From Podarcis melisellensis (taxonomy: Eukaryota), in NCBI GenBank assembly GCA_964234715.1, contig OZ174275.1: a DNA stretch of 64,000 nucleotides. The stretch is one strand, 5' to 3'. Below are positions 1 through 64,000 of this stretch, in pieces. Below the pieces are notes generated by a model. That model had not been told where the DNA came from, made no database searches, and saw nothing but the letters and a program-made list of their open reading frames with translations. Position 1 is the stretch's first letter. Every line of letters begins with the position of its first letter. Both the position numbers and the translations under genes were made by a program.

Positions 1-268
1 GCTTTTTCAAATTCTAAGTACACAGTGTCAACTGGATCATCTCTATTTCACATATATTGCACAGGAGGCAGAATAGCAGTTGCTGGAAACCACAGGAGAA
101 AAAAGTGCTCTTGTGCTTGAATCCTGCTTGCATGTTTTCCAGCCACTGTTCAGCCACTGTGAAAACAAGATATTGGACTAGATGAGCCATTGGCCTAATC
201 CTGGGGGTCCTTCTTATGTTCTTATGTTGCCCTGCATCACACCAATGGTTTCCTTTTCCTTTAATTAG

Positions 269-2757
269 CACAAGTGGCTCAGACAGTTCCCAGTCAGATG
301 GCCCCCCTGCACATTTGCTCAACATGGATGAGAAGGTGAGAGTTATTCATTTTTTGGTGAACAAATCTACCTGGAAAAATATAAAAACTTCAATATCCTG
401 GTCCCTTGTAATGGAATGGGGACACTAACCTTACTACAGATTGGGTTGCTATTGATGTTAGTGGCTCAGAAAGAGACCATTACAGGAGATGTGCATTTTG
501 TTACTGGAAAGAAAAAATGCACATATTTCAAAGGATTTAATGAAAAATGGAAAAAAAATTGATTGATGAGGCTTTTTTATTTTGTTGCTGTATCTGTTTT
601 CTATAGTTTATTTTCCTCATGCTTTTTGAACTAATTTATTGTCAATGAAAAGTATGCTAGTGGTATTGTAATCTATGCAAAGATGGTTTTTTTCAATACT
701 AAGCTTGTTTTGATACTAGCAATTGAAATTCTACATTGTATACTCACACTGCCTGTTTTTGGAAAACACATTTCAGCAAGTTCTTTTAAACATGCCTTAA
801 AAGGCTAGGCATTTCTGCAAGAGAAGGAGGTGCTTTCCATTTGTCTTTTTCTGTTTAAAGGACACAATTAATATCCTAGTTCTTCAGTGAAATAGCAAGG
901 AGTGCTCAGTCTCTAAATATTTTTAAAATCTACACACACCCCATAGTTGAGTTGATTTTGTCAGTTGTTTTCTGTGAGATGCCTTTGAGACCTGTTTCCA
1001 CATAGCAGTTGCTAGAGTAAAACATGCATGAACTGGAAGGAGAATTGCATTTTCCTGCCAATAATATAGTGTGGTTTTAGTGCTGGGAAAATGCAGCCAC
1101 AAAATTTATATTTTGAATGAAGATAACTGGACTGCCTGCAACAAATAAGTAAAGCAGGCACTTCTGTCTTTCGGAAGATGACAATTTGTACAAGCCCTAA
1201 GAAAACTATGCTACTGGTTGCTATTGGAGCCTGGATAGGTAACTTATTAGGACTATGCTGTGAAAAAGAACAAGAATTATACTGTGGGTGGGACTTAAGA
1301 ACTGAGCAGAAAAATACAACAAACACTGGGAGATAAGCTGTATTTCCTATGCTTGTTGACTCAGAAGTAAATACAACTGTGTTCAACAGAACTTACTCAA
1401 ATGTAAGTGTGCACAAGATTACAGCCTAAATGCCACAGAGCAATCTCAATAATTTCTAAATTATTATTTATTTGGAATCTAGGAATACTTTGGTCGCTGA
1501 AGGAAATAGAAATGGACTTTAAGGCCTGGTTTGCATGTCACACTAAACCATACCATAGTTTAGCATGAACATGCAGGTGTACAAGCTGTTTGAGGGGAAA
1601 CCATGGCTACTTTGCTGCTCCCTAGTCATTCTGCTGCTGTGCAAAGCTACGGTTTGGTTTAGCATGCTGTCTGAACCCAGGCTCATGCCTTAGCTCTCTC
1701 AGACAAGCCATAAGACAATCAGTTGCAGCTTGTGATTAGCAGACTCTCCAAGTGTCCCTATTTTCCAGGGACGTCCCTGATTTAGAGAAACCATCCTGGG
1801 TTCTGATTTGATCCCGGAATGTCCCACTTTTCCTTAGGATGTCCCTATTTTCAGTGGAGAAATGTTGGAGGGTATGGAGTTATCTGATCCCCCAGCCATC
1901 TGAAGGCAATCCTGTATAGGGAAGGTTGTTTAATGTTTAATGTTTACTATGTTTTTATATATGTTGGAAGCAGCCCAGAGAGGCTGGGGCAACCCAGTAA
2001 GATGTGTGAGGTATAAATAGTAAAATTATCATTATGGAATGGGATGCCCTTATTTTCACTGGAGAGAACTAAACCACAAGCCTGGATTTGGCAAAATGTT
2101 ATGCCAAGCCACGGCTTAGCTCAGGATTGCAGATCAGCAGAATGACTAGGGAGAAGCAAAGTTGCTGAAATCTCCTCTCGGAATCTTTATGCTTGTTTAG
2201 TTTAGTTTAGCATGCAAACAAAACCATTGTTTGACTGCATTTAGGTGGTACCGTATTTTTTGCCCTATAGGACGCACCGTCCCGGGGGAATTATTTTTTT
2301 TCCCCAGGCGCGGGGCTGGGGCGGGGGAGGCCCGAGCTTCCCCCGACCCCAGCCCCCAAACAGGCAGCTCTCTGCAAGCCGTGGGAGCCCAGCACTGGCT
2401 CCCGCTGCTTGCGGAGAGGTCCGCGAAGCCTGGACGCGCTGATCTCAGCGCGCGCAGGCTTCGGCATGCAGGCAACTCCCCGCAACCAGGCTTCAGTGAA
2501 AGCCTGCATTCGCCCCATAGGACGTACAAACATTTCCCCTTCATTTTTGGAGGGGGAAAAGTGCGTCCTATAGGGCGAAAAATACGGTAATTGGGAACAC
2601 TTTCACAATTGTGTTGTTATGTTTTTATTCTCTGAAGGATTTTAATGAGAAGAAGAAAAAGAAGAAAAAGAAACAACTCAGAACAAGGAAGGAAAGGAAT
2701 GAGTTGCATCAGAAACTTACTCTGAGTCAAACACCAAAACATAAGAAAGATATGCTG
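269..2757 (+). CDS. AGBL2: Cytosolic carboxypeptidase 2 (AGBL2/CCP2), internal 3' exons; 5' part of the gene is outside the window
   Basis: Exons 269-335 ((S)TSGSDSSQSDGPPAHLLNMDEK) and 2638-2757 (DFNEKKKKKKKKQLRTRKERNELHQK...) have AG/GT ends and compatible phase. They resemble the recalled human AGBL2 segment STSGSDSSLSDGLPVHL...KKKKKKSLQTRKQRNE. AGBL2 lies directly upstream of MTCH2 on the same strand in human. Confidence 0.8.
2251..2587. mobile_element. Non-autonomous Tc1/mariner-pogo-type MITE, family A copy 1
   Basis: TIRs CCGTATTTTT(T/C)GCCCTATAGGACGCAC, TA on both sides, CpG-rich interior. Related copies at 24932 and 62097. Confidence 0.85.
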
Positions 2758-4490
2758 GTAAGAGGCAAATTAAAACAGACCAGATAAGTGCCTTTGCTGG
2801 AGGAGGACAGCCAGCTAGAAATGTTTCCCAATGGAATGCAGTTCAACTGTTTGGATATTTCACTAGTTTTCTGTCTAGTGAGTGTTGCTTTTTTATTATT
2901 CCTGTATTGTTGAAGTGGTCTAGGTTATTCTCATGACTGACACTTTTATGGGGCTGAATGAGACCCTTGCCTGAAGCCTCAGGCCATGGGTGACAGATCA
3001 GTCCCTTTTCTCCCCCCTCACAGTCCCACCCCATCCCCACAAGTGATTACTCTTACCTCCCCAGTTTTGCTCACATCATCCTCATTTTTTGTTTATTGTC
3101 CTACACAGTAAATTGATGGTGCGCTGCCTCCATACGTCTTTTAAGTTTGGTGCCACTCCTCCTACTCCTCTGTTACTGGCCATAGCCAGCCTCTACTGAC
3201 TGACTGGTCACTTACCACACTACTGTCCTGCAGCAAGCCTGGTCAGTGCTGCTATTTCTTGAGAAATCTAGGTGGGTCACTCATTGTCTCATGGAAAGGT
3301 CTGGCTTTCTTGGGCTGCCAGGTGGCAACAGGGGTTGCCAGTGCTTGTTGGGTTGGCTGTCTGATACTGTCTCCTGACATAACTTAGTAGAGCTTCGTTG
3401 TTAGAAAGATAAGCAGAAGCTTCTCATCTTCCTCAGTCCTTCATCATTGACATGACTGCACTAACTAGCCTGGGCAAGACATGTAGTGGTTTGGGAGGTG
3501 CACTTTTTAGAGTGGAAGATTTTTGAGGTCCTACATGCCCCCAAATCTGGCTGTTCAGCCAGCTACCTCACTCTGTCACTTTTTGGCTCTACAGCCAGCT
3601 TGTTTCCTGCTTTGAACATTAAGTCTCCACACTCCTTTCCCACTTTCTGCTGGCTGGGAGGGAGTGCCAGTGAGAAAAAAAGTGGAGGTGCTGGCAGCAT
3701 CCTGCCTCTTTCTGTGCCTTTGGTTTTCCTGGATTCACTCCTCCAGGTAGAGCGTGCTAGTTCAACTGAGCAGCAGAAGGGAGAGTGAATGAGCAGGTTT
3801 ATTGCTGTGTTTTGTGCAAGTCCATAGCAGCAGTGGAGGGAAGTGTGTGTTCCCATGCCTATACACCTACCTACCCCAGTCTGACTTAATGGCAGAAGGA
3901 GACTAAGAGAGAATGCTTCTTTCTTATTCCTTACACCTCTTCTTCTTTCCTACCTGTACTCCTTCTCTTCTTGAAGCCATTGACCTTGCAACATTGTCCA
4001 AATAAGAAAACTTCTGACATGTGAAAGGGAAGAAGGGAAAGAGAGAGGACAAGTGTGTGCCAGAATCCAGACAATGATGTTTCATAGCTGTGCTATCCCA
4101 ATAGCAGACTATATATAATCACACACTCAGCCAGTTCCTACAGACCAGCTTCAGTCTTGTTCTGCACCAGAGTAGAGCTTTCATAGATCATAGTCAGCTT
4201 CATCAGATGCAGTCTTGAAGGTGCCACAAGACTCCCCCTCTGGAAAATTTAGTGTATGAGGAATAATAGAGAGCAAGAGTGAGAGAGCTGCTGTTGTCAA
4301 ACAATACCATGAAGAACTTTGGCAGTGGTAAACATAAGTCAGTGAGTGTGGGTATGGCAATGAATATGCCATGCTCTATGTCTTTCACATTGTATCTGTC
4401 AACAATGGGGCATGCATAACCCAGCTGTAGAGGGGTACCACTGAGCCTCTTGGGCTTGTTGATTAGGAGGTCAGCTGTTTGAATCCTCAT

Positions 4491-4792
4491 CACAGGGTGA
4501 ACTCCTGTTGCTCAGTTCCAGCTCCTGCCAACCTAGCAGTTTGAAAGCATGCCAGTGCAAGTAGATAAATAAGTACCGCTGTGGCAGAAAGGAAAACGGT
4601 GTTTCCGTGCACTCTGGTTTCCATCATGGTGTTCCATTGTGCCAGAAGCAGTTTAGTCATGCTGGCCACATGACCTGGAAAGCTGTCTGTGGACAAATGC
4701 TAGCTCCCTCGACTTGAAAGCGAGATGAGCACCGCAACCCCATAGTTGCCTTTGACTGGACTTAACCGTCCAGGGATCCTTTATCTTTTTTT
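4491..4792 (+). mobile_element. Sauria-SINE-like element, 5'-truncated
   Basis: CTCCTGCCAACCTAGCAGTTTGAAAGCA...AGTAGATAAATAAGTACC...CCTTTA(C/T)CTTT tail; similar to the inverted copy at ~60071-60357. Confidence 0.75.
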
Positions 4793-7700
4793 GTTAACCT
4801 TCTAGTGTTTGTGAGAGAATATGGGGGCAGGACAATAGATTATGTTGGAAATTAAGCAGTGTGTAGGAGTGATGGCTAATCTCTCTCTGTTTATGAATGA
4901 GAGGTGTGTGAGAGCACCCTGAATATGGCAGAGGCACCATTTACTGCTCTGCCTCAGGTAGCAAAATGTATTGGGCAGCGCCTCAGTATTCTGCAGAAAC
5001 AATCACTGTTTTGTTATAATTTGTTCGTGACTTCTAAGGCAGCCCACCTATTAGCCACACTGAGCCCTTTATCTCAGGAGGTGGATTGGGAGTAGAGAAT
5101 CTACATGCTCCTTCTGGCCTGGCCACCCACCCACCACCATTTTGCCTGCTGCCACCAGCCTGCCCAGCTTCCAGCTACCCTCCTGCTGTCTACTGTGCAG
5201 CAGCCAGTGGCACCCACTACCTAGCATTTTAGGAACACCACTGCTTTTCCACTGCAGTGCTGAGTTATTCTGGAATGTCCTTCCTTAGTGTAAAGCACCT
5301 CGGGGAAGGTGACCCCAGAGAGCATCTGTGCCTCCCCCATTTTTGAACAGCAAATACTGTTTAAAGTTCAACTGTACGAAATAGAAAAGTTTATTAATGG
5401 CACAGGATTGCTGTGAGGAAGCAGGTAGCCTTTTTAGTGTCAAACACATTTTTTTTAAGGGGTCATATGAATGATCTGTACCTAAAGGGTACAGTAGGAG
5501 ACCTTACACCTAATTTTTTTAAAAACTCCACGATTATAAATGTGACATTTTTAAAGATTACAAAGCAGAGTGGGGATGAAGGTAGTTGTTCCTTGTCATC
5601 ATTATGGGCACTATCCACTATACCCTTGCAGGTTAATTATAGTTCCTTAACATCCATCTGTCCAGCACACAGCTGTTAACATTTCTTATATGCTGTGGTC
5701 TAATTAACTAGATTGTGATTCATTAGTAGTGGTAGTAATGATAATAGTAGCAAGGGTTGCCATATTTCAAAATATGGCAGTGGGTATGCTGTTTTTCTTC
5801 AACTGTCAATAAGTGGCTGCCTACTCTTTTCCTAGACAGGAGATAGTTTAGTTGCACATATAGCAACGCCATCCAATGCATACCTAAAGGTTGCATTCAA
5901 TGGTATATTTTATAATAACAGAAGATTATTTAATCCATTGGAGGCTTGCCTTAGCCAAGTTAGGGGGAGATTTTTGTCAATTCCATCACTACAGTACCCA
6001 TGCCACCTGCACATAGTGTTTGAAAGGGTCATCCAATCCACTGGAACAGATTTTGGAGGCATGTAGGGGTCTGCAGGAAGAAGGTGGAATCAGCACAAAT
6101 TGGTTCTATCCTCATTCCATTGACAGAAGTAGCCACTGAATCAAAGAGCTTTCCACCAGCAGGAGTGACACAGTTGGATATGACCCTAAGATTCTGTCAT
6201 AATCCCCCCTCTTTACAGAAAAGCATGGGGGGTAATTGCATTTTGTAGACTGAAATTCACTACGATCTACTTTGGATGTGAAGAGTTCCATATTTAATCC
6301 CTGATTATTTTCAGAAAAATAATCTCATAGCAAGGCTGAAAAAAAGATCTGCCTGAGACCAGGAAATGTTGCTGCCAGAGTAAACAGGCCTGACTCAGTT
6401 TAAGAAGGTTCATATGTTCAACTAGATACACCAAATAAAATAAATACATAAGTCAAACAAAAAACAGGAGTATTCTTTCACAAAGTGTTCCATTTATAGT
6501 TGTGTCTACACTAGGGTGTCAATATATATATGGGGCACTGTTCCCATGTTTGTGTTGTGTGTGCCTTCACACGCTTTCATACTGTTCATAAGTATGACAT
6601 GCACTGATACTACTATCATTTTGGCACCAAGCCAAGATATATTTGTTTACTCAGGCATTTTAATTTTTTGTTTTGTTTTAATTTCTTTCTCTGCTTTGTT
6701 TGTTTGTTTGGCTACCTCTGTGCATTTTTTATGAGTTTGTTCATTGTTTTATTGATATGGTTATTATAGTTTATTTTCTGTTGCAGCCTGTCCTTTTATA
6801 AGAATTGGAAGGGCAGGCAGTAAATATTTTAAATTAAGAATATATCATACACAAATGATAAACTCAAAGACATACATTTTCTTAAAAGACAATACAGAAA
6901 GAACGCAAAACAAGGCAGTGGTGTAGCTAGGGCTTTTGCAGTCACTGAGTTTGCTGCCTCTCTCACTGTTCATCATCTGTGAGCCCCACCTCCATCAGCT
7001 ACAGAGCCTGGCAGCCTGTGGGGCAGTCCCTTATGATGCAGGGATGGTGGGTTAAGATGAAGTGCTGACTCCTCTCCACCATCAGCTTCAGTGCAGCTGA
7101 AGCCCGACTTCCACTTAAGACCATCAGCAGACCACATTAAGAGTCCCAGAATGGGGCCCAGTGGAGGCTGAACTGGGCAACCAAAGGATCCATTGGATCC
7201 TACACAAGCATACTAAGATTAGAGATCTAATTTGTGTTTCTCTACTGTTCCAGCTTGGTGCAGCAAAACCTCAAGAAAATAGCCCTTCCCACCATCCACC
7301 CTTCACTGCAGGAACCAGAAGAAATTCAAACTGACAGTGGATCTCCCACTCTCATCACCCTTCAGGGCACAGTTAGCATTGTTCTGTAGGACTGGAGAGA
7401 TGTAATTTCAGATATTCAATCAGCCACAAATTGACCATCTGACCTTGGGCCTGTCACTATTTCTCAGCTTATCCAATGGTCAATGGTATTTTATTTTCAG
7501 TGTAAATGAGACTCTGCTTTTGTAGTTGGCTGTATACACATGGCATAAACATGTAAGTTGCCCTCTAGATCCAAACACACACACACACACATTATAAGCA
7601 AGCAATACTCCAAAGTGCTTATCTTCTAAACTTGCCATTTAAATGGTTTAATCCTGATAAAAGATCCTGTTTCCAAAAAGGACAGGAGATGGTAGTCTGA

Positions 7701-10444
7701 TCTCTTCACCACTTTTAATTGATCTCTGAGACGTTGAGGGGAGGAAAATAATAAGGGGGTTGGCTGGGCTGTGTGCACATTATTGCTTACTTCAGCTTTG
7801 CTTGGAGGGAAGCCTTCCCCCAACCCTTCCTCTCTCCAGGTTTTCTCTCTCACACAGTTGCAAAACCAGACTGGGCAGCAGCCCATCTTCTGCTTCACGG
7901 GGAAAGGGGAAGGAGGATCTGCAAAGGAAAGGGGAAGCAGAATCGCTACGGGGCACCAGGCACCATCCTGCCAGCAAAGTGCGGCTAGAGTTAGTTGCCA
8001 GGTGAGAGGAGGCGCAGCGAGGGAGGATGACGGAAGGAGCACACATCCACCCCACCAGCCAAGCACCGCCTGGGGTGGCCTGCCCCCTGTACCCCTCCCT
8101 AAATATGCTACTGAAACAAGACAACTAAATGGCACATTGTAGGTCATCAAAAAGAGGCATCTACTTTCTTATTTCCTGAAAATTGTGGGAGGGTGTAATT
8201 AGATAGGAAGGCAATCTGCCTGTTCTGTAGCCAGCTCAGCTTGACATGCCAAAGATTCATCACATATACAGAGACAATTTGATCATTAGCATTTGCCAAT
8301 GGCACAGGGAGATGGGACCAGAGGTGTAAATCAATTTCTTTGGCTTTCTTGTCAGATGGTGGGAAGGGGCAAACCTTCGCTGCAGATGTGAAAGAGTTGT
8401 TTTGAGTGGATGTGACCTACAAGTAGTTTCTGGATTCAAATAAGTTCCACTGAGGGGGCAAAAAGTGGAGGGTACTAGCTTCTTGCTGCAATAGCATCAA
8501 TGGCATTAGATAACTGACTTCTTTTATTGTATCTGCTTGTGAAAGAGGAAGCCAATGAACTTTCACCATTGTGTCACCCTGTCCAGTACTCCAAATCTGT
8601 TAGTATTAGTAGCAGGTTGTGAGGCCCAGACAAAACCATGCCGATGTTCTTTACCAACTGCTGGTTGGTCATCCTGATCTGGTTAATGGATCTGTAATCA
8701 ATGAAATGACTTTATAAAAAAGATATTGGTGAAAGGACATTTTCATTATTTTGCATTTTAAGACCATTAGCAAGGATTGTGTTTGAAGAACTCTAATTGT
8801 CAAGGCACATTATATCAATAGACCACCCATATCCAACTATTTGAATTGATTTAGAATGCATGATGTTCCAGAACTCATGTTTATTATATTGATCAGATGG
8901 CAGGTATACATATTTGCCTATATGTACAATATTAAATTGATAAATGTTCACTTCTGTAACTGCAGAGACTATTCAACCTTCAACCATGTGTGAAGTATCT
9001 TGTGCTGAATGGGACTCTCTCTGTGTGACCGTTTCCTCCTCTGAATTTCTCGACTTTCCTCTGCTTTTCCTGTTTGAGTGGAATAAGGAGTCTCTGTTAA
9101 GAGACCTTGGACAGCATCCCATTGAATCCTTTCACTGTGATTTCAGAGTGAGCCAAGATACCATCTCTCTATTAAATTCCTTTAGGAAAGCACAATTTCT
9201 CCAAGTGTTGAAAAAAATCATAGCCTTTCCAAGAGATCATGGAGAGACAACAGTTCAGAACAGAAGAACAAGCAAATGAATCAAGTACTCTGTGTGTGTC
9301 AGGTTGGTTTGTGGAATCTAATTTTCTGTTACAATTCGCCGTATGCTCAGTGCCTTTCAGATGAAATTTCTAAGTGTATTAGTACACTAAAGAACTGCAT
9401 TACACAATTCATCTTGGAGACTGACCCATGATATGAATAATAAAGGAATGTGCTTGAAATAAATATTTGAAAAATACTTTAAGGAAATGTTAGATTGGAT
9501 ATAGTGTTGAAGCATAAACTTGTTCCCTTTTGAGTGCATATGTTGTAGGTGGCTGCACAAAACATATTGCCACACTACGCATAACGTTTTATCTTAATTA
9601 CTAAAATAACATGTGAGCGGTGGACCATTTCAGTGGTTATTTGGCGACCATACATTTAGAGAGCTATAACAAGAATTTAATATAGGGCTTTGGTTTTCAA
9701 CCAGTGTGCCGTGGCACTCTGGAGTGACTTGAGAAACGTTCAGGAGAGACGGGGGAGCTGTCCTTTCATTAACTTATAGCTCATATCTTCCTTCATTATC
9801 TCTCTCTTTCCGTCTTAGGAACATTCAGGGGAGCTGGCAGCTTTAACTTGCAGCCCATTATCTTCCCGAAATAAAACAACAGCAAAACTGTTTATCTTCT
9901 TAAAATCTTCCCCCCCAACAAAAATCCTCCTCTCAGCTTCACTAAGTAACAGTTCCTTAGTTTTACACAGAGGGCTTGAGAAATGCAAGAAAATAGCAAA
10001 GTAGCTTTATGGTGTGTGTGCCAAGATGTGTGTGTGCTCTATAAGAAGGGATTTAAAATAACCTTGAAAGTGTCTGTGTTTCCCTCTCCTACCTCCAACA
10101 TCCCTCCCTCCCTCTTCTTCTCTACATCTCGCCACAGGCATTCCCCCTCTTCCTTAACAGTCACCAAACTTTATCAGGACAGGGAGAATGTTGCAGAAAA
10201 GGACAGTGTCAACTTACACAACACTGTCAAACTGATAGTTATGTAAATTCAACTAACAAATATACTCACAACGTAACTAGCTGTGTTTAACTATATAAAT
10301 TCCTTATACATCATATAAACATAACTCTTTTCACATTATCTAATTGAGTAGAAGAAATTAAGGACCAACATTTAGAACAGGAAATAAAAATAGATCAGTT
10401 CTTATATACATAATGTCCAAATAAAAGGTTTTGTGTTCCACGTA

Positions 10445-10791
10445 CAGTGGTGCCCCGCAAGACAAACACCTCGCAAGACGAAAAACCCGCTAGACGAAAG
10501 GGTTTTCTGTTTTGGAGGCGCTTCGCAAAACGAATTTCCCTATGGGGTTGCTTCACAAGATGAAAAAAATCTTGCGTCCCCCCGTGGGTTTTTTTCGCCC
10601 TTTTCTTAAGCCGCTAAGCCGCTTATCAGCTGTTCCGCTGATAAGCCGCTTAACAGCTGATCGCTGGAAGCCGCTTGACAGCTGTAGCGCTAATCCGCTA
10701 AGCTGTCAATGGGCTTGCTTCGCAAGACGAAAAAACCGCTAGACGAAGAGAATCGCGGAAAGAATTCTTTTCGTCTAGCGAGGCACCACTG
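10445..10791. mobile_element. Tigger/pogo-like MITE
   Basis: TIRs CAGTGGTGCC(C/T)CGC, TA target duplication, internal GCAAGACGAA repeats. Confidence 0.85.
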
Positions 10792-12738
10792 TATGTACAA
10801 AGGAATCAATTTTTTTAAGCATAATGTCCAAATAAAAGCTTTTTGTGTTCCACGTATGTCTTAGTGAATACAAGTGTCAAATGCAACAACTTTAAGGAGC
10901 AGGCTTGCAAAAGATGAACTTTTCTTTGTAATGTTCCACATCTGCCTTTGCAAAGTAGGGTTGCTGTATGCAGGTATCAGACAAAGGATACGAAATATCT
11001 TAACATGTGCCTTTGCAAAATACAGTTGTATGCCGGTGTCAGACGAAAGAACTTAAAGCGTGACAAGGATTCCCGGAATAATAACAAAATATTTCTCCTT
11101 CTGATGTTAATCTTGTTTCGCCCTCCCTCCTCCCATTTGCACATTACCGGTAATTTAGGAAAAGGCATGCTGGGGATGGCTTGCGGGATGCATCAGCTCG
11201 GTCCTGCAGAGCAGTGGCATTACTTGGGTTCCCGCCGACACATGCGCTCCCACTTACACGTGCCCCAAAAAGGGCACTGAAAAGGGGCATGGCGGAATGG
11301 AGTGGGGGCGGAACGGGGAAACCCCCACTTATGCATGTCCTTTAATGGAACCCCAGTGTAAGTGACTTCCACGGAGGAGCAGCAAAAAGAACATGGTTGG
11401 TCAAGGGAGCCGTGGACTCAAGTTGAAAACCACAGATATAGGGTATCACAAAGATGACTGACATCACAGCATATAAGAAACTACAAAGAGAGATGCTTGA
11501 ACCAAGAGCTCTTTTAATATTGCCAAGGAAATTTAACAAGATTAGAGGGCTGATAAAATGCTTTGGAGAAATCCTACAGTACACTTTGGACACACCAAAG
11601 GGAGATGAGAAGATATAAAAATAACCAAACTTTACTGTCAACAGTACTAGAAACCTTAGCACCTAATATAGCTAGTGGGCATTTACTGGAAAATATGTGT
11701 GGAGGGAAATAATGGGGTAGGAACACTTACAAAGGAAGTCCCTTGGGTTTGAGTGCATACTTCTGATATGAAAACACTGAGAAAAGGATAAAGAAGGGAT
11801 CACTGCTTCCCAACATGCAGCAAAACAGGCATATGTGTGATCTTCACATGATAGATGTCCACAAGTGTACTATACTCTTTCCTATACTTATGCAAACCAA
11901 TGTAAGAAAAATGCTGCCTATGAGGTACATCAAAATAAAGTGGTGTTGGAGGCTTTGAGGTAAGTATCAGTCCATACTGAAAGGTAGCCTTTTCAGCATT
12001 GCTTAGCTTAGTTTTTGAATTGAATAAAACAAATACGTGATCAAAAGCAGAAAACAGACCCTTGCAAAAGGACAAAGGCAATCTTCCTGGTTGACTGAAG
12101 AGAAGAAAGTCTGTTTATCTATGGGAAAGGTAAAATAGGGTACGGAAATGTTTTGGTGAGCAACACCTGGACACACATGGGCAATGAATGTGCCTACATG
12201 GTGAAAAAAAAAAGACATAGGGTGCACTTTAATACTCATTATGAGGCATACATAAAAATAAGAAAGTCAGATACTGATTTATTCTCTACATTTCTTTTAT
12301 ACAGAACCGAAATCTAGAAAATTCACTCTCTACATTTGTGCAAGAAGAAAATGTAGATAAGAAGTATCAAGGTGAGGAATCTATCCTTACACACATTGCA
12401 GAAAATGGCTTTTTTGGGGGGTGTATACATGTCTGTGTTATGGTGAAAAGAAAGTTGTGGCAGACAGGAGCCACTACCATGCCACCATGATTAACTATTA
12501 TTGCTTTATAAATACACAGACATGATGGGGACAGAAGGCAAAAGTTTACTCCTTTTCCCTAATTTCCAAATTGCACCTGTAGCTAGGCCCATGTAAATGA
12601 AGTGATAAATTTCTCTGGATTACATTATAATCAAAGCCTAGTCCAATTCTCATCTAAGGGAAACTAAGTGTCCACTGCCCTTTTTTTACAGTGGTGTACA
12701 TGAGCAAATATATGGATATGCACCTGCTTTTTCATGTA

Positions 12739-12988
12739 CAGTGGTACCTCTGGTTAATTCGTTCCAGAGGTCCATTCTTAACCTGAAACTGTTCTTAACC
12801 TGAAGCACCACTTTAGCTAATGGGGCCTCCCGCTACTGCCATGCTGCCCCTGCGCGATTTCTGTTCTCATCCTGAAGCAAAGTTCTTAACCCGAGGTACT
12901 ATTTCTGGGTTAGCGGAGTCTGTAACCTGAAGCATATGTAACTTGAAGCATATGTAACCTGAAGTGTATGTAACCCGAGATACCACTG
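12739..12988. mobile_element. Tigger/pogo-like MITE
   Basis: TA-CAGTGGTACCTC...GATACCACTG-TA with internal TAACCTGAAG repeats. Confidence 0.85.
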
Positions 12989-12990
12989 TA

Positions 12991-13172
12991 CAGGCAACGG
13001 CCAACTGACGTGTGATTGCACACGCGCACAGTTCCAAACCCAAAAGTGACCCAAAAATGCCACTAAAATATCACTAACATAGTGGAATAGGGGTGGGGTG
13101 AAAAACTTTATGCAGGCCCCACTAACATGCAGGGGATCCTGAATAACCTCTGTGCAAAATGAGGATTGCCTG
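12991..13172. mobile_element. Second, older TA-flanked MITE abutting the previous one
   Basis: TA-CAGGCAA...TTGCCTG-TA terminal inverted repeats; shares the TA with the upstream MITE. Confidence 0.55.
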
Positions 13173-13514
13173 TACTGTACTGTATATATAAACAGGAATT
13201 TTAAAACAGTTTTTGTATACTCCTAAGTACAAGGCAGAGGATGGCATATATTTCTGACAGGGGAGTGGCATCTGTAGTTCGTTAAGGGTACTGGGATTTG
13301 TAGCTCTTTGAGGGGTCAACTACAGTTTCCAGAATTCTTTGGAGGATGTTATGTGCCTTAAATGTGTGTTGAATGTGCCTTGAAATGTATAGTGTGGATG
13401 TGACCATGTTGCTGCTTTTCAGTTAATAATTTCAAGGTTAGCAAAAAGTGTCTTTCAGCCATCAAATACCTGGATATACAGAAACTTTTTAAAGTTCCAT
13501 CTGAAAGTTAATAA

Positions 13515-13885
13515 TTAATTAATTAATAATACCCCACCTGTCTAACTGGTTTTCCCCAGCAACTCTGTGCGGCTCCCAACTGAATATTAAAAACACAATC
13601 AAACATTAAAAACTTCCCTAAACAGGGCTGCCTTCAGATGTCTTCTAAAAGTTGTGTAGTTTTTTTATTTCCTTGACATCTGATGGGAGGGCGTTCCACA
13701 GGAAGGGCGCCACTGCCTGGTTCCCTGTAACTTCTCGCAGTGAATGAACCGCCAGAAGGGCCTTAGACCTCACTGTCCGGGCTGAATGATGGGGGTGGAG
13801 ACGCTCCTTCAGGTATACTGGGCTGAGGCTGTTTAGGGCTTTAAATGTCAGTAACATCACTTTGAATTGTGCTTGGAAATGTACA
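13515..13885 (-). mobile_element. L2-type LINE 3' fragment
   Basis: Degenerate ORF2 C-terminus (QFKVMLLTFKALNSL.PVYLKERL, APFLWNALP) plus AT-rich tail. Confidence 0.7.
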
Positions 13886-14665
13886 GTACTGGGAGGGAGA
13901 CAGATGCACCCCACTCAGAAGGGCATTTCACAAATACTGAACTGCCACCAAGGCTCTAACATGGGTCAACACCAACTGGGCACTAGCCAGAGGTGTAACC
14001 ACCAACAGAGTTTTTACTACTGGTTGTAGGGACTAAGATGGTTGATAGTAGGAGAGGTGCTCTTTTAGGTACATGGGTCTCAAGGTGCCATCATTCACTT
14101 ATAACCAGTACAGCACTTTCAGGACCCATTTACCAATTTTGCAAGATAGTGGTATTTTAAAAATTCAAAAAAGAAATTGGGAATTGGCATCCACTTGATA
14201 AATAAGGCTGGCAATATTCGCTGTTGTGCTTTTGCACACTTTCTGGTTTTTTTTCCTTTTTTAAGGTAAGCAGACCACCACCACCCCATGCCCGGAAAAG
14301 AAAAAGATAGTGGAATGTATGGGAGGAGTGAGTATAGGGAGGGGCATAAAACTCAGGCAGCCCAGATGCATTCTACCAAGCTCTACCCGTTGGTATGGAA
14401 TCGCAATTAAAATTGTGACTGAAAAAACAGGGCTATTCAGCTCCACTTGGCAGTTGTGGAAGCAGGATGCCACAATTGGATTTTGCCCACATCTTTCTTT
14501 GCAGACACTCTAGGGGGCAATATTGAGCTATATCAGAGTATTTGTCACAGACATTTATCTTGCAATGTACTGAATTCATAGCAGAATATAGGCTTTCTGG
14601 TTGCAGAGGATATTTTGAAGACATTTTACGTTCCTTCATCTTACCTCTGTCTTTTCACTGTGTAG

Positions 14666-16867
14666 AACTCACTTTGGGTAAGCAGAACATCCCAATAATT
14701 GAACCTGAGATCAAGATCAAGGGTCCCCAGCCGCTCCTCGTAGCTATGATTCCATCAATAGAACAGCGACGGAGCCTCACAAAGTCACCCATCAAACAAC
14801 ACCCATTTTCCTTCCATTTACAGCCTGATGAAGAACTTCATGAGAAACAGAATGCAGGTACAGGACTGGGGTAGTTAAGCAGACAAATTTACCTGTGAGG
14901 TTAAGGGACAGAATGAGCATTTAGGAGTGAATGATCCTAATAAGAAAATTCTGCCAGATGAAGAAGACAAATTTAGGTGTGAATCTGGACAAGATGGGTA
15001 CTTGTTCTCTTTAATTGGAATGTCTGTCAGACACCAAATCTAAACCATTGTATTAAGTGAAACAAGACATTGAGGAAAATTCACATCGTTGCTGACTTTA
15101 GTCCAGCCAGAAATGCACTACTGCTGTTTCGTTTTGATTTGGCATTTGTGTTTCCTTTTACTTCTTTACAGGCACTTGTGTTTCATCCGAATGTCCTCGT
15201 GGTCTTGGAGTCAAACGACACAGGTACTACCGGGTCAGAACTCCTCCTGGGCACCATGACAGCCTCCTGAAATGGCATTGATTTAATTGTCTAACTTTAG
15301 GCCTTTTCACTTACAATTTACTTATATGATGATACATGTGCAGGAAAACATTACATGTACCTCCAGGAAGCAAGGTGGATTAGTCTTTTGCATCAAAAAC
15401 AACAAGTGTCTTGTGGCACCTTAAAGGCAAATACATTTATTGTGGCATAAGCTTTTGTGGAATACAGTATACTGAAAATATACTGTGTTTTTCATCTGTG
15501 TTTTTGGACCTCATTTACAGCCACCCTCATCATGTATACAAGCCCCCTCCCACCCCAAGAAAACCATGTGTATGCATTGTTCCCATAAAGAATTGTTTAG
15601 TGTTTAAGAGGCCACAAGACGCTTATGGTGTTAGGTTTACAGTTATGTGTGTAGTGTGATGTGAATGCTCTTTACATGCTGAGGCTGTGTAAAGGGCATG
15701 TTCTGTACTCACTGACTGTTGCCTGGTGTGTTGTGTATTATAATCAGGTTAAACTAGGTGAATTGAGGCTGGGTGGCTAATGCGTGGTGTGATGTAGTTT
15801 CTATTTCATGCAAGGTGAAACTTGGAAAGTAGCCTTGGCTAGTTGCTCTTCATTTATCTTTGAGCTATATGATAATTCAACAAATAAAAGGCTACTTGGT
15901 TGAGACACACAAAAGTACCGGTAATCTTTGTCAGCATTCCAGCGATTGCTAATCCTGCTTGGTAAAAGAACCACCACTGTATTGTATTCTCTCACCTTTT
16001 AGAACATGAATGAAAATCAGAAATCAAGGCCAAACTACATGCTTTATTATGCTTTATTGCATATGTCTCAGGATTTTTGTTAAATGGCCGCTGGAAACTT
16101 GTTGGGATTAGGACCATGGTAGGGCTCATTTTCTACTGTGTTGCAGTCTAAATGAAATTTGCTCCTGGAAACTGCTTCTGTTGTTAGGGAGAAGCTCCTC
16201 CCCTCCCCTCCCTGTATACTGTGGTCCTGTATTCAGGGGTCCTTGCAACTGTTATTTAACAAACAATGCCCCCCAGACATGTTAAATACAATTGCTCAAG
16301 TTAAGAGTCTAACCCTGATAACTGACATTTTCCTGCTTTGAACTGCATGAAATGCTAATACATTTAGGTTGTGGTTAAGTCTTGGTCCCTACTATGTCTT
16401 TGTGAAATGAATTTCTTTCACTCTCAATTTATTAATTAATTACAAGTGCTTGTATACCACTTTTTTCTACAATACAGTATTTGAAATTTAATTATTTAAA
16501 AGAACTATTTTTCTCCCCCAACCCTTTTTTTAGGTCCATGTGGTGGAATCCTGAAGTGCCTTCTGTGACTTTAATGCTGCGTCGAAGTCTTTCTTTGAAA
16601 TCTCATAGCATTATTGACAACAAAAACCTGTGGAATCTGAACCAAAGCAGGTCACAGATTATTCCCTACCGAGAATACAAATGGAAACCACTCAAAATTG
16701 ACTACATGGTTCTGAAGTCTGAAAATGAACATCATGCCAAAGTCAGGGGAACTCCAAACATGATTGGACAAAAATATGCATTACTGAAGAACAGAGAGGC
16801 TAATCCAAAGGCAAAGTTTGTGCACAAGGAACATCTTGTGCCCTCCTATGAAGCCATAGACGTTTAA
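14666..16867 (+). CDS. Three phase-compatible terminal coding exons, probably the C-terminus of AGBL2
   Basis: Exons 14666-14857 (phase 1-1), 15172-15223 (phase 1-2) and 16534-16867 (ends TAA) have pyrimidine-tract/AG acceptors and GT donors and join into one open frame (LTLGKQNIPIIEPEIK...GTCVSSECPRGLGVKRHRSMWWNPEVP...YEAIDV*). No recognisable homology; the assignment to AGBL2 is positional. Confidence 0.5.
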
Positions 16868-18879
16868 TAACTCACAAAGAGTTAACTTGTTAGAAGGAAA
16901 GCTGGCACTCTCCTGTTGCAGGCCTATTACAAATGTTTAGCACAAAGTCTACTGCATTTTGATGATGAGAGAGAATTTGGAGTGTTGATAAAGAGGATGG
17001 GAGATTTCAATTGTCTTATTTTTATAGGTTTGTAGCTGAGATTAACTAATATGAAAGGGCAAAGCTTTCCCCCCTGTTAAGACCTTTGGTTAGTACAATG
17101 CATTTCAGGAAGAACACATAATTTCCACCTCTATATTTTATTCATAAGGTGAATATGTAGGAAGTACTTGCAAGGAAGTATTGGCAGGTAGGAGGTGCTG
17201 AACCTCCTTGCCCGCAGTTTCTGCAGATGCCTCACATGGCTATTTTTAATTATTCCCCACCAAGTCAGGGTTGAAAATCAGAAGAGGGGAAAGATTCAGT
17301 GGGCATAGGATGACTCAGTGAGTGTGAAGGGTTAAACAGCCTTTCCCTCATGCTAATTCTCTATAAATTCCACTTCCACCATCAGACACGCATTCCCCAA
17401 CCCTCCACCATTACTTCCCAAATTCACATTTACTGAGGTTGCATGTCATTCCACCATTTTTTTTCTTTTTGTAACCCCCCCCCCAAAGTTTCCTATCAAA
17501 TGTGTGCATGAATTATTATTATTTTAATGATGAAGGGTGAATATTTGAAAACTATTACGTTGAATTAATAATAGATGATTGTGTAGCAGTGGGCACAATA
17601 ATAACAGAAACAATTCTGTTGCTGTAATGTTGGAACCACACAAGGAAAAAATGCAATACTCAGGTACAAGTTTTGTTGCGTTTTTACCTCTAAAGTGGTA
17701 CTGTTACTCTTTGTGAGTGAAAAGTATGTATTGTTGAACATTAAACGGCATAGTAAAGGTACTGAAGGTGCAATTCTATTTTTTTAAGTTTTCAGTTGTC
17801 ATAAAATAATTGTTAGTGTTCTAAAACACCCCCAAACAGAACATATTTATGTAGAAATCTATTGAATGATATTTCATTTTGCATAATATAGCTAAAAACT
17901 ATTTCTGTGAAGAATCCATCCACTCGGGTGTAAATTTTGATGATCTGTTATAAACAAGTCAGTTGTGTCACCATTAAGCTATAATTTATTCTCACTATGA
18001 AGATTTTGGATTATAATCCAGGAAGGAACGAAGAAATCTCACATTAAATATGTGTCTGAACTGCAAATGAGAAACAGACTGGCAAATCTACATGCATTTT
18101 CCTCTTCCTCTCTTTAGTATTAAACTAGCATCTACTAGTTTAGCATCTGCTACAATTTGTTTCTGTCAAGTAACTCTTTCACTACCTATTTTTGTCCCAA
18201 AATACACAAAAAATCTAGGAAAAGTACAATCAGTTATTCTGGTAGGAAAGCGTATTTGAGCTAAAATGCACCTTATATGCAGCTATAATTTTACCTTGTT
18301 CACTGTCACCTCCTGCCTTTCTTCCCTATGTGTAAGTGCCTTGGAAATTTCCTTCAGTGTCCAAATAATGGGAGAGATGTGTTGGTTTCAAAACATTGGG
18401 AATACTTCACCTGTCCACTCCATTTTCCTTGTTGCTATTGCTGCTGCTGTTCTGAGAATGAGAGGGAACTAGTTTTTTCTGTAAAAGGGCAGGCATGTGC
18501 ACCAGCAACATTTTAAAAATTAAACAGTCAATGCTTGGTTTTCTCTGGAAAGTGGGAAAGGGAGAGACGATGAAGGGAAAATTACAGTGGGGCAGCAGCG
18601 CTTGCTTTGTTAGTTAGTTTGACTTTCTGCTAGGAAAGTGATACTGCAAATTCTTACTGAAGAAGTCCTTTGTAGTCAATGTCAACTGTACTACAGTTCT
18701 GCCAGGAAAGCAGAAGAAAAACAACAACCCTGAGTTTTCATTATCCATGAACATTTTAACTAGTAAGCCTCTAATGATACACAGAGCGAAGAAAACCTAA
18801 CAATAGCTGAAAACCTTGACGTATTGTCGAATAAACTATATTAAAACAAAAAAATTCTTTCCAGTAGCACTCGTTGACT

Positions 18880-20180
18880 GTCCCGACTTCAATGCCCTCT
18901 ACTACACATCCGGCGCCTTCCAATGACTTACTTATGTAGCTAAAAGTGGGCGCGGATCGTGTACTCTTCTCGCGACAGCTTCTTCCTTGCCTCTTTCTGT
19001 AGTGGCTACTCCGATTCAAAATCTACAATTTCCTACCTCTGGGTCAGAAGATTCTTAGCCCACCTACCGTGTGACGCAAAAGCCTATTTTTTTTCCTTAT
19101 TGGCTGTCAGAAACATATCTAAGAAGCACGACGAGAAATGCCAAGAGAAATTCAATGGGGCGGGGGGGATGTAGAATTGTGTACAACCGTAGTCCTCGCT
19201 GACACTTCAGTTCTAGACCCTTTTTACCACCGAGCTGCAAAGCTATAGAGCGGCGACCATAGAGAATCATAGCTTTCGCGTTGGTTGGTTTTTACCGGAA
19301 GTTTAGGCTGCAGGTCACTGTCAATATTGCTTCCCCCCCCAATAGGCTAGGCCTATCGCGCTCTAGAAGTGGCGGAAACGGACTAGCTGGAACCGGAAGT
19401 AGTTGGAGTGGGAGGGGAGGGAAAGGACGTGGAGGCAGCGGCTCGAGCCGTATCTTCCTCTACCGCAGGTCACGTGGAGGTGGCGCGCTAGCCTCTGCTT
19501 CCACCTCCCCACCCCCACCCCCTCGGCGGAGCCCGGCGCGGCTGCAGCATGGCGGACACGGCCTCTCAGATGCTGCTGGGCTCCGGCCTCACGGTGCTCT
19601 CGCAGCCGCTCATGTACGTGAAGGTGCTCGTGCAGGTGAGGCCTTCAGTCCTGGCAGGTTTTCAGTGCTCGTGAGGGCGACGAAGGGGGCGGCACTGAGT
19701 GGGTGGGAGGAGGTCAAAGCAGCCCCAGGTCGCCTCCCGCCCTCGCTCACTGGGGAAGAAGTTGCCTCCTCGCTCCCAAACGCGTTTCCATAGCAGCGGC
19801 CCCCCCCCTCCTGCGTAGCCAGAGCAGCCCCTCAAAGTAGCGGAGTCGCCCTTCGCCTTTGGTCGTATCCGGGCCTTGCTTTGCTTCAGACTTCCTTTTC
19901 ACAGGGCGGCGGCTGCTCGCCTCCCTACCCCGAGGCGTAGCAGCAGCAGCAGCGCCGCCGCCCCGGCGGAGGAAAAAGAAAGCCGCTCGTAGGGCCGCGG
20001 GAAGCGCTTCCTCACTTTCGCATCATCCTGACAGCAGGCGCCGTCATTTGCAGTCCAACTTCGCTTTTGAGTCTTTCTTTATTGCGCTGCCTAGAACCGC
20101 AGGTGTTGAGGTGGGTCCGGCGAGGGGAGCCCTTGGGAATCCGCAGCCTCAGCCTGTTCTCTTCCAGAGTTGCTTGGTTA
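18880..20180. promoter_or_regulatory. CpG-island promoter of MTCH2
   Basis: CpG-rich stretch spanning exon 1, with ETS/GABP-type ACCGGAAGT motifs (~19294, ~19392), a GTCACGTG E-box (~19469), GC boxes and a TCTCGCGA motif (~18968). Confidence 0.75.
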
Positions 20181-23100
20181 CTTACGAGCCCTCCCTCGAG
20201 ACTGGTCGAGGGGAAAGACTTCCCCAGGGTAGAATTTCAGTCCAGTTGCGGTGAACGGCTGGGCAAGGGTCCCTGGGTCCTTTGCAGAGAGCCTCCCTGT
20301 TGTAGAAAGAATGCTTCCTGCGGGGTTTTGCTGCTGTCAAGCACTCCGCCAGCTGCTTGTCACACTCGCATGCCATCCTGCCGCAGATACTCGTGGACTG
20401 GCATTCCGTCTCTGATCCGTTGCACGAGAGTTTGTAACGCTGCCACTTTACCCTGCGGTGACACTTTAAGGAGACCCTGGCGTGGCGGTAACAGCAGTCA
20501 TGAATGAAACAGCACTGATCCACTGCATCCACAGGGCTTCCAGAACCACCAGTTCCACAGTAGCAGCCATATAGATTGAGTCCTAGCAGTGGGATTTGCA
20601 ACCGGTGCCGGTAACACCAGAGGGTCAAAATCAGATCCAAGACACTGCGTTTCTCTCGCTTGCTGCCTTTGCTGTGTCCGCATTCCTGAGAGAACAAAAT
20701 TGCCAGTGCTAGCCACAAAACAATCCTCATTGCAGAAGCCAATGTTTATTTTTAGCCAGTTTCAGACTGGCATACCTCACTCAGATGTTTTTGTGAGCCT
20801 GGCTGATTTCTGAATCTGGATCAGTTTTCTGCACTGGTTTTATGTGTGCCTCGTATTCAAATTTGTCCTCTTCTCATTTTTATTGGTAGCGTTTCGGACA
20901 CTCCCAGTAGTTCCAGCCTCAAGAACTTCTTTATTTAGTATATTTGGCTGCATGTTGCTTTTGGCCAGCTGTGGCTTTTTACTTGTATCATCATTGGCTG
21001 AAAAGCATAGCTGCCCCAGGTACAACAGCCCTGTCTGTTAAAATATTTAACAGCTTGCATATCCACCTTCTAATAAAAAATGCAGGAACGGGAAGCACAT
21101 TAGCATTTCTGAGTTTGGATACACAAATTCCTATACAGTAATATAAGGTTCAGAATTTAAGGACAAAAGACAATTGTGAGGCTTCCTGTTATTAACCTCA
21201 CAGTGGTTCTCATATGATTCACTACACAGAGGATATGTGGAGCTATGTAGTGGGATATCTATCTCAAAAATAAATACCGCCTACCTCTGCCAAGAAAGCA
21301 CATTGTCTTCTTTGGTAAATTGGACTTGTGAAACACAGTATCCAATTTGTCCGTAAAACGTTTTGCTAAATTGCAGACCTTGATAATGTGAGTTATAAAC
21401 TATGGAAAACATGTTGCCTAGTATGATATATTGTGACAAATCAAGTGGCTATTCACAGCATAAAAAGCAAAATATCTCCATGTTCTCAACTAGTTGTTTA
21501 ACATTTAATCACAGCAAACTTATCTTCAGAGTCACCTAGATCACATCAAGGACAAACATTTTAAAATACCTTTACCTGGTTGGAAAAAATGCAAGGGGGG
21601 ATCACTTTGGAGCAAAGAAGTGGGGGAATATAGTGTGTCTGTGGAGATACATGTTTGGTCTGTAGCTCCAAATTTTATTTAAAGTATTTATTTCCTGTTC
21701 TTTAGCCAAAAAGATTCCCAGAACATCTTACGACAATCACTAGTAAGACATATATATGTATAGCACTAAGAGATGGCACCTGGTATCCAGTGACTCTGCC
21801 AGACTTTCTGCTGAGCTGCAGACCACCCAGACATTTAATGTGAGCTACAAACTATTACCATCTTCTGAATATAGTGGTTTTAGAACTTTAAACTTACAGT
21901 TAGCAGCACAGCCATAGAATTCTAAGAACAAAAAATCGATCATATTTTCTCTTATGGTTCAGTTTTCAAATGTCCAGTGAGTGGAACAGCCATAGTTGTT
22001 CACTGCTAGGGAATGTTGGGGTTATTCCTTGGGGTGCTGTTCACACTGTAGAGGTTGCTGCAGGCTGTCTCTTTATTTTGAAGGTGGGATATGAACCCCT
22101 CCCTCCAACTCTGGGAAGAAATATCTTTGGGCGACAGGTCTACCAGCTGCCTGGTCTCTTTGCTTATGGTGAGTGCATAATGTATAAGATTTGTGAATCA
22201 GCCTTAAAGACTTAAAGCAGGATTGGATTGCTGTAATTGCTGCACTGCACTTGGCGGTGCCTACGCCTTTGAAGCAGAGCTTCTCATGTGTACAAGAATT
22301 AGCTAGAGATCCTGCAACTGTTGGAATAGTGGTAGTTTATATAGGTAAAGTGGTGAGTCTCAACTCTCAAGAAGCTTCAGTGCTACAGCCATGATCATTG
22401 GCTTTTGAATTCATGCAGTGAGACAAGAGTTAGAATAACAGGAAAGTACAATGTTTGGGCATCTGAGCCTCTCTCTTCCTGTAGCGTATTGCCCTTCAAG
22501 TATCCTTCATATGATTTAGCCTGTGCATGCATGTGCATGTCCCAGCAATGCCACACTTCATGCTCCGACTTGTATATTATTGGCTCTGAGCTTGCTTGCT
22601 TTCTTGCACACTGTTACTCAAACTTAGGATCATTAACAAGTAACTTGTTACTGCAACCCAGAGATGGGGGAGCTGTGACCCTCTAGATGTTGTTCAACTT
22701 CCTAACCAGTTGGCAGTATCTGGGAAACCTGTGACTTTCCCTCCTTGTTGTAGAGGATGGCAGAGTTTGGGAAGGGCAAGCCTGGTTCTGGTGCATGCTG
22801 ACATTATTTTAAGTGTAGTCCAATGTTCAGTTAAGCATGCTGAAATAAATAGGACATGAGCATACTTTGCTGTGCAGGAGATTATGCCTGCAGCTGTGTA
22901 TCGTGACCTTTGTACTGAAGTTTCTAACTTGGCATCAGGCCCTGTCTTTTCTAGCATAGGATAGGCCGAATTTTAAATAGTTTTGCATCCCTAGCTTCTT
23001 TTTTTAAAACACATTTTTGAGTGCTGGAATCTCCTCTAGGCAGGTGGGTGAATGGGGTGAGCAGTCGATGTTGAGTATTATCTTTTAATCTGTATTGACT

Positions 23101-26100
23101 TCTGTTTTTAGCTAAACACATTATGAAGATTGATGGAAGGGCTGGACTCTTCAAAGGTTTGACTCCTAGACTCTGCTCAGGAGCTATCGGCACTATAGTG
23201 CACAGTAAGGTTTTACAGGTACTATATAATTTTATTCTATAGCAACATTAGTATGCTAAACATTTCACAATCTGATAAAGTCAGCCATGCCCTGCTAAGC
23301 CCTGCCAATAAGGTTTTAGTTGCCTTTTTAAGGCAGTGAAAGTCGTTATTTGGAACACCTGTAGAACAGTGTGCAACTTCAGGTATTATTCCCACCTTCC
23401 CTAGACTCAAGTTGCGTTCTGTGGCTTGTCAGAGATTGGAAGGAATGCTTGCTATGGCAAATATGAGGAGGGTGTTTGTAGTTGTCTAGGATTAAGCCTT
23501 AGTAAACACAGTGGGCTGTTTCCACATGGAATGTATCACTTGAATGAGTTTTATCTGCTCCCCTCCTTCTCTTGTGTGCTCCCATTCATTAAATTGCATC
23601 CTCTTCAGTGTAAGGCCAAATTTCCAGTTTTCTTCAAATAGTCAGGGTATGGTATGTACTCAGCATTCACACAGGGGTTGTAAACCAGCTTAAAGCCTTG
23701 GCAGACAAAATTTGCTCTTAGATCACCAAAGCATAGCTTGGCATTTTATGGCCCAAGCCAACAACAGTTCCAAATAAAGGTATTTGCAAGTTATACTTTT
23801 TGGTTGCTGCCAATAATTATTGTGATTGATGCTGAGAGTGAATGGGAAGATACTTGACAGTTTCATGGGGTGGTTTCCAGCAAAGTATTTTATTAGTGCA
23901 AGGTCTTCTGGCTGTGCAGCAGAACTTCCCTTCCATCTCCTCTCCCCATGCATCCTCTAAATGTGTTCCAGGGGTTACCCCAATCCTCTGAAGCAGATTT
24001 TGGGAGGGTGCACGGGTGAGGAGAGTGAGATGAAGTTCTATTGCACTAACAGAACTACTGTTTTGGATACGACACATGGTTTTGACCATACAATCAGGTC
24101 TCTGAGCATCAAAACTGTTTATTTATAGGATGCACCATTTTGATCTAAATTTAGTTTAGCCTTGTTTTCTGTGGACTGCCTGGATTGCTACTGTGGCCAC
24201 TTGGTTGTGTCAACCTGTAAGTAGCAGTTTCAGTTTTTTAAGGCTGTTTCTCTGCTTTTAGTTACACAGAAGAACTAGATTGGCAGATGACTCAAATGCA
24301 CATTGCTTTCAATAATTAATCTGTGAAGAATCCTATATAACTCATAGATATATATGTAGTGTTGTTGACTTAGAATACATCTTGGAGAAATCACTGAACA
24401 TATTATGGAATAATAGTTGCAGAGTAACATGCAGGTTTTTATAGGTATATGAAAATCCTTCAGAAGTATCGTATTTTTCCATCTATAAGATGCCCACATG
24501 TATAAGAGGACCCCTATTTTTTCAGCCCAAAATTAAGAAATAAATATTTTAAACTTTCTGTGTATAAGACGACCCCCAATTTTAAACTTTAAAAATTTGG
24601 GGGAAAATATAGTCTTATACATGGAAAAATATAGTATGTATTACTTTTTCCCAAAAACTCAGCTGGCTTGCAATAAGAGTACAAGAAGTAACATGTACTT
24701 TCTTTTCCTTGGGAATAATTCAAGTAACAATCTTGAGGACATTTTTGAAACAGACGGCATGGAATATTGAAATATATTTAAAAAATTAAAAAATTGTCCA
24801 GTAGCACCTTAGAGACCAACTAAGTTTGTTCTTAGTACTGTATAAGCTTTCATGTGCATGCACACTTCTTGAGATACACTGTATCTGAAGAAGTGTGCAT
24901 GCACACAATGCTTATACCAGGAACAAACTTAGCGTATTTTTCACCCTATAGGACGCACCGTCCCATAAGGCGCACCTAGTTTTTTGGGGGGGAAATAAAG
25001 GAAAAAAATTATTTCCCCCCCAGGCGCGGGGGAGGCCCAAGCTTCCCCCGACCCCAGCCCCCAAACAGGCAGCTCTCTGCAAGCCGTGGGAGCCCAGCGC
25101 TGGCTCCCGCTGCTTGCGGAGAGGTCCGCGAAGCCTGGAGAGCGAGAGGGGTCGGTGCGCACCGACCCCTCTCGCTCTCCAGGCTTCAGCGAAAGCCTGG
25201 ATTCGCCCCATAGGACGCACACACATTTCCCCTCCATTGCGCACCGACCCCTCTCGCTCTCCAGGCTTCAGCGAAAGCCTGGATTCGCCCCATAGGACGC
25301 ACACACATTTCCCCTTCATTTTTGGAGGGGGAAAAGTGCGTCCTATAGGGCGAAAAATACGGTAGTTGGTCTCTAAGGTGCTGCTGGACATTTATTATTT
25401 TTTATATATATATTTTGACAGCGTCAGACCAACACAGCTACCTACCTGAATCTAGAAGCATGGAATATTCTTATTCTTATTAATTAAATTTATTAGACAC
25501 CTTTTCTTGCAATCCAATCGTGGGAATGGGAAAGTGAATGCAAAGACAATTAGGTATGCTTAAAATGCTGAGAATGAGAAGATAAGCCATGGGCTCATTT
25601 TTCTCTGTTTTCCTACTTCTAGCGCTGCCAGGAAGCTGATCAAGTTGAGGTAAGTAGGTTCTTAGCTTTTATTTGTTTGCATGAGTTGCTTCTCCCTTTC
25701 CCACCCAAGTGATTGCTCCTCTATTTCCCTTCCCTGAGCTCATGGGTATTGGGAGGTGGCTGCTGCCTGTATCAGATGGTATGTAGAGTAGTGCATTCTC
25801 TGGGAGTTCTGGGGTTCTCCAGAATATCTTCCATCCAGAATTAGACAGCACAACAAGATGCCTTCTACAGACAGCACTGGAAATGCCGTCACCCCGTGAC
25901 TTCTGATGCTCATTTTTCTCTCCAGGACCCAGGGATCAGCCCCAAGGAATCCTCGTCCTCCTTAGAGCAAGTTGTTAAGGAGGTAAGAGATGGATTCATT
26001 TGTCATGGGCTAAGCTGGGATGTATTAGGATTTCACATGCACAGGTGCCAGGCTTGAATGGTGACAATCTGTTCACTGACAGAACTGATCAAGCATTGCG

Positions 26101-29100
26101 TTTTGGTTAAATTAACATGGGCAGCCTCCAGGAATAGGAGCCAAGTTGGGCTCCCCTTCAAAAGAGGCACTGCCACCTACCCACTTCTAAAAGATGCTGG
26201 GGGAGCAGCAGGGTGTGTGAGGTGAATGACTGGGTGGCAAAGACAAGTCAGGCAGTGGGGAACCCTTTAGAGCAGTGGTTCTCAAGCTGTGGGTCCCCAG
26301 ATGTTGAACTACAACTCCCATCATCCCTGAGCTCTGGCCTTGCTAGCTAGGGGTGATGGGTGTTGTAGTTCAACAACATCTGGGGACCCACAGGTTGAGA
26401 AAGGCTGCTTTAGAGCCTATGGGGCCCTTGGTTGGTGCCTGGCAATGGTGCAGAAGTGTCCCACATTGCAGCCTGCCAGTTTTGTTCCATATCAGTGAAC
26501 AGAGGCCAGGAGAACTGACTTTAAGCATGCAATATTAGGTTGTAATTAGCCCAGGGTTCTCCTTGCCCGAAGGAGCAATTTATTCTCTCCTCCCATTGTG
26601 CACTGTCCTGGGGGTTCTCTCAATCCTCCAGAGCAGATTTTAGGAGGATGTGGCAGGAGGAGAGGGAGGGCAAGTCCTGTTACGTGAGTGGAAATCCTTG
26701 CATTGGCTTTTATGGGGGGGACGGGGGGGGGGAGCACATTGTACCTTGGGCAGGGCTTCTGCTGATGAGTTTGTTAGGTGAATCCCACCCAGTATGACAG
26801 GATGTCTACAAGCTGTTTAAAGGGGAGTGTACATCCAGGCACAGAAGTCCTAAAACTAGAGAGATGAGGCACCTAGAAAGAGCCCTTCCAGTGTGCTATA
26901 GTGGGCAATAGGATGCACTTGGAAAGTCTGTGCCTAGCATGATAATAGAGCAAAGCACGGTCTCTAAAAGAGCTGAAACCTGTGGCTCGGCTGAAATTGG
27001 CTTTGATTGGTAGAGGAATTATAAACTCAGTTTTAACCTCAAAGTGCAGCTCCTTAACACAAATGCTTCGAGTTGTAACTCACACTAAGTGACAACCATT
27101 AGGTGCTTTAGTGGAACCTTGTCAGATGGGGAGCATTCTGTCACCTTAAATCTTGCCATTTCCTTGGCTGGCTTTTTGCTGATGTTTTTGCCATTCCTTT
27201 TGGTCATAGACTTCTCAAGAGATGATTGCACGTTCTGCTGCTACGCTAGTCACCCACCCTTTTCATGGTAAGTAGGGGCCAGTAGCCCTTTGGTCACTGC
27301 CAGCACACATTTACCTCCCTGGCAACAAGAAAGAGGAAAGTCATTCACCAGCCTTTCCTTGTTACATTCAGGTCCCTTCATGGTCATTGTTTTTTGTGCT
27401 TCGGGTATCCATCTTGCACAGTGCTGGCGTTGATCAATCATCTGATATGTAATTATTTCCTGATGACATTTATACTCCGTTTTTCCTAATCAGCTGAAGG
27501 TGCCTAACAAAATGAGTCAAAACACACTGGAAGCCAGTGCAGCTGTTTCAGTAAGGGGGTCACATGGTCCCTGTACGCAGCCCCTGTTAACAGGCTGGCT
27601 GCAGCATTCTGCCAATTGTAGCTTTCAAAAGCAGCCCAATGCAGAGAGCATTGCAGTAATCCAAACGTGATGTGTATGAGGCAAGTGTTGTCGTGACCAA
27701 GAATGGGCATAGTGGGCACACTGGTGTCAGCTAGGCAAAGGCATTCTGGCCACAGCTGTCACTTGGGCATCCAAGGTCATAGCTCCTTACCATGAGCCTG
27801 AATTTTCAAGGGGCATTCTATTCCATTTTAACTGTGGTTGAACCCCTGTTCCCGAACCAGGGGCATATCTGTCCTGTCTGAGTTAAGCTTCAATTAGGAG
27901 AGTGGCGAAGTAGTGTGTTCCTGTGTTGGCCTGAGTAGGGGAAAGAGAGTGGGGAGGATCCTTGCTGATGTCATTTCCCTTTTCCCTCCGTCCTTGTCCT
28001 TCAGTGATCACGTTGAGGTGTATGGTGCAGTTCATTGGCAGAGAGACCAAGTACAGGTATGTGCATATTTGTGACCAGGCGGCTTCCTTTGGACTTTAGC
28101 CCACAAGGCCAATGCCTTTTTTGTAGGAGAAGTTAAAAAGAGGCCAGGGAGTAATTAGTGTGTGAGCACAGAGGTTTCCTGTCATTGTTGAAGTTGAAAA
28201 CGGGGAGGGGGTCAGGGAGAGCCACTTGTTTCTTGATTTCTGAGAGTAAATGAATTTCTTTCTTAATTTTCAGTGGGGTATTGAGCTCCTTTGTCACCAT
28301 TTACCGGGAAGAGGGCATCTTGGGATTTTTTGCGTGAGTACTTCCTTGTGTGAGTGGGGGGGGTGAACTTCCTTTTGTACCTGCGATGGTTGTTGGTTCA
28401 TGGGGGACATGGGGAACAGGGAGGGACAGAGGACGAGTCCAATTATGGCAAGAGCTCGTGGGAGGCAGAATGTTTGACTAGTTGAAACTTTGGTCTAATT
28501 CATTTTTTTATAATATTTTTTATTGGTTTTCCAACACAGATAAAAAACAAAACAACACACTCACATAAACAAACGAAAACATACAAACATGTATAATTTC
28601 AAAAACGTTTTTTTCATAACCTTACTTCTCGGACTTCCCCTTACCTCCCCTTTTCTGCATCCTTGTTTTAAAAATTTTTCAGCAACTATTCAGACCAATT
28701 AATTAATTACTTATTTTCTTTTTAAACTTCTTCTAACACTTAATCAGTTACATATTTACACACTTAATCAGTTCTATATTTTCCTTTCCCCTGACATTTT
28801 AGCATTCTTCAATTTTACAACAATTTTTAAGATATACTTTAAATTTCTTCCAATCTTCTTCCACCGTCTCTTTTTCTTGGTTACGGATTCTGCCGGTCAT
28901 CTCCGCTAGTCCCATGTAGTCGATCACCTTTGTCTGCCATTCTTCCAGTGTGGGTAGTTCTTGTGTCTTCCAATACTTTGCTAAGAGGATCCTTGCTGCT
29001 GTGGTAGCATACATAAAAAACGTCCTATCCTTCTTTGATACCAATTGGCCGACCATGCCCAGGAGAAATGCCTCTGGTTTCTTATGAAAAGTACATTTAA

Positions 29101-32100
29101 GTACCTTCTTAATTTCATTATAAATCATTTCCCAGAAGGCTTTAATCTTCGGGCAAGTCCACCAAAGGTGGTAAAAGGTTCCTTCAGTTTCATTACATTT
29201 CCAGCATTTATTATTGGGCAAATGATAGATTTTTGCGAGCTTGGTTGGGGTCATGTACCACCTGTAAATCATTTTCATAATATTTTCTCTTAAGGCATTA
29301 CATGCCGTAAATTTTGGTCTAATTCAGCCGAGATTTTCTTAAGCAGATTGTGATATTTCTTGGGATAATGTGTAACATTGTTCTTAGCACTAAAGTTGAT
29401 CAGCCTCCCATCATGGAAATTCAGCCAGACTTTCTGCCTCACACACTGGAGGGAAGCGTGCATATGTATATAAGATGTTTTTTCCAGGCAGTATGTGGCC
29501 TCACTTATCAGTTTTTTCCCTTTTCCAGGGGCCTTATTCCCCGCCTGCTTGGGGACATCCTGTCCTTGTGGCTCTGTAACATGCTGGCCTACCTCATCAA
29601 TACCTATGCACTGGAGAATGGGGTAAGTAGACTACAAGTAGTGTGGTGTATGGGGTGTGGACAATGGAGTGCTGGGCTCAGGTAGGCAGGTATGAAAGGT
29701 TTCCTCCCCTAGCCTTGGTCAGCTTGAAAGGTCCCTATCATGGTCCTGCTGCACATCCTCCTGAGCAATACAGTGGAACCTCGGGTTACGTTACCCTCAG
29801 GTAATGTAAAATTCGGGTTGCAAAAGCGGCAAACCTGGAAGTGTTTCGCTGCGCGCACATGTGCAGAAGTGGTCTCTCCGTTTGCGATAACTTTGGGATA
29901 TGGCTGGACCTCCTGAACGGATCCCGTTCACAACCAGAGGTACCACTGTATATCCTTTTTGTCCTCAACCTCTGAATGTGGTTGTATGTTGCTACCTCCA
30001 TTACATCTAGTAATTTCAGGCAGCTCCTTCAGATTTTGCTCCATTGCAGGGATTATGATGGACTTGGGAGTGACTACTCTTAATTGAGGAACAGGGGTCA
30101 GTTACTTTATTTCTCTTCTTTCTAGGTCTCCACCATGACTGAGATGAAAAGCTATTCTCAGGCTGTCACTGGAGTGAGTGTACAGTTCATTTCTCTTTCC
30201 TGTGGGAAGAGGGGGTGGGTTGTGTCCTGAGGATGTGAGCGTAGGCTTGAGCACTTCATCCTGAAGCTGGGGGTGATGCTGGTGATGTCCTGTGCAAGAA
30301 GCCTTGCAAGCTGTACACCTCAAGATCTCTGTTCAATACCTTTGAGATCCGTCTGATCTCTGGTGCTGAGCTCTTAAGTAGGTGCTGTTGCTTGGCTCAA
30401 ACTACTGTTCGGCTTAAGCTGAACAATTACCAGCCGTTTCATTTTATCTGCTTCGTGATTGCTGTGAACTCCTGTCCTGAAACAGAATTGCGACTACTGC
30501 AATAACGCATCACTGCCCTGTGGAGCTCCTTCTCTCTAGCCTAAGGCATACTCCCTGCAACTACAGGGTGACTGTTCGATTTGCTGTAGCTCTAAGAAGC
30601 TTCTGCCATTAACAGGCCATCAGCTGGGTGGGGCTTGTGAAGGAAAACAGGGCTGTTTTCACTGGTGTATTTTGCTGTATTGTATCTACAGTTCTTCGCC
30701 AGTATGCTGACTTACCCCTTTGTACTCGTCTCAAACCTGATGGCCATTAATAGTTGTGGGTGAGTGCAGAGTCTGATTTCTTTAACTTGGCTTTTGATTG
30801 TGTGTTTTCAAATGTATAATACAAGCAGTTCAGTCTCATTTAGTCTTGGTTTGTCAGGTCCCTTTCCTTCAAGAAGCAATGAGAGTTTTAGCAATGTGCT
30901 GCATCTCGCATCTGTTCTCTTCATATTTTCAGCAGCTGCTTTTCAGTGTTTAGGTACCACAACCCACAGAGCTTGAAAATAAAGCATCTGACATGGAAAG
31001 TCTCCTAGAATAGCTTTTAAGGGTTTAATTTAAAAGTTCAGTGGTCAAAGAGCCATCTCCTTCACTGCGCCCTGCCTATGTTCAAAATAGTTGTGGCTGG
31101 AGATGCAGCTAAGGACTTCTAAAAATTTGAACCTGGCTTTCAATCTTGTGGTCATCTGCAAATCCAGTAAATATTTTTAAATTCATGTGGACACTACAGG
31201 TCTATTCAATAGATTTCCAATCTCAAGAGAAAATAAGGGATCTGTCCTGTTTCTGCCCGTTGTTGTCAAGCTTTTTTATTATTCATTTTTATCTTACTAC
31301 AGTACATGGTTTATTGGTGTTGATTCTAAGAGAAGGGGGGAAATGTTTGTATTTTTCTTCACTTATCTCTACATTATTCAAGATTTTATAAACCTCTTGC
31401 ATTCTCCTCCGAACTCGTGTTTTTGTTTTTGTTTTACACTCTCTGGACAAATAATTTTGCTTTGCTTTACACCAGAGCTGACTCATCATGGTAGTAAAGA
31501 TGGGGTTTGGTTTTCTGGGTGCCTTGCCTTGTACACCACAGCAAAAAGCTGGCTGCAAGCCTGAACTGCTGGTGTACAAATGCATTTTTATCTAGAAGGA
31601 ACAGACCTTTTACTTCGCTCATTGATTCAGACCTGTGTCACTCTCTTTTTTTAATATAAAAGCTCAGCCTGAATGTTCTTCGAAGTAATTGCTCTAGTCT
31701 AGAAGTTGCATCTGGGCTACTGTTTCCCAAGTGACTATGAAACTAGAAATGGATGCTCTGCACATGGGATATTGTTGGTGAGCCATTTTGGTAACTTACC
31801 CTGGTCTCTTGCTGTTTTTCAGGCTCGCTGGTGGCCTCCCTCCTTATGCCCCAGCCTACTCATCCTGGTTACACTGCTGGAGCCAGCTACAGGGGGAGGT
31901 ATGTCTGTCTTGTCTGCCCTTTCATTAGAGGACCATAGCATATTGCCCTTGATGTGGGTGGGAGAGGAATAATTGGCAATACAGAGTCCCCCTCTCCAAT
32001 TCTTCCAGGGGTTTTGGCCGTTGGGTACACCAGCCTCCCAAGCAAGGATGCTAGACCAAGATGTCACTGTGTGGCTTGGGGTGCCCTCACCTCTTCTGGG

Positions 32101-32508
32101 TGCATTCCAGCTGCCACACCGTGTTGATGTTCCAGGGTGGGCAAGCGTCATAATCTTGGGGCTTAGTTTTATGGTTGGGAGAGCCTTGAAATAGGGAACC
32201 CTCTCCAAGCTCTTTCTTTCTTCAGGAAAGAAGAGAGAGAGAGAGAGAGAGACTCTGCCCCCACTCCAGTTAAAACAGATTATCCTTGACAGAATTTGAC
32301 CCTCAATAGGGGGGGAAAACCCCTCTGTATTTGTTGCTGGAAAGATGCTGGACCTCTGTCCCCAAAGTCTCAGTCTCTATTCACATTCTCTCTCATGCCT
32401 CCTTTTTCCTCGTGTTTTCAGGGTAACATGAGCAGAGGGAACAGCCTGTTTTTCCGGAAGGTGCCTGCAGGGAAGCGGTATGTGTGGGAAGAGAAGAGAT
32501 TTCACTGA
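19549..32508 (+). CDS. MTCH2: Mitochondrial carrier homolog 2 (301 aa, 13 exons)
   Basis: Exons 19549-19635, 22084-22168, 23112-23218, 25623-25649, 25926-25982, 27210-27267, 28005-28056, 28274-28333, 29529-29622, 30126-30173, 30692-30759, 31823-31898, 32422-32508. All introns are GT-AG and the 906 nt are in frame: [57 protein letters not shown]...[15 protein letters not shown]. Confidence 0.97.
20078..20083 (-). terminator. Candidate polyadenylation signal of the nested PLA2 gene
   Basis: TTTATT on + (AATAAA on -) about 100 nt downstream of the PLA2 stop codon, in an otherwise GC-rich region. Confidence 0.6.
20182..20730 (-). CDS. Secreted phospholipase A2 (group I/II/V/X fold, group-X-like Cys pattern), single coding exon, 182 aa precursor, nested antisense in MTCH2 intron 1
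   Basis: ATG at 20730 (GCAATGA, in-frame TAA 18 nt upstream). Hydrophobic signal [14 protein letters not shown], dibasic REKR site, Ca-loop [11 protein letters not shown], active site [15 protein letters not shown], 16 Cys in the mature chain, AATAAA about 100 nt after the stop. Confidence 0.92.
24469..24634. mobile_element. Short degenerate Tc1/pogo-type MITE
   Basis: TA-TCGTATTTTTCCAT.TATAAGA...TCTTATACATGGAAAAATATAG-TA imperfect TIRs. Confidence 0.65.
24795..25453. mobile_element. Inverted (foldback) Penelope-like pseudo-LTR remnant, interrupted by a MITE
   Basis: Left arm TGTCCAGTAGCACCTTAGAGACCAACTAAGTTTGTTC...GATAC is the reverse complement of right arm GTATCTGAAGAAGTGTGCATGCACAC...GAACAAACTTA[MITE]GTTGGTCTCTAAGGTGCTGCTGGACA. 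The family call is from recalled squamate Penelope ends. Confidence 0.65.
24932..25362. mobile_element. MITE family A copy 2, nested
   Basis: Same TIRs as 2251-2587, TA-flanked, inserted in the right arm of the foldback; carries an internal duplication and a 58-bp perfect palindrome. Confidence 0.88.
26273..26407. mobile_element. hAT-type palindromic MITE
   Basis: CAG...CTG termini, near-palindromic body, perfect 8-bp TSD CTTTAGAG (26265-26272 and 26408-26415). Confidence 0.85.
27520..27900 (-). mobile_element. L2-type LINE fragment
   Basis: Degenerate ORF2 motif [10 protein letters not shown]...[16 protein letters not shown]. Confidence 0.7.
28503..29312 (-). mobile_element. 5'-truncated L1-clade LINE with target-site duplication in MTCH2 intron 8
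   Basis: Open ORF2 C-terminus with CCHC knuckle (CWKC...HLWWTC), A-rich tail on -, perfect 14-bp TSD TTTGGTCTAATTCA (28489-28502 and 29313-29326). Confidence 0.9.
29771..29948. mobile_element. Tigger/pogo-like MITE
   Basis: TA-CAGTGGAACCTC...GAGGTACCACTG-TA. Confidence 0.8.
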
Positions 32509-33698
32509 GCCCGGGGCCTCTTGCAGCCGCTCCAGATGCACAGAATGATGGCAGTGTGTTGATTTCTATACAGTTTTTTAAAAAAGAAAAATAATCAAAT
32601 TAATCTTGGGCAATGGACCTGGCTGTGAGCATGACTTAATGACAAGTGTGATGTGGGGAGTTTCATTTCTGTCTCTCAGATCGGTGAAAGGCAGCAGGGG
32701 CAAGGATGACAGGAAAGCTACCCCTGTCAGAGGAAGAGAAAAAAAGACGGCTTACACTGTTGGGATTGTGGAAAGTTCTTTTCCTTTTCCCGAGAGCACT
32801 GATGTCTTGTGTTGATGGGAATGCTATCTTTCTCCCCAGCTCCTGCCTTCTGATGGTACCATCCCAGGACTACTGTGGGTTGCTGGGGGAAAGTGGACCA
32901 ATATTTTTTTCCTCCTGTCCCCAGACTCTTAGCCTTCTCCCCTTCAAACATTTTGTTATATTCAGGCATGAAAAGATTGCTGGCAAATTGCTAGCCCTGC
33001 TTGGCTGTGCAAGGAGTTAAGCATTATGGAAGCTGTGGTGGGCAAATCAAGCATGTATGCTGTCACCAAGCAGATCTGGAGTGTGCCTCTAAATTTCCTT
33101 GGCAACACTCTTGTAATAGCCACCATGGAGAATGTTGCTTGAAATGGTTCCACACTGCCATTGCATTTGGGGGGGGGGCGTGTTTCAGGGCAGATGCTCA
33201 CTGTGTGGATTAGGCAGGCTTCCTCCCCTTACCCAATCAAGCCACTGCAAGCAGTCAGATTTGTGGTGGATATGACCCAGTCTGGCCATTAAGAGGTGGT
33301 GTGCACAAGGCTCCCACACAGTGACAGCTGCCATATCGTGATCCAAATTGGCCTCTCTCTGGTCACAGTAATTTGTGAATTGGGCCTCCACAGCCGAAGT
33401 GTTGGGGCACTCTGAGGAACAAGTCCCTGCATCTCATCTGCTACTGTTTCAGGGGTTCTGAACAAACTGGGGGTGGGAATAGAAAGCTACTGTCTTCTGA
33501 AAGTGTTTTTCCAAGAGGATTGAAATGTGTCAAATGCAGTCTATTGGCCATAAGAGGTTCTAGAAGAGGTGAGTTCTTATGTGTCTGTGCCTAGCAAAAT
33601 TGCTCTTTAAAAGCATGACCGTGAAACCACTGGCAGTGCGGAATGTGACGTGTTAACTCAGTATGCTACTAGGAAAGTCTCTATTAGCATTCTTTGTT

Positions 33699-33704
33699 AA
33701 TAAA
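33699..33704 (+). terminator. Candidate MTCH2 polyadenylation signal
   Basis: AATAAA about 1.2 kb after the stop codon, followed by T/GT-rich sequence. Confidence 0.5.
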
Positions 33705-35738
33705 GTTGTAGACAGTGTAACCAGAAGGCATAATTCCTGTAGGCTTTTGTTCTCGTACAAACCAGCCAGCTAAGGTGAGGTTAGCCCCCTGTCCTCATTC
33801 CTGTACGATCTGTGCTACTCGCTCTTGGACCTTCTATGATTTCACAAAAAAAGCACGGTTGCTGCTACTCACGTCACATGACCATCTCCAAAAAGAAATG
33901 CTAGGTTTGTGAGGGACGGAGGTGGCGGTTTGCCATATTTGTCTACTGCCTAAAGATAAGCTTTTAGATGGGGGTATTTTGTACACTCATTTGCAAATTA
34001 TAAAAGGCAGTTACATTTCCAGTCACATTTTTCTTCTTGGCTCTCATCTTACACTCACTCTAGATGGCATTTAGGGGCTGGTTGGTTTGTGGATTGGAGC
34101 AAGGCCGCCATTTCTTGGAGGATGAATGGATCAAACTGCACTAGTATGTGACCAAATGGATAATAATGAATATGAATTAGGGTGATGAACATAGGTGAGC
34201 ATAATGTCATGAAATGCAAAAGCAGCTGCATATCTACTATGCTGGTGGGGCCAGCAGTACAGGTAAGATACTTACATTTCTAAGAGCCTAAATTGGCCTT
34301 CATCAATATGGTACCCACCAGATATTTTGGACTACAACTCACATCATCACTGATTATTAATCATGCTAGCTGGGATGGATGGGAGTTATGCCCTTCAGAT
34401 GTTTTTGGATCTAGAATAAGAAACATCTTGTCTAAATGGATAAAGAGGATAGGAGTGAAGATGATGCAGAGAGTTGCCCACAAGTACTAAGGGTATGCAC
34501 ACACACCTGTGCAATTTTCCAGTAAACTATTAACATTGTACCAGACAATGTGTGTGTTCCCCCAAGCTTAGGTAGGACCTCTTGTTCTTGGCTCCTAGAA
34601 CAGCTAAATTCATTATTACAGGGTTGTTGGGTGGGTTTGTGGGGGTTTTTTTTAATGCCCCAGATAATACTTTGTACTTGCTCAAATGTAGCTATTTTAT
34701 TCCTTGGTATCAGTAAAGTTTGAGTTGTTATTTGAAGCTGTCGTTCAGCAATGATGAACAGGCATGAGAAATGGGCTCCCAACAGTAGCCCTTGTGGTAT
34801 ACTGCTGGAAGTGCCCTCTTGTGTTGAATACTAGAAACTATGGGAAGAACTGAGCTTCACACTCTTCTGTCACTCTTCTGCTTGCCATACAGACCAATCT
34901 CTCCTCTCCTCCCACCACATTCTGTTCTTAGGGTTCTCTCAACACCTCCCACCCTGTGAGCCAGTTTCAGGGGACACATGGCATAAGGAGAAAGCCCTAT
35001 TGTGCTAGCAGAACTCCTGTGTGGGCTTCTGATGGGGGACCAGTTCGTTGACTCTGGCCCTATGTATCATCTACTGGTCCTCAGGCCAAACAGTGTGCAT
35101 TTTACAAATGTGATATACTTTAATTGGAATTTTCTGGTGTTAAAGTAAAATATTGTATAGCACATGCCTTAACAGTTATCCGCAGCGATTGCACATAGCT
35201 TCTCCCAATACTTCATTTAAGGTTCTGTTTACAGACGTTATCATTTCGATTACTGAGCCTCTACAAGAGGTCTACAGTAATGTTTTGTCAGGGCATAAAC
35301 AGGGAGCAGTACTATTAGGTTAGCCAACTGGAGGCTTCAAACCTGTCAAAAATTCTCAGTAGACTTCCTTCAGTCATTTTGATTCATCATGATACAGTTC
35401 TGAAGCCTGGGAGTTTGTATGCTTCTGGGTGGCCCAGCAACCGTCAGATAAAACTCTTCCGGGAGCACAGATGGAATCGGTGAAAATCAAATCTATCCTT
35501 CATCTGCTGGCTATTTGTTTGAGGTCTGGATCAAATCGGTTTTAGCTGGAAAGGTATTGATTCAGCTTAGATGTTAACTGTAGGGCCAATGTGCTTGTGT
35601 CCAGATTATTAAATGTGAACCTAGTTCTTGAAACTTCATACAACTTAAAATATATATATATAGGAATTTTCTCATTTAAACCATCTGTTTTTGCTACCAC
35701 TGGTTTATTTTTTACTGTCAGAGCTTTTGAATAGCCTG

Positions 35739-38700
35739 TCACAGCAGAGAAATGGGTGTATGCAGGTCATAGGACAGAAAGCAACTAGTAAAGTTGACTT
35801 CAAGGCATTGTAGGGCTCTCTGCATTGATGTGTTGTTTTCCAGGACATCACCATAGACTGGGTAATTGAGGCTTTGTAGCTTCCTGCCTAGTGCTGCTAT
35901 CACCAGCTGAATGTAGCCTTTGCCACGGTGCGCTGGCATGGTGTAAGCATGGGTCAGGCACCCAAATTGATCCAGCAGGACCCAAGAGATAGGACATCCT
36001 CCAGCATCCAGAAGGCAACTACTAGGGAAGCAGTCGATTAGCCGAGTCAGATAGCAGAGACTCTGCTCATTGCCACCTACACTCCAGGTCTCATTCAGCA
36101 GGGCAGCATGAGTGGTGTTGAGAGATGAGAGTTTCAGCTCTGATCCTGACCTGAAGAATGAAAGAAAGGTTAAGGCCTACCTTCAGAAGTAAGACTTAAG
36201 GCACAATGAACCAGCCAGCTACAGCACCCAAGTGTCAAGCTTGAAGTCTGCAGATGGAGCTGGGGTGCCCTGCAACCACCTGAAGGTTAACATGACAAAA
36301 GGTGTAACTGAGCTCTCTGTGGGTTTTCTAGATCTACGAGCACATGGTGGTGCTTGTTTGATCTCTAGTCATGGAGAATGGGAGGCCCTAGCTAGTTTAT
36401 TATTTATTAAATTTATTCCCTACCGCTATTAGTGAGGGACCCAGTTTTTATGCTGACTTCCTTACTTGGGCTACATTTTTCCATAATTAATTAAGAGGGA
36501 ATGATGAGTGGCATTGTTATGAGACTTATTAAATGCCACTAATGTTGTTTGTTCCTGTACTTGCTGCAACAGAGTTAAATCTTGAATATTTAATACAGGC
36601 TTCCTCAAACTTGGCCCTCCAGATGGTTTGAGACTACAATTCCCATCATCCCTGACCACTGGTCCTGCTAGCTAGGGATCATGGGAGTTGTAGGCAAAAA
36701 GCATCTGGAGGGCCGAGTTTGAGGAAGCCTGATTTAGTACCAGCAAAGATTTAGTACAGAGGAGCTCATTACCTTGTGTAGATGCTATTAGCCCAGTGGA
36801 CTCATAGTAGTATAAACTACAGCTATGCTTTAGGTACCGTAAGTTGATCCCACTCTACAGATGAAATGTTTCAGGAATATTAATCCTATGAAAGCACAAT
36901 CCTTTATTGTAATATTTATCAACAGTACTGCCTGCCCAGTTGAATGTCCTCCCCTCCCCTTCCCATTTTACAGAGAACTTATCCGGTGGCCCTGATGAAC
37001 ATTACTAAGTATCTGCCTTTTGTAAAGCCTACAAATATGATTTACAGAGATACACAAACATTGGCTTACTAGCCAGCCATTGTTTGTGCTTGCTCCTAAT
37101 CACCTTGCTTGTGTTCTTGGGCATGTGCAGAGTACCTGGGTAAGAAACGGATCATCTCTCATTTGAATTATGGGGAAAAATCAGAAACATTGAGGAGTCT
37201 TTCTGCAGTTACAACTGCCAAGGTCCTTGTCCTTTCTTTCTGAAAAGATAACTCTGCCTAGCATAAGAGTCACCTCTTGGCTTTGAGTTTATTTCCTCTT
37301 GCACATATTTCCCCCTGTTACAGGCCTCCAGTGAGTGGGCACCATGCTCTAAATTACTAGTGCACTGGCAAATGTCTCCTGCCTTCCTTGTATTGCTTGC
37401 TACCTGCAACCCCTGAGTCATAGTGTGTGACATACGTGGGTGTGGAAGAAGACAAATTCAAGGGTTCCTGCAGAACAAAAACCTGGGTCCGAGTCACCAG
37501 CTTTGCGGAGAAATGCTTGGCAGCTGCTAGGTTTTGAGATGTCTGATACACACCATCCTGCAGACCTGGGTGTAGAAAATGGTGAGGGGATTATTGAGGT
37601 GCTCAGAGGAGAGGGGCAGAAGTCGCAGAAGCATAGACCACAACTCTATTATGGGAAAAGTAAAATGGTGATCACCTTAAGGAAGCCTTGCTCTGACTAG
37701 TGAAGAGGATTTCAGCAGCACCAAAACTAAGATTTTCTTCCACAGATGCAGAACAAGTGACAATAACGCTTCTCTAAATGCATATGCTAATGTTGAAACA
37801 GTTTAGAAAAGTACACACACACTCTTAAAACTTGTGCATACAATATTCCTTTTTTAAGAATTCTAAATTAGTAACACTGGCACATGCACAGAACTTTGGG
37901 TGTTGAGGTGTCTTACCCTGAAGTAAGAATTCTTGTTTCCAATCAATGGCATCAGAATCTTTCACCAATTTCTCATAGGCATCTAGGTCCTTATAGAAAA
38001 CTGCACAAGATTGGGTAAAATAGTTCCTTTCTGAAGGCACTTTCTAGGCAAATACAAGCAGGAAAGATGGGAAGAGGTCATTCCTTTGCACACACTAGCC
38101 CACCTACGAGTCTTCATCTAAAGAGCAGGCATAAAAAGCTTTAAAACAGGTGGATAAGATTTTTATCATGGCAAACCCTCTGCAAGACATAGGCAACCAC
38201 AGAAAGCACACATCAGATTGCTCATCTGATCAGCGACAAATGCCCCTCTTCAGATGATGGAGGTGCAATTTGCATCCAGCCTCAGATGATCAATCTCATC
38301 ATTTTTAAAATTTCTCCCCTCTTTTTGCTCCTGCTCCCAATATCAGGGAGGTCTTTGATCTGATCAGGCCTCTGGGTTGGGGGTTTGCCACCCTCGTTTT
38401 AAACTAATTAAGTGTTACTATGCAAAATATGTGCAGTTTTTCTGTTTTAGGGGGCTCAAATGACTCCCCCCACTAGCATATCTGATGTAGAGAACAGCAT
38501 TTCCCTAGCATTCAGCTGACAATATTTCATTGCCAGGAAAATATGCCCCAGCTTGTACCTCATTTATGAGTGTGCTGTGGAAAGTACTTGTGCAAAGGAG
38601 TTAGGCACCTGTTGTGGTGTTGTTGGCACCCTGGCAAGAGATAATTTCCTGCACCAGGAATGCTCCACCTCCCACTCCTATCTTCCCCACTATGACTCTT

Positions 38701-39613
38701 TGTATGTGGCTGTACTCTCCCTTGGGTAAAAGTGTGCATCATCCCCCTTTAAAAATAATGGGCAGACATGTTGCTGCCCCAGCAACAATGCACCACACCC
38801 CTACACTATGAGAGCATAAGTACAAGTTACCAAGCTATCGGCACTAAATTGAGGTTAAGGCTAACATGCAAAATGATTGTTCCCACTGGTAGTGCTTTCT
38901 TCGTCCTCACAATTCAAGCCCTTTGCTGATGCTACTCACAGAACCAAGACAAACATCCCTCTCTTAGGTGTCCCATCTCAGCAATACCTCTCTCTGGAGC
39001 CGTGCAATGACCACTTGGAAGCTGGGCCAGGAATCTACCAGTATCTCCTGATGGAAAGCGTTTCCCTGGCACACGTTCAGCACAGCCCCATGGACCTGGT
39101 GGGACAAGAGGGAGGAGGCACGGCAGGGCCATTTCAGCTATCTTGATGTAACAGAAACAGCATTAAAAGAATTCAGATGTGTTCCTGGTTTCTTTCAAAT
39201 GTCGCCTGTCAGTTTTGTGGCCAGCCTTGCCATTAACCTTGTCGGTGGTCAGTTGATCCATGAAGCCAACAGTGAGTCATGACATTGCCAGCCCAACCTT
39301 ATCTGCCATTTTCTGGAAAGCCCTTGTGCCCAGAGTACAGTTCCTTGATCCCCTGACATTTCCAGCTCTAAAGTATAAGAAAGAAACCACTACTCCCTTC
39401 CCTCAGATTCTTGAAGAGGTATCTGTCAAAGACTGGGCTCCTGGTGGTGTTCACATTAAGCTTTGGGTTGGAATCATTGCCCAAGCAGAGGTTCTGCAAC
39501 TGCCTGGCAAAGAACAGAGGATGATGCCATCTCACCTTTAGAGATTCGGGGAAGCAGCTCCTCAGCTCTTTCTTCAGCACTCGAAGCTCATCCTTGTTGA
39601 CTAACACCAGCAT
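35739..39613 (-). CDS. Glycine N-acyltransferase-like protein (GLYATL3-like), 284 aa
   Basis: Coding exons 39613-39536, 39095-38988, 38043-37917, 37565-37436, 36150-35739. GT-AG introns, 855 nt in frame. Motifs FPESLKVHGAVLNV, LVDSWPSF, AIDWKQEFLLQGLQ, HAALLNETWSVGGNEQS and DQFGCLTHAYTMPAHRGKG are typical of the GLYAT family. AATAAA (-) at 35704-35709. Confidence 0.9.
36596..36731. mobile_element. hAT-type palindromic MITE
   Basis: TIRs CAGGCTTCCTCAAACT(T/C)GGCCCTCCAGATG; 8-bp TSD ATTTAATA/ATTTAGTA (one mismatch). Confidence 0.85.
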
Positions 39614-40094
39614 CCTCAGAGTAGGCTGGGCCTGCAGATGCTCCAGAAATGAAGACAAAGACCAATGGTGCTTGGGGTGAAAGGATCTAACCTTCCCTTA
39701 TACTTCCCTTTCAGCAATAATCTCCCATGGCAGAAAAAGCAACACACATTTTAATGATGCTGGGATGTAGAAGTTTGCCAGTCTCAGATTTACTTGGGTC
39801 ATATGACTGGGTAAATGCCACAGAACACAGACAATGAGCTGTACAAAATGGCACTGCTGTGCCTCCTTTCACACCTGGGCACTTGGAAATTGGAGTAAGT
39901 GCATTCAAGGTTAGTAACAGCTTGATCAGTAACAGGGTTCTGTCTCAACAGAGTCAGGAGTTTCTGATGAATTCAAAGTCCAAGGCAAAATAACTTTTGA
40001 CTAAGTCATCTTGGGACATCATCTAGCAAGCTAGCTTGTTCCTGAGGCCTTCCCCTTCATTTGTTTGAGAGAATCACCTGGAGCTACTTCAACG

Positions 40095-40387
40095 CAGGGG
40101 CGTAGCTAGCTGCTCTGGCACCCGGAGGGACAGGGGCGCCACAGCAATCTACCCAGGGGGGTGGCTGGCAAGCTGCCCACGGAGTCCGCCTGGCAGACAC
40201 AAGCCCCATGCCGCTGTTTCAGGCAGTGCGGGCTCCCAAGCCACTGCGTCACTCCCAGGAGAGACGTGTGGCTCAGGCGCACTGCAGGCTAGGCCCCGCA
40301 GTAAGTGATGCCCCCCACGGTGTGCCATTTTGTCACCCCCTCAGGGATGACACACGGGGCGGATCGCACCCCCTTCCTATGCCCCTG
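40095..40387. mobile_element. Probable non-autonomous DNA transposon
   Basis: CAGGGGCGTAG...CTATGCCCCTG inverted termini around a GC-rich insert in AT-richer context; no clear TSD. Confidence 0.55.
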
Positions 40388-42199
40388 TTTCTATATTAAC
40401 CCAACTTTCTGCAACACACCTATGCTCTGCTGGTAGCAGCCTGCATCCAACTTTCCTGGATTTTGGAATAGAGAGTAAATCAAATGGCATCTTATTTTTC
40501 TAAACTCTCCCAAGTGCTCTCAAACAGAAGAAAGGAGCACAATGTATTAAGTGGAGGAAGGAAGCACCAGATCACTCTGGAGAAATTTCAGAATTCAAGT
40601 CTTTCATTGATTGCCTTTCATGTTAATTTACACTGGCATCTGTCACACAACATTCATGCAGGAATAACTTTTCTGCAGGTGCGCTAGCATTGACGGCAGT
40701 GTTCAGTGTTTCCCAAATGCCAAGCACAGGACTTGGAATGCCCTTAGAGCTAGGGTCCTGGGCCTTTACTATTTGCACATGGTTGGGGCATGTGTGCATC
40801 AGCCAATGCGTCTTCTGCTTATCTCTCCATAATGAACGGCATCTGTCCCAATTCTCTCTTACTCAGCTGTTAAAGGTACAAGGAGCTTGTCCTGTGTGTC
40901 TGACAACCCTACACCAGTCAATAAAAGATTCTAGCTCCAGTGTGGACCCTTGGCACAATCTGATTTCTTTGTAATGGCAAAGCAAGACCCAGATATGTAG
41001 AAATCAACCTTGTTGAATATATCAAAAAGCAAAAGTATAACTTATCATATTAAAACCTAGCAGGAGAAGCAGCAGCTGTCAGTGCTAGAAAGGCAGCTTA
41101 GATCTGAACTAAAAACACCAAAATACCTAATTGTGGTGTGTGGAGCTCTGTAGTGCTCCCATCTCTTCCTTAATTGGGCACTTACCGTCTGCAAAATGAT
41201 ATGAGGATGTTTCTGGATTCCGTTCTGGGGACCTTGCAAAAGGGAAAGGAAATATTCTCTTCAGCAGGGTCTCTTACCTGCCAGGTACAATGTAAAGGGC
41301 TAGAGTCCTCTTGTCAGTCTACTACACATTCATCAGAGGCAGTTAGGGGCGAAGCGAGAAGGCGGAGAGTCCTCTGCCAGATTGTTCTCATGCAGCAGAC
41401 AAATGATTCATTCCCACATTTTCTGAGCCCACAGGGGAAATGGTTCAACCTAGCTTGGAAACAGTTATCCTGTCCCTGTCAAACATGTATTTTTATTTAT
41501 TTATTGGTTAATTATTAAACACATTAAAACACATCCCTAACATCCTAGTTAAGAAGGTGAAGAAGAATGTAAATGACAAAGCAGAAAAAAACTGAAGCTG
41601 GAGAAATTTGTGGCCAGCAGCCAGCTAGCACAAATGAGGACTAGGACGAAATCAAGATGAGAACAAAGCCTGCAAATGATGCAATGTAGGTGGGGGGTGT
41701 TCTCCACAGGTCGCACATGTTTAGCAAGGCCTCAGAAGGACCCTTATTTACTTTAAAAAGTGCACAACAATATATTTGAATTATATCTATTTATCTAGTG
41801 AAAATATCAGCCGTGTGTGGATATATAAAACTAAAACGATAAATTTTATACACAATCCTACTATAGTATGTAAAATGTAAATATGCAAAATTCTTACATA
41901 ATTACATTTTGTCTTTAGTTCACTCACTTCCCATGTTTTTGTAATCACTCAGACACTCATAATTTAATCACACCCTTTTATTTGCAATCTAGCTATCATG
42001 AGGAAATTGACAAAGCCTCGGCACACGTACCTGGGAGTCATTTCCATTGAACTCAATGGAGCATATAGGATTGCATTGTAAAGATGCAATACGAAGTGCA
42101 ATTACTAGGGCAGAGCTTTCCAAACTTTTCATGTTGGTGACATGATTAGCAGTATGCAATAACTACTACGTTATCTGCAGACTCAGTAGCTCCTGTACG

Positions 42200-42800
42200 A
42201 AGGCAAGGAGCTCCCCCGCAGACTAGGGAGACGCAACAGGCGCGCAAAGAAAAACGCGCAGGCGCAGACTGGGCTCAGGACGCTACTTGGGACAGGAGTT
42301 GAGAGCCCAGATCCGCGCAAGGCAGCAGCGCCGCCCGCCCCTTTGTTTACAATAAGTATAGCCGGCCGAGGCTGAGCCCGAGTCCTTCCGAAAGACTTCG
42401 GCTGCCGCCAGCCGCGTCCGAAGCCGGATACGGAAATAACCGACGACATCCGGCATCCGCCGAAGGGATCTTCGGCGGCTCATCCGTAGGCTACGGAGAC
42501 GCACGAAGGTTGCCTCGAAGCAAAACTCGGGCGAGGAGCCATCATGGCGGACCAGGTCGAGCAGCTCCGGGCGGATGGCATCCAGAAGCGGTTGGTGCAG
42601 GAAGGCCGAGGGCCCCAACCAGATTACCAAGATGGTACCAAGGTGAGAGAGGACGGTTTCTCAGGGCTGAGGCAAATAACGGAACGAGGCCGGAGGAACG
42701 CGCATGCGCAAGCGAGCGGCGATGACGCACGACGAGGCTAAAATACGCGTGCGCGGTGAAGATAGTGGGGTGCGGGGTTTGCGAGTTGAGTTTGTTACCC
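42200..42800. promoter_or_regulatory. CpG-island promoter of AIP
   Basis: CpG-rich, with NRF1-type GCGCAGGCGC (~42256) and GCGCATGCGC (42700-42709) and several CGGAA ETS cores. Confidence 0.75.
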
Positions 42801-45800
42801 ACGCTTTATACATCTAGAATTTTGCTAACTCGAGGCTGATTCGTGCCTGCCTTCGAGATGGAGGGATTCTTCCCCCACCTCGCCCATAAATGTGCATTTT
42901 GCAAGCTGTGCTTCCAAGTCCACTTCGAATATGTGACGGGAAGGAAGTATGTGTGTGTATGTGGGGGGGGTGTCTTATTTATTTAATAAAATGTATACAC
43001 TGCTTGGGGGACGCGGGTGGCGCTGTGGTCTAAACCGCAGAGCCTAGGGCTTGCCGATCAGAGGACCCTGCCTCAACCTTCAAAACAGGATCATATTTGC
43101 AATGAGAACAGATTTGGTGCTTGTAAACTGAATATGCGCATTAAAATAGGATAAAGCCACACCTGTGCTATCGGTAAACAGTTTACAGATTAATCTGCGT
43201 AATTGGATAGTGAAGACACTTGACATGTGTTGCTTCTCCCAGTCCTAGTATGTGTGAGAGAAACCTTTATTCCTTTAAGAAGGGCCATAGGTGAGTAGCA
43301 GATCAGGTGCTTTGTATACAGGTTCTGCACCAGGCATCTCCAATTAAAAGGAACAGATAGGAAGGGAGAGGAAAGGGCCTCCTCTTCCCGAGACCCTGTT
43401 GAGCAGCTGCTGCTAGTCAGAGCACGCAACCCTAAACTAGGGGGCAAATAGTCTGATCTGCTATAAAGTAGCTTCCTGGGATAAAAGTCACCTAAGCCAT
43501 CTTCAGCTAGTAGCAGATCTGTGTTTATAAGACGCTGAAGCCCCTTCCTGCATTTACACTTCCTAATGCAGTAAACTCCTCCCCCCTTTATTCTCTGCCT
43601 GAGAATTTGGGGGACAGAGACATTTATTATCATTTCCTACAGCTTCATGAATAACAGTTTCTTCTGGCCCAGTAGCTTGTGAGACCTGCTGCTCAATCCA
43701 CCTGCATAGCAGTATGGTTTGGTTAGTGGGCTGGTACAGGCTTGCGTTTAAGTCGTAGCCATGGGTGGCCAGGACTTGCATGTAGGTGAGTGAATGGGCT
43801 AGCAGAGGAGGGAATGGAGTGCTCTGTTCGTCTGCATCCGGCTTGGTACTACAACTCTACAGTCTTTCTTTGCCAGCTCCCAGCTGGCTACTAAACATTT
43901 TTGTAGGCTAGGTCACTTTTCTGGGCTTATTTAAAACCCTGGGCTAGGACTTTCTATATCTATTTGCTGGTTGATTTGACCAGTTATTTAAATGGATGTT
44001 GAGAATCAAATTTGTATTTATTTAATGCTTCCCATATAAAATCCCAAAGTGATTTAGCAACATCCATTTGTTTGTGTGTGTGTGTGTGTGTGTACATGTC
44101 AAGGACAGATACAGACGGGGTGTGTGTGGTGGAATGCCACTTGAAAAGCTTATTGTAGAAAATGAAGGTTATTTGATAGGCACCGAAAAGATGAAAGAGT
44201 TGGTGTCTGCTTGATGCCATGAAATGGAGCTTCATAGGGTAGGTACCACCATGTTAAAGGTCCAGTTCCTACAGTGCATGGGATGGATCAGCTAATAAGC
44301 TGAAATTTCTACAAACTCTGTTCTGAGCTTGATTACACTAACTCTTTCACTTGTATACAGTGAGGGCAATGTACTGTGTTATTAGCTTTATTCGTCATAT
44401 TAGAAGTTGGTGTGATACCACGCCAGTCCCTTGATCCAACCACTCTGCTTCCCCTTCTCTTCAGGTGACCTTCCACTACCGCACACTGCTTTGCAGTCCG
44501 GACCAGCGAGTCTTGGATGACAGCCGTACCCGAGGGAAGCCCATGGAGCTCATCATTGGCAAGAAATTCAAGCTGCCCGTTTGGGAGACTATCCTGCACA
44601 CCATGAGAGAGGGAGAGATGGCTGAGTTCTTGTGTGACACAAAGGTAATCCTTGTGGGATGATCAGCCTCATAGAATTGTTGAGTTGGAAGGGACCATGA
44701 GGGTCATCTAGTCCAATGCCCTGCAATGCAGGAAGTGGGGCTCAAACCCATGACCGTGAGATTAAGAGTCTCCTCCTCTACCAACTGAGCTATCATAGAA
44801 CCAACATTCTTAAGTCTTAATTAATGCATGAAGGGGTTAATGCCACAGAATAAGCTGTCCTGCCAGGCTTAGTTAGGTCACTTCCCCTGAAGGCATCAAT
44901 CCTATTGTACTAACCTCCAGGCACATCTACCTGAGAAGCTCAGCATGGCTCTCACAAACCACTCTTTTGAGTTCCTAGACCAATCATTTAGAAACTTTAA
45001 CCACTTTGTAACTTAGCCAACTTTTAGTGTCTGTGCAACTTTATGAAGCCATTCGAAGTCAGTAAACCATTTTTAACTTACCCAATGTGTGGTCTTTTTC
45101 TGTGTTAGGGGAGGAAGAAAACTTTGGAAGGAGCTTGGAAGGGTGTATTATGAAGGTCTAACAACTTATATTTCCACACTTTATTTTGCTGTATATTTTG
45201 CTATTTTAAATCTGCTGGGGTTCTCTCACTAAACAGTACTTCCCTCAGACTTGGATCTTGGCATCCAGGTACTCTTCTTTCTATATACCTGTTTTTAAGT
45301 TGAACCCAGAGCCCCCACTTCTGCAGCAAGCTAGCTTGGTCTAGTGTGGGAAGTGGCTTAGACATACCAGGCAAGGAGAGGTCTCTTCCCTAGCCCTGGC
45401 ATCTGTAGTTTCCCTAACACATCCTTATGCTTTCTTGGTGCAGAATTGGAGTTTCCTTGGCTGCAGCTTTCAGGATTCTCCTTCCACAACTCACAACTAA
45501 GTATTTGGATCTGGCACAGGTGATGGAATGCCAGATTTGTTCTTTTTGGAGAGACAATACACCATTTCAGCATGTGCACAAAATTTTATCTCATATCTTT
45601 GGGGCTGATGGTATTCCCTGGGAGAGGTTCTACTCTCCTAGCAAGAAGGACTATGCCTGATCTTTTCTTTCTTTCTCTCCAGCATGTGGTCTTGTACCCA
45701 ATGGTGTCAAAGAGCTTGAGGAACATTGCGGCTGGGAAGGATCCACTGGAGGGACAACGGCATTGCTGTGGCATTGCTCAGATGCATGAGCATCACTCCC

Positions 45801-47695
45801 TGGGTTACCCAGACCTCGATGAGCTGCAGCAGAACCCCCAGCCCCTCATCTTTGCCATTGAGATGCTCAAGGTGAGGGGAAGGAAAGGTGAGGTCCTCTG
45901 GGACAGTCAGAATCAGGAGAGTGATGGCTCTCTTGTGTATTTGGGAGTTTCTCCTGTATGTGGGTGTATGGATGTGCAAGAAGGGAGGAGAAAGCTGATT
46001 CCCAACAGATCTGTCTTGGTCTCTGCTTTTATTTTCTTGGCTAAGTCCATGAGATAATTTTGCTAGCTTTTTAAAGGTACCACACAGGGATGAAGCAGCA
46101 GCTGCCTACTGAGAACCCTCCTATTATTTCACTTCCCCCCAGTTTCATAAATCTCATCAAAGACGTGTTTTTTTCTTACCTGTGCCCTGGGATGCAGAAG
46201 GCACACAGTCAGATGGGCTCTTACAGTGCTCACATTGCCCCCGCTATCTAACCCAGCCTGCTGCCTTTGTGCCTTGCTTAGGTGGAAGTTCCTGGCACAT
46301 ACCGGCAAGATCCTTGGGCCATGTCAGATGACGAGAAAGTGAAGGCCGTGCCCCTGATCCACCAGGAAGGCAATGAGCTCTACAAGGAAGGCAAAGTGCA
46401 GGAGGCAGCTGCCAAGTACTATGATGCCATCGCTTGCCTCAAGAACCTGCAGATGAAGGTGACTGAAGGCGCGTCTTCCTCACACCCTAGTGCAGCTTCA
46501 CTTTTGTCTACACATTTGTGTTAAGAGGGTGGGTGTGTCAGCTCCGAATGTAGCAGGGATCCAACCTCCCTTGCATCATGCTGCAGAGGCAGATGTGAGT
46601 TGTGGATTGATAAGCAGGATTGGCACCGCATAAAGGGCAGCCCTGCTTCCTGCGCAGTTCCTCCCGTCTTTCACTCCATAAGGTCTGCTCTAATGGCAGA
46701 GCTTCCAGGAGGCCACTCCTTTTCAGTCAACAGGGCCCTTGGTTGTGCTGCCCAGCCATCATAGCACCTCTGTTCTCATATGTAGGGGAACCTTTGAAAT
46801 CCTCCAGCTGTGCCTCACACTCCTTTCCTTGTCCTGTACCCCAGGAGCAGCCCGGATCCCCAGACTGGATCCAGCTGGACCAACAAATCACCCCTTTGCT
46901 GCTGAATTACTGCCAGTGTAAGCTGTTGAACGAGGAGTATTACGAGGTGCTGGATCACTGCTCCTCTATTCTCAACAAGTATGAAGGTAAGGCATTTGGC
47001 TGGCCACACCATGCCCTAGTGGGGACTGGGAAGCAGCTCTGAAAATAGGGAGTTGTGGGATTTGATTAATCTAACTTTGTGTTGTGAGGGACTGCATGTG
47101 GGGGCAGAGGCGACCTACTGTGGTTTTAGAGAGCCTGCCTGGTATAGTGGTTAACGTGTTGGACTAGGACCTGGGAGACCAGGGTGCAAATCTCTCAGAC
47201 ATGAAGCTCACTGGGTGACCTTGTGCTATGCTAGTCACTGTCTCCTAGCCTATCCAACCTCACAGGGTTGTGAAGATAAAATGAGAAGGGGAGAACCCTG
47301 GTGCACCACCTAGGGGAAAAGGTGTGATATGTGTCATTTTAAATAAATAAGAGAGTCCTTGCATGTAACTGGGGTTGAGGGGGGAGCTTCGTATTGTGCC
47401 CTGGTTGAAAGTGGAATAGACCACTGGGTGGGCCTGGTCAGAGTGTACGGAGCCTGCCTGCATTACTCAGGTGCTGGCTCTCCCCGCAGATAACGTCAAA
47501 GCCTACTTCAAGCGAGCCAAGGCCCATGCTGCTGTTTGGAATGCAACCGAAGCGCAGGCTGACTTTGCCAAGGTCTTGCAGCTGGATCCGTCGTTGGGCC
47601 CTGTGGTTGCCCGGGAGCTGCGTAGCCTGGAGACCCGCTTACGTCAGAAAGAAGACGAGGACAAGATCCGTTTCAAAGGCATATTCTCCCAGTAG
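42544..47695 (+). CDS. AIP: AH receptor-interacting protein (FKBP-like domain + TPR), 330 aa
   Basis: Exons 42544-42642, 44465-44644, 45683-45871, 46282-46458, 46845-46986, 47490-47695. 993 nt in frame: [76 protein letters not shown]...RFKGIFSQ*. Confidence 0.97.
43008..43063 (+). mobile_element. 5' head fragment of a Sauria-SINE-like element
   Basis: GGGACGCGGGTGGCGCTGTGGTCTAAACC...GGGCTTGCCGATC; matches the head of the inverted copy near 60350. Confidence 0.65.
44669..44793 (-). mobile_element. tRNA-derived SINE (tRNA-Lys-like head, CR1-like tail)
   Basis: On -: ATAGCTCAGTTGGTAGAG...GACTCTTAATCTC...GGTTTGAGCCCCAC, then CCCTTCCAACTC...TTCTATGA. Confidence 0.7.
47129..47350 (+). mobile_element. 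MIR-like tRNA-derived SINE
   Basis: TGGTATAGTGGTTA A-box-like head, CTGGGTGACCTTG and CCTCACAGGGTTGT core motifs, AATAAATAA tail. Confidence 0.6.
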
Positions 47696-50600
47696 CCACC
47701 ATGCCGCCTGCTGCTGTCCCACTCGGGACAGCTGAGGCTTTGCTGTCGGCGCTCTAGGGCCAGGCAGCGCCAATGGACCATGAGACTCCTTGGCTCAGGG
47801 CTAGTGCGGCCCTCCCCTTTGCACACATATTGGGGAAGCCGCCCTTTCTTGTCAGCAAAGTATGTTGCCTCTGTGCAAATAGCAGTATTTGCCAAAGGGA
47901 AGAGGGAGAGAGAAGGGAAGGCTTTCTGATTTCCCAGGCCAAAGAGGAATGTGTCTGCCAGATTAGGTGTGAGCCTCTTATGTTATCCCTCCAAGTGACC
48001 CTTTACCCTGTTCCATTGCACACAGTGCCTTTTCCTGTGTTGCTCATGAAGAGAGAAACTTAGCTTGTGTGAGAGCTGCCAGGAGATACTGTGAGGTATG
48101 CTTTGTGTTGTGGGCCAAGGCTGAATGGGCCATTTATGATGAGAGTTGCATGAAGGTGATCAGTTCTCCCTTTGAGTGCCATTCCTCCTTGCCATGCCCT
48201 CTGTGTGCAGTAGTGCATGTGTTTGCGCTTGTACTCAGTCCATCCTGGCTAGTGTGCAGGTGAGGTTGCCCTTTTCTGGCTGTGTGGGATGATGCCCCAG
48301 GATCCAAATACATCTCCCTTTGCAAGGGAACCTTAAGTGGTGTACTGCTGAGTAAGAAGGAACCAAACCATTGGATGCTCCATACAGCAGGTCTTTTTAA
48401 AGGAAAAAGAGAGACTGCACCTACTGCATTGTGGTTGTTGTGTTGGAAACCCTTGGCTTCTTTAGTTAAAGTGTGTTGTGGTGTGATAGGTCAACCATAG
48501 ACATGTGGTGCCCTGTGCTGCTTTGCAATCTAGGAGGCTCTGCCGAATGCCAGCTTCCCTGTTACTTGATGTAATGGCTGCTGTCAACATTCCTTGTTGT
48601 TCCTGGTGCTTTGTAGCTGGTTGGAGGAAGAGGCACTTTCAAAAACAAATCTGCTAAAATGAAGAACTCTTCATTTCTTTGGGCCTTTAGTACATGACTG
48701 AGAGAGAGGAGTCTTGTGCATGTTGTTTCTTGATGCCTCCAATAGCAAATATTCCAAACTGATGCAGCACAGCAACAGGCCTCAGTCCTTCCTCCCTTCT
48801 CTGAGAGGTAGGGCTTGGGAGCAATAGCAAAAGGTGAGGCCAGCCAACCAGCCCCTGCTAGAATGTATAGATTCGAGCAATATACTGTGCAGCATATTCT
48901 GAAACTCCAAGGGTGACTTTGATTAAGGGTGACTGTTGCCACCTTCTGAAACGGCTAAGCCACATCAAGTAGCACAGGTAATTGTTGGCGCCAGTGACTT
49001 ACCTAAGGCCAAGGGCACACCAGGAGGGCAGTGCCTCATAAGCACCAACTTTCCCTGTGAGTATAGCAGCAGCCAACAGTAAGGGATCATGTCAAAGGCT
49101 CAGAGTGTTTTCCCCTTCCTTCTGTGTGGGAAAAGATGATGGGTGGACATGCCGTCATAAGCAGCTATTTCCCTTTAATTATTTCAGAAACTGAATCAAA
49201 GACAGTCAGATTCACTGAAAGACTTAGGATGCAAAGAACACTTGTTCAGGGCGTTCTTCCGTGAGGAAGGATCTTTGCCCCAACCCACCAAGGTTATTTG
49301 CTTGTTAGAATGGGTTTTGTGCTTGGATTGCCAATCTTGGGTACAGAATCAGTGGAGTTCATACCTGAGCAATGTCAGGACAATGGGCTCTTGTAATGCC
49401 TTGAATCCCTGTTGTATGGCGAGTGTGATTGCAGTCTTTGCCTGGACTGTGAAACTGGCCCTAAAAGTGGGAGATACCATTCACCTACCCAGTTCAAATT
49501 GGATTACTTGTGTTCCTACCAAATACATCTACAGAGCCAATAAGAATGTATGATTTAATTTTTTTTACATCTTCCCAGTTACCTTTCCTTTCAAATCAGT
49601 TTATTCTGTTTTGTTGGTCTGTGCTGTCTCTCTTTAGTATACATCTGTACACAGTGCAGACCCCCCTCCAGACTGTTTTCAGCACCAGTGTGCATAGCAC
49701 GGTCTGTATAGCTGGATTAAAACCTGTAGCTGTCAAGGTGTCCCATAGGGAAAAGGCACCTTGCTTTTTCAAAGTACTGTGTGCCTGTACACTCCAACTT
49801 CTACTCCAGAGGGCAGCCCATTGTTCTGATATTACATGCACTTTCAGAGAAAATGGGATATCATCCAAACACCATACCAAATCAAAATTGAAATGTCATG
49901 AACCAAGCAGAAAGGAACACTTTGTTCATCCTTCTGTGGCTTTAAAATTTGCTACCCAGTGTATATTTAGCCTAGCACATGCCCTAGGGATAAAGTGGGT
50001 GAACAGAGAATGTGGGATCGAACGCCACAGTTGGCACAATCTATTATTTCTGTGCAGCTCCCATTCAGTTCAGCGGCTCTTACACTGGGGAACTTGGCAG
50101 TAGATTGTGCTCAGTAATGGTCATCTAAATAACCACCAGTAGAATTCAGAGTTGTACAATAAAGTTTCCTCTCTACCACAAAGTACTGCAAGAAAACGTT
50201 TTTGCTTATGTTTTTTAATGGTTAGATTATGTATGTTGCCTGTCTTTGAGCTACTGCTTTTTTCTGGACCATATCTATATTTGGAGGAGGTAGGGCTTTG
50301 TTGGTCAGCTTTGAGTCTTATGCTACACCTATCAAAGTCTCTGTACTGCTAGTGCAAATCAGTCGCAGAAGACAAGCCTGGCTAACACAGAATCTTTGGG
50401 AAATAAATTTTAAAAATCATTGTGTTTCTATATTGCAGGTTCAAGTGTATGGTATTTGTTTATATAAAAAACATATTCAAAAGCAATTTGGTGACAGTTC
50501 TGGCATCTTTGGGTCCTGGTGGAAACTAGAAAAGAAGCCAGAGGATTGAAAACGGGTGTGCTTAGTCTAGACCCCCGTTTACCTCTGAATTGCCGTCAGT

Positions 50601-53550
50601 AAGGAAAATTGCAACTTTTTCTTCCAAGAATGAAAACAAGTAATTTGGTATAAAGGAAAGTTGAAACATCTGCATACCTACTCTCCTGTTCAGTGGCTTG
50701 AACAAGGAGTTGGCGCAGGAAATCAACCCAGGCACAGCCTTGTAAGTAAAATTATTGTACCCTGTTCAGTTGACTTTTTGTAGCCTAATCCCTCCCCTCA
50801 GTGATGGGATAGAAATTTTATAAAGCAGCCCAGGAAGGAATAGGACACTTCTGAAATATGAAAAGCTTTAGCCCATGGGCTGGATACCCATAAGCAAGTT
50901 TTTCTGCTCAATTATTATTATTTTTTAGTCGTCTGTTACTAATAATTGACAGAACTCACTGTTGTGAAAGTTTACATCTGCTTGCACAACAGGACTTCCA
51001 CCTTGTTTTCCTCACCTCTGCAGCCCCTATGGTTCCTAAAACTGTGGGAAGACTGCAGGGGGAAGGAGATGAAGATGGAGTTCTGCTATGCAAGTTCATT
51101 CCACCCGTGCATGGACTGTTACAAACAATCCAAGGAATTTGAAAAAAATAAAAAATGGGAAAGAATTCTACAAAAAAATGTCTTGTGAGCCTGTGAGTGA
51201 GGTACTGAAACAAAGAAAAACAATTCCAATCCAATAATTTATTAAACTTCCATCTTGTAAAGCCAGTTACAAATTAAACAAAACAAAAAGAGCAGAAGGA
51301 AATCTGCAATAGAATTAATGGAAGTTATACTTCTAATTGGGTTTAAGCTGCCTGCAGCAACCCATGAACCAGGACAGAGCAGTAGTTCAGGGCTAAGGAC
51401 TGGGGAGCAGGAAGGTGTACTAAGAAGGTTCTAGTATGTATCAGACCAAACAGGGAATATCAAGTTCACTAGTCGTCTTTGTTCCACTCTGCAACCTGGT
51501 GAGGGCCAAAACAAAGAGGTAAGAACTCTTAATGTGACTCAGTCTGGTGTCTTAAGGCAATGTTTCTCTTTCAAAACTACAGAATGGTGAGACAGTCTGT
51601 CCAGCCTTGCTGATGTAACTATATAACATGCACAGGATATTTGGGTGGGCACCTTACAGGAAAAAAGAGGTGGCTGCTAAACCCTGAACTGTGGCTTTTG
51701 TGTTTTCGCTTCAATAAAAAAGAAAGCAATTATAATTACATCACTGGATGGCTTCTTCAGACAGGTGTGACTTACTTTATTTGCATTCCCCGGGACAAAG
51801 GGATGGGAGTGTGGAAACGAGATCCCTGATTGGACAATCCTTTGTAGAGGAAAAGTTCCAGATTCTTTGGGTTTTACTGAGTGGACTGGACAAGAGATTT
51901 GAAATTCAACCTTGGTAGGTCAGAGCAGATTGGCAGCTTGATTTACCTAGCTGAAAAAGAAAGTGGAAAACCCCAAAATAGCCTGGAATAGGGAAAAATG
52001 CTGCCTTTGTGCTTAGAGAGGAAGGCATAGTTGAATATAATTCCCCTCATATTACACAAACGTAGAAATGGATAGTAGACAAAGAATTCAGGATCCTGAG
52101 AATCTTGGCTGTATTTTTCTTTTTAAAAAATTAAGTCCCTAGCCCCATAGGCTATGAAAAGATGCTTACAAATACCTGGGTAATGGCCAAAGATGTCTCA
52201 GAAGGCAGGAGGTGGGCAGAGTAAGATTTGAACCCTTTGGGGACTGGATTGCAATACTTTATCCACCTCTTTACCCCTTTCCTACTGCTAGCAGAAGCAG
52301 GATAAAGAGACATATTTTGCATTAACTGCCTTTCATTTGTCATCTGCCAACCCACGGCAAGCTATTAACTTTGGAGGGCTTATGTACATGGCCTTTCTAA
52401 GCAACCACAATGGACCAATGTGGCACTTAGCCTAGTGGAACTTGTTGGTCTCCATAACCCCTCCATAAGCTCCCGCTAGAACAGCCCATGGACAGGGATG
52501 AAGGAAAGTGTAGCCCACGAATATCTGGAGGGTCACAGATTCCCCATCCCTGCCCTAGGGCTTCAGCAGCTTACAGGATAAACCCATTCTTCCCAGGCTG
52601 GCATGCTGGAGGGTTTCAGGAGAGAATGGAGCAAGTCCTCCGACAGGTGGGGATTCAGAGATGTACAGCCACCTCATCTGACTCCTCCCTGTGCCCCGTT
52701 CCTTCCCTACCTCATCAAGCACAGATGATTCCTTCAGCCTTCTGTGTTCTCAGTTACCTTGACTCTAGCTGGTTTTTCTCTCTGCCGCCTTCGCAGCCAG
52801 CTCCCTCCTCTTACCTTCTCAAAATCCATTCATTTAGTCTGTTTTACTATCTGTAGCCTCCCAAGGCTTTGTGTGGCATAAAAACTAGCCTATGGAAAAG
52901 GATAAGGAATAAAAGCAGCCCAAACTCCAGGAAGGAAGGGAAAGCAGCATCAAAGTGATTAGGGAAAAGGGACTGTTCTCCTTGCAACTGGATACACGTA
53001 GATCTATCCACAAATCTCACCCCCTGGACTCATCAGAGAAATGGGTTTTTTTATACTACCAAGTGGCAAACTCTCCAAACATGCACCATGAGAAATAACT
53101 CCTCTCCAAAGGGCTTGGAAGAACAGCACCAAAAGAAATATGTGTTGTTTTACACACAGCTGGTGGTTTCCATAAGGATCCTGCTTCGAGAGTCACAAGC
53201 CTCTGTGAAGATCTCCGCTAACATCAAACAGAGTGGTGGCCTTTTAATAAATTGTAGCTTTGAAAACTCTGTGATTTGGAAGTAATTAAACCTTAAACCT
53301 CTGGGGATGGTAATACTGATAACACAACACAACCCGCCCCTCCACGCAGCAGAGAGGCTCCCAATACTATATTCAGTAGTAGCAGCTCATCCCTGAGCGA
53401 ACATCAGCCCCCCAAAGGGTTAGTTTAGTCTTTACCATTGGAGAGCTTGGCTGCCAAATTAACTGGAGCCTCTATCTCTTGCGCATGCGGGAATCTTGCT
53501 TGGTGCATCACACCACAACATTGAGACTCCCCACCCACCCACCTGCTGCT

Positions 53551-53556
53551 TTTATT
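53551..53556 (-). terminator. Candidate polyadenylation signal of the myosin-X-like gene
   Basis: AATAAA on - about 350 nt after the stop. A more distal one lies at 51238-51243. Confidence 0.45.
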
Positions 53557-53906
53557 GCACAAAATATTTCCGCGCCTCAATCTCTTCAAGAAAGGTAGCC
53601 ACATTTGCTTCTGGTGGTCTCACTTTGCATCTGCAGTAAGGTCTTTGCTCCAAGAGTGAGGCCAGCGGGAGCCTGGCCTCCAGCTGCCTTGAGTAGCTAG
53701 CCAGAGTAGTCGGGGTTGTGGTTTTGGTTAAAGAGCAAGCCCTGCAGCTGTGGGTGCTCAGCATCAGTCCCTTTTTCCTTCTCTCAAAGCAAAGGAAAAA
53801 AGGGAGATGTTTTCTCCTTCTTACAAAAAAGGATTTTTGCTACAAATCTGGCTGGAACACAGTGTGTATCTTTCCTCAAGGGCTCAGTGCAGTGCCACAG
53901 GCCTCA

Positions 53907-56900
53907 TCACCTCGTCCAGATACTCGCACGACTGTCCAGGCTGGTGGCCGATTTGATGCTACAACATTTCTTCACAATCATGTTGATGTAGGCTTTCATG
54001 ATTTTAATGATCTCTCCCACCTAATAAGATAAGAGGGGACGGTCAGGATCACTGAGCAGTTATATAGCAGCAATTTCTGATGGTGGCCAGAAGCCAATGG
54101 AATATAACTGGAATGGGGACTTGCGAAGGGTCTTCTGTATCCCTGTGCTTTCTCCCAACCCCTCCTGCTACTATCACTTTGGGAAACGCAAGAAAGAAGC
54201 CTGCATTTCTTTGGCTGTGCATACCTGTTCCCTGAGCAGAATTCAACCCCCGCTTGCACGTGGGGGGTTTAAATTCCGCTCAAGGAACAGGCACAGGCAG
54301 CCCAAAAAATCTGTCAAATGCAGGCTTCTTCCTTGCTCCCCCCACCCTCCTTTGCTCAGGGAACAGGAGGGAGAAATTCTTTGCCAGCTTTGTGACTGGT
54401 GATTCCTAAGCCCCACCCACCTCTCAAATCTGACCCATGTGGCCAATCTGGGGAGCTAAAATTGTTCCCCACCCTTGCAACATACTTTAAAAAGGAAGCC
54501 TTTCGGCTTATGCTTTTTGCCCACCCAGTCCTGCCTCAGCACAAAATGCTTGTGGTCACTCACAAAACAGGCTAACTTAGTGTTCCATGAAGCATACCTG
54601 GGGGGTTTCAAAGTACATCTCTCTCTCATCCACTGTCAGCTTGAAGGTATTGGGCTGGGGAGCCCCAAAGAAGACAATGTGCTCATATTGGAACGTTTCT
54701 AGGGGTTTGGGGTCTCCCCGTTTGTACACCGACACATTCTCTGTGCTGACACTTAACCAGAGGTCGTTGGGAAAGCCACCTTCCTTACACTGCAGGAAAG
54801 AAACAAGAAGAGTTAGCAAAGGGAAGGTGTTGCTTGGGGGGAAAAGCATGCAGTGAACGACTGAACCGAAGACTGAAAGCCCCTGGTCAAAAACCAGTCC
54901 TCTCCCTGCCCCCCCCCCCATCCAATGAACCCCCCGAGTAATTAGTAAAGATTCCCACCTCAAAAGCAAATAATTAAAAAATGGTGTCAAAGTAAGACCC
55001 AAAATATTTTATTTATTTATTTTGATTTCCACTTCATTCTTTAATGGGATCTGCCAAATCTTAGCTCAACCGTGAACAGGCTTGGTAGCTAATATTTATT
55101 TATTGTGTTTACATCCTGCCTTTCCAGACAGTTCAGGTCTGACTACTCTGTTCTCCTGCTTTCCTGTTTTATTCTCCAAACAATGCTGAGAGGTAATTTA
55201 GCTGTGACTGAGCCAGGATTTGAACCTGGGTGTCCTCCCTCCTAGCCCAATGCTCTTAGCTACACCCACATTGGCTCTTCAGCAATTCATCGATTAGCTT
55301 GCACCTCAATTCCCGCCCCCACAATCCTCAATCTGTAATAGTGGGGGTAATAAAATGGAACCATCTTTGCAGGTTCTTATTAAGTGCAACTGAGATAATA
55401 AACATAATCCTCCTGTAGCATCTTTCAAAGAAGGAGGATTAATACTGAAGCTTCTTGTGTGTCTCTCACCTCCACATCAAAGACAGTGGAGCCGTAGCCC
55501 GACCATTCCTTCATGATGTTCATGTAGGCCACCATGGCTTGCTGCTGGAGCAGCCCCTGCAGTTTGCACCACTTTTCTGTTATGCTGGCCCGAGCTGCCG
55601 ACAGCTCCTCTTTCACCCACATCTCCATCATCTGCTCCTCTTCCACCTTTTGCTTCTTCACTGAGCCTGCCTTAAAGCTACGCTTCAGAGTGCCCTCCAG
55701 GAAGCTGGTCCGCCTTTTCTCCAGAGCATGGCTGCTAGGACCGCTACTCTTCATGGACTGCAGGATTTTGGACTTCAGCCTCTTCACTGGATAGATGTTG
55801 TCCAGGGACCAGGAGATTTTGGAAATATCCCCATAGAGGTACTGCAGCCTCAGAGCAGCCAAGTGCTGCAGTGTCTCCTCTGGACCAGGGAAATGGCCAT
55901 CAATGAGACTTTCATGAGCCTGTGAATAGCAGAAGGAGCAATTTTATTCGTGGGTCTATAAATGTTGTTACTTGCTATTTTATTGTTCTCTGAAACTTTG
56001 GAATTTTAATACTGTACGGTGTATGGTGTAACCAACCTTGGGAGGTAGATACACTAATAAGCAGGCAAATAACTAGCTAACTAAAATATGTTTTTCCCCA
56101 AAGGCTGTTTGCTTCAAGAGACCATCCCAATGCCTATGCTTACCCCTTTGGAATTATAATTAAGTTATGTATATTGCCTTATAAGTCAAGATGAACAACT
56201 CAGTGTCCTAATAGCAATGGGCTGTTGCAGGCAAATTCTCCACAACCCTGGCTTGAGCCAGCCACCCACTCAGCCACTCACCTGCTTATTGTCTCCCATG
56301 CGAAGACTTACCTGCTCAAACATGAAAGCAAATTCCACCCCTTCCTTAGGAACGTTTTCAACATCCAAGAAACAATACAGTTTAAAGTACAGCTGCCAGT
56401 GCCCATCCTCATCCTCCTCTTCTACGGACCCAGCAAGTCTGAAAGATGAGGAAGAAGCTGGTTACCTTCTGGTTCGTTGGTTAAGAAGAGCTGGTCTACA
56501 CGTAGCATCTGTCTCTGAAACAGCATCTCCATAGCACCCTGCCATAAGGTCTCAGAGTACTAGCAACATGGCAGAAGGCCTTCTTGTTTAGAAAGTATCA
56601 GATCCCCCAATGCTAAACAGGAGGATTATTCCTGTGAGACACCTACCTCTCAAACTTGGCCAGAACATCGGCTACAATCACCCGACTCTCAATGGCCTTG
56701 TCCACATGCTTGTTGCGTTCAAAGAGGGCAAACATGTTCCGACTATCTTCCATGGCCAACCCCCGGATCAGCTTCTCTACCACCTACAAAGGGAGGAGGG
56801 AGACCACGTTACTCTACAAAGGATTTGGTTGCACAAGGAACCTCTCAGACAGATGCAAACAGGCTGGACTAAGAGAGAGAGACATATATTCCCTCCACTT

Positions 56901-59272
56901 CCGCTAGTAGAGGCCATCTGAAGCAAGCTGAATGCCCCTTCTTCCCTGGACATCTTTGCCTTGAAAATTCTGCCTTCGTTCCTACCTCTCCGGCACTGGT
57001 ATGAGAATTGATGGTAATTTGACAGGAACCTCCTCCGTGGCAGTAGACGGTGGTGGTCATTTCCTCCCGGGTGATGAGGGCCTGTATTTCCTCCTGGGAG
57101 GGGACAAACTCCCTGCTCTTGGTTCTTTTCAGTGAATCAGTGATGAACTGAGAATAGCGATCTATTTCAGTGCCTGGGAAGAGATCTTTTACTCTGGTTG
57201 AGGGAGGGTGAGGAGAGAGAAGAGATAAATAACATATTGCCATTCTCTCATGAAACAAACTTTGACCTAGAACCGTGTCATTTGTATAGCGAGGCCAAGC
57301 CAACTCAAGAGGCTGTGCGCTACCTACAGCCTATGAAGATGTTGTATCACTCAATATAAGCAAATTTCATTCATTTGGACAGAGGTTATTTACTGTTTTC
57401 TGCCTCTGAGACCAATATTTACACCTTTGTCTAAAAATATCAGGACCAGCTTGGCACTGCTGCTGAGTAGAAAGCAGGTATGAGGGACAGTAGTACAGGA
57501 AGCACTGGAGTTTTCACAAAGCAAGGTGGAGGTAAATTGGGGGTGGGTGGCCTCTGCAATGATCTCTAAGGATGCAAGTATTAGGCAAAGGGCCTCCTGT
57601 TTTGCATGCAGAAGGTTCCTGGTTCTACTCTGGCTAGGACTGAATCCTGGAGAGCTGTTGCCCTTCAGTGGAGATAATACTGAGATGGTCGGACTGATGG
57701 GCTGACTCAATATGAAGCAGCCTTCCTATGTTTCTGTATGTCTGCAGCGACTGGTGCTATGTAATGCATTCCTCAGTTCTCTGGAGTCAGGGAGCTAGCT
57801 ACAATTGCAGAGAAATTCCTCCAGGATGGTTCTTACCTTCTGAGGTGGAACTTGAGGTAACGGAGGATTCCTCTGCTGGGCAGGAAGGTGCAGCTCATGC
57901 AGGTCATCAGCTGCCAGTGGTGAAGGTTCCCCGGTCTGTTGGGCTGTGGCACGTGGTTTGTCTGCTTGATCAGCTGACAGTACACCTCGTCCCGGAGGGG
58001 CCTGAGATCATGGCAGGTCTGCAGAATGCCCTGGATAATGGGGATGGGGTCCGAGACTGTCTCGATCTCCTGAAGGGAGTTAAAGATCTTCATTGCTTCG
58101 TCCTGGAGGCTGCTGTAGCCTTTCTCTTGCTGCACTGCAGTGGGAGGAGGCGGCACAAACAACAAGGCAGGGAGAAGGCAGTCAGTATGTCCTCCAACTA
58201 CGGACTGGCCAGCTGGTAGTTCATCACTCCAGGAAACACATTTGCTCATGCCCACAACCCAGTGGAGAAAGGAAACTCCTCTGACAATTATCACTACCCA
58301 AAGGTCACTTGAGAGACAATCCAGTTCCCCGCATTAGAAATGGTTACATGATAGGGCTATGATTCTGCTCTTTTCTTAATGCACAATTCTTTGTATATCA
58401 GCTAGTTAATTCCATTTCACTGGTAAGTTCACTGCATCTTCCCACTTCTACAGTGTTTTTTTAAACATCAGAGTTCAGCAGGAGTCAACACAATAACTCT
58501 GATTTACAGTGCAATTCTATGCATGTTTATTAGGATGTAGGACCCACTGAGACTTACTTCTGAGTCAGTGTACACAGAATTCTTGTGCACACTCAGCTAA
58601 GAAGTAAGTTGCACTGAAGTTGAACCTACTTTTGAGGAAACGTGTATACTGGGTTGCACTGTAAAGCTGGATGACCTTCACCCTGGCAAGATTCTGCCAC
58701 AGTCCCCTCCCAGCCTCTAAAAAATATTCCTTTTGAACCCTTGACATAGCATCCTCAAAAGCCACCAAGTCACTCACAGTTGACCCCAACGTCCCCATAT
58801 GGCAGTGGTAGAAGCGGTGAGTGCAAGGGGTGCTGGGTGTATCTCAGGATAGGATTCCTCCGGTAGATCTGTTCTACCACTTCAGGGTTCATGCTGTTCT
58901 CCTGAAAGGAAGGGGTGGGCAAATAGAGGTTACCTTTACAGGGCTTCTCTCTTTCCCTCCAACTATCTAATTGCACTATTAAATGGAAGTGCTCCCAGTC
59001 CATTACAGAAGAGATAAAACAACAGTTAAAGGCCTTGCACTGCAAAAATGGCAAAGTGGTCAGAAACAGGGGAAACTGCCAAACCAAGTCCATAGAAGGA
59101 TTTGGAGATCACTTTATATCACAAAATATCCAGAGTATGTCAGGCCAACAACAGCCCTCTCATCAAAAGGAATTCTGAATATTTAGAAACACACCATGTT
59201 CTGACAGATCATAATATTGCTTTTAGTTGTTGTTGAATAAAATGTGCATCTACACCTTTCTGCCGATTTTAA

Positions 59273-59310
<38 letters not shown>

Positions 59311-62300
59311 GGGAACTAACCAAGTGTATATGTATTTCCATCTGTCTACCTGAAAAGGGGGGGCCAAACGGCAAACTTCAGAGAGGAAATTACAAGAGGT
59401 GCTTCCTTGTAGCTCAGTGGAGGGATTCCTATGATACAAACACATGAAGCTGCCTGCATTCTGTACAGTCAAACTACTGGTTCAGCCAGTGTTCTTTATT
59501 CTGACCGGCAGCTGCCCTCCAAGGTCTGAGAGGTTTTCCTCAACCCTGATACTGGATATCCTTCTTTCATGGGAGATGTCGGGTATTGTACCAGGGACCT
59601 TCTGTATGCAAACAATGTGATCCACCACTGAGCTATGACTCTCCCATAAAAATGTGCAGCCTTTGGATTATCCTGCACATATGAATGTGCCTTAACACAC
59701 TATTCCCGCTGAGAGAGGGATTCTACCAGAATCCTTTGCAGAATCCAGACCTACTACTTAATAATTAATAGACCCTGTCCTTTGTGTATGTTCCATTCTT
59801 GCTTTTGATTATTCCAACGTGTGTGCAGAGAGAAATTGTATACCTAGAAGAGGGGCAGGAAGAAAGGGAAAGTGCTTAGGGGCATCTCCACTTCTGAACT
59901 GAGCAGAATGATGCAAATAATGGGAGGGAAGCTCAAATACCTGGGTATTTACACAGACACGAGCAAATCCTAAAAGGTTGTATATGAAGAGAGCAAGGAA
60001 AGCTCATTTGCCTTAATATCTTAAACCTGTGCATATAAAGAGATCCTAGTAATCTGGATATAAAACTTATAAAAAGGTAAAGGACCCCTTTACTCTGGGG
60101 TTGCGGCGTACAGCTTCCGGGTCATGTGGCCAGCATGACTAAGCTGCTTCTGGCAAAACCAGAGCTGCGCACGGAAATGCTGTTTACCTTCCCACCGGAG
60201 TGGTACCTATTTATCTACTTGCACTTTGATGTGCTTTCGAACTGCTAGGTGGGCAGGAGCAGGGACTGAGCAACAGGAGCTGGCCCCGTCATGGGGATTT
60301 GAACCGCCGACCTTCCGATAGGCAAGCCCAAGAGGCTCAGTGGTTTAGACCACAGCCCTCATACTCATGTGCAATTAAGAATTAGAGGCACTTACTCTAA
60401 TGTCCCGAATCAGCTGCTGTGTGGGTGTTTCAATGGGAACCTTGCTGTCAATGACTCCTTGGATGGCAGAGACCCAGCGCATGGCTTCATTCAACAGCTT
60501 TGTATAGAGCCGGTACGAGTGCTTTCTGCCATGCACAGTGATATTCCAGTAGCCTGAAGGCACAAACAGAAACAGGCAACTGCTGCCCAATCTTGGAGTA
60601 ATTGAGATGGCAAATGATACAGCGAGAGAGAAAAGTGTGAGCTGGCAGAGGCCAGATCCTGGTGGCAATGTTGACTGCGCTCTATCAGCTGCTCATGACA
60701 TGATGCAGTTGCCGTGCGATCTAAACTGGCCAATGGCACCCAGAGGGGTCTACAGAAAGCCCGATATTCCTTTGTGCACTTGATTGGCTTGGCCCATGGA
60801 GACCAACTTAACCCCACAGGACTCACTCTGTGCCATCATTCCCATGACACAAATGCTATTTCACTCCAAAGAAACCAGCAAATTAAATGTTATGGTTTAT
60901 AGGATGAACAGAGTCAGTCCAGAAATTCTCTTCGGGCCTTACCAATAATGAATGCAGAACAGACACAGGCATATGAACATGTGATCTGCATCATACAAAG
61001 TCCAACCATGGTCCCATCTATCCCAATACTAGCAGCTGGTCTCTCAGGCAGATTCTCCCAAGCGCTGATCCTGGATCCTTTGAAATGAGGATTGAAGCTG
61101 GGACCCTCTACATGCAAAATACAGACCCTCCCTATAGTCTGCCAGGACTGTGTCCTATTACAAATGACCAAAATGATATTCCACACATTCATAGCCGTGC
61201 ACAAAATGGTAAAGAATGGCAACGAACACTCAGAGAAGGACACAGTGGCACACAAAGAACACCTTTCCCCCTTCCTTACCTGTTTCTTTGAAGACCCTTT
61301 CATCAGGCTGGACCACTGAGCAGAGGCTGTTCAGCACCAGTGTCCCGAGCTTGGTGGCTGTGCGCTCGGACGATTTGTAGTAATCAAGGGCAGTGTTGGT
61401 CAGCACAAACCAGCGTTTCTTCACCTTCAGGGAAGAGGTCTTGCTACTGCTCTGGACCTCCTTATGAAGCCAGCCTGATGGGACAGAGGGACAACAGGGC
61501 CCAATGGAACTGAAATTCAAGAAATCGAGTTTGCTCCCCTGCTAACGGGAAGCTGCTGGAGACTTTCAAATTCCTGTTCCTTTCTTTTAAAGAGCAGAGG
61601 AAGGAGGAGGCACAATTCAGTCTAAACCTTCATCTCCCCCAGCTGACTTCCTGACTTCACTANNNNNNNNNNNNNNNNNNNNNNNNNNNNNNNNNNNNNN
61701 NNNNNNNNNNNNNNNNNNNNNNNNNNNNNNNNNNNNNNNNNNNNNNNNNNNNNNNNNNNNNNNNNNNNNNNNNNNNNNNNNNNNNNNNNNNNNNNNNNNN
61801 NNNNNNNNNNNNNNNNNNNNNNNNNNNNNNNNNNNNNNNNACCACCCAAAGAGCTTTTAATGAACCATGTTTGGCGTTTGTGTTTGGAGGGAAGTGAGGG
61901 GGCGGGAGGAGACTGCTTGGGGTACAGAATGTTAAGGCAAGTGGGAGAGGGCAGCTGAAGCGTGTGCTGAATGACGGTTGGGGTGGTGGGTGGGAATTTT
62001 GACAGTTGAGAGAGCGATGATGGGATCAGCATTTAATTACTGGGATGAATCACAGTCACCTCAAACTTCACTCTGTTTACATCGTTCCTCAGATTACTGT
62101 ATTTTCCGCCCCATAGGACGCACCTGGTTTTTTTGGGGGGAAATAAAAAAAAATTATTTCTCCCCCAGGTGCGGGGCTGGGGCGGGGGAAGCCCGAGGTT
62201 CCCCCCGCCCCCAGAACAAGCTGCTATCCGCTAGCCGTGGGAGAGCCGCACGACTTCACGTGGCTCTCCCACGGCTAGCGGAGCGCTGCGCAAAGCCCGA

Positions 62301-63185
62301 AGCTTGGGGCGAGCTGAGCTCAGCGCGCCCCAAGCTTCTGGGTGCAGGCAAGCTCTCCGCTAGCCGTGGGAGAGCTGCGTCTCCCACGGCTAGCGGATAG
62401 CTTCCTGAAGCCTGGAGAGCGAGGGGGGTCGGTGCGCACATAGGATGCACACATATTTCCCCTTCATTTTTGGAGGGGGAAAAGTGCGTACCATAGGGCG
62501 AAAAATACGGTATATACTCTGCTGCTAACCCTGGGTATCTTGTCAGTGAAACCCACACTTAAAGGGTGTGAATACATACCTCAGTTCTTAACACTTATAC
62601 ACTGCTGTTAAAACATGAAGACTATAGTGGCTTCATCTTAGTAAATCCTTACAAGCATCCTGCAATGCCAATATGAACAGGTGGGGTCGAGGCAAAGAAA
62701 GCAGCAAACTTGCCCATGGCCACCTAGAGAATTCCTGGATGAGGGGAGATTTGAACTGGAGGCTTTCTCACCACTCCATGTTATGAGCCACTCTGTTGCA
62801 TCAGTTCTCATGGTCATCATCAGCTTCATATCCCATTTATAAAGTGGAAAATCCCATTATCACTTTGGAAGAGTGAGCTGTGCCATGACTGTAGCAACTA
62901 GTGCTATGGTGAGATAGGCTGCCTCAAAGGCCAGCAAATGGCTTATTTGTATTATTAACACCACTGGGGAAGGAGGGTACTGTTTAGGTGTTCTGCCTCA
63001 GGCACAGTATATTTAGCCAGCTCTTTCATCTTGCCTTCATACCTCTCACAAGAAATTCCTGCCCATCGACCCGGGATTCGCCTTTGGGCTTCTGCAACAG
63101 GGAGATCCAGTGGTGCATCTCTTCAGGGATGTCACTGTTGCAGTGAATGACTCTATTTGCTGTGATGATCACAAAGGAGTTTGGC
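53907..63185 (-). CDS. Unconventional myosin-X-like protein, 3' exons encoding the PH-MyTH4-FERM tail (partial; gene continues beyond the window)
   Basis: Exons 63185-63043, 61474-61280, 60553-60396, 58901-58778, 58134-57837, 57193-56986, 56783-56647, 56438-56312, 55919-55470, 54789-54598, 54020-53907, all phase-compatible. GWLHKE...KKRWFVL (PH), LRDEVYCQLIKQT (MyTH4), YGSTVFDVE (FERM) and MKAYINMIVKK match the MYO10 family. Confidence 0.92.
59275..59308. repeat. (GT)n microsatellite
   Basis: Uninterrupted GT dinucleotide run. Confidence 0.95.
60071..60357 (-). mobile_element. Sauria-SINE-like element
   Basis: AAAAGGTAAAGGACCCCT tail, GGTACCTATTTATCTACTTGCAC body and GGTTTAGACCACAGC head, all in reverse orientation. 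Confidence 0.78.
61663..61840. other. Assembly gap (178 N) within a myosin-X-like intron
   Basis: Run of Ns. The flanking exons are phase-compatible and contiguous in protein (EFLVR|GWLHK), so no coding exon seems to be hidden. Confidence 0.98.
62097..62510. mobile_element. MITE family A copy 3
   Basis: TIRs CTGTATTTTCCGCCCCATAGGACGCAC / GTGCGTACCATAGGGCGAAAAATACGG, TA-flanked, internal hairpins. Confidence 0.85.
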
Positions 63186-63499
63186 CTGAAAAATCACCAT
63201 CATCAAAATTAGTATCTCGTCGTCAGCATTATCATCATCAATATTAATATTTTTTCCAAAGCCACAACACAAATCTGTTTGTTTTTGCCCAGACTCAAGC
63301 TGTGCAAGAAAACATGTGAAGATTAGGCCACACAGAAACACATTGATTTTGCTCTCCTTTTCAAGGATGCAAGTCAGATTACTGATTCAGATGCAACTTT
63401 AAAACCGTGGAAGTGCTTAGTGTTTGCCAATTCCAGAAAAACTACTATTCTGGAAGAAATGGGCATGTGTCATGGGGAAGAGGGGGAAGTGTATGAGAT

Positions 63500-63990
63500 G
63501 TCTGATTTGCCCACAGTGACAGATGTATTAGTTACATCCAGTTTGGATTACTCTAACACACTCTACATGGGGCTGCCTTTGAACAGTACTCTGAAACTTC
63601 AACTGGCTCCAAAAGCTGCAGCCAGATAGTTGACAGGGGCTGGTTATATGTAGCAGATGACTCCCTTGCTAGAACAGCTCCACTGGCTACAGGTCTGTTT
63701 CCGGGCGTAATTCAAAGTGCGGGTTATTACCTATATAGCACCACATGGCTTATGCCCAGGCTGTCTGAAGGACCTTATTGACCAATACAAACCTGCCTGG
63801 GTCTTGAGGTGAGGTCCTTCTCCTGGGCCCGCCACACTCACAGGCATGCTTGGTGGGGACATGGGAGAGGGCCTTCTTGGTGGCTGCTCCCAGTCTCTGG
63901 AACTCCCTCCCTAGAGAAGCTAGACTGGCTCCTCGTTGCCTTTGCACAGGCAGGTAAAGGCTTTCTTGTCCCAACAGGCTTTTGGGAACT
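63500..63990 (+). mobile_element. L2-type LINE 3' fragment
   Basis: Degenerate ORF2 (LVTSSLDYSNTLYMGLPL...KLQL...AAAR, EQLHWL, AAPSLWNSLP). Confidence 0.75.
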
Positions 63991-64000
63991 GACTGCTTTT

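Follow-up and report, generated by a model that had tools for sequence, protein, structure and literature searches.

Secreted phospholipases A2 (sPLA2s) form a family that is also the source of snake-venom toxins, and within it a set of eight disulfides that includes both the group I-specific and the group II-specific pair is the hallmark of group X. The vertebrate repertoire has been defined from 11 mammalian enzymes, and maturation by furin is known for group X (both in PMC7603386). The gene described here lies in the window, by which we mean the whole 64,000-nucleotide stretch of Podarcis melisellensis DNA that was analysed; it is intact, 182 codons long, free of introns in its coding sequence and antisense within intron 1 of MTCH2. 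We think it probable that it specifies a predicted secreted, calcium-dependent PLA2 of a separate, unnamed subfamily, and that it is likely a group X-like retrocopy that predates the split between sharks and bony vertebrates.

With group X (PLA2G10; PDB 1le6 and 6g5j) the nested sPLA2 shares 16 cysteine columns, including the C11-C77 pair and the pair between C50 and the C-terminal cysteine, as well as a basic propeptide with a furin-type end, the lack of a pancreatic loop, and an intact catalytic dyad and calcium loop. The 16 cysteines align column for column with those of three group X proteins, one of them confirmed by a PDB match (E 2.5e-77), whereas groups IB and II lack two each. Unlike group X, it is a single coding exon in MTCH2 and not a multi-exon gene at the PLA2G10 locus, has 14 rather than 11 residues between C11 and Y25, and carries an extra C-terminal tail with a sequon; its identity to the two intron-bearing group X-type genes of the same genome, on C14 and C4, is only 37-41%. 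Group IB (PLA2G1B) has the C11-C77 pair, the propeptide and the dyad in common with it, and the top PDB match of the nested protein is 1y6o, a porcine IB enzyme that was given the disulfide pattern of group X by engineering. Unlike group IB, the protein has no pancreatic loop and does have C50 and the C-terminal cysteine, and it is 34-36% identical to the genome's two IB genes. Group II (the PLA2G2 cluster and viper venom PLA2s such as crotoxin B) shares the pair between C50 and the C-terminal cysteine, a basic charge and 37-41% identity, but the nested sPLA2 differs from it in having C11, C77 and a propeptide, in belonging to a separate clade and in lying outside the four-gene group II cluster on C8.

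The sequence-only reading had placed an uninterrupted minus-strand frame wholly within MTCH2 intron 1, and RNA junction reads and tblastn agree. The coding sequence (20182..20730, minus strand) runs from ATG to TAA with no break inside the 2448-base host intron (19636..22083, plus strand), which has GT..AG ends and is flanked by MTCH2 coding exon 1 (19549..19635, plus strand), within a CpG island, and exon 2 (22084..22168, plus strand). RNA reads support both exons, as does a tblastn search in which a named MTCH2 protein matched 13 exons, establishing the host, and the intron is skipped by exactly spliced reads in all four RNA runs (588, 597, 112 and 98 reads). As that reading also said, there is an in-frame stop five codons 5′ of the ATG (stop-to-stop frame 20185-20745) and a candidate polyadenylation signal, AATAAA (20078..20083, minus strand), 99 nt past the stop codon. 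Its term "intronless" holds for the coding sequence, which is a single frame; a 5′ untranslated exon may exist. Upstream, a non-coding stretch (20900..20965, minus strand) resembles the equivalent region of the relative P0225 and is a weak candidate regulatory element: the N-terminal read-through of P0225, used as a tblastn query, matched it at E 0.005 when the target was limited to the upstream intron, and the resemblance was not recovered with the whole window as target. No TATA-like site beyond chance was seen near the ATG. Protein and DNA searches found no second copy of the gene in the genome, and no ohnologous copy was found in MTCH1 intron 1 (30 kb of C6 searched; best profile E 1). A weak sPLA2 profile match on C2 was dismissed as noise (E 0.11).

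The encoded protein matches Pfam PF00068 at E 2.3e-27 (96.1 bits against a cut-off of 32.1). A signal peptide is predicted over approximately residues 1-20 (20671..20730, minus strand; cleavage site inferred) from hydropathy values of 2.0-3.0 over residues 1-15, a call made on hydropathy only and without a dedicated predictor. Next comes a short propeptide of basic character whose last residues, R-E-K-R, make up a furin-type site (20647..20670, minus strand); among the 94 orthologue-tier sequences, 81 have R-x-x-R ahead of the mature domain, three from Anolis lack it, and 10 models are incomplete. The mature domain (20263..20646, minus strand) has 128 residues, the 16 cysteines of the group X pattern and a basic calculated pI of 8.8. 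Within it lie the calcium-binding loop Y25-G33 in mature numbering (20545..20571, minus strand), catalytic H48-D49 with Y52 (20488..20502, minus strand), Y73 (20434-20436, minus strand) and catalytic D99 (20359..20361, minus strand). The signal peptide, propeptide, loop and active-site residues named in the sequence-only reading are thus all present (Y28, G30, G32, H48, D49, Y52, Y73 and D99, equivalent to ORF Y57, G59, G61, H77, D78, Y81, Y99 and D124). H48, D49, Y52, Y73 and D99, like loop residues G26, C27, C29, G30, G32 and G33, are invariant in 94/94 orthologue-tier sequences, and position 28 is Y in 70, H in 21 and F in three. Comparison of the tails shows that the C-terminal one (20185..20262, minus strand) is variable; it includes the glycosylation sequon N-W-T, whose N is at 20245-20247, and a sequon lies at most 14 residues from the last core cysteine in 59/92 tails. 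An AlphaFold model of moderate confidence (pLDDT 64) superposes on solved sPLA2s with TM 0.7-0.8 over the target, and matches in the ESM Atlas are to generic PLA2 clusters only. The complete active site is that of a predicted secreted, calcium-dependent PLA2.

Phylogenetic analysis bears out the separateness of the locus. The subfamily and a sister family from rays form their own clade (support 100/99), which in the free tree falls outside the group X (96/89), IB, II and otoconin clades. The protein thus likely belongs to a separate, unnamed branch of the sPLA2 family. As to its origin, joining the subfamily to group X gave the best likelihood found (+1.1 lnL), and AU tests rejected neither a position as sister to group X (p 0.53), nor one inside it beside the PLA2G10 subclade (p 0.42), nor a join with group II (p 0.29) or IB (p 0.16). 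Of the proposal of a PLA2G10-like retrocopy, the group X-type cysteines and propeptide are borne out; the AU tests reject no alternative parent, and a group X parent fits best and is unproven.

All 10 other sPLA2 genes of the genome are split by introns, each matching the profile in three pieces, while the nested ORF is one open frame across Pfam positions 16-108. The paralogues are split at profile positions 41/42 and 79/80 in 10/10 cases, with donors seen in 10/10 and 8/10, and a GT donor stands two bases past the D42 codon in every one. They include two intron-bearing genes, on C7 and at C8:20.58 Mb, that from sequence features we take to be OC90-like and OC22-like. Identity to the assembled paralogues is 34-41% (8/8). 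The minus strand of the intron contains no A-run of six or more that could be a poly(A) remnant, and survival of such a remnant is not expected given the age of the retrocopy. The gene is likely an ancient retrogene. It follows the general pattern of nested antisense retrogenes, intron-free copies within an intron of an unrelated gene, but compared with typical cases it is apparently far older, encodes a secreted enzyme and has a parent without confident identity.

Orthologue-tier proteins come from 69 named species of squamates, turtles, amphibians, coelacanth, sturgeons, sharks and rays, so that the reptilian scope first given to the gene was too narrow: the subfamily spans gnathostomes from sharks to squamates. 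Signal and tail diverge across this range, and identity to shark and coelacanth is 55% in the mature core and 11-21% in the signal and propeptide. Several models look damaged: three turtle RefSeq records are marked "LOW QUALITY", the Komodo model is truncated, and elapid models have no signal peptide. By a proxy, an equal-sized contig and a near-adjacent accession, the gene is linked to MTCH2 in 8/9 testable reptiles (squamates and turtles). Birds, mammals, crocodilians and teleosts contributed no named member to the relatives found. In bird-like records MTCH2 intron 1 measures just 87-129 bases, too short to hold the gene, and the subfamily was apparently lost in birds and mammals.

In a different history, the subfamily would be an old and ordinary sPLA2 lineage that has introns in fishes and amphibians, and the MTCH2 copy would have arisen later, by retroposition in the stem of reptiles or amniotes, and taken the place of its parent. 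Such a history could draw on the fact that linkage is testable in squamates and turtles only, with no amphibian or shark MTCH2 among the best 120 of 306 matches, and on two frog records that are named as isoforms with differing N-termini and two chondrichthyan models that begin within the mature domain; these four records could reflect upstream exons. We consider it unlikely: the subfamily tree roughly follows the species phylogeny with no separate parental lineage, P. melisellensis has a single copy, and the canonical intron sites are unbroken in all amphibian and fish proteins examined. The fullest form of the early-retrocopy reading is one that we advance tentatively, with slightly less than even confidence. 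In it, a single retroposition into MTCH2 intron 1 before the jawed-vertebrate radiation founded an undescribed subfamily. In sharks, sturgeons, coelacanth, amphibians, turtles and squamates the gene would have stayed at that site, encoding an active secreted enzyme, for more than 400 million years; independent deletions would have removed it from birds, from mammals and from teleosts, and in elapid snakes it would be decaying or in the course of redirection.

Expression data were taken from four RNA libraries of unspecified tissue, with 6-12% of each run read. Depth over the gene stayed at intron background (0 to 0.9) in 4/4 libraries, compared with 45-1137 for exon bins, and neither of the two stranded bulk libraries contained reads on the gene's own strand. 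The presence of the stretch in RNA runs is uninformative, since intronic MTCH2 pre-mRNA would contain it anyway. The earlier claim of a separate, functional locus is thus borne out as regards a separate and conserved gene, with PLA2G10, PLA2G1B and PLA2G2 located elsewhere and with introns, and is not matched by own-strand transcripts in these two libraries. A processed pseudogene that is silent, or an antisense frame that is open by chance, would give four libraries without a transcript, and RefSeq labels its models for P. muralis and gecko "partial", which suggests that they have no 5′ RNA support. Conservation largely refutes this explanation, which is scarcely credible: the frame is open and the active site invariant over 69 named species, the mature core is identical in three Podarcis-type sequences, an ORF of this length arose in 1/500 dinucleotide shuffles of the intron, and in Rhineura four RefSeq transcripts encode one protein. 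Two published toad observations were considered and set aside. One is a peptide of 10 residues, sequenced de novo from parotoid secretion (PMC6707386); its best match is the Xenopus member at E about 3, and it matches at most 8/10 positions in the subfamily and equally in three proteins of other groups. The other, a skin contig at 0.72 TPM whose best match is "minor isoenzyme-like" (PMC6267030), could not be tied to the subfamily.

Transcription of the gene would run antisense to MTCH2 and be confined to a particular tissue or stage, and the signal peptide would route the predicted enzyme to secretion. A furin-type convertase would then cut after REKR and free the N-terminal helix, and the enzyme, with its eight disulfides, would bind membranes, with a probable preference for anionic ones because of its basic surface. 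There the His48/Asp99 dyad would hydrolyse phospholipids at the sn-2 ester, Asp49 and the loop holding the Ca2+. Alternatively, a real and selected protein might serve mainly as a ligand or as a mineral scaffold, as otoconins do, and not as a lipase. Otoconin-90 and otoconin-22 share the sPLA2 fold, OC90 stands beside the subfamily in the free tree with weak support (85/15), Y73 is lost in the ray sister family (9/9), and several solvent-facing stretches are unusually conserved. We find this very doubtful: the catalytic residues and loop glycines listed above do not vary in the subfamily, and whereas OC90 has two PLA2-like domains with degenerate sites, including degenerate His-Asp motifs in this genome's own copy, the nested sPLA2 has a single domain with a complete active site.

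The expectation that the locus would carry an automated "PLA2-like" annotation and be otherwise uncharacterised proved correct: orthologue-tier proteins bear automatic names such as "crotoxin-like" or "taipoxin-like", no curated gene symbol appears among the records listed, and no description of the subfamily was found in the literature searched, most subscription papers and supplementary trees being outside the reach of the search. That limited reach is the main opening for the view that the gene has already been named, for instance as a group X-like or IB-like sPLA2 of fishes or amphibians; given the absence of a description or symbol in what was covered, we regard this as distinctly improbable. 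Group II is the source of the "crotoxin-like" names, and the venom-like names reflect best BLAST hits and nothing more; the relevance to venom genes originally suggested is not supported, as no link to venom was found.

What is new here is a branch of a well-known enzyme family, and its chemistry is ordinary. A deeply conserved extra branch that is seemingly absent in mammals changes the ancestral sPLA2 count. The subfamily offers a non-venom outgroup for studies of venom evolution, and its "crotoxin-like" and "taipoxin-like" database labels can lead surveys of toxins astray. As a nested retrogene the gene would also be very old and, with the shrunken bird intron as a clean natural loss, would lend itself to work on the coexistence of host and nested genes.

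The open reading frame at 20182-20730 (minus strand) is intact: its 182 codons run unbroken within MTCH2 intron 1 (19636-22083, plus strand), an interval that raw RNA reads of a close relative skip exactly in all four runs (588, 597, 112 and 98 reads), and the in-frame stop (five codons upstream) and the AATAAA (99 bases downstream) noticed in the sequence-only reading are both present. When the host intron was shuffled 500 times, an ORF of equal length appeared once. It matches the Pfam profile PF00068 (E 2.3e-27) and 153 distinct PDB sequences, the best 60 of which are all secreted phospholipases A2 (sPLA2s). By tblastn we placed 13 MTCH2 exons at 19549-32505; an exon 2 query matched 306 proteins, and among the 120 listed the named ones are almost all MTCH2. 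A minor alternative exon 1 donor (19613-22084, a 2470-base skip, GT..AG), used by 2-12 reads in 4/4 runs, would shift the MTCH2 frame. Downstream of MTCH2 lie a glycine N-acyltransferase-like gene (35742-36176, minus), an AIP-type gene (45524-47039, plus) and a MyTH4-FERM gene (54580-59108, minus); the upstream neighbour is probably a cytosolic carboxypeptidase gene, because Crotalus model P0249 fuses the two. The stretch 28802-29323 (minus), in an MTCH2 intron and with no Pfam match found, is presumably a LINE 3' fragment, and we take 2200-2616, 24915-25391 and 61975-62397 to be three copies of one dispersed repeat.

Searching the whole lizard genome with PF00068 gave 35 matches from 39 candidates, and only at 20182-20730 does the sPLA2 domain lie in one frame. 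Ten other genes match in three pieces; by our own labels they are four group II-type (on C8), two IB-type, two X-type, one OC22-like and one OC90-like. In all ten the D42 codon is followed by a GT donor, as is the C77 region in eight (of the other two, one was mis-picked and one not located), and a typical Pla2g2 gene also has a signal-peptide intron, according to 10.1101/583344. Three introns are therefore absent at once from the ORF, a pattern indicative of retroposition. The lizard has a single copy of the gene, and at 34-41% identity to the eight paralogues that could be assembled it is not of recent origin; no PLA2 remnant was found in MTCH1 intron 1 of this genome. The X-type pair (C14:8.92 Mb, C4:72.72 Mb) and the IB-type pair (C16:23.36 and 25.75 Mb) bear introns; humans, with single group X and group IB genes, have fewer.

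The protein opens with a hydrophobic stretch (residues 1-15) and a basic propeptide ending in REKR, and its 128-residue mature domain carries the calcium loop Y25-G33, the residues H48, D49, Y52, Y73 and D99, and 16 cysteines, which would form eight disulfides. All 16 occupy the same alignment columns in group X, from which the ORF differs by a longer C11-Y25 spacer (14 versus 11) and an added 26-residue tail with a sequon; group IB, in contrast, is without C50 and the last Cys but has the pancreatic loop, and group II lacks C11 and C77. The AlphaFold model (pLDDT 64, a moderate confidence) matched solved sPLA2s, the top one being an IB enzyme into which the disulfide pattern of group X had been engineered. 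In a tree of 59 rows and 131 columns (33/92 rows dropped as long branches or near-duplicates, the best BLAST hit serving as label for unnamed rows, and the bootstrap still short of settling completely), the ORF's family and a ray-only sister family form one clade (100/99), separate from group X (96/89), IB (98/94) and OC90 (100/99); its grouping with X and OC90 is weak (82/70), and a 92-row quick tree left it unplaced. The likelihood was highest when the family was constrained to join group X (+1.1, p 0.53), followed by the PLA2G10 subclade (-2.2, p 0.42), group II (-4.5, p 0.29) and IB (-9.7, p 0.16). None of the four placements was rejected: for the proposed PLA2G10-like retrocopy, a group X-like parent is favoured by cysteines and propeptide but not proven by the tree. 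The ray and skate sister family (records P0042-P0044, P0097-P0101 and P0293), not found in this lizard genome, has the same 14-residue spacer and 16 Cys, is acidic (pI 5.0) and has Y73 replaced in 9/9.

A score gap (at least 144 versus at most 101 bits) delimits the family at 94 sequences, near-duplicates included. Members occur in 69 named species: 18 squamates (including Komodo, whose truncated model is not among the 94), 17 turtles, 20 amphibians, the coelacanth, five sturgeons and paddlefish, and eight sharks and rays. Among the listed members of 20 PLA2 clusters, some unnamed, we found no named mammal, bird, crocodilian or teleost, and absence from these groups is suggested. The closest record, from Podarcis raffonei, differs at 1/182 positions. 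A pseudogene and a protein with a non-catalytic role are rivals to be weighed beside the invariance of H48, D49, Y52, Y73, D99, the loop glycines and 12 cysteines in 94/94 sequences, and beside 55% identity of the mature core with shark, sturgeon and coelacanth, against 10-28% for signal and tail. The family's signal peptide is kept in colubrid and viper models and missing from elapid ones in 4/4 species (P0068, P0066, P0229, P0231 and P0232; in four the initial Met falls within the mature helix, and the N-terminus of a second cobra model is unrelated); judged from these models, lineage-specific decay in elapids is possible. Anolis orthologues P0007, P0234 and P0236 no longer carry the basic propeptide with its furin-type site. 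The Xenopus members and an unnamed amphibian-like protein (P0034, P0038 and P0289) are long branches, and the X. tropicalis member is acidic (pI 5.05), together suggesting a change of function there.

Location elsewhere was judged from NCBI accession numbers and contig sizes for both genes in nine species. In eight, PLA2 and MTCH2 sit on equal-sized contigs with near-adjacent accessions: P. raffonei (XP_053256506/495), Crotalus tigris (XP_039210306/304, 1.7-Mb scaffold), Thamnophis elegans (XP_032073961/939), Rhineura (XP_061465451/446), king cobra (ETE72712/715, 0.66-Mb scaffold), Paroedura (XP_077176972/966), Mauremys reevesii (XP_039390893/891) and M. mutica (XP_044870000/XP_044869999). The sole miss is Terrapene, whose MTCH2 consists only of 89-residue fragments on small scaffolds. 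The two genes are thus tightly linked in squamates and turtles alike, which does not itself establish the intron position; PLA2 record P0225 and exon 2 read-through P0102 each come from a contig of 2950 bases, consistent with nesting. A less likely, rival dating puts retroposition later, in the reptile stem. In unnamed bird-like read-through proteins (P0107, P0108, P0115, P0109, P0111, P0112 and P0274-P0281; exons 1 and 2 identical to chicken and pheasant, or a passerine signature), MTCH2 intron 1 measures 126-129 or 87 bases (255 in outlier P0110) versus 2448 here. Since 87-129 bases are too few for a 549-base ORF, those birds have likely lost the gene at this position.

RNA depth over the ORF (0-0.9) resembles that of the remaining intron, and two stranded bulk libraries gave no PLA2-oriented read in any of 30 bins, all reads being MTCH2-oriented. 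Because tissues were unspecified and 6-12% of each run was examined, this excludes broad high expression and only that. In other species there may be RNA support and untranslated exons, to judge from four RefSeq transcripts for one Rhineura protein and from records of two frogs that are named as isoforms. Weak toad leads in PMC6707386 and PMC6267030 were not upheld or not tied to the family.

We consider it fairly likely that this is an old retrogene for a PLA2 that would be expressed in a restricted tissue, secreted, activated by furin and Ca2+-dependent. Furin maturation and the catalytic dyad are established for group X (PMC7603386 and PMC11594849), and by analogy may apply to the MTCH2-nested PLA2. 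That the gene is already named is a further rival: we found no description of the locus in the accessible literature, including PMC6062510 and PMC5721910; the main text of 10.1101/583344 does not name MTCH2, and figures, bioRxiv supplements and subscription papers could show the gene as an unnamed tree tip. Database names are automatic, and the locus is, as supposed, annotated by machine and apparently uncharacterised. The family is a real, conserved and apparently uncharacterised sPLA2 subfamily, predicted to work like group X, yet not filed as PLA2G10.

Follow-up and report, generated by a model that had tools for sequence, protein, structure and literature searches.

The window analysed here, 64,000 nucleotides of Podarcis melisellensis DNA (contig OZ174275.1), carries an open reading frame for a secreted phospholipase A2 (sPLA2) that lies antisense inside the first intron of MTCH2. 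The frame (20730-20182, minus strand) is unbroken and consists of 182 codons and a stop codon in a single exon. The ORF-listing program had given it as 20182..20742 (minus strand), with 186 residues counted from a TTG codon; the first ATG is at 20730, which yields 182 residues. This translation is 99% identical to an annotated protein of Podarcis raffonei (P0001). It matches PF00068 with 96 bits (E 2.5e-27), far above the Pfam cut-off of 32.1, and the frame is therefore not a chance ORF. The features of the locus are collected in Table 1. The mature chain had been started at 20634 in the initial annotation; its start is the Ser29 codon at 20646, 12 nt away, and positions 20182-20184 form the stop codon.

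Table 1. Features of the sPLA2 gene and of the 5' part of MTCH2 in the window
Feature	Position	Strand	Basis and remarks
MTCH2 exon 1, coding part	19549..19638	+	RNA-seq reads
MTCH2 intron 1	19639-22086	+	encloses the entire PLA2 gene; MTCH2 exon 2 begins at 22087
AATAAA polyadenylation signal (candidate)	20078..20083	-	99 nt past the stop codon; read from sequence
sPLA2 precursor CDS	20182..20730	-	ATG 20730-20728, stop 20184-20182; ORF list, translation, PF00068
Predicted mature chain, 154 residues, 16 Cys, pI 8.9	20185..20646	-	script on translation, alignment
C-terminal tail, 26 residues past the last Cys	20185..20262	-	conserved start P-x4-N-W-T-E-I; sequon codons 20247-20239
NGS sequon in the core	20421-20413	-	sequence
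Active-site motif CCFIHDCCY (precursor residues 73-81), catalytic His and Ca2+-ligand Asp	20488..20514	-	family alignment
Ca2+-binding loop YGCYCGTGG (precursor residues 54-62)	20545..20571	-	invariant positions in family alignment
Signal peptide and short propeptide (residues 1-28)	20647..20730	-	hydrophobic N-terminus read from sequence; ends in R-E-K-R, codons 20658-20647
TATA-like block TAAATAAAG (candidate)	20935..20945	-	about 190 nt upstream of the ATG; upstream alignment

In RNA-seq data, reads covered 19374-19638 at a depth of about 100 and then jumped from 19638 to 22087, which delimits the MTCH2 intron. No PLA2 reads in sense orientation were found in two stranded runs (about 12% of each was read) and two contig sets from a related Podarcis; in the runs, MTCH2 exon 1 reached the depth of about 100. 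This null result holds for the tissue of these data and says nothing on silence in other tissues. Low-depth contigs of run X5 over 20071-20612 were strandless, and one of them was an MTCH2-sense splice form. Upstream of the ATG, the block TAAATAAAG is kept in Podarcis and in two other sauropsid loci (L004 and L005) and may act as a TATA-like element of the PLA2 gene.

The mature chain contains 16 cysteines (positions 11, 28, 30, 45, 46, 51, 52, 62, 75, 82, 88, 93, 95, 102, 121 and 128). All 16 fall in the columns of the PLA2G10 (group X) cysteines when aligned with the panda, shark, python and frog proteins, including C11, the C77 equivalent, C50 and the C-terminal Cys, as the initial annotation had read them. 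The disulfides are thus predicted to pair in the group-X pattern. R-E-K-R stands directly before the residue that places a Cys at position 11, in agreement with the proposed combination of a group-X cysteine set and a convertase-type propeptide, and the propeptide would be cleaved at this site. Both sPLA2 signatures are present, the Ca2+ loop Y-G-C-x-C-G-x-G-G and the catalytic C-C-x-x-H-D-x-C-Y, together with the Asp99 equivalent (D124). The 62-66 region is 3 residues shorter than in pig group IB and 2 residues longer than in PLA2G10, so there is no full pancreatic loop, as had been stated. Scripted counts also bore out the earlier figures of 22 basic residues (K 7, R 15) against 13 acidic ones (D 6, E 7) and of 26 residues past the last Cys, and the translation contains both basic clusters that had been pointed out, one of them KPRRKH, and both sequons, NGS at mature position 76 and NWT at 134. 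The computed pI is 8.90 and the net charge about +8.8 at pH 7. The claim of a strongly cationic protein held for its basic character but not for a distinctive strength, since the pI of 8.9 compares with 8.5 in a python PLA2G10-like protein and 9.2 in a Xenopus one.

An AlphaFold model, which the initial annotation had suggested, showed the three-helix sPLA2 fold (AF2, pTM 0.66), with target-normalised Foldseek TM-scores of 0.83-0.86 to 1y6o, 1le6 and 4uy1. Confidence of the model was moderate (mean pLDDT 68.5), the segments of the Ca2+ loop and the tail scoring low; within the tail, the block mean pLDDT was 68 for residues 151-160 and 43-48 beyond. The lizard protein matched 153 PDB sequences, the best of which (E 3.6e-23) was a pig IB enzyme redesigned with the disulfide pattern of group X.

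Comparison with the named sPLA2s gave a partial likeness in each case. PLA2G10 shares the cysteine columns, a propeptide with a basic end, an intact catalytic site and the lack of a full pancreatic loop, but the lizard protein has insertions of 3, 1 and 2 residues and a conserved tail with a predicted N-glycan. Maturation of group X by furin-like convertases is cited in PMC11949945. PLA2G1B has the C11-C77 cysteines, a zymogen with an N-terminal propeptide and a 17-21 loop of similar length. The propeptide of IB ends in a single Arg and is cut by trypsin. Group IB is defined by 14 Cys without the C50/C-terminal pair and by the full pancreatic loop, unlike the lizard protein, and the IB-like sequences formed a separate clade. 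PLA2G2A is likewise a basic secreted PLA2. It has 14 Cys and no propeptide, and the aligned aardvark IIA lacks C11-C77, which the lizard protein possesses; the charge of the latter is moderate. PLA2G2F resembles the lizard protein in its long extension past the last core Cys. The IIF extension is Pro-rich and carries one extra Cys, IIF lacks C11/C77, and both IIA and IIF belong to the separate group II clade. The earlier comparison of the lizard tail with that of IIF did not survive, as the lizard tail contains no Cys and cannot be aligned to that of IIF. Otoconin-90 and otoconin-22 have a PLA2 fold and a glycoprotein nature (glycosylation of the lizard protein is predicted). Otoconin-90 differs in having two domains, whose d1 and d2 sequences formed separate clades (support 100/99 and 99/94), while the lizard protein has a single domain and retains the catalytic residues.

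The architecture, which had been regarded as unusual to the lizard gene, is the common design of an ancient orthologue family that extends from sharks to lizards. A word search collected 39 protein clusters of this family and a profile search 44 at 141 bits or more. The named clusters all come from squamates, turtles, amphibians, the coelacanth, chondrosteans (sturgeon and paddlefish) or chondrichthyans (sharks and rays). The roughly 44 clusters have in common the R-x-K/R-R propeptide, 16 Cys, an intact Ca2+ loop and His/Asp site, a mostly basic pI and a tail that starts with CP-x4-N-x-T. In an exhaustive HMMER search, family representatives scored at least 127 bits and other single-domain sPLA2s at most 106 bits; the next-best scorers after the family were two-domain otoconin-90-like proteins, partly because two domains add up. 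Among annotated or predicted proteins, the family gene was not found in birds, mammals or teleosts. NCBI names its members automatically, often as 'minor isoenzyme-like' and in one frog copy as 'otoconin-90-like', and automatic annotation mislabels such non-toxin PLA2s as 'crotoxin-like', 'taipoxin-like' and similar.

Across 31 family sequences, the Ca2+-loop residues Y54, G55, C56, C58, G59, G61 and G62 are invariant, as are C73, C74, H77, D78, C79, C80, Y81 and D124. Fourteen of the 16 Cys are invariant too, and the remaining two occur in at least 90% of rows. Among the 30 rows scored, 28 have R-x-K/R-R immediately ahead of the mature N-terminus; the exceptions are Anolis, which is without it, and Mobula, which has SRR. 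An N-x-T sequon near mature position 132-134 was scored in about 21 of 30 rows, and these range from sharks to lizards. Conservation of the tail is confined to its first 10 or so residues, which include this sequon, and the tail may be as short as 5 or as long as 61 residues. The pI is mostly 8.5-9.5. Acidic members are the Xenopus copies (P0036 measured, P0041 judged by sequence) and the divergent shark and ray copies, with a pI of 5.3 for the two that were measured. A basic patch after helix 3, A-K-P-K/R-K/R-K/R-H, is kept in tetrapods and weak in sharks and sturgeon, and anuran tails carry additional K/R-rich stretches. Pairwise dN/dS among four sauropsid copies was 0.10-0.19. The family is conserved under purifying selection.

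The gene structure and position are shared as well. In shark, frog, turtle, sturgeon and ray, the gene range and the CDS have the same length. At every locus checked, the PLA2 gene is single-exon and lies antisense at the 5' end of MTCH2, adjoining or within this Mito_carr gene, and it is within intron 1 in frog, turtle and lizard. The distance from the PLA2 gene to MTCH2 exon 1 is 0.5-1.6 kb in lizard, turtle, L005 and sturgeon, and the peptide encoded by MTCH2 exon 1 shows 90-97% identity in turtle, sturgeon and a further sauropsid. These results show that the single-exon structure and the MTCH2 linkage are common to the shark, sturgeon, frog, turtle and lizard copies.

Two maximum-likelihood trees were computed, under LG+C20 by PMSF and under LG+G4, and the AU test was run under LG+G4. 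In both trees, the family was a clade of its own outside PLA2G10, group II including IIF, IB and otoconin-90, with support of 100/97 when the divergent shark and ray branch is included; the core family received 91/82 (LG+C20 by PMSF) and 97/87 (LG+G4). The earlier view that the protein fits no standard subgroup was thereby borne out, and the placement inside an established subgroup that had been considered as its counterpart was not what the trees gave. Within the family, L005 fell with the turtle sequences and L004 and P0023 with those of squamates. PLA2G10 orthologues formed a separate clade, which the mixture-model tree placed together with group II (86/92). A single clade of the family and PLA2G10 had a p-AU of 0.43, so that a sister relation is neither supported nor rejected. 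One assembly of Chiloscyllium plagiosum contains both a family gene (P0032, 549-bp range) and an annotated PLA2G10 (P0210), which is necessarily interrupted since its range spans 30 kb. Xenopus tropicalis has the family protein P0036 and the PLA2G10-type P0130; among ranid frogs, P0027 (Aquarana) belongs to the family and P0239 (Rana) to the PLA2G10 type; among snakes, P0007 (Pantherophis) and P0097 (pythons) do so respectively. The lineage is thus phylogenetically distinct from PLA2G10, IB, otoconin-90 and the group II genes, and true PLA2G10 occurs alongside it in the same species.

That the lizard gene is a plain PLA2G10 orthologue with nothing distinctive would agree with the same 16 Cys columns and the basic propeptide in both, with the range of PLA2G10 itself (pI 4.5-9.2, tails of up to 16 residues) and with the AU result. 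However, this is contradicted by the co-occurrence of both genes in one shark and of both kinds in frogs and snakes. The clades are separate, the lizard protein is only 34-41% identical to PLA2G10 proteins, and a single-exon gene linked to MTCH2 stands against a 30-kb shark gene elsewhere, which makes such an orthology extremely unlikely. The intronless structure, the position inside an unrelated gene's intron and the lack of sense RNA in the two runs could also come from a young, lineage-specific retrocopy or retropseudogene whose frame is open by chance. Here a recent origin is contradicted by the single-exon orthologues that turtle, frog, sturgeon and shark carry at this MTCH2 position, together with the low dN/dS and the invariant catalytic and structural residues, and the probability of this explanation is close to nil.

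The function may be questioned as well as the descent. A chiefly structural or matrix glycoprotein like otoconin-22 of aragonitic otoconia, rather than an enzyme, was considered from the predicted glycosylation, the 'otoconin-90-like' name of one frog copy and the phyletic distribution, which partly matches that of persisting aragonitic or vateritic otoconia (background in PMC3038909): the gene is present in amphibians, reptiles, sharks and chondrosteans and was not found in birds or mammals. This idea was not supported. The catalytic His/Asp, the Ca2+ loop and D99 have been invariant over about 450 Myr, which argues for enzymatic constraint; the otoconin-90 domains fall in a separate, strongly supported clade; teleosts have aragonite otoliths, yet the gene was not found there. 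Two word searches and look-ups gave no named cluster or looked-up named family member called otoconin-22, and a preprint places the otoconin-22-like gene some 40 genes away from the Pla2g2 cluster, not at MTCH2 (10.1101/583344). An otoconin-type role is very unlikely. Action as a bactericidal and/or heparan-sulfate-binding sPLA2 of innate immunity, through a cationic surface as in IIA, is a refinement of the best explanation and offers no alternative identity. The net charge of about +9, the basic pI of the lizard protein and most of the family, the tetrapod cluster after helix 3 and the K/R-rich anuran tails would suit such a role, while the charge is moderate and not above that of some PLA2G10 proteins, the Xenopus and divergent shark and ray copies are acidic, and the basic cluster is poorly developed in sharks and sturgeon. 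As it is read from charge and motifs, this role appears possible but rather improbable.

The lizard gene is probably the Podarcis member of an ancient lineage of conventional secreted PLA2s that has apparently not been named. Full-text literature searches, whose coverage is incomplete, found no paper that describes this lineage. By analogy with groups IB and X and from the invariant motifs, the precursor would enter the secretory pathway, where a furin-type convertase would cut the propeptide at R-x-K/R-R and free the N-terminal helix. The mature enzyme of 154 residues would be held by eight disulfides in the group-X pattern, and its His/Asp dyad and Ca2+ loop would hydrolyse the sn-2 acyl chains of extracellular phospholipids as its putative, Ca2+-dependent activity. 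The net positive charge, including the tetrapod basic patch, may favour anionic interfaces, and the conserved start of the tail would bear an N-glycan.

The lineage was possibly born by retroposition. A group-X-type mRNA might have been retroposed beside the MTCH2 5' end before the jawed vertebrates diverged, and mammals, birds and teleosts would have lost the gene later; because the sister relation to PLA2G10 is neither supported nor rejected, an origin from group X is plausible at most. The wider proposal has, in our judgement, about an equal chance of being right or wrong. According to it, jawed vertebrates ancestrally had an extra sPLA2, group-X-patterned, convertase-activated and basic, with a glycosylated tail. 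More than 400 Myr ago, its intronless gene would have arisen by retroposition at the MTCH2 5' end; it would have stayed antisense-linked since and become nested in intron 1 in tetrapods, and would have been lost independently in mammals, birds (possibly crocodilians) and teleosts, never having been named or assayed.

The classification of sPLA2s follows the mammalian set (IB, IIA-F, III, V, X and XII). If a further ancient lineage exists, group X as defined by its cysteine pattern comprises two paralogous lineages. The present one shows the structural hallmarks of group X, but it descends separately, differs in gene structure and has an additional conserved tail. The long-lived antisense linkage to the MTCH2 5' end would be a clean case for the persistence of nested or bidirectional gene pairs. 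For venom research, the lineage would be one more non-toxin PLA2 that is mislabelled by automatic annotation. If the proposal is true, an uncharacterised enzyme is added to the biology of reptiles, amphibians and sharks, and it might serve in host defence, digestion, reproduction or biomineralisation.

The PLA2 gene is an uninterrupted reading frame on the minus strand. It opens with a TTG at 20742 or with the first ATG at 20730, ends at the stop codon at 20184-20182 and encodes 182 residues from the ATG. Its product shares 99% identity with a Podarcis raffonei protein annotated as 'phospholipase A2 crotoxin basic subunit CBb-like' and matches Pfam PF00068 with 96 bits (E 2.5e-27). Among the 153 distinct PDB sequences matching the protein, the top one was 1y6o (E 3.6e-23), a pig pancreatic PLA2 into which the group-X disulfide pattern had been engineered. 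Crotoxin B and enzymes of pancreatic IB, group X and group IIE came next with similar scores. The chain after REKR has 154 residues, a pI of 8.90 and a net charge of about +9, as calculated by script from the translated sequence. The script reproduced the 16 Cys and the 22 K+R versus 13 D+E reported for the mature chain in the initial annotation, and the sequons NGS (76) and NWT (134) and the 26 residues beyond the last Cys were also recovered. The sole correction to these counts was the start of the mature chain, which is 20646 instead of 20634.

Stranded RNA-seq reads of a related Podarcis covered MTCH2 exon 1 to a depth of about 100 and spliced from 19638 to sequence at 22087; the entire PLA2 gene is therefore enclosed, antisense, in MTCH2 intron 1. 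A distance of 544 bp separates its stop codon from MTCH2 exon 1, which is contained in a CpG-rich stretch (19.0-20.0 kb, GC 0.595). The TAAATAAAG block is conserved in Podarcis and in two sauropsid contigs, L004 (grouping with squamates) and L005 (grouping with turtles), and in part in turtle. Elsewhere in the window, a minus-strand ORF (28799-29278) with a C-W-K-C ... H-L-W-W-T-C-P motif resembles the C-terminal part of LINE ORF2, and several minus-strand ORFs (54577-58294) resemble exons of a MyTH4/FERM-type protein, a neighbouring gene. A run of N at about 61.7-61.9 kb, either an assembly gap or a masked stretch, gives X in the ORF translation.

Features of the PLA2 gene and its host gene in the window
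Feature	Coordinates	Strand	Evidence or position
MTCH2 exon 1, coding part	19549-19638	plus	stranded RNA-seq reads
MTCH2 intron 1	19639-22086	plus	RNA-seq splice junction
AATAAA	20083-20078	minus	read in sequence 3' of PLA2 stop
TAAATAAAG block, candidate TATA box	20935-20945	minus	about 190 nt 5' of PLA2 ATG

No reads in the PLA2 orientation were found in two stranded RNA-seq runs of a related Podarcis (about 12% of each read; tissue not stated). The few intronic reads were all in the MTCH2 orientation, and MTCH2 exon 1 was well covered. Contigs of another run, X5, which are strandless, covered 20071-20612 at a depth of 2-3. One of them (depth 3.2) joins MTCH2 exon 1 (19631) to 20383-20612 via a plus-strand GT..AG intron, and is therefore an MTCH2-sense alternative exon that is antisense over the PLA2 coding region.

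The word-based search of 5.8 billion protein clusters returned 39 relatives, and 44 clusters reached at least 141 bits in a profile search with the family alignment. When 1.84 billion representatives were searched exhaustively with HMMER, family members scored at least 127 bits and other single-domain sPLA2s at most 106 bits, and this gap divides the family from all remaining single-domain sPLA2s. The named members come from squamates (Podarcis, Pogona, Tiliqua, Rhineura, Anolis, Pantherophis and Varanus), turtles, frogs, caecilians, newts, coelacanth, sturgeon, paddlefish, sharks and rays. Birds, crocodilians, mammals and teleosts, all heavily annotated, contributed none of the named members in these protein searches. 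The source names are mixed (crotoxin-like, taipoxin-like, 'minor isoenzyme-like', 'otoconin-90-like' and 'F17-like'); the family therefore has no name of its own.

Several additional sequences were noted. P0046 from Varanus komodoensis (97 aa) matches the family over 70 residues and diverges past the Ca loop; a broken copy, mis-splicing in the model or an error of assembly could each account for this. Sharks and rays carry a second, divergent, single-exon and acidic paralogue (P0038, P0049, P0233-P0235; including Amblyraja L002 10001-10558 and a Carcharodon locus), located about 7.5 kb downstream of a RasGEF gene. Ranid frogs have an extra paralogue (P0043/P0185/P0186), for which 11 separate public runs each yielded a contig of 1.6-1.7 kb (L006-L011 among them). 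Three of the six contigs fetched start within about 10 nt of one another, 55-64 nt 5' of the ATG; the contigs resemble mRNAs and are probably transcripts.

In each of the following copies the gene as annotated is no longer than its CDS and is therefore single-exon: shark, 549 bp; frog, 642 bp; turtle, 612 bp; sturgeon, 552 bp; ray, 558 bp. In frog and turtle the family gene lies inside a Mito_carr gene on the opposite strand, and it is nested within MTCH2 intron 1 in frog, turtle, L005 and Podarcis. MTCH2 exon 1 is located 0.66 kb (turtle) and 1.56 kb (L005) beyond the PLA2 stop, an arrangement as in Podarcis. In sturgeon (region L003 8493-10552) the gene is antisense and not nested: placed between MTCH2 and an AGBL2-like M14 peptidase gene, it is head to head with MTCH2 and 1.4 kb upstream of exon 1 of that gene. 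The shark copy lies 4 kb past the annotated 5' end of a Mito_carr gene model, which has 265 residues versus 299-301 in frog, turtle and sturgeon. Because the same neighbourhood is found in shark, sturgeon, frog, turtle and lizard, its linkage with the 5' end of MTCH2 is ancient; nesting within MTCH2 is established for tetrapods only.

In the alignment of 31 family sequences, the Ca2+ loop Y-G-C-x-C-G-x-G-G, the active-site motif C-C-x-x-H-D-C-C-Y and the D99 equivalent are invariant, as are 14 of the 16 Cys, the other two being present in at least 90% of rows. The R-x-K/R-R immediately before the mature N-terminus, the N-terminal T-L-W-C-Y-R, the V-K-W-Q-x-Y segment and the tail start C-P-x4-N-x-T-E-I-x-x-W are conserved from shark to lizard. 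Of 30 rows scored for Cys, pI, tail and sequons, 26 have exactly 16 Cys and three have 17 (one not scorable), and about 21 carry a sequon just past the last Cys. Most pI values are 8.5-9.5; at 5.3, those of Xenopus tropicalis and of the divergent ray copy that was measured are acidic. With the family alignment as input, AlphaFold2 gave an sPLA2 fold with helices at the expected positions (mean pLDDT 68.5, pTM 0.66). The propeptide, the distal tail and part of the Ca loop were modelled with low confidence. In the tail, block means were 43-48 past residue 160, residues 167-182 were below 50, and just a short helix was predicted at N-W-T-E-I-L. The best Foldseek matches were 1y6o, 6q42, 1le6 and 4uy1, by which IB, X and II are not distinguishable.

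All 16 Cys fall in group-X columns when aligned with PLA2G10 of panda, shark, python and frog. C50 and the C-terminal Cys are missing from the IB-like protein in this alignment, and C11 and C77 from the IIA and IIF proteins. The architecture that had been called unusual is real, but it is a property of the whole family and not of the lizard gene. Likewise, the long C-terminal tail is present, but only its first ~10 residues are conserved; tail lengths range from 5 to 61 residues, with K/R-rich stretches added in anurans. The protein is basic, but its charge is moderate and is matched by PLA2G10 of python (pI 8.5) and Xenopus (9.2).

Trees were built with IQ-TREE for 73 PLA2 domains under LG+C20+F+G4 by PMSF, and also under LG+G4. 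Under the former model, the family and the divergent shark/ray branch form one clade (100/97), and the core family, without that branch, is supported by 91/82 (97/87 under LG+G4). Branching inside the family broadly matches the species tree. PLA2G10 of panda, birds, python, shark, teleosts and Xenopus forms its own clade, with an extra sequence (P0129) among them, which is supported by 89/92 under LG+G4 and groups with group II under LG+C20+F+G4 (86/92). IB-like sequences and the two otoconin-90 domains form further separate clades under this model. Thus, the trees bear out the claim that the protein fits no standard subgroup cleanly. Constraining the family and PLA2G10 together cost 4.6 log-likelihood units and was unrejected (p-AU 0.43, LG+G4), therefore the two may still be sisters. 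Membership in PLA2G10 is ruled out by co-occurrence: one Chiloscyllium plagiosum assembly contains P0032, of the family, as well as P0210, which is annotated as group 10 and spans 30 kb, and both kinds are present in Xenopus tropicalis, ranid frogs and snakes. Four sauropsid copies compared in pairs by the Nei-Gojobori method gave a dN/dS of 0.10-0.19 (0.19 for the least saturated pair, dS 0.80). The 'otoconin-22-like' PLA2, described in a preprint (10.1101/583344) as the nearest relative of the Pla2g2 cluster, is reported there to lie about 40 genes from that cluster, a position inconsistent with the MTCH2 locus.

The PLA2 gene is intact, ancient, constrained and distinct from the named groups. 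Groups IB and X are described as zymogens activated by removal of an N-terminal propeptide, for group X via furin-like convertases (PMC11949945 and references there). Judging from the invariant motifs and the established behaviour of these two groups, the signal peptide would direct secretion, a convertase would cleave after R-E-K-R, the freed N-terminal helix would complete the interfacial binding surface, and the His/Asp dyad with the Ca2+ loop would hydrolyse the sn-2 ester. With its positive charge, the enzyme should prefer anionic interfaces, and an N-glycan is probably attached at the conserved tail start. The antimicrobial or heparan-binding role proposed initially is no more than possible, the charge behind it being moderate and equalled by some PLA2G10 proteins. 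The intronless structure, group-X cysteine pattern and unrelated locus would fit retroposition of a group-X-type mRNA before the divergence of jawed vertebrates. Full-text literature searches of incomplete coverage returned no description of a PLA2 at MTCH2, of a vertebrate sPLA2 gene lacking introns or of a further lineage resembling group X. The initial observation is confirmed and its interpretation partly supported: the gene is less an oddity of the lizard than a member of a conserved paralogue lineage among the conventional sPLA2s, which has the structural hallmarks of group X and is apparently unnamed.
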